Below are positions 1 to 64,000 of a DNA stretch of 64,000 nt, one piece after another. The stretch is taken from NCBI GenBank assembly GCA_040954595.2, contig CM082584.2, positions 2,573,344 to 2,637,343 of the forward strand. Reading direction: 5' to 3'. The translations under genes and the position numbers were made by a program. The notes under the pieces are model-generated. The model was not told the DNA's origin. It did not search any database and saw only the letters and a program-made list of their open reading frames with translations. Numbering within the stretch: the first letter of the stretch is position 1; every line of letters starts with the position of its first letter. The stretch is from Balanoglossus misakiensis. Taxonomy: Eukaryota > Animalia > Hemichordata.

Positions 1-3000
1 ATATCAGGATATCATGGCTAACAGCAGAAATATGCAAGTTACCAGTTTAAATTTAAACTGCCACGATTTGAGAAAACACTAAGTGCTTCAGTTCAATGGT
101 TGAATTCCAGGAAAAATGTCAGTATTTCTACAGTATTTTTCTGCAACTAGTTGGCAAAAACTGCCTTTATCAAGGCAAATCCTACACACAGCACTTGACT
201 GTCAAGAGTGCCAAAGTAGCAATGTTGATGTTCTGCTTTTGAACAAGTACTATCAGAAACATATCAAAAGTCTTCCCTTCTCGACTGTTGAGGTAATTGA
301 AGATGCAATGGGAGAGATGCAACAACTACAAAATCCACATGAGACAAAGCTGACTGTCCCTCTTAAATCTACCGTAAGAACTGCCGGACAGCTATATCAG
401 CGAGTAGAGGAGTCATACAATAAAGTGTACTCAACACCTTTCAGTGAAGCGCTTCTCAAAGTTCCGGGGTTCAAGCTACAGACAAAAATCAGCAAAGAAC
501 AGAAAAAGAAAGACAGACGAGCACTTTATACTAATGTCAAGCAAAGCATCGAAAAATCCCACGCTAAAAATGACGGAGATTTAAAAACAATCCTAGGATC
601 CGGTCAGTCATTTGCTTGCTACGAATCATGTTGACGGTCTGTTGACTTTGAGTCTACCGATTCTGCCAAGAAGCGAGTAAATCGCCGTCTACAACTAGAA
701 TCCCTCAACAAGCTGACACCAAAAGACCATGTTGTAAAAACAGAGTCTGTTGAATAGGACAAAAGCTCATTTGTAAGTGAACTTTCCAATTATGATGCTG
801 GCAAGGTCAACTGGAGTAGCCTTGCGAGAAAGTACGGGCTAACAGCTGCAAATGGTGGCCAAATACTGAAAGAGTACGCAACCTCAGCTGGCATCGACAC
901 TGACAAGTTCAATATCAATAAGAAGGTTCAAGGTCGAGATTTTGTCAGAAGAGTACACCGTAAAACATTGAAAGGTCTTGGGGGAGGTGTCACTTCCTCA
1001 ACACCGACCAGCAAGAGCCCTGCAAGAAATATTGAAAACAAAAATAAGAAGTGGCGAAATCGACATCGGTGAATTAATAGCACCAAAAGAGTTCCAAAAG
1101 ATGACCATTGGAAAAGATGGCAAATTAAAAGAAGAAACTTATACAATCTACGCTAGAAAAATAAACTTACAGACAATCCGAAAACGAGAGCTTGACAGAC
1201 AAATTAAGCTTGGTGTTCTGAGAAGCCATGTTTATGGGTATGACGACGGTCATTACCAAAACCTAGAAGAAAAAGAAATAAGGGATGAGCTACAAAGAAT
1301 ACACGAGTTGAAAGAAGGAGAAACCATCGATGAAATGCGCAGTAAATTAAAAAGACTACATCACTCACGGCACTTCAAAATATGGCATGACCACAGTACT
1401 GTAGGCAACCATTCCCACATTGTCTTCATGGTGAGCTGGATATACGACGCGGCAACATATCTGACAAATGAGGAGTACTTGGAGAAACACGGAAAAAAGT
1501 AAACGTTGACTCGCTTGTTGAGAAGCCACATCTATATATAATGGGACGATCCAACTCCAATGACGTTGATCAGCTGTCATATGTTGAAACCAGAGTAGAA
1601 GATCTAAAATGTTTAACAGGACCAATAACATCCGACGAAGGTTCCAGGGAATACACAGATGTCCACCGATTTTTTCATGGCGATGGACCGGCACAGGAGT
1701 TTGAGGATTAGCACCAGAAAGGAGGTCACTACCAGTGCATCTGTGGAATAGAGTCAAGAAGACATGATGATCTGTCTGCATGTTACCATCTGAAATATCT
1801 GTCAATAGATGAGAAACGTAACTTGTTAATCAAGGGCAGCCCAATATGGAGAGAAAAGTCACGGCAAACTCCCCATCCATTTGCCAACCTAACAGTGGCC
1901 GACCTTAGGAGAGAGCTTGATGCTAGGGGTGAAGAAACTGAAGGATTAAAGAAGCCAGACTTACAATCTAAACTCTCTGAAATTTTACATGGTATGCAGA
2001 GAGTACCAGCACTGCTCCATCTCACTCCAGAATATAATCTTGCTGAAATAAACTGCTCTGCATATGAAATTTTGCCATCAGAGCCACTCCATGACCTGAA
2101 GGGACACATCCACAATGTGTTAGAAGAAATTCCAGCACAAACCAAGGATAAAGAAGAAGCAGTAAAGTTACAGAACTTTATTCAGGCAACATATGGTGGT
2201 AAAGACGAAATTCGGGGATGCGATGCACGCAAAGCTATCCTTCTGGTGTCCCAGTATCTTCACGAGAACAACATAAATACTGAGCATGGTCAGCTTATTG
2301 ACACGCTTGCTGAAATAAGCGAAACTGCTTATAAACATGACAATGACAGATGCCCACGACTGATTCTGCGATTGTATAACACTGTATTTTTGCATGGAAT
2401 ATTGTGCAAAAGGGTATTTGAGAAGCCAAAGAAACTTACCAAACGAAAGATGTTCGGGCGGTATTTCCATAACATCACCGTCCATCTACCTGATCAACTG
2501 AGATTGGTTTCTCTGAGGTCAACAAATGCTGAAAACCAGGAGCGAGTTTTCAATCGAATACGGAGAGTGACGAAAACAACTTCCTCCAAGCGTCCAGGTG
2601 GTATCATAGGTAACGCCATGATACGTCTAGGTGCAGAAGAAGAGATGACAAAAGAAAGAGATCCATCACAAATTATAGAATCTGAAATTAGCAAAATTGG
2701 AAAGCAGCTCCCAAAACGTCAGAATACAGTAATCCCTGAGGACGAAATACTGCGACGACCAACACTACTGCAAAGCCACTATGAAAGGATTGCAGATTTC
2801 TTGCTGCCAGGAGAAGGTGCATTGTGGCAGAGACATGAGGAAGCAATAGAGTTTTTAACTCTGATACCCAGGATGATTTCAAGGTATCTGCAGTGCAATT
2901 TAGTCCCAAATATTTTAACTCACACTTTTATTTCTTTTCAATAACAATTAATGTTGATTATATGCAGACATAATACAACAGATTGCATGGTGTTTTGGGA

Positions 3001-3180
3001 CAGGAAAAACTAATCTAAAATATAGTATCAAAGCATCAAAAATTACATCTATACATGCCCTGTCTTTTTCATGGAACTTTTCTGTCAAGCAGGTTCTGTT
3101 ATTTTTTGTGACGAGCAACCTCCATTTTTACAAATAATAGAACTATTCTCGGATATCCCACATGTTTTATGGCTTTCTAA

Positions 3181-3525
3181 AAAGGTCTCTCACTCGCTGC
3201 CCTTTTTCTTTTTGTGTTTGATACAAAACACCATTTATGTTAATGTACATGTGTATATGTAGTGAATGAACGTTCAACCACACACAAGTTCCACCATGCT
3301 TGTATATGAGAGTAAAAACTCGCCCAAAATGAATAAATGGTAGAGACCGATTGTTCATTTTGGCAAGGTTTTTCACTCTCGTGTCTACAAGCGGGATGGA
3401 AGGTGTGTGTGGTTGAATGTTCATTCAGTATATATCCACATGTACATTAACATAAACAGTGTCTTGAATGAAACATAATATTAATGGGAAAAGGGCAGCG
3501 AGAGAGAGAGACTTTGTCCCTTTAA
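3181..3525. mobile_element. Fold-back MITE ending GTCCCT-TTAA (Kolobok/T2-like non-autonomous family)
   Basis: Long imperfect inverted arms (~3190-3290 vs ~3405-3510). Related copies at ~26230-26488, ~36971-37175 and ~59770-59890 share TTAAAGGGACAAAGTCTCTCT ends. Confidence 0.65.
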
Positions 3526-3706
3526 CAGCTTGCAAATCCTTATTTATTTTGGAAAATTCTATTGTAAAAATTGTCCAAGATTATAGTACTTACATTAACC
3601 ATTGGTGTTGTGTGTAAACTGTTATATAAAGAATGTTTGATCAATCTCCTTACCTGTTTATTTCTATAGGAACCAGGACCTCATCTGCATCATTTCCGGT
3701 CATAAT

Positions 3707-3850
3707 TGTAATGTATGTTACTTTGAATGCCTTGTACATTACTATCTGTAATACTGCCCTCTATGTTGACTTATGGTAATAAAGTGAGTTGCCTCGTTTT
3801 GGCACTCTGTTGACTAGACTTCATGGCGTACGGAGTTCCAATACAACACA
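3707..3850 (+). repeat. 5' LTR
   Basis: Direct repeat of 17816-17959; begins TGTAAT, ends ACACA, contains AATAAA. Confidence 0.97.
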
Positions 3851-3863
3851 TGGTGTCAGAAGT
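3851..3863 (+). promoter_or_regulatory. Primer-binding site of the Gypsy element (probably tRNA-Leu)
   Basis: TGGTGTCAGAAGT immediately after the 5' LTR; TGG pairs with the tRNA CCA end. tRNA identity is from recall, not searched. Confidence 0.8.
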
Positions 3864-3871
3864 TGAGGAAA

Positions 3872-5173
3872 ATGGCTCAATCCAACATTCAACTGAAACC
3901 TCCAGCACATCTAAGCCTAGATGGTAACGTTGCGCAAAACTGGAAGGAGTTTCGTCGCAGTTTGGAAACGTTCGCCACGGCAGCAGAACTGGACAAAAAA
4001 GAAGAGGCCGTACAAGTCGCCACATTTCTACATGTAGCTGGTACCGCTGCGCGGCAAGTCTTCGACACGTTCGAGTTCGCTGATCCCAGAGATGAACACA
4101 AAATCGATCCAGTCATCGAAAAGTTCGCCGGTTATTGTGAGCCAAGAAAAAACATAACCGTAAACCGTTATTTATTCAACTCAAGACAACAGAAAATCAA
4201 CGAGTCGTTCACGGACTATTTGACGTCATTACGCACGTTGCTCAAAGACTGCAGTTTACCCCAAGATTTGGCGGATGAATTTCTTCGTGATCGCATAGTG
4301 TGTGGAATCAGAGATGAGAAAGTCCGAGAAAGACTTCTACGAACTGACGACCTCACACTGCAGAATGCAGTCAACACCTGCAAAGCAGCAGAACTATCCG
4401 CAGATCAGATGAGATCACTCTCTTTCATCGATAACGATAGTCCAGTTGATGTACACGACGTCAAGCGTGCAGGCGGTAAACAGTCACGTGGTAAGTCCCA
4501 CCAGAAGTTTACGCGTCGACCTCCCGCGGGGAATAGGCAATCTCCGAACAGGCAGTGTCCGAACTGTCCCTATGAACACGATTCTAGAAAATGCCCAGCA
4601 TATGGCAAAACATGCCGGAAATGCGGAAAACCAAACCACTTTGCAAGTAAGTGTAGAGGTACTGCCCAGCGTACCAACAACCGTTGTGCCAGCCCCACAA
4701 CACAACATCCTGCCCAGCAGTCGATGTCACGAGCCAGGTCAAGCCAGCACCCACGTAGCCAGCGTGCAGTGAAAGCAGTTACGCATGCAGATAGCAGTGA
4801 TGAAGACATCGCACTGTTCACTATTGACACTCTAACTGTCAGAACCCTTGAAACTGAAACTGATAGCAGATCAAAAGACTGGTCTCAAAGTTGTCGCATT
4901 GGAGACACCAATGTATCCTTCAAACTAGATAGTGGTTCACAAGTTGATATTATTCCAGTGTCTGTATTGAAATCTTTGGTACCTAAGCACACTCATTTGA
5001 AGCGTTCACAAATCACTTTGAAATCATACAGCAATCATGTGATTAAGCCCATTGGCCAAGTCCAGCTCAAAGTGAAAGTAAATACACAAGGTGTGAATGG
5101 CAAAATCACACAGAGTAGGCCCATCCCCATCACATTTCAAGTTGTTACAGGTAATGTTGTACCCATCCTTGGT
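3872..5173 (+). CDS. gag: Gypsy gag-protease (5' part of a single gag-pol ORF)
   Basis: Gag core (LRDRIVCGIRD), double zinc knuckle CPNCPYEH..CPAYGKTCRKCGKPNHFASKC, aspartic protease FKLDSGS; interrupted at ILG by the inserted transposon. Confidence 0.93.
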
Positions 5174-5289
5174 TATGGAAAGCCATGACTGTCTTAGGGA
5201 GTCTTTTCCCACCCAATAATGTGCATTGGCACTATCATGATACCCATATACATTTTTATGACGACCATTTATATTTCTTGATGACCAAT

Positions 5290-6290
5290 CACTTTATGAT
5301 GATGCCCGTTCACCTTGTTGTGATGTCCAATTGCATCATGATGATGGCCATTTACCTTGTGGTGATGTCCATTCACCTTGCTATGACGTCCACTTACATT
5401 GTGCTGATGGTTATTTACCTTATGGCGATGGCCATTTACCTTATGAAGATGTCCACTTACCTTATGATGATGGTCATTTACGTTATGATGGTCATTAACC
5501 TTATGATGATGGTCTTTTACCTTATGATGATGGCCATTTACCTTATGATGATGGTTATTTACATTATGATGATGGTCATTTACCTTATGATGATGGTCTT
5601 TTACCTTATGATGATGGTTATTTACATTATGATGATGGTCATTTACCTTATGATGATAGTTATTTACATTATGATGATGGTCATTTACCTTATGATGATG
5701 GTTATTTACATTATGATGATGGTCATTTACCTTATGATGATGGTTATTTACATTATGATGATGGTCATTTACCTTATGATGATGGTCATTTACCTTATGA
5801 TGATGGTCATTTACCTTATGATGATGGTTATTTACATTATGATGATGGTCATTTACCTTATGATGATGGTCTTTTACCTTATGATGATGGTCATTTACCT
5901 TATGATGATGGTTATTTACATTATGATGATGGTCATTTACCTTATGATGATGGTCTTTTACCTTATGATGATGGTCATTTACCTTATGATGATGGTTATT
6001 TACATTATGATGATGGTCATTTACCTTATGATGATGGTCTTTTACCTTATGATGATGGTCATTTACCTTATGATGATGGTCTTTTACCTTATGATGATGG
6101 TCTTTTACCTTATGATGGTGGTTTTTTACATTATGATGATGGTCATTTACCTTATGATGGTGGTTTTTTACATTATGATGATGGTCATTTACCTTATTAT
6201 GAGTCATTTACCTTATGATGATGGTCATTTACATTATGATGATGTCCATTTGCACCATTGTGATGCACAAATACACTATGATAATGATTA
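5290..6290. repeat. Left subterminal 21-bp minisatellite (ATGATGATGGTCATTTACCTT)
   Basis: Roughly 45 tandem 21-bp units directly inside the left TIR; explains the Met-rich and His-rich spurious ORFs. Confidence 0.95.
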
Positions 6291-6395
6291 GCTTATTTAA
6301 ATGTACATTTTCAGTGATTCATAATTTTACCACTGGATGCATATCCCATAATACAATGCTGTGAGCATGCTCAGAGCATACATATACCCTTCAAT

Positions 6396-7754
6396 ATGGC
6401 GTTGGCAATGTCAGATATCCTGAACAGATTACAACTGAGTCATCTTGCACCAAACTTTGACCGAGAATTAATTACACCTGATCTGGTGAGCAAACTCAAT
6501 GTTTTTGAGCTTGAGAGCCTCGGAATGCAGAATAGAAGTGACATGATGGCACTTCGTGTAGCCTGCACTACTTATGGGGGAAGAGCTCCAAGAAGGCAGC
6601 TTGGTGACGATGGTGGTGCTCCCCAGTTTGTCATTCCCCGAAGTCTTTTGCAAAACTTTCTGCAAGATTTCACAATAAAAGAAATTGCATCAATGCTTGC
6701 AGTTTCTGAAAGCACAGTTTACCGGAGGATGCAAATTTATGGACTATCAAAACTGAATTTTACGGACATTTCAGATGATGACCTTGATTCAGAGACAAAG
6801 AAACTTACCAGTGAATTCCCATATTGTGGTGAGAAAATGTTGAGAGAATTGCTTCGTGAAAAGGGAGTACATGTTCAAAGGATGCGTCTGCGAGATAGTA
6901 TTCACCGTGTTGATTCTGACGGTGTATCTTCCAGGAGTAGAGGTCGATTGCAAAGGCGTGTTTACAATGTACAAGGACCAAACCATCTATGGCATATTGA
7001 CACCAACCATAAACTTATCAGATGGCATTTCATCATATTTGGTTGCATCGACGGTTTCAGCAGACTACCAACAGTTTTAACTTGTACAGATAACAACCAA
7101 GCCAGCACTCTGTTGCAGAGCTTTAAGACTGGTGTTCAAATGTATGGCCTTCCCAGTAGGGTAAGATCTGACATGGGGATGGAGAATGTGGAAATTGCAG
7201 ATTATATGATTGGTGCGAGAGGTGAGGGAAGAGGAAGTATGATAACTGGTAGAAGCGTCCACAATCAACGTATTGAACGATTGTGGAAAGATGTGTACGA
7301 TGGTGTTATCAGCCTTTATTCCCAGATCTTCTATTTCCTTGAGGAAAATGAGCTGCTCAATCCCCTTGATGAAAAACACATTGCTGTTCTCCATTATGTG
7401 TATATGCCCAAAATTCGGGAAAAGTTGGAGTTGTGGAGACAGGCATGGGCTCATCACAGGATGCGTACTACAAGGTCAACCCCACTTCATTTATGGCTTT
7501 CTGGCCAATGGCAGACAGCAACTGGTCTTGAGATTACTGATCCGGTACACTATGGTGTGGAGGGTGAGACTGACACCAACAGAGATGTTGAGGACACCCG
7601 ACCAATTATTGATTCAGTTGCTTTCCAATTTAATCAGACATGTATTGATGAACTTGCCACAAGAATACCCTCTGATTGGGTTTCCAATAATCATGGCATT
7701 GACATTTACTGCCAAGCTCTTGAAATAGTAGAATCATCAGTAAGCATAACATAA
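6396..7754 (+). CDS. IS3-like DDE transposase (integrase core) with N-terminal SAM-like domain and HTH
   Basis: Intact 452-aa ORF: SAM-like N-terminus, HTH ([19 protein letters not shown]), [53 protein letters not shown]. Confidence 0.92.
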
Positions 7755-8400
7755 AATGATGTATGCAGCTGAAACTTGTTTGTCAGAATGACACATACAT
7801 CATGTATTTCATAAAAGCCATGAATTTTTCAGCCCCTCACCCCCACCGCGCAGATACCAGTGCCCCATATTAAGTGGATGACAAAAAATTGTTACAAAAT
7901 TTGACATACATTTAGCGGCTGTTTTTTGCCAAATTATTTTTTAAGATTTTGCAAAAGAATGGTATGCACCACAGCCCATAAATAAATGTGTAAAGATATA
8001 TGGATAAAACTACAAGTGTGATCTGTTATTTTTTATTGGTACAGGTGTGAATTAACCTGCTAGTCTAAAGGGAATCATTGACAAGTCTAATTTTTTAAAA
8101 ACAGATACTTTTGGAATAAGTAAACTAGGGAAGGTCAGATTATTACTTATATACTGACATTTGCTTGAACTGGACCACATGTGTGACGTTGGTTTTGCAC
8201 TGTGCACTTGCTGCAGCTCGTGCGGGGACAGCCGCAGAACACACCACCAGCAATTGTGCAGATACCTCCGGTAATGTCACGCTTTGAAAATCTGGCCATA
8301 GGGTTCTGTCATATTACTTTGCATAATGTCATTTCATGAAAACAAGGCAATGCTGAATTTGTGCGATCTTCCTAAAAATATGTACTTTGAATCACTGTCA

Positions 8401-8620
8401 CTATGTGACCTTAAATCGTTTTACTTCCATTGGTATGGGGTTGTTAAAATCCAACGTTTTCAGATATGAAACGTGAAAAATGTTGCTTGTAAAAGTCACT
8501 TTCATAATTCAGAGTTATAAAAGTGACTTTTACAAGTGACATTTTTCATGTTTCATTTCTCAAAAGTTGAAGTTTAACAACCCCATTCCAAAGAAAGTAC
8601 AACGATTTAAGGTCACATAG
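8401..8620. repeat. Imperfect palindrome, ~110-bp arms
   Basis: CTATGTGACCTTAAATCGTT...AAAAGTCACTTT is mirrored by AAAAGTGACTTTT...AACGATTTAAGGTCACATAG. Confidence 0.8.
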
Positions 8621-9074
8621 GGGTCATGAAAAAGGCCTATTGCATATCCTTTTACATCTTTTTGTCTACAGTTGGGGATGGCATGGTCTGACACCATTAA
8701 CATTACAATACTAAGACTGTGCTCCACAAACATTCAGGAACTGTAAATAAAAAACAAGTAAATACAGTAAGGTCAAACTGGGGTCATGTTAATGGCTACT
8801 GGATACTGGATTTTGTAAGTACTGTTTAGTAGGGAAAAACACGACTTTAAAACAATTAACTACTGTTTTGAACAATTCAATGCCGTCTGGTAACACACTT
8901 TTGTTAAATTTTTACCAATATTTTGCTGACATTGTGTTAACATTGTGAAATAAAAATGGTGTAGCAGAAAAAACAACACTTTCGAACAATTAACACAATA
9001 CTTTCCTGAACAATTCACAAAAATGTTCACTCTTAGTACACACTTTCCAGTCTCATGCATAACTTTACTAGCAG

Positions 9075-12000
9075 TTACACATTACCAAAGTATGCACTTG
9101 AAAATGCCATGTCATATAAAGCAAAGAGTTCATCTACAGGCGGAATGTCAGTGATAGCATCAGGTCGGGGTAGCTGCATAACATTTCCACAGGTATTGGC
9201 AGTAGGTAGAAATGAATTCACCACTTCAGTAAACACAATGGATGGATGGAGCTCATAACCTAACACAGGTTCTTCATCTGCACAGGTAACAAACTGCAAA
9301 ATATGGTTCAGGGTCAATGGTTCTCTCCTTCCACCTACAGAGTAATAAGATTTTAAGAAAATTTTACCTGATTAATACACAGGAAAACCAATGAACCAGT
9401 ACATATGTGTGTGGGGGGGGTGAGTGTGTGTGTGAGAGAGGGAGAGAGACAGACAGAGAACAAAGATGGAGAGACAGGAAGAAGGAGGGAGATGGAGGGA
9501 TGAAACATGATGGGGGAAAGAGGAAGGGGGGGGGAGAGAGAGACCAATACATCGATCCCGAAACAGTAGCTAAAAATGCTAATCAAAGTTTTCATATTCC
9601 CTCAAAAACAATCACTATAGACACAAGCAACTTACCTGCCACTTCTGTGAGGTATTTTGAGAAGGCTGCATAGATTTTATTCTCAAACTGTCGATGATTA
9701 GATCCATCAGGGGAAAAATTTGGATCCAACAAAGAGACCAGTTTTTTTTTAGTCAGTCTTGCAGCAGGGCTGTTCCGCAGAAGATGTACAAGTGTTGGAA
9801 TGTGCTTCAAAAGCTGCCATATGAAAGAAAGAAGATATATTTATTTATTGGTAGACAAATGAGAACAACTCATATTTACAGGCTCCATTTAACAGTGGTC
9901 AACAGAATATAGCTCACTGAATGTATCTTTTCCATAATTTTCATCATTTCATTATTGGCTCTAGATATCAAACACAATGGTGCATGACTGGTTTAAGAAA
10001 AAGGCAGTAAATGTTTTTATAAGACAAAAATGCTTGTATTGACTTATACTTCAGCAACCACCAACATTTAATACCAAAACATTTAATTTAGTCCAGATGT
10101 GCTTGTCTTACCTTGCACAATCCCAAAACATTCAAACCCTTCCGAAGTTCTCTAATACACGCGTTGGATTCATCAGAGTTCCCATGGATAAGCTCAGTCA
10201 GAATTTCTTCACTCATGAATACTGGTAATTTACCATTCTGCATGATGCTGAGTGCTAACCATGGTTGAACAGAAAAACAATGAAAGTATGGAAAACATGA
10301 ATTTCAGAACATTCCCTGATATCAATTGATGGGTTTACTTACCCATTATTACACCCACTAAGTAGTAATCATCAGATAAATGCATCTTTAATCCTGCATC
10401 AAAATATTTTTCTTTAATCTGCAGCAATGCTAGTCTAAAAAATTCCTTCCTTGGCCCGCCATAATCCTGTGCTTTCTACAAAGGAAACATAAAGGAGCTA
10501 TACCATTATTTATGATTATGTGGAACTTTCATTACATTCGGTAACAGGTTAGTCATCATAGTCCCAGCTAAATTTAAAGGAATATGGCCCTGGTATGTCT
10601 GAAAATTTTTTGAACAGACAGACGCACAGACAGTACAATCTCTAAGTCAAATGGTCATGAGATAAAGTGTGAGGGAATGTCTGTACTTTGTCCAACTGTT
10701 TGTTTTTGATGCATTTAAAAAAACAGAAAATGATAGTTAGCAATGTTCACGATCCAACAAATATGGCTTTCTTTACATACAATGTGCATATTTTAAATAT
10801 TGCTTTTGACCCTGAGTATTAAGGATGTACGAGGTAAAATTGAAAGTACTGTCCTATAGAAATCATCGACTTTCAGATTCTTCTTCACAGGTATAATTAA
10901 AATGTTTAATAAAATATTGGGGTTGTTTGTGAGATACAAGACCATGAATTTAAATGGGAGAGGCCCGGCACTGTGGGCACACAATAGGCAACGTCACAGT
11001 GAAGTTCGTCATTCGCAAACAATGGGTGGGATCCTTATACACTTGTGTAATCGTTGGCAGCATGAAAATACACGTTCTTTGAGTAAACTCACACGTTTTT
11101 TGCACCTTTTTTCGACATAACCGTAGTCGCTATGTATTCACAGATGTCATATGTAAGACTCAAGCAAATCACATTCTTTTCATATTTGTTTGCTAATGTT
11201 TGGGCCAAGAAACAAAGAGCAAGCTACTGACAACCACCACTCTGGGCCGACAAAAATGACTGGTCCTTTACCTCATCATAGAATCCAACTTCAAGGGTTA
11301 AGCGGAAGTCTTCGATTTCTCCAATCTCATCAAACGCAGTCTTCAAAAGATTGCTCCGATCAACTAGTATGTAGTTTGTTTCACCTTCCTCACAAGACAC
11401 CAGTGATGTTGTATCTAACTTCCGGCCTTTCAGCAATTTACTCTGATAATAACGCAATACTTCAACTGGGTCAGAAATGTTGTTTTGTTGACAGTATTCA
11501 ACAGCATCCTGTACAAGTGAATCAACAGAAATCTCTTCTGCTTCTCCAGATTCACCCTGCCCAGCAGAATCTACATTCTGTAGTTGTTCACTATCATTTC
11601 TTGTAACTTCTACTGCTGGTATTTCTGAGGTAATCTGCACACAAAACGGGAGAAAATGGCTTGCCTTACAAATGTAAACTTTAAAAAGATGAACAAAGTT
11701 GACTAGACTGGCTTTGGGATACAGGGCCACCCACCACTTTTGCTTACAAATTATCAAACCATAAGGGTTTCTAGGCAACAACAGACTGCAACTTCGATAC
11801 CCAAAGGATGATTATATTTGTGGGTATGGACATGGCATAGCATAGATGCTTCAACCCTTTCACCACCATGGTTCAGTCCAAAACCATTGTTTTCTATGGT
11901 AAGTTTCGATCTCTAAAGAGGGAACTAGGGGTGAAAGGGTTAAACAGCCACAATTCAATTCTTTACTATGCAACTAACTACAATACTCACAATAGCGCCC

Positions 12001-13677
12001 TCTACAAGAAATGCAGCATAGCACTAATAAAGCAATAACCTCCACCAAAGGCGGGTAATGCACAATATATTTGTACAGCTCATGACATATACTAGTAGCA
12101 CTCGCCTGTCGGCTTGTGCTATATGGAGCAAACTGTACCAAAATCGTGTGTATACCTGACTTCAGTGTGGGTTATTGCTATTATATTAAATCAAAATATG
12201 TGTCTATGCAAATTCAGACTTATTCTGAGAAATAGGTCGTCAGAAATTTTTGGCCCAGGACTGAGCATATTTTGATGCCTGGCACATCACCAACGCACAC
12301 ACTGCAAGTTGCATGTACATAACTATTCGCACCATGCTAGTTCAGGGGCGCGTTTTACCACTGCCAGCCGTGGTAAAACAGTACTAGTATTCTAGCACCG
12401 TTGTTGTCCAATCAGAACGCGGATGGCAGCATGATATAATATATTTACCAATTTGTAAAAAATAATGTTTACCAGCAATAATTAGACTATATAAATAATA
12501 AGACGAAGTACATATGCATAAGGGCTGTGCAGTTAAAGCTATTTCTAAATGACTCTAAAAAGTAGCAAAAACGGCAGGAAATACAAAGGTATGCTCAGTC
12601 ACTCAAACATGAAACCGAAACCGAATCTTAACCACCACTAACTTCAGTGTCGAGTAGTAGTAGCATGCATAGCACTCTTTGCGAAACATTACAATAAAAG
12701 TCAATCTGGCTCTAGGGGGAAAAATAACATTTACGTCATCTCACCTGTCCATCTTCAGCAGCCAAATCATAAGTCTCCAATTCCCGTGGTTCACGTTCAG
12801 TCTCAGGGGTAGGCGGGCTAAATGGTGCTGGTGGCAGATCTAGATCTTCACTTTCAGAGTCTGAGCTTACAATGTTTACACATCCCAACATGTGTTCCCG
12901 GAGTTCCAATATCGGGAAGGTTTCTTGACATCCCTTGCACGTTTCCGTGATATTGCTGGTTTGGGCAGGAGTAACTGGAGTAGTATTTAAGTTTTTCTGT
13001 ATTGGCCTCAGATAAATTTTGGCCTGCGGCCCAATGCGAATCTTCAGCTCTTCGACTGACCAAATACATCTAATTACACATAAGTCTCGACCGTTTCCGG
13101 TACACTGCAAAATCTCAAACCCACCACAGTTTTGTAACTTCGGAAAGGTACTTTCTATTTTGGCCATCACTTCCTTCTCATCGTCGTCTACAGAAAACTG
13201 AATTTTTCTCGCACCTAGCCCAGCGCTCTGAAGCAAATGTCTTTCAGCTGGTCGCGGTACCTTTTCCGCATATCGATCGGCCAAGCAAACACAAGTGATC
13301 GTGAAAGTACGGCGACTTTTCTTTGAAGTTGCACGGCTGGTAGATGTCGGACCACCATGTCTTCTTCTCCGAATGCGAGCCATACGAGCCCCTCTGTCAG
13401 GGTGAAAGAGCAGGCGCCTCTCAGCACTCACACCAGCACGACTAGTTGAAGGGCCCGCGGAAGCAAAATCATCTGTACTCGGACTGTTAGCACTGTCAGT
13501 GTCAGCCTCGTATTTTTGACACATTTCACGAAGTCTAATTCTGTCTCCGATGGTTATGACTCCTAACCTATTGAGATCCACATCCTGCAAAGACTGTACG
13601 ACTTCTGGGGTGACTCTCTGTTGTAAGAATCGTGGGGTTAGAGACCCCAGAGACAATTCTCTCAGAATTATGTCCAT
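9075..13677 (-). CDS. Transposon-borne HECT-type E3 ubiquitin ligase (G2E3-like) with N-terminal SAM-like domain and C2HC zinc finger; six exons, ~669 aa
   Basis: Exons 13677-12745, 11634-11272, 10475-10343, 10254-10112, 9813-9636, 9334-9075 with GT-AG sites sum to 2010 nt in frame. Motifs: VDRSNLL..AFDEI, LEVGFYDE-KAQDYGGPRKEFF, ILQFVTC, LPTANTCGNVMQLP (catalytic Cys), C-terminal YFGNV; CKGC..HMLGC finger. Confidence 0.85.
11852..11944. mobile_element. Short piggyBac-like MITE
   Basis: TCAA-CCCTTTCACC ... GGTGAAAGGG-TTAA inverted ends, in an intron of the HECT gene. Confidence 0.55.
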
Positions 13678-13779
13678 CGTGTGCGATTAACGGGCGCGCG
13701 CGAACTTTCTCGAGCTTTCTGCTGGCTTAGGTCATCACAAATGCGCATGTCTAAAATCTCGCATGGGATTGTGGGAAAT

Positions 13780-14612
13780 TTGCCCACCATAACGATGTAA
13801 ATGGCCATCATAATGAAATGAAAGACCATCATAACGATGTAAATGGCCACCAGGACGACGTAGAGGGCGACCACCACTGTGTCAATGCACATCATCATAA
13901 AGTAAATAGCATCATTACAGCGTGAATAGGCTTCATCACGAAGTAAATGACCTTCATAATTATGTGAATGGACATCATAACGATGCGAATAAACATCACA
14001 ACGAGGTAAATGGACATCATAATGATGTAAATGGCCATCATCATAAAGTATTTGACCTTCACAATTATGTGAACGGACATCATAACGATGCGAATAAACA
14101 TCACAACGAGGTAAATGGACATCATAATGATGTAAATGGCCATCATCATAAAGTATTTGACCTTCATAATTATGTGAATGGACATCATAACGATGCAAAT
14201 AAACATCACCACGAGGTAAATGGACATCATAATGATGTAAATGGCCATCATCATAAAGTATTTGACCTTCATAATTATGTGAATGGACATCATAACGATG
14301 CAAATAAACATCACCACGAGGTAAATGGACATCATAATGATGTAAATGGCCATCATCATAAAGTATTTGACCCTCATAATTATGTGAATGGACATCATAA
14401 CGATGCAAATAAACATCACCACGAGGTAAATGGACATCATAATGATGTAAATGGCCTTCATCATAAAGTATTTGACCCTCATAATTATGTGAATGGACAT
14501 CATAACGATGCAAATAAACATCACCACGAGGTGAATGGACATCATAACGATGTAAATGGACATCACCACGAGGTGAATAGACATCATAATGATGTAAATG
14601 GCCATCATCATA
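13780..14612. repeat. Right subterminal array: 105-bp higher-order repeat of five 21-bp units, inverted relative to the left array
   Basis: CATCATCATAAAGTATTTGA recurs every 105 bp; the subunits are reverse complements of the left 21-mer. Confidence 0.93.
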
Positions 14613-14739
14613 AAGTAAAGGGGCGTCAAGAAATATAAATGGTCATTATAATGATGCATATGGGTATCATGATAGTGTCAATGTACATCATAGGGTGGGG
14701 GAAGGCTCCCTAAGACAGTCATGGCTTTCCATAGTTGGT

Positions 14740-17640
14740 CGTGAAACATGTGAAAGGTTGAATCTTTTGAAAAGGGTATTTCATGTACAAACCTGTGGTC
14801 CTGTCCCCAAACAGAATGGCAATATTTCAACTGCTTCAGAAAAATCACACTCAAAGCGTACTAAACAAGCCCAAAGGTTACTTGACAAAAACAAGGATTT
14901 ATTCGAAGGCCTTGGTTGTCTGAACAACTGTGAGTATGACATACAAATTGACCCCACTGTACCCCCAGTTCAGTTACCACTAAGACAAATCCCTCACAAA
15001 TTGAGAGACAAAGTCAAAGCAGAATTAGATCGTATGGTTTTACTTGATGTAATTGAACCCGTCACCGAGCCAACCGATTGGGTTAGTCAAATCACCGTGG
15101 TCATGAAAAAGAATGGCCAAGTGCGCGTATGCCTAGATCCACAAGAATTAAACAAAGCAATACGTCGTGAGCACTTTCCAAACGCCACGTTAGAAGACGT
15201 CGTAACGCGAATGCCAGACGCAAATATTTTTTCCAAGTTCGACGCCACGTCAGGTTATTGGCAACTCAAACTTAGCGACGCGAGTTCCAAGCTAACCACG
15301 TTCAACACCCCCTGGGGTAGATATATGTTCAAGAGAATGCCATTTGGTATTAGCTCTGCAAGCGAAATTTGGCAAAGAGCCATGATAGATGAATTTGGTG
15401 ATTTAGAAGGTATTGAAGTCATTGTAGACGATATGCTACTACAAGCTACTTGTGATGACGAGCATGACAAAAACCTCTGTCAATTCCTAGACAAAGTTCG
15501 CGAGTCCGGATTGAAACTCAATGGCAGCAAATGTGAAATAGCTGTTGACGAAGTCGAATTCTCAGGTCACTTACTGACAAGTGAAGGACTGAAACCAAGT
15601 CCAGAAAGAATCCGAGCCCTCACAGAAATGTCCAAGCCGCAAAACAAATCTGAGCTCCAGACATTTATCGGCATCATGGTGTATCTAGCAAAGTTCGTGC
15701 CAAATTTGTCAGCACTTACAGCCCCATTACGTGAGCTTCTTGCAAAAGGAATAGAATGGAGCTGGGAAGCCAGACATGATGCTGCGTTTGACAAATTGAT
15801 TGAAGTCGCTACAAATGCTCCCGTTCTGAAATTCTACGATGCTAAAAAGCCCGTCACAATTTCTACTGATGCTAGTGACAAAGGTTTTGGCGCTATGATA
15901 AGCCAAGATTCACACCCAGTTGCTTACGCCTCGCGCAGACTGAATAATGCAGAAGTAAATTACGCGACAATCGAAAAGGAGATGAGTGCAATTCTCTTTG
16001 CATGTACTCGGTTTCATGATTATATATATGGAGACAAAACAACTGTCGAAACCGATCACAAACCCCTTGTCGGTATATTTCAGAAACCGCTGCATAAACT
16101 GAGTCCACGTTTACAACGCATGCGCATGAATCTTCTGAGATATGATCTACACATTGTGTATAAACCCGGTAAAGAAATGCTCATACCCGATGCGCTGAGT
16201 CGAGCCCCGATCGATGCTCCACAACAGTCAGATGCAGAACGCGAAGTTCTCAGTATCATCAATCAAATGCCCATATCAGATCAGAAGTTAGAGAAATTAC
16301 GTGAAGAAACCGCGTGTGACCCAACGCTGTTGAAGGTCATTGACCTAGCCACCTCAAAATGGCCCGACAATAAAATGTATGTTTCTGATGAAGTCAAACC
16401 ATATCATGCATATCGACATGAAATAACATATGCCCATGGAATATTGTTCCGCAACAACCAAGTCATTATTCCAGCAAGTATGCGTCCAGAAATCATGCAA
16501 AAACTACACGCCAGCCATCAAGGAATTGTAAAAACAAAACAAAGAGCCCGCTCAATACTATTTTGGCCATGTATCAACAACGAGATTGAAGACATGATAT
16601 CTAAATGCTCAGTCTGTATGGAATTTCGTCCCAAGCGTTCTCGAGAACCGATGATCCCCCACGAGATACCAACTACCCCATGGTCCAAAGTTGGTACTGA
16701 TTTGTTCGAATTAGGATCAGATGATTATTTGGTCATTATTGATTATCACTCAAAGTTCCCAGAAGTAATAAAGCTCCCAAACAAAACAGCGAATGCAGTT
16801 ATATCCGCAACAAAATCTGTATTTGCTCGTGAAGGAATCCCTGATACTGTCATTAGTGATAACGGTCCATGTTATGACAATCGTGAATACCGTAAATTTG
16901 CTCATGATTGGGAATTTAACCACATCAAGATCAGCCCAGGTTATTCACAATCCAATGGCCAAGTTGAAAATGCTGTAAAATCAGTCAAACGTCTGATGAA
17001 AAAGGCATATAAAAGTGGTCAAGACCCCTATGTTTCATTGCTAGAGTTTCGCAATACTCCCCTAGATGGAACAAATGGTTTATCACCCAGTCAATTGCTT
17101 AAGAGCAGAATCTTGAAGTCCAAACTTCCCACAGCGGAAAACTTGACAAAACCTCATATAGTCCCTCCCATGACAAATCACTTGAAAGCTAGACAGCTCA
17201 AGCAGAAATACTATTATGACAGAACAGCACGTCATAATATTGCACAGCCTGTCCCAGGTCAGCCAGTCAGATTTCGTAACCCACATGCTAAATGGGAATA
17301 TGGTGTTGTAAAGGAATCACTTCCACAGCCCAGATCTGTGTTAGTTGAAAGTCAGTCTGGAAAGGTGTACAAAAGAAATCGCAGACATATGTACCCAACA
17401 TCTGAAAACCCACCACCACCAGATTTACCTGATATTGATGAATATCTACAGGAATCTTGTTCCAAACCTGTACCAGTTTCCAACCGTCTTTCTGAATCCA
17501 CATTTTCAGACACACCACATACCACCCCACCCAACACTACTGCCCACACAAAGCTCAAACATGATCAAGTGAAAATCCGACCGGATGTCACTACTCGTTA
17601 TGGCCGACTATCAAAAGGAAAAGTTCAATTAGATTTGTAG
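14740..17640 (+). CDS. pol: Gypsy pol (RT, RNase H, integrase), 3' part of gag-pol
   Basis: VRVCLDPQELN, KFDATSGYWQ, RMPFG, IVDD; STDASDKG, YATIEKE, TDHKPL; HASHQG..CSVC; GTDLF, SDNGP, SNGQVE. Open to the stop at 17640. Confidence 0.96.
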   Translation, partial: RETCERLNLLKRVFHVQTCGPVPKQNGNISTASEKSHSKRTKQAQRLLDKNKDLFEGLGCLNNCEYDIQIDPTVPPVQLPLRQIPHKLRDKVKAELDRMVLLDVIEPVTEPTDWVSQITVVMKKNGQVRVCLDPQELNKAIRREHFPNATLEDVVTRMPDANIFSKFDATSGYWQLKLSDASSKLTTFNTPWGRYMFKRMPFGISSASEIWQRAMIDEFGDLEGIEVIVDDMLLQATCDDEHDKNLCQFLDKVRESGLKLNGSKCEIAVDEVEFSGHLLTSEGLKPSPERIRALTEMSKPQNKSELQTFIGIMVYLAKFVPNLSALTAPLRELLAKGIEWSWEARHDAAFDKLIEVATNAPVLKFYDAKKPVTISTDASDKGFGAMISQDSHPVAYASRRLNNAEVNYATIEKEMSAILFACTRFHDYIYGDKTTVETDHKPLVGIFQKPLHKLSPRLQRMRMNLLRYDLHIVYKPGKEMLIPDALSRAPIDAPQQSDAEREVLSIINQMPISDQKLEKLREETACDPTLLKVIDLATSKWPDNKMYVSDEVKPYHAYRHEITYAHGILFRNNQVIIPASMRPEIMQKLHASHQGIVKTKQRARSILFWPCINNEIEDMISKCSVCMEFRPKRSREPMIPHEIPTTPWSKVGTDLFELGSDDYLVIIDYHSKFPEVIKLPNKTANAVISATKSVFAREGIPDTVISDNGPCYDNREYRKFAHDWEFNHIKISPGYSQSNGQVENAVKSVKRLMKKAYKSGQDPYVSLLEFRNTPLDGTNGLSPSQLLKSRILKSKLPTAENLTKPHIVPPMTNHLKARQLKQKYYYDRTARHNIAQPVPGQPVRFRNPHAKWEYGVVKESLPQPRSVLVESQSGKVYKRNRRHMYPTSENPPPPDLPDIDEYLQESCSKPVPVSNRLSESTFSDTPHTTPPNTTAHTKLKHDQVKIRPDVTTRYGRLSKGKVQLDL

Positions 17641-17803
17641 TTTTCTGTGTTATAAAGAATTGACTTGCATTGTATTTGAGATACCACTTCTTTGTATTAT
17701 TGTTCTGAACTTTTTTGGTGCTTTCCCGAGTTATAAGAAAAATGTCTTCACATTGTCAAACATCCTGAATTGTTCACACTTGTATTACCGGTCACCCATT
17801 TGT

Positions 17804-17815
17804 AAAAAAGGGGCG
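17804..17815 (+). promoter_or_regulatory. Polypurine tract
   Basis: AAAAAAGGGGCG directly before the 3' LTR. Confidence 0.8.
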
Positions 17816-17959
17816 TGTAATGTATGTTACTTTGAATGCCTTGTACATTACTATCTGTAATACTGCCCTCTATGTTGACTTATGGTAATAAAGTGAGTTG
17901 CCTCGTTTTGGCACTCTGTTGACTAGACTTCATGGCGTACGGAGTCCCAATACAACACA
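17816..17959 (+). repeat. 3' LTR
   Basis: Direct repeat of 3707-3850 with one T/C difference; followed by TSD ATAAT. Confidence 0.97.
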
Positions 17960-19111
17960 ATAATCTCTGCAAAAGGTACAATGTGATATCAACAGGTGTT
18001 GGTAAGATTGTGTGGACAGAGTAAGAAGTGAAGCAATTGCTTTACCAATCCACAAGATAAAGCTCTATGACAGCAATGGTGAAAGAAGTGGTAGCCTCAC
18101 TGTCACAGGCTTTCAAGATGATAGCAGACGTAAGAGCATATTACATCACAGTCAAACCAAATAAGTGACTTCATCTGTATGCATATAATTTTGGGGGAAA
18201 CATTACTTTCAAAAATATGAATTTCTTTCACTTCAGCCTGTCAAAATTAATTGACCTATATATACCCAGCCATGTTCAACTTTCAATACCACATGAATTC
18301 AATGAAAGTATATCTAATGGGCGAAATGTGTTGCTTCTCGCCTGATTTAGCAAAATTGAGTGACATAAATACTGGCTGGAACGGCTTAGTTAAATGAACG
18401 TTTGAAATTATTTTTGAATTATGATTAGTCTATAACAGTAATAAATTTTGAAATAACACTATATAATACAAGCACTACAAAAAATGTCAATATTTTATAC
18501 TACCTTATAGAATCCGAGGAAATTCCAGAGCATCCAATTGGTGTAGATGATGATGACCATGACTTGTTGATTGATCCTGGTTCCCATGAACACATCCTCT
18601 CAGTAGAAGATGATAAACTTGCCCCTGATATCACCATGGACATGAATGACATCGAGCCGACAAGTGTACCTGAAAGGAACATAACATTACATGGTAGCAA
18701 TGCTGAGGAGACCCGTTGCAGTATACCAATAGAAGATACAAGACAGACACAGCATAGTACAGGGGAAGACATCAACATGACAGACTGTGATTTGGAAACA
18801 GAGCACACTGAGGAGACAGTTGAAGCAGAAAGGATGGAAGTCAATGGTATGGAAAATTGCTGCACTCAAGAACGTAACTATTACTATAGTGAAGTTACCA
18901 TGTATGGGATTGTTCATTTCAAGGTTCCACTCATTCTTATTTCCTCCCCCCCCCCCACCATCCCCAAATAAATCTGCAAGCCCACATTCCAAGCACATAG
19001 TTATGTCACAGTGCAGGAGATAGTCATTTCAATTTTATTTTAGAAAGGAAAGATAAATGTGTGTGAGCGGGAAAAGATATGAAACATGACACACCCACAT
19101 ATATGTACATT

Positions 19112-19550
19112 TATAATATACCTCATGCTAATACTGTGCCGTGATTCGCCAGAATCCGTCACGTGATAGGAAAATAGAATCGACTATGAACCGCTAGGGA
19201 AATAGCAGAAAAAATATAAACCGGTCACGTGACCCGCGTGAGTGCACAGACTCGGTCACGTCAATCAGCGTCGCGTCGTCTGACACAATGGCCACCACTG
19301 AAGATGTCGTCTGCCAGCCTCAAGAAAAAATTGCAAGATTTTCCCAGCTGTTAGCATGAGGTTTATTATAAAACACCTATAGCCTGGCCTATATTCGGGC
19401 CATAGCAGCCGTTTTTACCCCCTCGTGACTGTGAGTTACCAGAATCATATGCTATTTCCCTCGGCCGCATATGATTCTGGTAACTCACAGCCCCTCGGGT
19501 GTAATAAACGGCCGCTATGGCCCTCATGGCCAGGCAATAGGTGTTCAATA
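19112..19550. mobile_element. Non-autonomous element with two adjacent inverted-repeat modules (possibly Crypton-derived)
   Basis: CCTCATGCTA..TAGCATGAGG then TTATAAAA then AACACCTATAGCCTGGCC..GGCCAGGCAATAGGTGTT; same layout at 25771-26090. Confidence 0.5.
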
Positions 19551-20713
19551 TTTCATGTTGACCTTGTGGAACCCCAGGTCAGTTTAAGTGGCCCAAAAGG
19601 AAATCACTTTAAGAAAAACTCATTATTTTTGCTGTTAAACCTTAATGTTGTTTTCTTGTTTGCATTCAGGCAAGTCAAGTATCAAAGAAGTTGCCAAATC
19701 AACAGCAAAGATAACAGCCACACATGAAGAGTCATCAATCTCAGAGTAAAGTTAGTGATACTTCTTCAACCACGATGGACAGTCTGATATTTGTCCTTGG
19801 AGAGACAAAAGAAGTCGAATAATTTGATAAATCACGAAATTCTTTGAAGGCCCTTCCCAATGATAAGAAGTTAATAAATGAATATATAGAAGCTAAGGTG
19901 AAAGTAGGAACAAAGCTGATGAAATCATACAGCATAGCCAAGCTGTCAATCAAAGAGTGGGAACAAGAATATTGCATAAATCATTGGGGTTGTGCACCAA
20001 ATTTGGAAGATTACAAGAGAAATAAACGTATATTGAAATTGTACAAACAAACAAAAATGGCAACACATTTTTTGAAACGCTGGAATATTGATTATAACTG
20101 AGAGGTGAAGTATTTCCAGCTGTATGTGCATGCAATTTGATTACTCAGTGTGGACATATTTTGTACACTACACGTACATTCAGAAATATGGCATATTTTT
20201 CTAATGACATGGAGATTTTTGTGACTTCTGATGCAGAGTAAATATATTGTATAATTTACTTCCAAATCAGATGTTCTTTCCTTGTCATTTGCTACCAAAA
20301 TTTAGTACCAAATGCATGGCATTTGTATGTCTGTGTTCAGGCTGTGGCCACAACCAATCTTGTAGCTGTGGCTGAGACTTTCAATTTTCTGCTTGATGTT
20401 AATAAACAATAACTTTGTAGTTTTGAATTTTGATGGAAAGGCAATCATCTATATTTGTCACTCATAAAAATGCACATTTCTTGACAATGTTGTTGAACCA
20501 CTTCTCCCAAAATAATGGGACCCTTTGGTTTCAACCCCCAACCTGGCAGTGTTCAAATCTCACATTGTAAACACCACCTGCACCTGCACTTTGTTAATAC
20601 AAGGAGACTGGAAACAGTGTGCTACACAATAAATTGAGACAAAGGAGTGTTACAAGACTTAACAAACAAGTAATTAACATATGGCCTAGTTGCACAGGAA
20701 AATGCTACAAACA

Positions 20714-20740
20714 AGTTTTTCCCGCCCAAGTCAGACTGTG
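20714..20740 (-). other. Candidate right terminus of the RAG1/Transib-like element (RSS-like)
   Basis: Minus strand reads CACAGTC-11 nt-GGAAAAACT, about 640 bp after the final stop codon; the partner end is not in the window. Confidence 0.4.
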
Positions 20741-21293
20741 CGTGGCGTGGGTCCATAGCTGCAGCTGTGGTGTTTTCTGGCTAATTGTACTTTTCCTTTT
20801 TACGGGCTCTTTTTCCGTGTCGATCAGAAAATTGCCCGCAAAATGTCAGACAAAAATTGCCAGAAAACACCACTGCTATGACCCAGAATGAGATTATACT
20901 TAGGCGGTCCTCTGCATGCCATACTATCGATCGCACGTACCGAACGAAACTCGCATCACATGCAATCCGAAAATAGCTGATAAGAACTTACCTTCATTGT
21001 ACAGTTTACCGTAAAAAGCAGTCTTACACCGACGATTACGTTGGCAGGAAATGAAGGCATCGACTAAAACAACATGAATCGGATGTACCGCGTACCGCCC
21101 ACACGATGCACATGTCTGTCGCGATACAATACCATAGACTATTTTACTTCTGTCCATTCGCTCGCAAACGTCGTTTTCTGAATGTGTTATGAGCTTTGGG
21201 CACATTTAAGGACCGAAACGGGGAGATTTTTGACATTTTTTTGCCGAATTTTCGTCAAAACCTCGCCGTTTCGGTCCACGCCCGCCCACACAT

Positions 21294-22730
21294 CATATAG
21301 GGCGTTCTCACTGGCACGTTTACACCGGTGCTACAGCGGTGTAGATTTGACACCGACGGAAAAAAACAAGTGAGAACGCTTTACACCGGTGTTGGGCCGG
21401 TGTTGATTTGCGACGGCGATGGGTGGCGGGTCAGGGCCAGTGCTGGGCCAGCGCTCCGACGCAAATAGTCAGTGAGAACGCAAAGATAAACAAACACCGT
21501 TCAAAAGCGCCCCCCTGCAGTGACTTTTGGGTATGTTTATTAGGTATAGCCCATTGTCTTTGGTCAGTTTCCATTGTTAAGTCAATCACACTGGACGTGA
21601 GTGGTTTTCAAACCATTCGCAGTTTGCATGGTCTGCAACACTTCTGTCTGCTACCAACTTTCGGAAGGTTCTCTCGATCACCGAAAAGCTGAGGCATTTT
21701 CCATTTATGGATTAACATTCATTTACTTCTAAACATTATCAAAACTGTCACAAAGTCGTCTAGAACGTATATGCAGGTATATAAACTGCAACATGTTGCT
21801 GTAATGTCCTCGACGTCCTCAATTTTGTTAGTTGCCGTGTTGCTAAACATGGCCATTTAGACGATGTTTATTTCAAAACAGTGGCCAAAAGTTTAGTGTG
21901 TGGACGCACGGAGATTCTGTGGACTAATCCCCTGTGTTTGCAGAGAGTAAACACTGGCATTACACCGGTGTCAAAACTTTTAGTGAGAACAAGACTATGG
22001 AGGTACTAGATAGAAGGAGCGAGGACGCTATTGTTTCCTATAAACCCCATGTGCGTCTTAATCTGTTTGCAGATATCATTAGGATCTCATCCTTTTATCA
22101 CCTGATAGGCGTTCATAAAGGCTGTGCGCTTGCGTAGATAAACAAATTATAGCTGGCGGCGTGTCTCCATGATTTACATTTAGCATATTCAACCAGACCA
22201 AACTGCTGTGCCGAAAGTTTCTGCACTAGCAATTACAATGGTGACTATCGGGCATCCCACACCATCCCACGCGAACAAAAATACTTGCATCGGGAAGATT
22301 GGTTTTCAAAGAAAACCTAAGAACTTATTGTTTTTTGCGGAAGTTTGCGAAAAACTCAAAATATACATTTCAAAATCATGCTTTTTGGTTGTACAAAGAA
22401 GAAAAATAACGCCACAAGTCTTCCAAGACGTCCGCCTGACACGTTTCCGGTAGTGGTGATGCGTAAACTTCACCCCTAGATGTAAATAAAAGTCACCACG
22501 CATATGTAGTACGCTCGTCCGCGATGTGCGCATTGTGTTTTTAATATCATAGAAATATTACCCCGTAGATCTTGCAAACCTAACTGTAAAATCGGCGGTA
22601 ACGCACAGTGGGTTCAAAGGACGCTTTCAACACAGAAACACAAAGACTTAAGAAGCTTATCACACTTCAGAAGAAAGGGAGTTAATCCGCTTAAAATCCG
22701 TCCTCGCTCATTCTCTCTAGTACCTCCATG
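21294..22730. mobile_element. Non-autonomous TIR element with CAT..ATG termini and 7-bp TSD (P-like)
   Basis: ATGGAGGTACTAGATAGAAGGAGCGAGGACG (21997) is the inverse of CGTCCTCGCTCATTCTCTCTAGTACCTCCATG (22730); CACACAT flanks both sides (21287-21293, 22731-22737). The left tip is split by another MITE. Confidence 0.6.
21299..21996 (+). mobile_element. 698-bp MITE (Harbinger-like), copy 1
   Basis: Ends AGGGCGTTCTCACT..AGTGAGAACAAGACT; a highly similar inverted copy of the same length lies at 45149-45846. Confidence 0.85.
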
Positions 22731-24400
22731 CACACATGAAACCACGCAACCACGAGGCTGAAGCCTTGGAAACCACCTAAGCTCGGCAATGCGTGTGTGC
22801 TCATGAATATGTAATATCTAATTCGCATATTCATGAAAAAGTAACCAAAAAAACAGGAAAACATTTTTAAAATACCAATAAAAAATTAAAAAAACTAAAC
22901 ATTTGCAGTTTTTCTTTATTTACAATTTGATATATTTTTAGATTTTCAGTCAACATTTTTTTTAATTTTTCGAGTTTTTTTTAAACATGCCGGGTTCAGA
23001 GATTTGTCCTTCCATGACTAGAGAAGCAATCAGGGATCGTCACATACGTCGGGTGCGGGATAACACTGTCCGCGGAAATGTTGATTTTGTTGCCCCAACT
23101 ACTGAAGATAAGACAGCAATTCAACGTAAAATTTCAAAGCTTCGAACTCTGATGAAGGAGGGTAGGGCAACAAATTTTGACGTGTTATCAACGGTACTTG
23201 ATTTCTTCCTGACGAGTCACGAAACGAACGGCAATGGTGGTATGCGTGACGAACCAGAAGAAGGTGCTTTCCACGAACCAGTGTACCAGAGGTGTCCAAT
23301 AGAACGGACCAGATGTATTTGACAACGACCCTCTCTGTCCAGAACCTCGTAAAAACTGTCGAATCACACTCCGGAGCATGTCGAGGAACTCTTGCCTCAA
23401 AGCGCACGACTATGATGGGCCACGCGGGGAGGGTCAGTTTCAAGTGCGAGGAAGATCACGGATTCAATTGGAATTCTTCGCCGTATTTACTGAACGGGAG
23501 ACTACTCGTCAACTACAGGTAAGTGTAAATACAGTGACATTGTATGATACGGACTTATATTGTTTTGTCATCTTTTATTTACCAAGAATACGTCAATGTA
23601 TTATGCTCTCGCGTCGTAACTTTGAAATGCTATGAACATTATCCAACAGATTGTTACATGGGTTGTTGTCAGCTGGCGTACGGACGCGGACTTATGACAC
23701 TGTAACCAGCAGTGCAAATATGGGGTCGTTGAAGGACAAGTATAGAACGAAATGTAAGCTTACACTTTCTTATAGCTGAAACTATCTAGTTTTATATTTA
23801 TTTGTGATCAGTCCTACTTTTAGTGTGGTCAACTTACATTGATTCTCAGACTGTTTCAATATAGTGTATGACCATGGAGTTACAGACATGACTGCAGCAT
23901 ATAAAGACATGTCAAGACAATTTTTTTTCCAAATGTATTAACTGTCGACCATCATCACAGTCACCCCATGACTGTGCTGGCATATAAAGTAGGCAAATCA
24001 TCACTAATATTTGGGTCGCCGCAAGGGAAAAGGGCCCTTATGCAAGTGTACGTCATTTTTAGTAATTTGCATTTGAATAGGTGACGTTCTATGTGTGCTT
24101 TTCATATGCAAATATTCGCCTGCACGCTGGAGGAAAATGGATTTGTTCAGTATATTGCCCAACTTTTTCGAGAAAATGACAAAAGATATTCAAAGTATAT
24201 CACGAAACACAGAACATTTATGTCATTTCTTCACTGAATTCGATTTCTATAGCTCAAAAAACACTTCTCACGTAGAGCGTTTACATTGTATCTAATTTTA
24301 TTCCCGCCATTTTGCTCAGTTCATATACACGTGACCTCAGCGCTAAGGAGGTCAGAGTCAGAAATCGCTGTGCTACTGATGTTTCCCGTTGCGTAAAATC

Positions 24401-27400
24401 ATGGCATTCTCGGTACCTCTCGACCCGCAATTAAATGCCGAGCTGCGGACTTTGCTCGAAGAACGCCACGACGAGTTGGTCGAAACATTTAGTCCGCCGC
24501 AATCTAGGGAGAATTCCCAGTGTTCTGTTTCAGCCGATAGTGTACGCGATCACTGCCACCAGGGAGACGACGACGATAGCGATGAAGAAGAGCCAGTACC
24601 TGAAGCAGAGCCAGTCGAATTGGCGAGACTGTACTCTCAGTTACACCCAGAGATGGGTCAAGAAGATCGCGAAGAAGGAAATGACTGTGACGCCTTGGAT
24701 AAGCCATCGGTGGAGGCCGTAATGCGGACTGGGTGTGTTTGTAAACACCAGTGCTACTCGAACTTTGCTGTGGACAGGGTGTGGGAATACCGTTTGAACA
24801 TGTCAGAATTCCAGAAAGACCATCTTGATGTTCTCATCCTTGCAAAGTTAGAACAGTGTGAGGTTCATGGAGAACCTGTCCGTGGTGGTAAACGTGCGCG
24901 ACAGTCCTTTGATTACGTCTTTGATGGTCAACGCGTGTGTGAAAAAGTTTGGCGTTACATTCACAACTTGGGTGAGTGGCAGGGTATTTTTACGTTGGCA
25001 CCAATGATTTATTTACACGTCGTGATATCCTCATCACACCCTGTGCGAGCATGAGTACTCGAAATGTGGATTGTTAGGTGAATTATTGCATCCGATTGTT
25101 GATTTTTAATAGATTCCCCACATCACGTAGTTTACCGTAGTGCAGCAGTGACAGTCAATAAAGGATGATGATGTCATCTTTTTCCTCCCTCACATGACCT
25201 TTGTTTACTTGGGGATTTTTCTCAAAGAGTTTTCTAAGTGTCCTGGCCCCCACAATCTTGATGTTGATTTTTTAAGAGAAGACACAACTTTACAGTAATT
25301 TCTTTTTAAATGTGTATCAAACGATTTTGAGAAGATTTAAACTACAGAGAAGTCATTGTTTTGACATAATCTTGGGATAGTATTAGTTAGTATTATCATC
25401 CTATAACTCTAATTATAGGGGAGAAAAGGTTCAAGAATTTAAAGGCCCACTACAAAATCCATGGTGTGGTACCCAGAGATCATGGTCGTCGAGGAAAACG
25501 ACCAGCCAATGCCTATTCATTTGAAGTAAGTATTACATTTCTGCATGCCATAACAAATATCTTTAAGAAGTATATTCTTATACCATGTAAATGTGTATAA
25601 GAGTGTACTTATACTTGGTAATAAATTTCATATTTATGGTTTATTATTATCACGCAAACATGTGCTTTTATGTCAAAGGGACAGGAATAGGTGCTCAGTA
25701 CAGACAGGTTTCCAGATTAGACAGGGTTCGGTTTATTGTTGCCTTGAGTCGTAACAAAGGCGTCAGGATTTATTATAACACACCATGCAGCGAACACTCG
25801 ATCGTGATTCGTCAATACGCCGTCACGTGACCTTAGTCATTTCGAACTGTTCCCTAGGGCATGATTTCGATCGGTTTCTGCCTGGTACTGTTGCCTGGAT
25901 GTGGTGTGTGTCATGTTTGGTGTGTTATAAAACACATGATGACTGACATATTCGGGCAACGGTGTATTTTTGATGACCTCGGGACTGCTAGTCACAACTA
26001 AAACAGTCTTGTTTTCCCTATGCCCTCAGTCCCAAGGTCATCAAAAATACACTGTTGCCCTCATTGTCACAGTCAGTCATCATGTGTATACAGTAATACT
26101 GTATCTGGGCCCCTCAATATCTTGTCTCCTCCTCCTGACAGCTGCTTCATATGCTGGCCATCTTGAAGTAGTATTTTTCACCCACAGTTTGGAGCATGCC
26201 CAATTGACACTGAGACTTTCACATGGACCCTCCGACATTGAATCAGTGCTCGACCACACACAACATCCACTTTGCAGGATGAGAATAAAAATCTTGTCAA
26301 AATGAATAAATGGTAGAGACCGATTATTCATTTCGGCCAGTTTTTCACTCTCGCATCTTCAAGTGGGATGGAAGTTGTGTTTGGTCAACATTGATTCCCT
26401 ATATCCACACGTAGAATAACAAATGGTGTCTTGTATCAAACATAATTAATGGAAAAAAGGGCAGTGAGAGAGAGACTTTGTCCCTTTAGGTGGTTTGCTA
26501 TCTAACCTGTATATGTGTTCTCAGTGTTCACTAATTTATTTTGAGTGACTTAACTATTCTTTTTTCCAAACAGACAGTGCAAGATGCTGTTCAGTTCCTG
26601 GTCAGATATGCAGATGACAATGGTCTGCCTATGCCAGCTGCTCCTTGTGGTAGAGATGGAAGGCCTCCAATTTATCTTCCATCCTGTGACACCAAGGCTG
26701 GTATGTATAAGAAGTATGTGGAGGCCTGTAATGTTTGTCAGCCAACCAAGCAGCCTGTGGGGGAGACAACTTTCCGAAATATCTGGAAATTGTGTGTACC
26801 ACACATTCAGCGAATGGAACCTCGTACAGATGTGTGTGCCAAATGTGAACACTTCCGGAATGAAATTCAGTTTGCCTCAACAGAAGAAGACAAACTGAAC
26901 TCTAGTATTGCATTCTCAGGACACATTTTGAAATCACAAAATGAAAGAGAATTTCTGAACTTGTGCATTAGAAAGGCACAGGATGAACTCAGAGACATTG
27001 AAGTTCAGCCCCCATGTAGTCCTTGCTCTTATGATTTACATAATGTTCATTATACATTTGATTTTGCACAGAGTTTTCTGCTGCCCCATCAGTCTCGTCA
27101 AGTTAGTCCACTGTATTTTCTGAATCCACTACGTGTAAATTGCTTTGGTATATGTAATGATAGTCAACAATCTCAAATGAATTATCTGTTTGATGAGTCT
27201 GAGACCATTGGCATTGATAACAGAAAGTGCCATGGTGCCAATAATGTAGTTAGCATGCTTCACAATTATTTTGAGGAGCATGGATTGGGTGAAAAGAGTT
27301 GTCATTGCCATGCTGACAACTGTGGAGGTCAGAATAAAAACAAAACTGTCATTCATTATTTTTGTTACCGTACCAGTACTGGTTAACATGACGAAATTAA

Positions 27401-27887
27401 TTATCATTTCTTGGAACCAGGTCATACAAAGTGCATTTGTGATGCTTGTTTCGGTAAGATTCGGCAAGTGTATCGTAGAAGTGATGTTGACACAGTTCAG
27501 CAGCTGGCAGACATTGTGTCAAAAAGTTCACGAATAAACAATGTGAAATGTTATGGCAGTCGGAATTCTGATCCCAACTTTCAATGGTTTGAGTGGGATT
27601 CATTTTTTTCTTCATTTCTCAAACCATTGAAGGGAATTCGTGTTTATCATCATTTTAGATTCACCAAGAATGATCCTGGTGCTGTATATGTTAGAAAATT
27701 AGTCACAGATGATGAAATCCGTATAGATCTGCTCAAAAGAAATGCTACTTGGCCTCCATCACCACATATAAAACCCTCTGTATTGCCTGCTGGAGGAATG
27801 AGTTTAGCCAGATGGAGAGAGTTACAGAAGGAAATTGTTCCATTTGTCAGACAGCCATTTAGACATGCATTTTGCCCTGAAGAGTAA
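24401..27887 (+). pseudogene. Sola DDD transposase, three exons, one premature stop
   Basis: Exons 24401-24971, 25419-25525, 26574-27887; motifs PRTDVCAKC, HYTFDFAQ, HADNCGGQNKN, GHTKCICDACFG; in-frame TAA at 27384-27386. Confidence 0.85.
25771..26090. mobile_element. Second bipartite inverted-repeat element
   Basis: TTATAACACACCA..TGGTGTGTTATAA followed by ACACATGATGACTGAC..GTCAGTCATCATGTGT; shares GTGATTCG..CGTCACGTGA with 19112-19550. Confidence 0.5.
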
Positions 27888-28187
27888 ATCCAAAAACCCA
27901 CTGAATACTCTTGCATGTATGTAGTACTGAAAATAAATGCAAACTTGTAAATATTTAAATGTTATCTGAAAAAAATGATAGTTAGAATTGTATGTAGCAA
28001 TATCAGTGATGTAATGGTTGGAGTTCTGACACTACAGGTAGCCATGGCAACAGTTTAGATGGAGACTGCTGGTAGCCATGGCAACAGTTATGTCAATAAT
28101 GTCATGTAAATATTCATATTTTCGGAGGATGTGATGTGTAGAGTTTTGGCACTTGTGGTGTCTAATAAAATGTATTTTTAAATAGAA

Positions 28188-29462
28188 TTAAAGCTGCAAG
28201 CAGCGTTGGCGGGGCACAAGCGGTTCCCATGGTGACCAGCAAATGCCACGGCTGTATCTGCTGGGGATACCAAGATATGGGAAAGTAGGTCAAAGGTCAC
28301 CTGAGGTCACCCCAAATTTGGGCAAAAAAATTGGACCCCATACTAGTCTAGATCCAACAAAAAACCAGACCCCTAGCCTTATTGGTTCGCCTGCAATTAG
28401 GTATGCACATAATTAATGAGGTCTTGTGTAGGACTCCATTATGTGCTCGATCCCCATAAAAGCCAGGGCTCTAACTGCTCTGGATGCTGAGATATGGGAA
28501 AGTAGATCAAAGGTCACCCAAGGTCACCCAAAATTAGGGCATAAAATTTTGACCCCAGAGTGGGCCATGTCCAACCAATACCAGACCTCTAGCCCTATTG
28601 GGTAGCATGGAATTAGATATGCAGAAAAATTATGTTTCAGAAATAGGTCAAAGGTCATTGTCAAAAATACCAAAATATTTGTGTCATGTCCTGGCAGCAT
28701 TGGTATCCATGTCCACAAAATTCATGACTGTGGTGCTTTGACAAGAGGAGGTATGGGGATTATGCATATATAATTAGTTGTTTAAAATGGGTCAAAGGTC
28801 ATGTGAAAATTGCCCCGAAAAATTGTGACAACTTCCTATCATATGATGACTCATATCCAAAAAAAGAATTTCCATGCTGTCAACATTTTGGCTACAAAAC
28901 AGAATTATCACTTTTCAATGGTTTTCCGAATATCCAACATGACCGCCATAATGATCGACCAATCACAGTGCGCTTCGCAAACTTGATAGACATAGGTTAG
29001 GTGACCACATATCCCAAATCCCGAGACTCGGTAACCGCTGGTTCTGGAGAAGAAGATTTTTAAAGTTTTAAGTAGTTTTTCAGAAAAACAATTGTAGCAA
29101 AAAAACTTTATGTGTGACGTCATGATTTCAAGGGGTAAAATGATGGACAGAAGGTAGGCTACCTGCACACCAAATTTGAACTCGATCGGCCCAGCAGCTT
29201 TTGAGAAGGACTCGTTTAACGATTTTCAGGAAATCCAATATGGCCGCCAGGTCACGTGACTAATTTAATATTCACGAGCCACTGCACGTCTACTCATTGG
29301 CCCCTACCACCCTACCAAGTTTCAGCCCCCTAGGTGCAGCGGTTTCCCAGATCTACCTGGCCGAATTTCTCGGAAGAAGAAGAAGAAGAAGAATAATAAT
29401 AAAGAAAAATTCCAACAATAACAATGGGGGCACAAGCCGCCTGAGGGCGCTTGTGCCCCCAA
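28188..29462 (+). mobile_element. Helentron/Helitron-associated non-autonomous element (HINE/DINE-like)
   Basis: 5' TTAAAGCTGCAAGCAGCG with subterminal GGGGCACAAGCG; internal tandem duplications; (AAG)n(AAT)n microsatellite; 3' hairpin GGGGGCACAAGC..GCTTGTGCCCCC at 29426-29460. Confidence 0.65.
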
Positions 29463-32400
29463 CTAGCATCATCTTGTGTGCTTTCCACCCCTATGATATA
29501 ATGGAATGACAGACACCCCCTCTCCCCCTAAAAAGTTGATTTAGTCAGTACCTACGGTATAAATGGATACAGACTTTCCATGTAGTTGGGAAAAGATGTT
29601 TGGTTTTTAAACCTCTTTATTGTGAAACAAAAACAGTGAATTTTATTTGTGGGCTGAGGTCAAAGGTCATATGTCACATTCAATGGGCCACAAATGCCAT
29701 TTCCAGGTGTAAGTTCATAGTGAGCGGCACACATATGAAAAGAGGAGCACAGGTACTATCAAAAAACGACAAAAAATAAAAATCTAAAAATCCATGCATA
29801 AGGGCCCTTTTCCCTTGCGGCGGCCCATTTCTCGTCTGTCTTTTTTTTTATTAAGTTTTTGAGAAGTACCGACAAACTGTCCACAATGAAGCGGTCAAAT
29901 CCATGGATGATGCATTAAACGAGGTATGACATTTCACCACCCAAAAACAACTAAATAAATGTTATTTGATATTTTTATCATGCCACATTTTATCCGTGTG
30001 TTCATATAGGCCTAATACATTTTGTTTTTGAATCCAATTTCAGGAAATCGCATCGGAAGACCGCACCATTAAGCTGGGGATTGAAAATATGAGCGATGCA
30101 CGACACGGTACATGAAAGAATGCACAAAACTCTGACATAGTTGTACTTGGTGACATGTATGTAACAACTTTTCGTTAGAAATAACATTTTCCATCTCTAT
30201 GGCAATGATGGTTATATGTATGGTAATGTGTTACCCTTACACGCACTCAATCGCATCGCTATTTCTGTCGACAGTGAGTATTGTGTTTGGCATCAACACA
30301 CTTCTCCGAACTGACATGACACATGCTTTGACGTATACTGTTATTGTAATATATGGCAATTTTGGATTAAATTCGAATAACTTTATTTGTAACTATTTTT
30401 CTTTGTTTTCGAACCCATAAGTGCATCCATAAGAAGTTGGTCAGGAAGCACGATGACCCGTGTTCCCAAAGACACGAGATGGTTGGGATCAGGCGATTTT
30501 ATAACTGGGCTGATGAAAAAGGTAAAACATAGTATTAACACGGTGCTTTCCCATCAGTATCAGTAAAATCCTTGCTAAATGTTTTTACAAAACTTGAGGC
30601 ATGTACATGGACCACATATAAAACGATAATTATAATTCTATGCAAGAAAATATGTCACACTGACAACCGGCTATTGCAAATGATTACATTTACAGGGGTT
30701 CCAATTTTAGTTCATGGCCACGACAACAACGCGTCTGTAAACAAATTCCTGCGAGAGGAAAGGCCAGATACCATCAGCAGCAACGACACATGGCATGGTA
30801 AGGCTTCATTCTTACTTGACAGGGGAAGGTGTAGCAGAAAAAACACTCCAATTTAGTACATGTACATAAGGACGTCACATACATTTTTAGCTGACGACTT
30901 TTGATCATCTGTAAACTTATAATTTGAAAGTGAATATGTGTATTCAGGTTTGTTTTCAAGGCAGAGTTGCATCAATCCAGGCACCATTAATTGATTCTGT
31001 TTCATCGTGTACACGTAGGCGAGGAGCTGTAACATCAATGCTTGTTTTTATTTTACAGTTACCAAGGCAATAGGCCGAGAGATGAAACGAGTAACCACGG
31101 GGACACAACGAAACATGAACGTAACCTGGCACCCTGAACTTGCAGATAAAGGTAAAATCACACACATTTTATGTTTTCTCAATCGCAATGTTAAGTTTTC
31201 ACTTTTGGTCAGGTATCTGTGGTTACGAGTTTCTGTTTCATGTTCAGTTTTATGCGTTGAATATTTTTTTTTCTCTTATGCAGCTTTGAAAATGGAGATA
31301 TTAAACGTAAAGCCATTTCGTTTGTGATAACAATTATTACAAATTCAACTATGTGTTCACCTCTCCACAGGGGCCAATGTAAAGACACATTGCTACTGGG
31401 CCATGACACGGGCAAAACAACACCTTCTGGACAATGGCAACACAACCCGGGCACGAACCGAAGCAGCGGCGCTAATCCGAAAAAAATTAGACAATATTGT
31501 CGCTCATTATCAGGTAATTACCTTTGAATGAAACAAAAATAACTTTTTTGATTAAATAAAATAGTTGAAAATGTAACCATCGCCATCACACATTCTTTTA
31601 AAGTTATCTGTGGATGCCAACATCAGGACAAAACCGTGACTGTGCTTCTTAAATTCCATCAAATAGACGGTACATGTTATCTTTTCGATCTGTAGGATAA
31701 TCACGCTGGGTGTGACCCAAAATCGAGGTGTCGGAATAGCGCGAATTACGAAGCATCGTTCCGCCCAATCAGGCAATCGAAAGCAGCTGACCTCCTGAGG
31801 CATGCAGTTAGAAAGACGCAGCTGTACAAGAAGCCAGAGAATTATGTTGATGTGAGTTTTTTAAGTATTACATAGCATGAGGTAAATGTAGGTGTGCTTA
31901 GCTATGTGTATTGAATGACAATGTTTAGCTTGAAACACGATTTCAGAATACAGGTACATGTAGTTACAATGTGCAGTGTTTGAACACCACCATGCAGCAG
32001 ATAGAGCATAGCAGTATTTCTCTCAGGCTTTCTTGTACCGAGATTATGCTGTAGTTTTTGTCAGCTATATGCAGACACGATTATGGAAAACCAAAGTCTC
32101 TACTCTTTGTAAAGATTTTATTTTATTTTCCATTCTAGTGTAAAGACACACACTATGTTGAGAGCTTCAACAATGTTGCGCATCCCATTAAAAAAAAAAC
32201 TCCTATAAATTCAGGAGTGATCTCACCTGTCTGGACTGGGTAAGTTTTATTTTATTTCCGAGTGTGTTCATGTTTTCCCCATGATAATTTACAATGTTTC
32301 TGTGCAAGCTTATCACTGACAAAACAATAAAATATGACGCAGAAGCGAAAGTGGTGTCAACCAATACCAGGAAGAGTCGGCGAGGAAGGCAGTACAGGAG

Positions 32401-34924
32401 GAGGTCTGAGCGCAGGGTATTGACGGAAAAAACAAGTCGTTGGAGGACCAATGTGTGGAGGCGTTTTGTCGAAGAAGTTTTTAGTGCCTCTCTGTAGAAA
32501 CCCAGAGACGTATGCTCTAGTGCATACACATACCAAACGGCCCTTATCAGGGCCACCACATCCTTCAAAAAGAGAACTACCGTAATCACCAAAACACTTC
32601 GTAATAAAAAAATTAAAAAGAAATGCACAAATCATTACACAGGCACACATACTCACATATAAAAGTGAATAAAGAAGTACACTACACACCCGAGGATATG
32701 ACTTTGGTGTTATTTTAATGTACCATTCATTTTTGTCAAAAACAATCACCACTCAAAGAAAACTGCCAAAAATAAAGATGTATCGCATTATAATATGTAC
32801 AATAATGTCGTCTCTTAAAAAACCTTAAACGGACTCTTGACTTCAGTGATGCCCGGATTTGATGAAATATCGAAACGTACGGAAACGCAGAAAGTCAGTC
32901 AAAGAATTGTTTTGCTATCAATCACGTGATCTGGCCATGTGACCCACGGCGTTGTCATTTCCAAGTGACGGGCAAGCAATATTTCGCCATTCAGTAAAAG
33001 ATTTTTCCAAGTATGTTTTTATTTTAAAAACCGCCAGACACGTACCATGTATCAGGTATAATGCCTCCACGCTATTGAAGTTGCCCGTCATCTGGATATT
33101 TGAATGCTAACGTAACTGTGCCTGAGCGTGCGTGCTGCTGTACACGGGCGCGACAGCTTCACGAGTGCATATAGCCGCGCCTATAGGCCCATGTCGCAAT
33201 AGCAATAGATAGGACTTTCTACCTGCAAATCATGACGCACCAAGTATCAAGACATGCTGCCAATCATTTATAGTTTTGGTAATTCGACTTGTATTCCTTT
33301 CATGTGGAATTTTCGACAAGCATCTGAGCTCCCTTCAAAAATTACCGACGCCACGATCGCGATTGTCAGCAATTAAAACAATGCGGACATTTTCGCATCG
33401 TTCATTTCCGGGGATCAGTCTAGCTTGAACTGGGTTTGTATCGATGTCGATCTATAAACTTGATGATCGCGAATTCAGACATTTCAACGCCTATTTTGAG
33501 TAGCGATCCGCTCTCAAGTTGATAGGAAAATTATAGACAGGCCTGTGCCGAGCCGCCCCAGCCGTGCGCAAGTGGATTGACCGACGCGTGGTACGGTAGC
33601 CGGTCATGCATGCAGGATGACTGTTTTGCATGCTGCCGGCTGCGCCTCCAATCACAATTGCTTGAGGTCAAAGTCGTCATCAAGACGGTCCTGCCTCGCA
33701 GGACAAATGCAAGTAAGAATCAATACACGCTGATTTCAGATCATAGTGAGGTGAATACAGCTTCTTTGTGCGAGATTGCGTTGTAGGGCTTACTTTACAG
33801 AGCATTGTCCGAAGTTTCGCGATCGCATTCCAGAGCTTGCACCTGTGCGCGCTTGGGAGAATTGAGCGTCGAAGTGGTTAGAGCGATCGGCCTCTTGCTT
33901 TCCAGTTGACCGTAAACAGTCTCTACTGTACTCGTGTGCAGCTAGACCATGGCACGGCCGTTATCGTTATCTGTAATACCTAGCACCCTTTATAGGATTA
34001 GCTAAGGTGGTAAACTGTTGTGATTGGAGTGTGCTTTTAACGTACTGTAGGTTAAACATCGCAACTAGCCTAATGTTTGACTAGGAGGAGCACCTACTAA
34101 TGCGAAAACCAGGGATTGAAAATTGCCCCTTTAAACATCGACAGACAAATGACACATTTTTCCCCCTTTATTTTGTAGAACAGAAGTAAAATGTTCTTGG
34201 AGAAGCAAATTTAAATTGTTTTGTGTTCTTTTCACAATTTTAGAAAAATGAAATATGACGACAAGTTGACTGTAGAAACGGAAGGTTTGGGGTACTTTAG
34301 GCACATCACAGATAAATAAACACGAAACGCATTAATTTTTCAGCTGGAAAACTAAAGCCCTAGGCCTGCCCATCAGTTTCCTCCCATAGACAACCTTCAC
34401 AATGGGACACCATCCCTGTTTCGTTCAGGAATCTCCCTGGGTTACCTCCAGGGGACGTATAGAATGCATTAGTGACAATTAAAACGCCATCGACTTTATC
34501 CTGTATTATTTTGTAATATTTTCACGGAATCTGAGATTGAAAATTAAGTATTCCAACCATCAGCAATAATTTACTTTCAAAAAATCTAACCGTTGAGAGC
34601 TATTTATAGAATAGAGTAATTTTGACATTAAGGCCGAACCCTGTTGTTGAGTATTAAGATTTAATTTTAATGTTTCGATTAGTGATCTATTTCTTATGCA
34701 TGAATGAAAAAAAATAATTGACAGATCTCAGTCTTACAGATGTTTATTTTATCACCATGGTAACAACTTCTTATCGGTATATAGAGGGTTGTTTGTCTCG
34801 TATCGCGCTACTGATATTGAAAAGTAACCTTCCTAATTTCAACAAGCTGTAAATTTTATAGACGTGTAACTCGTGCTCATTTTCTTCTTCTTCTTCTTCT
34901 TTTTAATTTCTGTGCCGACGGCTT

Positions 34925-35070
34925 CAGTGCCCAACGTTCGATTCTGGCAGGTGGTTTCGAAATTGGATTGTTGTATATGTGGACCAATGGCTTGTGGTCT
35001 GTCACAATGGTGAATTTCTGACCATATACATACAAGTGGAATCGTTCGCATGCCCATACAACGGCAAGGC
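34925..35070 (-). pseudogene. Isolated Gypsy RNase H fragment
   Basis: LAVVWACERFHLYVYGQKFTIVTDHKPLVHIY..PPARIERWALK; differs from the Gypsy element at 3.7-18 kb; no LTRs nearby. Confidence 0.8.
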
Positions 35071-38000
35071 CGGGATCCAGCCGGGATCGAGCATTAAACA
35101 TGAAGCAGACGACAAAAAGTGACAAGACGGGCATCGCGCGTGGCAAAGTGAAAAATATTTCCACAGAGCAATTTCAAAATAAAACGTCCGTTAATTCAAC
35201 AGTATTGTTGTTTTATTTATTTGGTTTAAACACGCGCGACTGTGGTTTTTGCTGCCATATGCTAGTTCAGCAGGGGCCCGTTTTAGCTCTGCCAGCAGTG
35301 CATTATGAGTATTTTAGCATCGCTGGATTGAGCTCTCGTCCAATCAGAATTGCGGACGGTAGCATGATATAATATAATACTGTATATATACCATTTATAT
35401 ATTTGCGACAAAATTATGGTCATATATTGCCAAAGAAAACAATGGATTTCAAATAGAATTGTTTTATCAAATTCTGGATATATTTATTATTTAGCAGCAT
35501 TCAAAAATGGCTAACGATGCAGTTTTTAATTTATTAAATTCATCCATAAATTCATCCATATCAAACACAGAAATGCTGTCTACCTAGGATAGGATGACTA
35601 GAACAATCATCTATACAAAGTCAGTCCCCCCAGATCAATGAGAATAAAAAGTGCCTTGCTCAAGGGCACAAAATCATTGAAGTTTATGCCATTTCCACTC
35701 AAGTTGGACTGGAAGTCAAATATGAAGACATTTGTTGGAATTTCTCTTATCTCATATACTTATCTGCATTCTGATTGTGAGCTGATATGTTATGAGGGAT
35801 TTTATTCTGAAATTGTTCTTTTTGGTGCTATGGTCTATTTATTTCCTAAGTGTCACATTCCACTGGAATGAATTGTCTCTCCCATCAGAAAACAGCATCT
35901 AGACCCCCCCTGGGGATACCAAATGATGACTCCCTGAGTACTTAACTCACTCCAAAATAAAATCAACCCAGTGCCAATTCTTCAAACATTTCAAGTAAAA
36001 TTTGCCTGATAGAAGTTTCTCTTGATGAAAATCACTTGTGACTCTGAAGTGTTGCACAGAAAAGAACTTGTTTCTTTTTTTCTTTCTTCAAAGGGTGGAA
36101 AGTGTACCAGTCACAAATCAACGTCGTAACCAGGGTAACTACCAATTTCATGTCAAAGTTCATACATGCTATCCTCTGCTCGCATTAATAGCGATGTTTT
36201 GGGCGATTTCTGAGGGAGACTACACTTTCTAAATGCTCAATCATGAAGGTAGCTGTGTTGTGATTGGTTATCTACACATTTGTCTCAGTCAGCAACCAAT
36301 CAAAGCACAGCTTACTTTCCAGTAGTTGAGTGAAAAAAACATTCATTAAGTTGGTTATTTTCACAAAGATCAGTCCTCCAAACTCTTCCATGTTTTTGTA
36401 TTAAAGTGTATATGAAGTCGATTTGAAAAAAAAAAAGATTTTCATCACCTTGGTTTCATAAAAAAATAAACAATGTTCACCATGGAGTTATAGCGGCCAT
36501 TTTGAATTTCAAATTTGAGACAATTTTTGTCATTCAAATTTTTACAGTGAATAATTAATCTGTATTCTTTGTTTTAAGCAAGAATAATCTAAAGTTGTAT
36601 TAAGGAGAATATGACTGATTTTGAAGGTGCACATTAAAACCAAACATGAGAAGCAGTAGGAATAGTTCATGTCTTGTATTGCAATAATTTGGCAGCCCGT
36701 GTTCAACTCGGGGGGTGGGGGGTGGGGGGGGAATGCTAACAATGGACACACATATACACAAAAGATTGCAAAAGTAAAAGATTTATTTTGAACACATCAA
36801 GGATTTTAAAAACCTATAAAGAATCTTTCTGGCTGTGAAGAAGCAGTAAATAATTCATTTCTCAAGTCCTCATGAAAAAGAACTGTAAAACTGCACTTAT
36901 GGAAACTGCATTGCAAGGATTGGTAACAGATAATATTCATATCCAAGATGAGGTCATACATGGAATAACATTTAAAGGGACAAAATCTCTCTCTTGCTGC
37001 CATTTTTCTGTTAATTATGTTTGATACAAGACTGTGGATATATAGTGAATCAACGTTCGACCACCCACAACTTCCATCCCACTTGTAGACACGAGAGTAA
37101 AACACTCGTCAAAATGAATAATCGGTCTCTACAATTTATTCATTTTGGCGAGATTTTTACTCTTATATCCTTTAAACAGGCATAATTTTGAATGATAAAG
37201 CGAAACTGATTCAAATTTTAAAATCAAGATGGCCACCATTCAATGTGTATTGAGAAAATTTGAAGTATTTTTATTTTTGAGAAAGCAAATTTTTTTCTGT
37301 TTTCAAAGTGACTCTTCCCACATTTTAATACTAAAAATATAAAGATATGTCGACCACCTAAATAGCATGTCTGCAAAATGTGAATGGTGATGTCTGTATT
37401 AGTTTATAATTCAAAATTAAGAAAATAGTTTCTCAATCCTAATATGAGTGATCTTGAAGTGACAACTTGTGTACATAGAAAAAAGATGTTGAGAGTGTGT
37501 TCAATGTAATTGAAAGCAAGAAGTGTATGACAACCTCTCTTAAATTGCATATTCTTGGTTAGTCATTTGCTTTTGGGAAATAGTACACATCAAAACTGAA
37601 GTCCAGAACATTACACAAAATCATTGTGAACATGTTCTTAACAAGTGTTTCAGATTTCTGCTTAAACCTATTGGAATTATTGTTAGTGCAATTTGAAACA
37701 AACTAACTCTTTACAAACTAATTTGGCTTTACAAATCAGAGACATTGTATACTGACAGGATATGTATGTTTCAGCTTTTTTGGCTCAAAATGAACATCTG
37801 CAAAACATAGAGTGAATTTCCTAAATCTGTCAACAAACAAAAGTAATGTTTCTACTGAAGATATTGATGATCAGGATTAAAAATATTACTGTACAGCTTT
37901 TTGGTGAAAACAATAATTTGAATAAAAAATGTTGCAACAAATCACAAAAATCACTAGAATTTTTAAAAAATCAACTTTATTTTGCTATAATGGTCATTGA

Positions 38001-38572
38001 TGTCATTAGCTGCAGTTTGTAAACTCAACATGACAATTTCTTAGTTGTCACTTTCTCATAATTGTAATTGACTCACTTTATTTGCATGTGTCTCCATCCT
38101 GTGAAGCTGACATGACATCATGTTCCTTAGAGTGATTTAATTTGTAATTAACCATTACATACACTTCAAATAGGTCAGTATCTGCAGGATGGTCTTGTAC
38201 TGTATTTGGGTAATTCACTTTCTGTTATCTCATGCTAGATCTATGTCACAGATTCCATTCATTTATCTTTAGTTGTGTCACCTGTTGGTAGCTGTTTCTG
38301 CAATCACCATCTCCTCGTTGTACAGCCTGGTTATTGAGAAGACAGTAATGGTGGAGGGTGGTTTGGTGTATTGGCTTTGATTTCTCTGCAGGGCTTATAA
38401 CAGTATGTGTGTACGGAACCTTTTCCTTGCACACACACATTACGTTACTCAGTTAAATTTCTCAGACATTGCAACAAGTTCCATGGAAATACTGCCATCG
38501 TTTGCCATACTAATCAGAAATTGATATACTGACGTCACAATGGTCTGCTTCAGAGATGTTGATGTCATCATC

Positions 38573-38965
38573 TTAAGATGTAAGATGTAGATTAGCCATG
38601 TCACCTTCAACATCATGATGATCAGCTGACACACCAAGTTTTCGGAACATCTCATGTATTTCTTCTCTGGCAGCGTAGACATCACAACTTTCTTGCTCAA
38701 AAAATTTAACCAGGTTGGAAAAATTGCTCTTACAGAATTTCTTATCTGCAGTTGGCTGTTGGCCTGCACGTTGTTGTCCTCCACAGCCCTTGGACCAAAC
38801 AGATAAAGCATGTTGTGTTGGGGATTGAATCAATGCACTGTATTGCCATGAATCCACCTCCATGCGAGGGATCCCCATCAAGTCTGCCATAGCCCTGTAG
38901 TCATTGCCGGATAAACGGATGATATCCATGATATTAGAAAATATCTTGAGGGCATCCTTCAGCAT
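38573..38965 (-). CDS. Death-domain-like C-terminal segment of the ROCO gene
   Basis: GNDYRAMADLMGIP..SPTQHALSVW pattern, in frame with the upstream COR ORF across one TGA. Confidence 0.7.
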   Translation of the reverse strand: MLKDALKIFSNIMDIIRLSGNDYRAMADLMGIPRMEVDSWQYSALIQSPTQHALSVWSKGCGGQQRAGQQPTADKKFCKSNFSNLVKFFEQESCDVYAAREEIHEMFRKLGVSADHHDVEGDMANLHLTS

Positions 38966-38995
38966 CCACTTGACATCACTTTCATATCCACTGTG

Positions 38996-39832
38996 TCAGA
39001 GGATGGTTGTATCATACCCATCACAAAGAAAGTCAGTAGCTGCTTCTGAAATCACCATCTCCTCGTTGTACACCTTCTCATTCCTCTCTTCTGCTTCCCG
39101 AATTTGCTTCAATGTATAGAATGTGACATCTTCAGGGTTGCGATGGATTCGAAGAGAATCTGAACTCAACACGTGGATGTCAAGTCTTGTACCAGGACAG
39201 CAGATCTCTAACACTTCATAGACAATATCAGTTATTGTCTCTAATAATTTGTAGCATTCGCCGATTTCCTCTTCTTTCTCTGCTCTAACACAAACATGGA
39301 TAGCTCTCCAACCTTTTGTCATATACACCAAGCCTTCTGCATTGTGACACACTTTGATGCCATTTTTCCATATACCACTTGTCCGTCGGTTGATCTTTCG
39401 GAAATGGCGTTCTATTCGAGCGTTAAGTCGGGGGGAAAATCCTGGCGAGAAACTATCAGCATCATCTCTGCATTGGAACCGTCTACCATAGTAAATCTTC
39501 TTAGTAGCATCCTGTTTCCACTGATTTGCAGGCATATCTGTGTCCAACAACTCAGGTATTACATACCCAGTTACAGTATTGGATTCAGAAATGACCTCGT
39601 AGAGAAGGTCAAACTCTTTGAGAAGATTTATCAGCAAATCAATATCTGCCAGACCATGGAAAACTTCCTCAATTTCGCTTCTCATATGTAAGGACTTCCG
39701 CGGCAAGCGGTTTGCAAACTGCTCAAATATTTCAGGAGCCAGCATGGGACCGAATATTCTAGAACATAACCATTGGGGATCAAGAACAATGACGTCATCT
39801 GAATCTGGTAGGGTACTCTCGATTTGGAACAT
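38996..39832 (-). CDS. COR-domain exon of the ROCO gene
   Basis: DDVIVLDPQWLCSRIFG, YVIPELL, YYGRRFQC, FSPGFSPRL, IWKNG; acceptor AG at 39833-39834. Confidence 0.85.
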   Translation of the reverse strand: MFQIESTLPDSDDVIVLDPQWLCSRIFGPMLAPEIFEQFANRLPRKSLHMRSEIEEVFHGLADIDLLINLLKEFDLLYEVISESNTVTGYVIPELLDTDMPANQWKQDATKKIYYGRRFQCRDDADSFSPGFSPRLNARIERHFRKINRRTSGIWKNGIKVCHNAEGLVYMTKGWRAIHVCVRAEKEEEIGECYKLLETITDIVYEVLEICCPGTRLDIHVLSSDSLRIHRNPEDVTFYTLKQIREAEERNEKVYNEEMVISEAATDFLCDGYDTTIL

Positions 39833-40221
39833 CTGTGAATAAACAATGGGGAAAAATACTTATGTTTTGAGACATTTATTCAAATGAAATTGTGCATATA
39901 TCTTAGTGACACACATACCAGTATGTAGATGTGTGCATGGCTGATCATACATAGGGAAACCGCGAAACCCAGGCCAAGTCTAGCCTTGCCTGGCCAAACC
40001 ATCTCGGCTATAGTGATCGAAAAAAAAACTCATCAACGCCACAATATTGCCACTGGTGATTTAGGAACAATGTCAGGGCTATACCCACACTAGTGACACA
40101 CATGGACCACAAAAACATGTTTATAGCAGAGGGCCTTTTCTGGGTTTTTTTTCTCAGTCTTGAATCCCTGTCTAGATCCTCAGCAAAAGGCTCTGTCAAG
40201 CCTTTCACCCCCAGATCCCTC

Positions 40222-43200
40222 TTAAGAGAACCCAGCCTGTGATTGGAACTGCGCTGAGTACTACAGCTGGCCTTCAAGGCGCAAGACCGCGGCGTGTATG
40301 TACACTTTTCGTGTCCCGGCTGAATCCAGCAACAACATGTGAAAATGTTGAGCGCTATGCTGCGGACAAATTTGATGTAGGTGTGAACTGTACAAAACTG
40401 AAAACAAAGTATGATATGTATGCTTCTTTTATGGTTGAATTATCTGATGTAGACATTAGAGTTGCCCTTGATCCTGTAAATTGGCCTCAGGATACTCTTG
40501 TAAGAAAATACTATAAATCTCAGACGCCATGACAAAACGCAAAAATAGTTTACGGATTGTGTCATTTAACTGTCGCTCTGTGAAATCAAGCTTTCATTCT
40601 GTGTATGAATTGTGTGAAACCCATGATATTTGTCTTTTACAAGAACACTGGCTTGCTAAGGAAGAGCTGTCAATTTTACATGACATACATCTGGATTTTA
40701 TGTCATTCGGAGTATCTGCTTTTGATTCGTCTGAACTCCGTATTGGTAGACCGTACGGGGGGGGTTGCAATTCTTTGGCGTAGATCGCTTGGCAAACTTG
40801 CCAGTATTGTTGAGTTTGCTGATAGTCGCTTGCTTGGTTTAGTTTTAGAAAATGATACTGACAAACTTGTTATTGTAAACTGTTATTTGCCCACCAATAC
40901 TAATGATAATTTTGAAGTGTTCAGTGAGTACTTGGCGAAAATCAATTCCATTGTTTCTGATATTAACACTGGGAATGTCTTTTTTATTGGTGACTGGAAT
41001 GCTGATGTAACTACTGATACAGGCTTTGGCCGTGAGTTGATGGAGCATTGTGAGCAATTTGGTTACATCGTTTCTGATGTTGAGCTGCTAGGCAGGGATT
41101 CTGGTACGTTTACTTAGATTAGCGATGCTCATGGCAGTACTTCATGGATTGACCACTGTGTTACCACTGAAGTTTCTCATAGCAATGTTCTTTCAATTTC
41201 GAGCCTTTGCAATGTTGTTGACTCCGACCATATTCCTGTTTCAATAGAGGTTCATTTCAACACTTCTGCTGATGAAAGCTTCAGCAGTAGTTCCTTCAAG
41301 CAATGTAATTTTCGAGTTGATTGGAAAAAATTGTCACAGCAGAATATATCCGCCTACACCCTTGTACCAAAGCCAAGATTGATAAGATTAATTTATCCGA
41401 ACAGTTATTCTGCACTAATGTGAACTGTACAGACCCTTCGCATTTACAGGCAATTGATACTTGTTATAGTAGTATTGTGGACGCATTGAATTGTGCTGCA
41501 AAAGATACCATTAGGCGTAAGTTTCACCAGAAAGTTCATGTTGTACCTGGCTGGAACGATTTTGTAAAAGAAAGTCACGACTATGCCCGTTCCATGTTTT
41601 TATTATGGGTTAATGGGGGTAAACCTAAACAAGGCCCGCTTTTTGAAACCATGAAATCTTTCAGAGCTCGTTTTAAGTATGCTTTACGTGCTTGTAAAAA
41701 GATTGAGAATCAAAATAGGGCTGACAAGATGGCTGACAATTTATGCTGCCACAAACAGAACGACTTCTGGAAGGAAGTCAGAAAGCAAACTAGCAGAAAA
41801 ACGCCACTTTCTGACACTGTAGGTGGAGCGACTGGTGAGAGTGAAATTGCAATTATGTGGCACAAGCATTTCAGTGATATTTTGAATTCTGTCCAGGCTC
41901 AGACTGGTAAAAATGACATCGAGGAGAAAATGAAGTATGTTAACTTTTCTTCTGATATGTATGTTTCTGAAGACGAAGTAATTTCTGCTATACATAAGTT
42001 ACCTGACGACAAGACAGCTGGCATTGACAATATTTCAGCTGAGCACCTCAAATTCTCAGACTCCTCTATTTTACCCATTTTTACTTGTTGTATTAATGCT
42101 TTGATTGTTCATGGTTACCTGCCAACTGAGGCTATCAAAGTTATTTTAGTTCCAATTATTAAGGATAAAACTAAGCTTTGTAGTGATGCCAGTAACTACC
42201 GGCCGATAGCACTAGCAACTGTTTTCTCTTAAGTTTTTGAGCATATTTTACTTTCTCGTTGTGAGGAGTTTCTTACCTCTCATTATTTACAATTTGGTTT
42301 CAAGCGAGAACATTCAACTGACCTGTGTTTATTTGCATTTAAAGAAATCATTAGCTACTACACCAGCAATGGAGGACCAGTGTTTACTTGTTTTCTGGAT
42401 GCTTCAAAAGCTTTTGACAGAGTTAATCACTTTAAACTGGTTAACAAGCTCATCGACAGGAATGTTCCCTTGTATGCTGTTCGAATTTTATATTACTGGT
42501 ACAGAAATCAATTGTTTACTGTGTTGTGGGGTAATGAAACCTCAGAGTTGTTTTCTGTTTCTAACGGTGTAAGACAAGGGGGAGTACTCTCTCCCTATCT
42601 TTTTAATGTCTACATTGATGATCTTATCAATGCACTCTGTAAAGCCAAAGTTGGCTGTACCATGTGTGGTGTCAGCGCTAACACTTCAGGTTACGCTGAC
42701 GACATGACTCTACTCAGTCCAAGTGTTAAGGGTCTACGCCGTCTTCTTAGAATTTGTGAAATTTATGGCAAGGATTATGATATCATTTATAATTCTAGTA
42801 AAACTGTGTGCATGCTTTTTAATGGGAAGAATATGAGCGTTCAAAGAATTCCTTCGGTTAAACTTAATGACATCACTTTGAAGTTTGTACCTGAACACAC
42901 CTATCTGGGCCATGTAATATCTTGTGATGGTTGTGATAATGAAGATATTGAACGACAGAGAAGAGCATTTTGCGTTAGAGCAAACATGCTATTGAGACAT
43001 TTTCAACATTGTAGTCAAGATGTGAAGAAAGTTTTATTTTTGGCATATTGTAGTAATATTTACTGTTGCAGTTTGTGGGCATCCTTTAAAGTTAAACCGA
43101 TGAAAAAATTTAAAACTATGTACAATAATGTTTGGGGAAGACTTCTCGGTCTTCCGCCATTTTGCAGTGCATCGGGTATGTTTGCTACAAACCATGTATT

Positions 43201-43500
43201 GTCACTTGGTGAAGTTTTTAGACGCAATATGTACAGTTTTAAGTGTAGACTCGAAAATTCTTCTAATGTTTTACTTGATGCGATCTGTTCATCAGATAGA
43301 GCGACTGACAGCATATTTTTCAAACATTGGCGAAAGCAATTGTATATCATGTAATTTTGCAGAGTTTTTTTGTGTGTGTGTGTCTCAGTTTCAGATTTTC
43401 CAGAGTATTTTCATTAGTGTTTTTTTTTCTTCTCTCTTTTGGGTATATGGACTTTTTTTAAAGTCTTAAATAAAGTATTATTATTATTATTATTATTATT
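40222..43500 (+). mobile_element. 5'-truncated non-LTR retrotransposon (RTE group, Proto2-like), ORF2 frameshifted
   Basis: ORF1 remnant (LFVSRL); endonuclease SFNCRS, LQEHW, GRPYGG, GDWNA, WIDH, SDH; RT NYRPIAL, FLDASKAFDRV, GVRQGGVLSP, YADD; AATAAA and (TAT)n tail at 43469-43500. Antisense in a ROCO intron. Clade call is tentative. Confidence 0.9.
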
Positions 43501-45148
43501 AAGGGTTAAATTTGTATGACACTAATCATGATCAAACAAAGAGTGCACTTAACGGTTGACACAAGCACACCCCCTGTCAACAAATTTTCCAGCGTTATTT
43601 CTGGTTTCTGTATTAGTACTTGCTTTTCACATCCCATGGTTTATATGTTTAAGTCAATGATGCCCTCTATTTTTGATGAACCCTGGCATTGATAGGTTTT
43701 AAAGAATTTCTAGAAAACTTTCAGAACTCCTGTTGGTCTTTGGAAAGGTTTCATCAGTAATTGTTCTGTGATAAACATAATTGCAGTACTGTACTTTCTC
43801 CAAACTTTGCGAGAACATTTTCTTGTAGTATGACTTCATACTGTAAAACAGGTTCTTTTCGCGACAGGAAATTTTCGCGATATCAAAAGAAGCAACTGTT
43901 ATGCATGGATTAATTTTGGCTTTCTCGTATTTCACTAACTGCATTGTTATCTAAGAAAAAAAACATTTTATGCGACTTTTGTATTTTCACATTTTTGGGG
44001 GCTCTCGCATATTTCATGAAAATTTATTGCTCGCGAAATAACCTGTTTTACAGTATCCTCCATGGATTTCTTAACCTACTGATCAAGTGGGGTAATGTCT
44101 TCAGCAACGATTTCTGTAATAAACTTACCTCCCCAAGGTAGTGAAGGTATCTCGTAGCTTTCTTTAGAAACTCTTCATCAATGAAACGATCCAACTCTTT
44201 CACTCTTTCTATATATGTTTTCCATTTGATGACCGGGAAACTGCTCACAATCCATTTGCTTCTTCCATCAAGTATCTTAGCACACAACTTTGGTATGTAT
44301 TCTTCTCTCTGTAACATTAACACAGCGACATATACCAGGTTCATGTCCAGACAGGGTAAAATTCAAAACATTTCATAGACACTATTTGCCAATAGTAAAC
44401 ACAGAGCATTAATCCTTTAAGTCGCCTTGTGTACACACACACAAGCAATGGGTTGCGGAGAGGTGTTAATCCTTACACTGGCTCAGGTCTGACCAAAGCC
44501 GTCTCAAATCTGAGACGTTTCAGGACCACTTAAACCATTCACACATGATAATTTACGCCAGTATTTCATCTGAGATGTTTCAAAAACGTCTTAAACCCCG
44601 GTGCGGAAAGTCCTGGGGTTCGGATTAACGTGTGTTTGTATAGTTGTTTATTTGGGAGTGGTCGTCGTGCATAATAACTGTGTAATTGCTCTCATGTACA
44701 CAGAAAATAATTGAACACTTCACACTTCCACGCGATTGACAACTGTTTGAATGGCGTGGTTATTGTTTCCCAGGGACGCTTCTGAAAAGCACTGAAACCA
44801 GATTTCTCCCAAAATCATCGTTGTTTCATAAGCTCGTGTACTTTTTCGTCGATAACTTTATGTTGTGTGTGTTTATAAAGCCAACTACTGTCGTTGTATG
44901 GTGTAATTCTTTATGCTTGGACCTGTTTGGGCCGATTTTCAAAGAGCCAAGATCGTTGGTGTTGTCTGTTGTCAGTCAAACGGCATTAAGATTCGCCACT
45001 GATTTGGGGGGTCTTTTATACCCCGCACCGGGGTTTAACGATGACCCCCATAATACTGTTGTTTGGTGAAATGAACATTCAGAAAAGCAACTCGAACAAT
45101 ACTGGCAACAGTGATATTCACCCTTTACAGACACAGCCCATTATTTAA

Positions 45149-45846
45149 AGTCTTGTTCTCACTAAAAGTTTGGACACCGGTGTTATGCCAGTGTTTACTC
45201 TCTGCAAACACAGGGGATTAGCCCACAGAATCTCCTTGCGTCCACACACTAAACTTTTGGCCACTGTTTTGAAATAAACACTGTCTAAATGGCCATGTTT
45301 AGCAACACGGCAACTAACAAAATTGAGGATGTCGAGGACATTACAGCAACATGTTGCAGTTTATATACCTGCATATACGTTCTAGACGACTTTGTGACAG
45401 TTTTGATAATGTTTAGAAGTAAATGAATGTTAATCCATAAATGGAAAATGCCTCGGCTTTTTGGTGATCGAGAGAACCTTCTGAAAGTTGGTAGCAGACT
45501 GAAGTGTTGCAGACCTGGCAAACTGCGAATGGTTTGAAAACCACTCGCATCCAGTGTGATTGACTTAACAATGGAAACTGACCAAAGACAATGGGCTATA
45601 CCTAATAAACATACCCAAAAGTCACTGCAGGGTGGCGCTTTTGAACGGTGTTTGTTTATCTTTGCGTTCTCACTGATTATTTGCGTCGGAGCGCTGGCCC
45701 AGCACTGGCCCTGACCCACCACCCATCGCTGTCGCAAATTAACACCGGCCCAACACCGGTGTAAAGCGTTCTCACTTGTTTTTTTCCGTCGGTGTCAAAT
45801 CTACACCGATGTAGCACCAGTGTAAACGTGCCAGTGAGAACGCCCT
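45149..45846 (-). mobile_element. 698-bp MITE (Harbinger-like), copy 2
   Basis: Reverse-complement copy of 21299-21996. Confidence 0.85.
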
Positions 45847-47010
45847 TTTAGACAGTTCTGATACCCGGTAAGTCAAAAGTATACAACCTTGACTTATTTC
45901 CCACTGATAAGAGTTCAGTTATTACTATCTGATAGTTGGCTTTCTTGGACTCTATGCATTACATGAGAGTATTAAGGTGATGTAAAGCATGCCTTTGTCA
46001 AATATGGCCCTAATGAATTAACATGTTCAATCCAGTCACACATTGCAAAATATCTATAAAACCATACCTTTGCACTTCGTAGACATTCACGCAATCTGTG
46101 CATATCATTATGCTGCGAGTTGTGACAATTTAGTATGAATGTCTCATCAAGAATATTCAGGTATTTGCCAAAGGTCTTCTGAGCTGTCTGGAGTATTTCC
46201 CTCATCACCAATTCAGCTATCAAGAAAAAAGTAATGATCTCTTGATAGATTTTTATTTACAAAGTATGGACATATACACAGAAGAGGCCACTTTGGTGCT
46301 GTTTTGTATTTTTTGAAAGCATCCGGTGAAATTCTACATCAATCACACTATCTGAATAGGTAAAATGTTGAATAGTAATGAGATCTCCTTTTGCATAGGT
46401 TCAGATGTAGTATGGGTGTCCCTTTCGAACAGAACAGCCAAGAATCAGCAAAGGTAAAGACAGCGCCCAACACTACATCTGGTTTTAATCAGATTGAGTG
46501 TACTCCCACACAAGGCTCCCAAATGTGTGAATACCCTCGCTCTTGTCACCTTTTATCTAAACATGTACTGAACATACCTTCTTTCTTGTGTTCAGCTTTC
46601 AACAAATCAGCCTTGCTTCCAATCAATATCACTTTTGGTTTACTCCCACCCTCATCCATATCTTGTGGTATGATTGCCTTAAGGAATGCAAGCCATGATG
46701 TCACCTATTAAAGAAAGACATGAAGAAGAATATAAAGTCATCAATCATATTATATTCAATCAGTCCCTAAATCTGGATAAAAACAAAAAGAGATAAATGT
46801 TTCACAAATATATATACTGTGCCATTCATCTTTACTTTAATTTCATTCACAATATTGCACCACCTAATTCACTGATGCACTGCTTAGTAATAAAAAAAAT
46901 ATTGTAATATATGCACTGTGCCCTTTCTGAGTTTCATCTTTACCTTTATTCCATAATTGCCCAAGATATTAATATCACTTATCATCAGTAACAAAAAAAC
47001 AACGACCCAC

Positions 47011-47295
47011 CTCTTGTCTCTGCTGTTGCATAAGTTTTCTTGGTGTCCAAACTACATCCTGCTTGTCCTCAGCCATTTTGAAGACCAATAAAACCACTGC
47101 ATTCTCGACTCTTAGGAACATATTATGTGTGACATAGTATTCTGTTTGTCCTGCAAAGTCCCACACACTGAACTTGCCAATCTTGGGTATGGATAATGTG
47201 GCTACATCTATGGCGGGTGTTGGTGTGTACTGCATGTTCCCTGGTAAAGGTGCTTTCTCTTCTGACCGTCGAGTCAATTTTGCTTGCACAAAGTT
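47011..47295 (-). CDS. Roc GTPase exon (switch I and G3)
   Basis: YTPTPAIDV..GKFSVWDFAGQTEYYVTHNMFL; phase-0 acceptor. Confidence 0.85.
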
Positions 47296-47534
47296 CTGCA
47301 TTGTAATATATGAACATAAGTGATGATTTTCTCACAATTTAGAGGTTGTAAACTTATAAACGGCAAGCGAGAGTATTTGATTCCGGATATAAGACCTCCC
47401 AGGTGAAACTTAGCATATTTGGCGGGAAATAATCACTGAGCGAGGTGTACATAGGATCAGCACGGCGAATGTTTTCAGCGGGGGGGGGGGGGGGGGGTCA
47501 TCATATTTTGGGTCTGTCAAAGGTTGGTATTTAC

Positions 47535-50500
47535 CTTGTTTTGTATGTTAGCATCAGCTTTGTGTTCCAATAACAATCTGACAAGGCATTCACCACCAAC
47601 CCTCCTTGCTGCATAATGCAAAGGAGTGTCTCCATCCTGTAAGTAATGAAGGAGGAGCATGAGAATAATGTCACAAAAATTGAAATATTATGTGAAATTT
47701 CCATAAACAAACAAACAAACAAATAAATGAATAAATATATCCGCATTGATAGAATAAACTTGCAGAAGTCAGGTTGGTATTTACCTTGTTTTGTATTGTC
47801 ACATCAGCTTTGTGTTCCAATAACAATCTGACAAGGCCTTCACCACCAACCCTCCTTGCTGCATAATGCATACAGTGTACATAGGATCAGCACGGCGAAT
47901 GTTTTCAGCGGGGGGGGGGGGGTCATCATATTTTGGGTCTGTCAAAGGGGGGGTCATCATTTTTTGGTCCAGGGTGAAGGGGGGGTCGGCCTGATTTTGA
48001 AAATCGATGACCCAAACTTGCCCCCCCCCCCCAGCCGTAAAAACAGTCCCTAACGTGTATTCGATGCGAGCTGGAAGTCAAATGAACGGTTACTCACGTT
48101 GGAACACCCATTCAAAATATGCAAATTAGGAAAAGACGCATATGCATTCTTTTCATCCCCAGAGACACACGCAGGAAATCAAGCAAGTGCGGCCACTAGC
48201 TGGAAGAGCTGAATTCAATGCACTGCCTTGTGATGTTCATGATACAGGGGGGTGATGATCAATGAATAGAACAACAATTGATTGATTAACAAAGAAAGAA
48301 AGAAAGGAATGCAAATCGTTTCCACACCTGCCTGTATAACACCTGACCCGACAGAGTGAGCAGTTTTGATTCAAAGGACAATGACAAAATTATATGACAT
48401 ATGCTGCAAAATGCAAAGGGGTCACCTTTCTGTAAGTCATGAAGGAAGAGCATGAGAACAATGTCACAAAAATTGAAATGAAAAGTGTTTTCTTATACAA
48501 ACAAACAAACAAACAAACAAACAAACAAACAAACAAACAAATAAATGAATAAATATATCCGCATTGATAGAATAAACCTGCAGAAGTCAGGTTGGTATTT
48601 ACCTTGTTTTGTATGTTAGCATCAGCTTTGTGTTCCAATAACAATCTGACAAGGCCTTCACCATCATCCCTCCTTGCTGCATCATGCAAAGGGGTGTCTC
48701 CTGTCTGTAAGTAATGAAGGAGGAGCATGAGAATAATGTCACAAAATTGAAATGTAATGTGAAATTTCCTTAAACAAAAAAAAACAACAAAAACATCTTT
48801 CAATACTTTCAGAATTAACCTGCAGAAGTCAGGTTGGTATTTACCTTGTTTTGTATGGTCACATCAGCTTTGTGTTCCAATAACAATCTGACATGGCCTT
48901 CACCACCATCCCTCCTTGCTGCATCATGCGAAGGAGTGTCTCCATCCTGTAAGTAATGAAGGAGGAGCATGAGAATAATGTCACAAAAATTGAAATCTAA
49001 TGTGAAATTTCCTTAAACAAACAAACAAACAAATAAATGAATAAATATATCCGCATTGATAGAATAAATCTGCTGAAGTCAGGTTGGTATTTACCTTGTT
49101 TTGTATGTTAGCATCAGCTTTGTGTTCCAATAACAATCTGACAAGGCCTTCACCACCATCCCTCCTTGCTGCATCATGCGAAGGGGTGTCTCCATCCTGT
49201 AAGTAATGAAGGAGGAGCATGAGAATAATGTCACAAAAATTGAAATCTAATGTGAAATTTCCTTAAACAAACAAACAAACAAACAAATAAATGAATAAAT
49301 ATATCCGCAGTGATAGAATAAACCTGCTGAAGTCAGGTTGGTATTTACCTTGTTTTGTATGTTAGCATCAGCTTTGTGTTCCAATAACAATCTGACAAGG
49401 CATTCACCACCAACCCTCCTTGCTGCATAATGCAAAGGAGTGTCTCCATCCTGTAAGTAATGAAGGAGGAGCATGAGAATAATGTCACAAAAATTGAAAT
49501 ATTATGTGAAATTTCCATAAACAAACAAACAAACAAATAAATGAATAAATATATCCGCATTGATAGAATAAACTTGCAGAAGTCAGGTTGGTATTTACCT
49601 TGTTTTGTATTGTCACATCAGCTTTGTGTTCCAATAACAATCTGACAAGGCCTTCACCACCAACCCTCCTTGCTGCATAATGCAAAGGAGTGTCTCCATC
49701 CTGTAAGTAATAAAGGAGGAGCATGAGAATAATGTCACAAAAATTGAAATATAATGTGAAATTTCCTTAAACAAAAACAAAACAAAAAAATATTTCAATA
49801 CTTTCAGAATTAACCTGCAGAAGTCAGGTTGGTATTTACCTTGTTTTGTATGTTAGCATCAGCTTTGTGTTCCACTAACAATCTGACAAGGCATTCACCA
49901 CCAACCCTCCTTGCTGCATAATGCAAAGGAGTGTCTCCATCCTGTAAGTAATGAAGGAGGAGCATGAGAATAATGTCACAAAAATTGAAATATTATGTGA
50001 AATTTCCATAAACAAACAAACAAACAAATAAATGAATAAATATATCCGCATTGATAGAATAAACTTGCAGAAGTCAGGTTGGTATTTACCTTGTTTTGTA
50101 TTGTCACATCAGCTTTGTGTTCCAATAACAATCTGACAAGGCCTTCACCACCAACCCTCCTTGCTGCATAATGCAAAGGAGTGTCTCCATCCTGTAAGTA
50201 ATAAAGGAGGAGCATGAGAATAATGTCACAAAAATTGAAATATAATGTGAAATTTCCTTAAACAAAAACAAAACAAAAAAATATTTCAATACTTTCAGAA
50301 TTAACCTGCAGAAGTCAGGTTGGTATTTACCTTGTTTTGTATGTTAGCATCAGCTTTGTGTTCCACTAACAATCTGACAAGGCCTTCACCACCATCCCTC
50401 CTTGCTGCATCATGCGAAGGAGTGTCTCCATCCTATAAGTAATGAAGGAGGAGCATGAGAATAATGTCACAAAAGTTGAAATCTAATGTGAAATTTCCTT

Positions 50501-51960
50501 AAACAAACAAACATACAAATAAATGAATAAATATATCCGCATTGATAGAATAAACCTGCTGAAGTCAGGTTGGTATTTACCTTGTTTTGTATGTTAGCAT
50601 CAGCTTTGTGTTCCAATAACAATCTGACAAGGCCTTTGCCAATCCTCCTTGCTGCATAATGCAAAGGAGTGTCTCCATCCTGTAAGTAATGAAGGAGGAG
50701 CATGAGAATAATGTCACAAAAATTGAAATATAATGTGAAATTTCCGTAAACGAACAAACAAACAAATAAATGAATAAATATATCCGCACTGATAGAATAA
50801 ACCTGCAGCAGTCAGGTTGGTATTTACCTTGTTTTGTATGTAAACATCAGCTTTGTGTTCCAATAACAATCTGACATGGCCTTCATCACCATCCCTTGCT
50901 GCATAATGCAAAGGAGTGTCTCCATCCTGTAAGTAATAAAGGAGGAGCATGAGAATAATGTCACAAAAATTGAAATATAATGTGAAATTTCCTTAAACAA
51001 AAAAAAAAAAAAAAATATTTCAATACTTTCAGAATTAACCTGCAGAAGTCAGGTTGGTATTTACCTTGTTTTGTATGGTCACATCAGCTTTGTGTTACAA
51101 TAACAATCTGACAAGGCCTTCACCACCATCCCTCCTTGCTGCATCATGCAAAGGAGTGTCTCCCTCCTGTAAGTAATGAAGGAGGAGCATGAGAATAATG
51201 TTACAAAAATTGAAATCTAATGTGAAATTTCCTTAAACAAACAAACAAACAAACAAACAAATAAATGAATAAATATATCCGCATCAATAGAATAAACCTG
51301 CAGAAGTCAGGTTGGTATTTACCTTGTTTCGTATGTTAGCATCAGCTTTGTGTTCCAATAACAATCTGACACGGCCTTCATCACGAAACCTTGCTGCATA
51401 ATGCAAAAGGGTGTCTCCATCCTGTAAGTAATGAAGGAGGAGCATGAGAATAATGTCACAAAAATAGAAATCTAATGTGAAATTTCCTTAAACAAACAAA
51501 CAAATAAATGAATAAATATCTCCGCATTGATAGAATTAACCTGCAGAAGTCAGGTTGGTCTTTACCTTGTTTTGTATGTTAGCATCAGCTTTGTGTTCCA
51601 ATAACAATCTGACAAGGCCTTTGCCAACCCTCCTTGCTGCATAATGCAAAGGGGTGTCTCCTGTCTGTAAGTAATGAAGGAGGAGCATGAGAATAATGTC
51701 ACAAAATTGAAATGTAATGTGAAATTTCCTTAACCAAACAAACAAACAAACAAACAAATAGACAAACACACAATAAAATGAATAAATATATCCGCATTGA
51801 TAGAATTAACCTGCAGAAGTCAAGTTGGTATTTACCTCGTTTTGTATGGTCACATCAGCTTTGTGTTCCAATAACAATCTGACAAGGCCTTCACCACCAT
51901 CCCTCCTTGCTGCATAATGCAAAGGGGTGTCTCCTGTCTGTAAGTAATGAAGGAGGAGCA
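47535..51960 (-). repeat. Tandem array of ~240-270-bp units, each one ankyrin-repeat exon plus intron
   Basis: Complete 99/102-nt phase-0 exons with low coordinates 47535, 48603, 48845, 49095, 49349, 49599, 49840, 50090, 50331, 50581, 50828, 51065, 51323, 51566, 51836; partial copies at 47785 and ~48400-48429. Each is flanked by TTAC/TAG acceptor and GTAAA donor. Confidence 0.95.
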
Positions 51961-51970
51961 TGAGAATAAT

Positions 51971-54900
51971 AGCGCCATATTGGAGTGGACGTGTCAGCAT
52001 CGTCTCCTGCCTGCTCGTATAACTTTTTCAAAATATCCCGTTAAAACTTCAAGATTCACAGTAACTCCAAGTCTAAGCGAAGGGTAATATCAAACTACAA
52101 AGATGGGTATCAGTTTGCAACTTTGGAGAGGACGCATCGGCGGGTTTTCACAACCAAATTCCTGGAAGTGTGTCGAAAGTCATAGCGGTGACGTGTCGCA
52201 ACGGACAAGGTATTCACGTTGGCCACCTGTTCTTGACTATCTGTGCAGAACTACAGCAACAGTTTTCATTATTGAACTGACGTTGTTGGTTGGTTCTCTG
52301 CTATCTAAAATTGAAATGGACAACCTAGCCAGCTTTTCAACCAATGAAGATATCAACAGTTTTATGGAATACGAACATGTCATGGTTTTTGAACAGCGTA
52401 TGGTTACCAATGCCGTTGCAACAGCAGGTCTGCAAGGCAACACAGTATTCGTACCCCTTCTTTTGACTTTGAGTGGAGACATTGAATTAAACCCAGGACA
52501 AAAGCGGTTAAGCAGGTAAAATTGACAGAATGTACTGGTACTCAAAGAGAACTCAGGTCAAATTCGACTCCAACAGTGAGCGAACCGGAGGCCCCAAAAG
52601 AAACCAGTCTAGCCGATGTCATACGCGAAATTCGAGAACTCAAAGTCGACCTGAAAACACAGATTGATACTTCGGTTCACGATGTTCATGATAGAGTTGA
52701 CGAGTTGAAGGATGAAGTGAATCGTTTGCGGAGCGAACTGAGAGAAAATTACCAGGAAACTGCTCGATTAGCGGAAGAGAACAAGTATTTAAAAGACAAT
52801 ATAAGCACGGTGTTAAGGGAACTCGACGATGTCAAAGGTAGGATGAAACGGGATAATCTGTTATTCCACAATATCGAACAGTCGCCTAATGAAACTTGGG
52901 ACGATACCGAAAACAAAGTGAAGACATTTTTGTCGGAGAAACTAGACCTAGATGGTAGCAGCTTTGAATTCGACGGGGTTCATCGTCTATCTAATGCGAA
53001 AGGTCATCCCCAGCCTATTGTTGCCAAATTCACACGCTTTAAACAACGGGAACAAGTCTTACAGAAAGCACGAGGGAGTCTCAAGAACACAAACTTTCGG
53101 GTTTCCGAAGACTTTACTCCAAGGGTACGGGAGACTAGGAGGAAGCTTGGACAGTTTCTACAGAAAGCAAGAGAAGAAGGTAAACGCGCATTTTTGAATT
53201 ATGACAAGCTAAAGATCGATGGAACTCTATATATTTTCGACGATTCGCTGAATGACATTCGCCCTTTCAACAGAAATCATCGCGATCGCTAGGGGTCAGG
53301 CCGAAGCCACAATACACGGTATGATGCAGACACGAGTAACACCAGCTTATATTCTGAACATGGCAAAGATACTGACACTCAGTTTATTTGCTGGAACATT
53401 AATGGTTTAAAATCTAAATTTCTTGACGGCGGATTTCATGTCTTTTTTGACAAAATCGGATTTTGGTGTAATTTGCCTGACGGAAACGTGGGCTTGTACT
53501 TCAGATCAGTTTTCTATTCCCAATTACACTTCTATCAACCTTGCTAGAAAAAAGATTATGCATTTAGGAAGATTTTCAGGGGGTATTTCAGTTTTTGTCA
53601 AGAACTCAATATGCAAAAGCTTCCAACAGCTGCCAAGTTTGTCCGAGGATTTTCTATGGGTAAAGCTGTTTCTCAAAGATAACTTTCAAATTAATTCATT
53701 GTTACTTCTCACCAGAAGGGTCATCTCAATATGCAAATCCAGAAATGTTCCAATTGTTAGAAAATGAATTAGCAAAATATTCAACCATTCACGAAGGCTC
53801 GCCTGTAATTTTATGCGGCGATTTTAATGCCCGCACAGGCTGTGTCTCTGATACTATCGAATGGGATTCCAGGTGTTTGCCAGTGGATGACAGTGACGTA
53901 GATCCACCTTTGCCAATACGAGAGTCAAGAGATTCATCAGTTAATGATTATGGTAAACGGTTACTGGATTTTTGTCACAGCACAAATTTTAAAATTGTTA
54001 ATGGGAGATTTTTTAAGAATCATGGAAGTGGTGAGTATACATTTCTTTCCAAAAGCGGGGGCAGTGTGATAGATTAGCTTTTGTTATCTTGTCATGATCT
54101 TCACCTGTTAACAGATATGTATATTGATTCTAGGGTTGAATCAGACCACCAACCACTGATATTTAAATTAGACCTGTCTCACCAAGAGAGAACAAGTCTT
54201 ACGTCTGATTATAACAATGTTAATAACTCTTCTATATTTACTTGTAAATGGGATAATAAGTTACTCAATGTAGTTAACAACTTTTGGAACAGCGCATCTT
54301 CAAACTCACATGTGTCTGAAATCAATGGGCTTCTCTCTTGAGGGGAAATAGACAATGCTGCGCTTTGTCTGAGGGATACAATTTGGAACTCACTTTCATG
54401 TATGAAAACAGGTGGCATGGGTAGACGAGTGAAAAAGACGAATAATTGGTGGGATGATGAATGCCGTGAATTTAAAGCCAAAGTTAAGAATGTCCTTAGA
54501 AACCATAAATATAGTCCCACCCCTATTTCATTCGGTGTCTATAAATCCATCCAGCGAGATTATCACAACCTGCTGAAAGAAAAGAAAAGGAACTATGATA
54601 TATTGAAACAACGTAATTTTGCCGAAGCCGCCAAGGACCCGAATTCTAAGCGTTTTTGGTCCATGTTGAGACCTTATACCCCGGGTCCCCCTGATTCAAT
54701 TACTGCTAAGGAATGGGTTGATTACTTTTCTGTTTTATTTAATACTCCTGGCAATTTACACGACGATTTCCAAGATTTTTATGTGGAAGTCGACGAGTTT
54801 GTAAACAATTCGTTTTCATTTCATGATCCTGTATATACGGATGTAGGCACAGACGTTGATACCAGTGTTCTGGATAGTGAAATATCACTTGAAGAAATAG

Positions 54901-57563
54901 ATTGTGCAATTAATAACCTGAAATTGGGTAAAGCTGCAGGCGTTGATGGCATACCTGCGGATTTCTTTAAGTATTCATGCCAAGAATTTAGATTAATTTT
55001 GTATAACTTTTTCAATAGTGTTCTCAACTCAGGTATTTTCCCGGAAGAGTGGGTTAAAGGTATGATTATCCCTCTTTTTAAGAAAGGGGTACATGACTCT
55101 GTGTGTAACTATAGGGGAATAACTCTTCTTCCTATTATTGGTAAGATTTTTTGCAATGTGATGTTCAAGCGTTTAAATGACTTTGTTGAACTTAATTCGC
55201 CAATCACTGAAGCTCAGGCTGGTTTTAGGAAGAACCGCAGCACAATTGACAACATTTTTATTTTGGATACTACAATATGGAAATACTTATCCAAACACAA
55301 ATCACGTTTTTATGGTGCATTCATTGATTTCGAGAAAGCTTTCGATAGAATTGATCACAACGCCTTGTTTTATAAATTACTGAAACGTGAAATGAAGAGT
55401 AAAATGCTTATAGTGTTAAAATCTATGTACAAATCGGTGAAATCATGTGTACGAACACCACATGGGATTACAAACTTTTTCCAGTGTACTTATGGTGTGC
55501 AACAAGGATCTGTTTTGTCCCCATTATTATTTAATCTTTTCATCGATGATCTTGGCGAAACCCTCAAAAATGGCATGTTTAATGGTGTTTATGTAGGAAT
55601 TTTGAAGCTCTTGTATCTTTGCTTTGCTGACGATTTAACAATTGTAAGTAATTCAGTAATTGGACTACAAAGACAGCTTAAAAGCCCCAGTATTTCTCGT
55701 GTGCATCCATTTTTCATCATCGAAAAAAGCCCGTTTTTCCAGTACATCAATCATGGAATACTATATAATGAAGATGTAAGAAAGGTTTGGGCAATTGTAG
55801 CTACATGCAAGCCGAAAATATCGCCCGTAACACTTGAAATGATGCGCGGGTTTGTTTACAACGGAAATGTTGTACATGTCGATCAGCAAACGTGCCACTT
55901 TGACATGTTGATGGTCAGACCATTTTCGGATTTGATCTGGTTCCATCGACTGATTTCTCCCATAAAGTTATCTTCGCAAAATTTCGCCGAATTAGTGCGC
56001 ATTTCTTCGCTGAGTCGCTTGATTTGGGGCGACCAAACCTCTTCCGCATAGATTCACATTTGAGTGCGCATGCGCACTAGTCACGTGTGTCAACATTAGC
56101 CTGACTCACGTGACTTTCTGTCCGGACAGAAAGTCATTCTTCACTCGTTATATTGTAAATTGTATGAGTTTATGAGCAGAGCTGGGGATGATGACTGTTC
56201 GATTCAGTATCAATTATCATCTACTTTTAGAAATTATAGATGCCGTTTCAAACAAAATTTTGCCCCTACGAGAAATACTGTGGCTTTAACAAATTGTGTA
56301 TCTATTGTAACAGATGGAAACTAAAAGTTAATGGGTCCAAGACAAAAATTTTTGTCTTCAGGAGTGGGGGAAGGTTGAAAAATTACGAGAGATGGACATT
56401 GAATGGGGTCCAGGTTCAGACAGTACCGTATTTTAACTACCTCGGTCTGACCTTGTTTTGTTCAGGAATCTGGACAAAGGCTCAAGAAATCCTTGCCAAA
56501 CAAGGGAAAAAAGCTATGTACAATATTAAAAGATATCTGAGTCAGTTTAAAAACATAGACATAGAGCTAGCTCTACGAATTTTCGACTGCAAAATTCTTC
56601 CAATACTTATGTACGGTAGTGAAGTATGGGGTTTTCATGAGGGTAAGGATGTTGAAAAAATTCAAATAGATTTCTGTAAATATATACCATGGTTAGTTCA
56701 AGGTCAACCAATTTAGCTGTCTTGGGTGAACTGGGCAGACAATCTTTGAAAACGCTTCGTCTACCACGCATTATTAAATACTGGGTAAAATTAATCCATA
56801 GCGAAAATTATAGATATACTAAGCAATGTTATGACTACCAACGTGAAATGGCAGACAAAGGTTATAATTGTTGGGCCAAAAAGGTCAAAGACCTTTTATT
56901 TTATTTTGGTTTTGGTATTGCCTGGGAGTCACAGGCTGTGGGAAACGAGTGTCTTTTTCTTTCAAATTTTAAACAAAGATGCCTGGATATTGGTCAGCAG
57001 GTATGGCACAGTGAATTGGTCAATTCCACTAAGATGGATTCTTATTGTCTATTTAAAAATAATTTGTCTTTTGAAAAATATTTGAATTGTGTAAATATTG
57101 AGCTATTTAGAGTCACCCTTTGTAAATTTAGAATTTCAAACCACAAACTTTTAATAGAGAGTGGCCGCTTTGAAGGGTTAACAAGAGATAACAGAATTTG
57201 TCAGTTTTGTACTTTACAGCAAGTTGAAACGGAATTTCACATTTGTCTTATTTGCCCCATCTACAAGGAATTAAGAACACGTTTTCTCTCACCATTCCAC
57301 TATCAGCAACCCTCATTGAAGAAATACTCTAGCCTGTTAAACTCTCAAAACCTCCACACCTTAGTTAATCTGGCAAAGTTTATTATAGTTTTAAGTTAAG
57401 AGATAATTTATTGCAGGACACTTGATCGCATACACGTCTATTTCTGTTTTGATGGCATTGTATCTATTATGTCAATGTAAGCCCCACTGCATGTCTGTAT
57501 ATTTATCAGTTTAATTATTGTATGAAGGCCGGTGGCCTAAGATACTGAAATAAATATATATAT
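51971..57563 (+). mobile_element. Apparently full-length non-LTR retrotransposon (RTEX-like), decayed, inserted into an ankyrin-array intron
   Basis: TSD ATAAT (51966-51970, 57564-57568); ORF1 coiled coil plus RRM-like region (52522-53292); endonuclease CWNING, CLTETW, GDFNAR, SDH; RT NYRGITLL, FIDFEKAFD, GVQQG..LSP, FADD; C-terminal RICQFC..HICLIC; AATAAA plus (TA)n tail. Confidence 0.92.
55682..56285. mobile_element. TTAA-targeting MITE (Kolobok-like) inside the LINE RT
   Basis: TTAA on both sides; TIRs AGCCCCAGTATTTCTCGT / ACGAGAAATACTGTGGCT. Removal restores GLQRQL-NKLCIYCNRWKL. Confidence 0.88.
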
Positions 57564-57714
57564 ATAATGTCACAAAATTGAAATGTAATGTGAAATTTCC
57601 TTAAACAAACAAACAAACTAACAAACAAACAAACAAATAGACAAAGACACAAACAAATGAATGAATATATCCGCATTGATAGAATTAACCTGCAGACGTC
57701 ATGTTGGTATTTAC

Positions 57715-60700
57715 CTTGTTTGGTATGGTCACATCAGCTTTGTGTTCCAATAACAATCTGACAAGGCCTTCACCACGACACCCTCTTACTGCATAATGCA
57801 AAGGGGTGTCTCCATTCTGTAAGTAATGAAGGAGGAGCATGATGAGAATGTCAAGAAAAATGAAATGTAACATGAGGTTATTTTGTTAAAATGAACGATC
57901 GAACAAACACACAAACGACAAATAATCGCAAACTCCCTTGTGGATAATATTAACCAACAGTAAATGGCATTTGAACAGAAACAGTATCGACTCTACACAC
58001 AAGATGTGTAATTCAGTTTTATACATGCATTTTAACGAGCTAAAAGAATTCTGACAAAATATCTGCCAGTTGATACAGAAAGAAAAGTTACTATAAATAA
58101 TTCACAAACAAACTCAAATTTGACAACTTGCAAAACAGATAACATTACGGATAACCAATACACCAATTTTAAACTGAACTTTATTTATGATTTTCTATCA
58201 AAAAACTGACAGTGATGTGATGTTAGTGAACATTTCCTGAATGGGACCAATTTATTTTTGCAACCTGCACAATATAGAAGAAGATTTAGCAAACAACTAC
58301 AGTGACATTTAGTAGAATTGTCAGAAGAATTTTGAATAATCACATCTCATCTCCAATATGATGACAAATTTGAGATATGTGGAGATTTATGTGGAAACAG
58401 ATCAAACATCTGAGCTAACCAAACTATGTTTATTTCCTGTAGGAGGGCATCAGACTGTTCTCAGCACAAAGTAGCCAAGCTGTGCAGACTGAACGATGTC
58501 GATCAAAGGGGAAATAACAGAGAAATTGTATGTGACAAGGGATAAATCAATCATCATTAAAATAAATTTCTACTGAGTGGTCCAACAATATCAAGTAGAG
58601 TTGTGCAATGGTGTCACTCGTTATTTGTAGAAATAGTGTTTAAATAAAAAAAACTTGAATTTCACCAAAAAAAACCATCTGAAGAAAGTTAACACTGATT
58701 CCCTTTCTCCATCGCACTGCATCAAAAAGTCTAATAACCAAAGAAAGACTTCAGTGGACACTGTGGCCAATGGGAATGTGTGGCAAACAAAATTAAATGC
58801 AATGAATGCAGTCATTCTTTTCATGTAATATAAAGAACAAACAAAATTATCAAAACTCTTCATAAGAGATAACATTGGAAGCCACAGTAGCACTAACTTT
58901 CAAGGACATTTGTGTAACCATTCCAGCCGTGCCCCACACTAAAACAGAACAGATTGGACCAGTCACACTTCCCTTAATCCTATTGTTCCCAATGTTTATC
59001 TCATCAATATATCTATTGCATGCTTTTAGCACCTTCTCTCAGGTTCTGGAACCTGGTTGGTTAAAACTTGCTGTTCTGGCCATCTTGATCACCCCCTTTG
59101 AAATGATTGGGTAAGTGACAGACAGTGATGAGAAGCTGAGGAGTGGAGCCGCACAGACCTCATGTTTTATAAGCTTGAGCTATTTCCAAGAGAAAGAGCA
59201 ATCCAAATGCTGCCGCTGTGTTGCTCAGAATGATGAAAAAAATCATCCGACTGAACAATTTAATGTTAAAATGTAATATATTTTATAAAGTTTATAAAAG
59301 GTAAATTGGGTTGGCACTGTGCTATTAGGCCTGAAGTACAAGCTAAAACTGGCCGACTCCTCTCGGCACCGTCAACAAGCACCCCTGCCCCCAGCAAGTC
59401 CCCAACTTGACATGTGTGATGTGACCATGGCTGCGCATCCGTCCTTCGGTCCTAAAAGTTGCCAAACAAACCCCTTTTTAAAACGGCCCCAATCAGAGCC
59501 GCAATGAAAACAAGTTCTTCTGGTAAAGTCTTACTCAAAATGTTGCTATGACTATAATTCTGACACAAAACTGAGCATGAGTGTGGACTGATTGCATAAA
59601 CATATTTTGAAAGTACTTCCTGTAAAAAAGGGAGGAGGCTCCACAAACCAGACTATTTTTGTTTATGTACATGATATACTTGTGCGAGGGTTGTCAACTT
59701 GATAGCCATTCTCAAGATTTACAATCATTATAAGAGTGTACGTATACAAGAAAAGTAAATTCCTGAATATTAAAGGGACAAAGTCTCTCTCTCTCTCGCT
59801 TCCCTTTTTCCATTAATTATGTTTGATACAAGACACTGTTTATGTTATTCTACATGTGTATGTAGTGAATTAACGTTCGACCACACACAAATATGCAAAG
59901 GAGAATTTATTAATAAGCCATACCCACCAAAATCTTATCAGATCTAGAACTTATCATAACAATGCTACATACAAAATTTCATATCATTGGATTCAATTTC
60001 TCTCAAGATATGAGTGGAACAAAATCTGTCTACAGAAGGACAGACAGAAATCGCTGTGCCAATAATGAGATTATTATTTAAACCACAAAAGATTGACGAT
60101 AAACAATGCAATAAACAACAACATCCTTATGTTCAACAAGACAGTTTTTGGCAGATGCTGGAGACAATCCCCCTTTCTCATAACTCCAAATTGCTCACAG
60201 TGGAGATCAAATGTCTCAGATATAGGAGAGACAATCACATCACCATAATGAATCAATACTTGCCTGTGTCTGGACAACACCTGGCCGAGAGGAAGTAGTT
60301 TTGATTCAAAGGACAGTGACAAATTATATGGCACCTCCTTATGATGAATTGTATTAGGTACCAGACAGGAGTTGGCAGATGCTGGAGGCCGACAGACAAT
60401 CACCCTATCTGATACGTTCTGTGATAGGATTGGCATGGACTGTCATCAGTCTATCTGTACAACACCTGACCAATGGGGGGAGTAGTTTTGATTCAAAGGG
60501 CAATGGACAAATATATACATTGTATCCCAGACACAATTTACTAAGAAAACTACAGAGGAAATGGCACTATTGAGAAAGCTCATACTTTTAGAATTTACCT
60601 GCAGAAGTCAGGTTGGTATTTACCTTGTTTTGTATGGTTACATCAGCTTTGTGTTCCAATAACAATCTGACACGGCCTTCACCAACATCCCTCCTTGCTG

Positions 60701-61001
60701 CAGAGTGCAAAGGGGTGTCTCCCCACTGTAAGTAATGAAGGAGGAGCATGAGAACTATGTCACAAAAATTAAACGTAATGTGTAATTTTACTTAAACAAA
60801 AAACATACAAACAAACAAACAAACAAACAAACAAACAAAAAATGAATGAATAAATCATTCCATACTGATAGATTAACCTGCAGAAGTCAAGTTGGTATTT
60901 ACCTGGGTTTGTATGGTAACATCAGCTTTGTGTTCCAATAACAATCTGACACAGCCTTCACCACCAAACCCTGCTGCATCATTCAAAGGGGTGACTCCAT
61001 C
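57715..61001 (-). repeat. Three further ankyrin cassette exons upstream of the LINE
   Basis: Exons 57715-57816 (NGDTPLHYAVRGCRGEG), 60624-60725 (WGDTPLHSAARRDVGEG), 60903-61001 (DGVTPLNDAAGFGGEG) with the same flanking intron sequence as the main array. Confidence 0.9.
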
Positions 61002-64000
61002 CTGTAAGTAATGAAGGAGAAGCATGGGAACAATGTCACAAAAATTGAAATGTAATATGAGGTTTCTTTAAACAAACAAACAAACAAACAAACCTATAAA
61101 TAAATAAACAAATATCAAAAGTATCAGCCATATTGCAAAAAACAAGCAAGAATGGCATACTGACTGATTTGAAAGGATAATGCACAGTCCTTCTACACAC
61201 AAAATGAAAATTGCCGACTGTTAAAATGAATACAGATCAAAGAATGACGGTGAAGAATCTCAATTGATTCTAACAGCGAGGAAAACGCTTTGACTGGTCA
61301 TATAGTTTTTAACATTGGATGTTTTAGACTCCATAGCTTAACTAAGGATGGAGGGGATCTGGAAGATTTAAAAAAAGATTGCCAGCAAAATTTCAGAGAT
61401 GGCTTGAAAAAAAATAAAAATTTGTTAACTTTGGTGAAACACAAAAAAATGCATCAAAATTTACTTTCTGGAACATATTTATTCATTCGGAACAAATGTG
61501 TCAAATACACTATGGTTCAACATCTTTGGCTAAATTGTAAAGATTGTTAAATTTAGAGTGCAATGTGTCCCACTGTCCTTCCTATGGCTGGATCCCAAGG
61601 GTATCATGGTTAGTAAAACTAAATCAGTATGGGTAATACTTTTTGGCCTTTCCCTCTTCTTGTTCAGGGTTAGCTTGTTTCTTCCCATTGAATTTGGATC
61701 ATGCAAAGTAATTTTGGATGAAAATAAGAGTGTTGTAATTAGGTCTTTTTCAAAGGCATTTTTTTATTATCCAATTGTGTGGCCACATTATCCATAATAA
61801 AGTGATAAGTCAGTTCACGTACCTCATCCTTCGCATTGACATCTGCACCATGGCTAATCAACATCCTGACAGCATCCAATTTACCTTTGAAGGACGCTGC
61901 ATGCAATGCTGTGGAATCATTCTGGAATAAAGACGTTTAATGTTGGAATAAAAATGACATCACAAATCTGATACTTGCAATGTGAGTCAACTGCTTGATC
62001 TTTTGATGAGGAAACTCTAGGAATTTCATCACAATGAGCTTCAGTCACTATTGTAATAATGGTTTTGATTACGATGGTGTGTTATTTCAGTAATAGACTG
62101 ATATAGATTTGATTCTGAAAGATCATAATAATAGTATTTTCTAAGGTTGAGTGACAATTCTCTATGACCAAAACACATGTACAGTAAAACCCGTCTAATC
62201 CAAAGGGACAGAAGAAATTGTTCAGTTTACAGACGTTTCTGGTTTGTAAAGGTTCTTTTAACACGTGGTTCTATGTCAAGGGGACAGGAAAATGTGTTCA
62301 TTATAGACAGTTTTCCAGATACGGCATGTTCCATTTCGACAGGTATTACTGTATGTGGTTGAACCACATTGAACCAAACTGTAGACTGATACCATGTTCA
62401 CACTAGGTAAAACTGGAACTGTTGATGAAAAAGTCTGCACTGAATTGAGATTATTTATATTTGTGGGCTAGTGTAGGTCTGTTTTTGCACAATCTAAATG
62501 TGGTGTTGTGATATCATTTTGGGAGTGTGTGGTATTTTGGAAGTTCATAGATATCTAGTTGATTCAGTGTTACTGTTGTGTGAAAAGCCAGTCACTCATA
62601 ACCATTGAAATGTTTCTGAAACGTCTCTGCTCAAATGCCGGCATAAAATATTACATGTGAACAGTTGAAGTGGTCCTGGAACATTTCAGGGGTTCAGCTA
62701 GTGCTACTACAGTAACAGCATCAGGGGTGCTATAGAAAGCGGCGTGGCAAACTGCAATGATGTATTTGCAAACAGAATAGTGCGATGGACCTTGAAAAAC
62801 ACCCCAGTTGAGAATTAGTTCTTGCCACAGAGAATTTGAAACACCATAGTTGACCCCTAAAAATACTGCTTGCAGCAGACCTCTCCGTGTCTGTAAGTTT
62901 ATCTTTGTGGAAGAATTGACATTAGGAATATCTTGTTTGCACCAAGAATCCATTTTATTTCAACAAAATTCGTTATTTTAAAAATATATTTCTATTAAAA
63001 GTTGTTACTTACCAAAAACCCAGGCTGTCTATCGTTATTTTGTTGCACGTAATTGAAATACAGTTTCACACAATTTTTTTAAGTTCCTGCATGCACCGCA
63101 TGTGAAAAATTAAATATCAAACGCTAGCCCTGAGCGATGACTCTGTATAAAACATTGGTCAATACGAACACTTACCTGTCCTGGGTATTTACCCCTTGCA
63201 TTGACATCATATCCATCAGCTATCAGCGACTGAATCTTTGCAACATCACCCTTCACTGCGGCATTGATTAGATTCTGTAACATTCAACAATCAACATTTC
63301 TTTCATCAAAATATTCTCAAAATGCAATCATAAACAGCAGTAATATAAAAGGAAAACATTGAAATCTTCATTAATGAAAAATTATGAAGCCAAAACATGA
63401 TCATGTACGCCAATTTGAATACAAAATGATGACATCATGTTGTGAGAAAACAAAGACAACACAATCACTCTTCTCCAAGACAAAGCAGCAAGATCTCCAA
63501 AGGGCAACAGGAAAACAGAAATACAAAACCGGTGCTGGCACTCTCAGGGAAAATAGACATTGCCTGTCCATAACATTTCCAGGAATTTTCAACAACAAAA
63601 AGACAATTTGGATTCACCTCCTATTGATGTGTTGGTACCCCCTGGAAATTTAATTGTCAAAGGGGCACCTGAGTGCCCTTTAAAATGATGTTACTCACAT
63701 GTTGAAGATATAACATTCCCCCTTGCCAGAGTGGAATCACCCTCAAATATTCTGGCGAAGGGGGACATATACCCCCTGCTGATACCATCCTGAATAAAAC
63801 ACTGTCTGAATATATATATATATATATATATGGAAGAAAATGAGACAAAAGCCCCCTTAGCTCCTAATTTACAAAAACTGGGACAGTTAATGCCATAATA
63901 CAAATATAAAGCAATAACAATGTTTCTAATATAAAGAACTATGGTTTAGACACCCATCCGTATTTCAAATCTCATTTGAACATTGTCATGTTATAAGATG

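Follow-up and report, generated by a model that had tools for sequence, protein, structure and literature searches.

Organisation of the locus

The window, a stretch of 64,000 nt of Balanoglossus misakiensis DNA, carries on its minus strand an ANK-ROC-COR-death-domain gene whose parts are listed in Table 1. Its array comprises 18 complete ankyrin exons (U01-U18), running from 61001-60903 through 47636-47535. As the earlier note had claimed, each is a phase-0 exon encoding a single ankyrin repeat; the exons measure 99 or 102 nt and are bounded by AG and GT, and the one array exon tested matches Pfam Ank with E=3e-7. U18 is an exact copy of U14, and the segment 47523-47870, formed by U18 and the partial exon behind it, is 100% identical over 348 nt to 49337-49684. 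With this duplicate set aside, the array amounts to 17 exons, among which 16 sequences are distinct. The core exons show 83-100% identity (mean 91%) and are thus high-internal-identity repeats with recombination, in which U11-U12 and U13-U14 represent a 491-nt dimer with a single difference. An exact 31-nt ankyrin-exon pattern had 0 matches in metagenome contigs.

Table 1. Features of the gene and of the inserted element, with strand and evidence
Feature	Position	Strand	Remarks
N-terminal ankyrin-like exon (NLINAAVKGD...), phase 0	63176-63274	-	tblastn of P0002 and P0007 residues ~10-40; AG/GT
Second N-terminal ankyrin exon, 99 nt, phase 0	61823-61921	-	Pfam Ank E=3.5e-10; AG/GT
Array exons U01 (61001-60903) and U02 (60725-60624)	60624-61001	-	divergent older units
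Array exon U03	57715-57816	-	divergent older unit
Non-LTR retrotransposon (LINE)	51971-57560	+	ORF1, endonuclease, RT; RVT_1 E=1e-29, Exo_endo_phos_2
Core tandem array U04-U17	48603-51937	-	period about 250 nt
Remnant ankyrin exon start, 2-nt deletion	48329-48429	-	fused to intron-2-like sequence
Rearranged junction	47445-48030	.	G-rich repeat element end, array copy, element end again
ROC exons without G1: 47295-47011 (DFAGQ), 46704-46578, 46216-46068	46068-47295	-	tblastn; in-frame AG/GT chain
First COR exon	44129-44308	-	tblastn; AG/GT
Last exon: COR-A/COR-B, premature TGA, death-domain-like fold	38573-39832	-	Pfam, tblastn, fold model

The framework VRLLLEHKAD described as common to the units is not preserved throughout, as U07 carries an in-frame TAA. 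The differences between units had been placed at the first residue (D/T/E/N/W), the residue after TPLH (Y/D/S), the motif ANI/VTI/VYI and a segment after AA. All these variants are present, including every listed form of the segment (RRVGG, RRDGG, RRDDG, RRIGK, RRVGK, RDGD, RFRD, RGCRG, RRDVG and GFGG), but the clustering is incomplete, since positions 8 (L to S in 3 exons), 15, 19 (L to R/H/C in 5 exons) and 30-31, beyond the binding face, vary too. The introns are related, but the supposed near-identity did not survive: likeness among the 13 short introns, which are of two types, ranges over 71-100% with a mean of 87%, and the three longer ones measure 966, 2807 and 5777 nt. The last of these, between U03 and U04, holds the retrotransposon, which lies antisense to the gene, splits the array, contains stops and frameshifts, and is flanked by a short ATAAT-like target duplication. 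A further insertion lies within it at 55678-56285, and the joint 55677-56286 is seen in contigs.

Upstream of the array, the ankyrin exon at 61823-61921 is distinct from the homogenised array type, and a search for a start-codon exon within the window found none. Downstream, the ROCO-death-domain architecture proposed earlier is supported. The first ROC exon matches Pfam Roc with E=5e-8, while COR-A and COR-B reach E~1e-3 to 1e-4, under the curated Pfam cut-offs; ROC followed by COR is recognised by Pfam together with tblastn using full-length relatives. The C-terminal death domain, located behind a stop in this copy, has support from three weak but concordant tests: Pfam Death matched 5/8 aligned tails (best E=5.6e-4, under the cut-off), a profile of the C-terminal tail matched the MyD88 death domain (E=0.008), and a six-helix model placed the FADD, Tube/Pelle and UNC5H2 death domains on top, with probabilities of 0.77-0.89 but E>0.1. 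In the PDB the death-domain search used the C-terminal tails as query; the full-length alignment returned ankyrin proteins only, among the 60 matches listed, and the ESM Atlas gave no usable match to the C-terminal domain. There is no NACHT or NB-ARC NTPase in this gene, ROC-COR being found in that place.

Recombination and selection among the array exons

Unequal crossover or gene conversion mixed the array exons. Incompatibility was found for 164/528 pairs of informative sites, with PHI p values of 0.0002-0.001, although incompatibility showed no significant relation to distance in a Mantel test (r=0.04, p=0.27); the incompatible pairs amount to 37% inside exons versus 12% in the intron flanks. 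The presence of breakpoints inside exons indicates that the mixing took place in DNA. The mosaic combinations reported in the earlier note are therefore real, and of the routes that it had offered for them unequal crossover or conversion stands, also in view of the exact 348-nt copy and the 491-nt dimer, whereas exon skipping is ruled out as a source of the mosaics because splicing cannot make breakpoints inside exons.

The evidence for diversifying selection is mixed. On 17 exons, site models flag positions 3, 10, 14, 15 and 19 with a 2dL of 18.5, reached by 0/35 and 1/32 neutral recombining simulations, that is 1/67. On the 14 core exons, however, the value falls to 8.7, which is not significant (reached by 10/56 recombining simulations; permutation p 0.30-0.34), and the binding face has no more than a modest excess of nonsynonymous change, which depends on the three oldest exons. 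Furthermore, DARPin positions account for a share of 0.30 of the differences (0.25 in the core) whereas 35 control proteins outside the ROCO family have a median of 0.35, these controls being generic ankyrin proteins with close repeats obtained from a search with the ankyrin region of P0007; positions 6-9 of the relatives were dropped as a control, as they are fixed by the repeat-finding pattern. The focus on the binding face is no sharper here than in these controls.

These results may also be read as the neutral, satellite-like by-product of a decaying family, with the apparent focus on the binding face reflecting merely the ankyrin positions that tolerate change. This account, which we regard as possible though unlikely, agrees with the core-exon tests and with the DARPin share, as well as with a whole-exon pN/pS of 1.07-1.15, a framework pN/pS of 0.94-0.96, DARPin positions 2, 5, 13 and 33 that hardly vary in the array, and the presence of damaging changes (the stop, L8S and L19R/H). 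It is harder to reconcile with a 17-exon site signal above 66/67 neutral simulations and with a variation that is far more concentrated in exons than in introns (gamma alpha 0.28 versus 2.4). Position 3 also speaks against it, as the window has five residues there, with codon changes of more than one nucleotide, and the spliced contigs add two more; so does the almost complete invariance of helix 2 (2/36 changes, p=0.0007), albeit with zero synonymous change there too.

A disabled copy and its relatives

Two stops interrupt the reading frame of this copy. The first is a TAA at 51095-51097 (minus strand) in U07 (51166-51065), at a codon that is GAA in the 17 other exons, and the second a TGA at 38998-38996 (minus strand) in the last exon, ahead of the death domain. 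In addition, a search of six frames found no G1/P-loop motif GxxxxGK[ST] within the gene, and the gene thus lacks this mark of a functional GTPase; the motif is carried by 16/25 named relatives, and residues 159-258 of P0001 (about 100 aa including the P-loop) gave no tblastn match anywhere in the window. The exons for the capping repeat, linker and P-loop of the relatives are absent at the rearranged junction, in which the end of a G-rich element (47445-47521) is followed by the copy of 49337-49684 (partial U13, intron and U14) and by the element end again (47875-47948). Position 19 is R, H or C in 5/17 units versus 0/75 repeats in relatives, which, like the framework pN/pS of 0.94-0.96, speaks for a pseudogene state. 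With two stops and no G1/P-loop this locus is unable to make the receptor that the earlier note had attributed to it; it is likely a dead member (pseudogene) of a young multi-copy family, and its value therefore lies in its paralogues.

An assembly error at the repeat could in principle account both for the missing P-loop and for the additional exon U18, leaving the locus nearer intact than it appears, and the perfect identity of the 348-nt piece to array sequence, the duplicated repeat end on its flanks, the lack of a bridge over 47445-47521 among the listed contigs and the departure of a high-depth contig (X2 record 13) from the window at 47445 would fit such an error. We consider it improbable, as both stops are distant from the junction and the missing 100 aa are found nowhere in the window. 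Templated insertions with microhomology, here AGG at 47521, also arise in nature; contigs, moreover, drop rare variants, so that an absent bridge proves nothing.

The nearest relatives are 'DAPK1-like' proteins of Ptychodera flava, and the 25 relative matches include 18 from P. flava, 4 from Saccoglossus and 1 from Glandiceps. They begin about 10 aa before the exon at 63274 and have no N-terminal kinase; neither the N-terminal Ser/Thr kinase nor the calmodulin-binding region of DAPK1 was found in the window, within which the 5' end of the gene was not located either. The arrays of P0001, P0008 and P0015 show a nearest-repeat identity of 0.83-0.91. Contigs came from three runs (X1, X2 and X3), all of one sample. 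ROC-region contigs have a depth of 907-973, with 0-3 differences, versus 27-39 for low-depth array contigs of X1; depth does not equal copy number, but these contigs hint at some 30 near-identical ROC halves in the sample.

X3, labelled 'DNA?', is taken as RNA solely from its joints. It gives no cover of the ROC exons at 80% likeness, an observation that carries no weight either way. Two exon-exon joints occur, in X3 only, with downstream paralogous exons that start with Tyr and Val, one having His at position 10; none of the alleles at these joints is present in the window, and the resolved spliced piece differs from U18 in 10/66 letters. The strongest form of the earlier note's reading, in which the present locus acts as a cassette library and yields many isoforms by exon skipping, perhaps as decoys that neither bind GTP nor carry a death domain, is highly improbable. 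In its favour, every splice site is canonical and in phase 0, the frame is kept between ROC and COR, the TGA falls in the last exon, and skipping of U07 would remove one stop. Yet breakpoints within exons are beyond splicing, the X3 joints carry alleles foreign to the window and the product would have neither P-loop nor death domain.

Proposed mechanism and comparison with known systems

We propose, with a probability of roughly 0.6, that the locus is a disabled ANK-ROC-COR-death copy in which recombination of DNA multiplied and shuffled the one-repeat exons, probably within a young multi-copy acorn-worm family whose intact members are predicted intracellular sensors. Each unit being a phase-0 exon that brings its splice signals along, repeats could be added, dropped or blended by unequal crossover and conversion with the frame kept. 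In putative intact paralogues, a ligand would bind to the concave face of the ankyrin repeats, ROC-COR would act as a switch by dimerising in a nucleotide-dependent way, and death-fold adaptors would be recruited through the death domain, while gene copies would undergo rapid birth and death. The variants at positions 3, 10 and 14 were likely inherited from functional copies, with neutral drift later in this copy. A variable-receptor family would fit the architecture, the expansion seen among acorn worms and the paralogous exons found spliced, and the spliced relatives would plausibly act as immune sensors. A bolder version, in which some tens of near-identical genes share hundreds of cassettes swapped by gene conversion as a natural DARPin-like repertoire, with broken copies as silent donors and with mixing or skipping maybe specific to individuals or cells, appears to us doubtful.

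DAPK1 and the acorn-worm DAPK1-like proteins share the order ANK-ROC-COR-death, with up to 62% identity over COR, and the boundaries of the N-terminal exon and of the ROC exons in the acorn-worm proteins match those of this copy. Unlike DAPK1, the acorn-worm relatives are without the kinase, 'death-associated protein kinase 1-like' being an automatic name; unlike these relatives, this copy misses the capping repeat, linker and P-loop, and its array is far more homogeneous (mean repeat identity 0.80 versus 0.50 in P0007).

Exon-shuffled ROCO receptors are on record for brown algae, and fungal NLRs are known to bear hypervariable ankyrin arrays (PMC3341825, PMC11378527, PMC4986451, PMC13449251). 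The LRR-ROCO genes of Ectocarpus and Saccharina have in common with our locus an N-terminal repeat array followed by a ROC-COR GTPase, shuffled symmetric exons of one repeat each, a site-model signal on the concave face (here lost in the 14 core exons) and high birth and death rates, which are predicted for the acorn-worm family (PMC3341825, PMC11378527). The repeats differ, being ankyrin, phase 0 and 99/102 nt here versus LRR, phase 2 and 72 nt in the algae, for which alternative splicing is shown, whereas our two joints, from short contigs, indicate splicing and not skipping (PMC3341825, PMC11378527); the C-terminal death domain, the animal host and the pseudogene state are features of this copy. 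The Podospora NLRs with highly internally conserved ANK/TPR/WD repeats likewise have near-identical ankyrin repeats that evolve in concert and vary at sites of the inner helix and hairpin, pseudogenes are common among them and they are coupled to cell-death effectors, but they combine a STAND NTPase with C-terminal repeats in place of ROC-COR with N-terminal ones; repeat-number polymorphism and function are documented for them (PMC4986451, PMC13449251). By analogy, the locus is an ankyrin counterpart of the brown-algal exon-shuffled ROCOs, viewed through a pseudogene and with a putative immune role. Our literature search, with most subscription journals outside it, found no description of such an animal family. 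If this reading is true, an animal family that joins one-repeat ankyrin exons to ROC-COR and a death domain would mean that this design was reached independently for a third time, by a deuterostome that lacks adaptive immunity. For hemichordates, the family may represent a candidate system of diversified intracellular recognition that can be put to the test.

The exon array in a disabled gene

A script scan located 18 complete ankyrin exons (U01 to U18), in phase 0 and each encoding one repeat, as an earlier note had described from the sequence alone. They measure 99 or 102 nt and are bounded by AG and GT, and every residue variant named in the note was recovered in these units. The exons of the core array (U04-U17) are 83-100% identical (mean 91%). 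The 13 short introns are related, but the near-identity claimed for them gives way to a range of 71-100% (mean 87% over 78 pairs) and two types. The exact copy at the rearranged junction makes the eighteenth cassette a copy of U14, which leaves 17 exons in the array itself, among them 16 different sequences.

Features of the gene and of other elements in the window
Feature	Position	Strand	Remarks
Ankyrin-like exon upstream of array	63274-63176	minus	canonical sites, in frame
Ankyrin-like exon upstream of array	61921-61823	minus	canonical sites, in frame
Ankyrin units U01-U18	61001-47535	minus	
Non-LTR retrotransposon, ~5.6 kb			inside U03-U04 intron
TAA in U07	51097-51095	minus	in frame
Rearranged junction	47445-48030		G-rich repeat end (47445-47521), then 348-nt exact copy of 49337-49684, then same repeat end
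ROC exons downstream of array	47295-47011, 46704-46578, 46216-46068	minus	canonical sites, in frame
698-nt element, twice	45149-45846, 21299-21996	opposite	96.8% identical; one contig joint omits 45143-45846
COR exon	44308-44129	minus	canonical sites, in frame
Second non-LTR retrotransposon	~40000-43480	plus	in intron separating two COR exons; RVT_1 E=5.5e-26; several in-frame stops
Last exon	39832-38573	minus	canonical sites, in frame
TGA	38998-38996	minus	ahead of death domain
37-nt copy of COR coding sequence 39036-39072	38288-38324		94.6%; just downstream of gene
Gag-like ORF	3818-5188		zinc knuckle
21-nt-period tandem array	5244-6251		directly after gag-like ORF; open in several frames (e.g. 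LPYDDGH repeats in such arrays)
ORF, 478 aa, unbroken	6318-7754	plus	helix-turn-helix, rva_4 integrase core (E=1e-77); probably a DNA transposon
ORF fragments	9075-13686	minus	weak SAM match at 12736-13686; downstream pieces, by eye, similar to HECT-ligase-like transposon cargo
21-nt-period tandem array	13788-14608		open in several frames; directly before next ORF
RT-RNaseH-integrase ORF, 1008 aa	14614-17640		unbroken
Interrupted transposase-like ORFs	26535-27887, 104-2944	plus	weak DUF7869 match; SAP domain

The locus is a disabled copy, a pseudogene, carrying two stops, the second of which truncates the protein, and lacking the P-loop segment. A segment of some 100 residues in the relatives, comprising capping repeat, linker and GxxGxGKT, found no match anywhere in the window, a search of all frames found no P-loop motif within the gene, and the rearrangement occupies the expected site of the corresponding exons. 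The P-loop is present in 16 of the 25 named relatives; most of the other nine are N-terminally short models, and two of the nine, P0005 and P0006, lack it internally. The read evidence consists of contigs from three runs of one sample (X1, X2 and X3), and an X2 contig that matches the window up to 47445 and then continues with 40 unlike letters suggests that the rearranged junction is absent from the majority of copies.

A search with the COR exon returned 18 relatives among 951 candidates (16 from Ptychodera flava, one each from Glandiceps and Saccoglossus; best identity 62%), and one with ROC-COR returned 25 matches among 7991 candidates scored (18 from P. flava, four from Saccoglossus, one each from Glandiceps, Branchiostoma and Amphiura). 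Judged by these matches, the gene would come from an acorn worm and belong to a family of 'DAPK1-like' ROCO genes without a kinase that has expanded in this lineage. The proposed union of ROCO and death domains is supported, ROC and COR exons being found and a C-terminal death fold being indicated by three weak but concordant tests: Pfam Death matches in 5 of 8 aligned C-terminal tails, a profile match to the MyD88 death domain (E=0.008), and an AlphaFold model of six helices (pLDDT 74) whose top structural matches include the death domains of FADD, Tube/Pelle and UNC5H2, none at E<0.1. Two related ROCO proteins, P0015 (Glandiceps) and P0041, have homogenised ankyrin arrays of their own (nearest-repeat identity 0.88 and 0.86); in P0015 two repeat types alternate, with the greatest variation at positions 1, 5, 10, 13 and 14.

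Exchange among units and variation on the binding face

Recombination has taken place among the ankyrin units. Incompatibility affects 164 of 528 pairs of informative sites and the PHI test across units gave p=0.0002-0.001, bearing out the mosaic combinations reported earlier; a Mantel test on the units was not significant. Incompatible pairs amount to 37% within exons against 12% in the intron flanks, and all four combinations of Y/D at position 10 with the ANI/VTI block are present. Since the breakpoints lie inside exons, exchange at the DNA level is required, and splicing is unable to produce them. U11-U12 and U13-U14 form a 491-nt duplication with one difference.

For the binding face, repeats were numbered by the DARPin scheme, with U18 excluded as a duplicate; the randomised DARPin positions we take to be 2, 3, 5, 13, 14 and 33. 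For another library, positions 2, 3, 5, 10, 13 and 33 are listed (PMC4308713). In the 17 exons M2a was favoured over M1a (2dL 25.6-27.5), flagging sites 3, 10, 14, 15 and 19 and, on one tree, also 30-31; face omega was 2.5-2.9. Under the FastTree pipeline 2dL came to 18.5. Not one of 35 neutral simulations, 24 of which included recombination, attained this value, and with added rate variation one of 32 did. Of the 35 amino-acid alleles, 13 lie at DARPin positions (p=0.03 by permutation, or 0.017 once position 10 is counted in). Against selection stand a pN/pS of 1.07-1.15 for the whole exon and 0.94-0.96 for the framework. The 14 core exons gave a 2dL of 8.7, a value also attained in 10 of 56 simulations that included recombination and used 17 sequences; their permutation tests gave p of 0.30-0.34. 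The flagged positions 15, 19, 30 and 31 lie outside the DARPin set used here, positions 2, 5, 13 and 33 barely vary, and gap placement is ambiguous at 13-15; in 5 of 17 units position 19 is R, H or C, as it is in none of 75 repeats of relatives. DARPin positions take a share of 0.30 of the differences in the array and 0.25 in the core, compared with 0.39 in six ROCO relatives and a median of 0.35 in non-ROCO ankyrin proteins (the 35 of 228 having close repeat pairs), the latter slightly inflated because the repeat pattern fixed positions 6-9. Thus the binding-face focus put forward in the earlier note is real, with a 17-exon signal above all but one of the neutral simulations, but it weakens in the core, shows no excess over controls and is what ankyrin arrays generally show.

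Related copies and the proposed way of working

In X1, contigs that cover the ROC exons with their introns have a depth of 907-973 and 0-3 differences, and those of low depth on the array show 27-39 differences. This is a hint of some 30 near-identical copies, though contig depth is no copy number and X2 depths are uneven. High-depth contig joins skip two intron 2 stretches, 58729-60071 and 59025-59549, so these stretches are missing from related copies. Two joints, in X3 only, connect ankyrin exons end to start with nothing in between, those of X1 and X2 falling within intron sequence, and X3 (labelled 'DNA?') is for this reason read as RNA. The downstream exons start with Tyr and Val, one having His at position 10, alleles absent from all window units; the joints are thus read as spliced paralogous cassettes, adding alleles at those two face positions where variation is clearest. 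Neither exon skipping nor linkage of ankyrin exons to ROC was seen in these two X3 exon-exon joints.

Exons that are symmetric, encode one repeat each and have splice signals of their own would allow unequal crossover or conversion to alter repeat number and content without frameshift; exchange between units is observed, and unequal crossover or conversion is the mechanism that we infer for it. In intact paralogues, by analogy with what is established for ROCO proteins and death folds, the ankyrin face may bind ligand, ROC-COR may be a nucleotide switch that works by dimerising, and adaptors may be recruited by the death domain.

Brown-algal LRR-ROCOs (PMC3341825, PMC11378527) and those fungal NLRs whose ankyrin repeats are homogenised (PMC4986451, PMC13449251) work in a similar way; the window gene falls outside the first group since it has ankyrin instead of LRR, and outside the second since it has ROC-COR instead of a STAND NTPase. 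Hemichordates have expanded death-fold immune architectures (PMC8195603, whose accessible part leaves the ankyrin-ROCO family unmentioned); PMC8229355 served for ankyrin structure only. No description of animal ankyrin-exon-shuffled ROCO genes was found in the literature searched, whose coverage is incomplete. The window locus is a variation on a known design, seen through a pseudogene. The family would be subject to birth-and-death turnover, the present locus being a probable casualty whose array may still be drifting.
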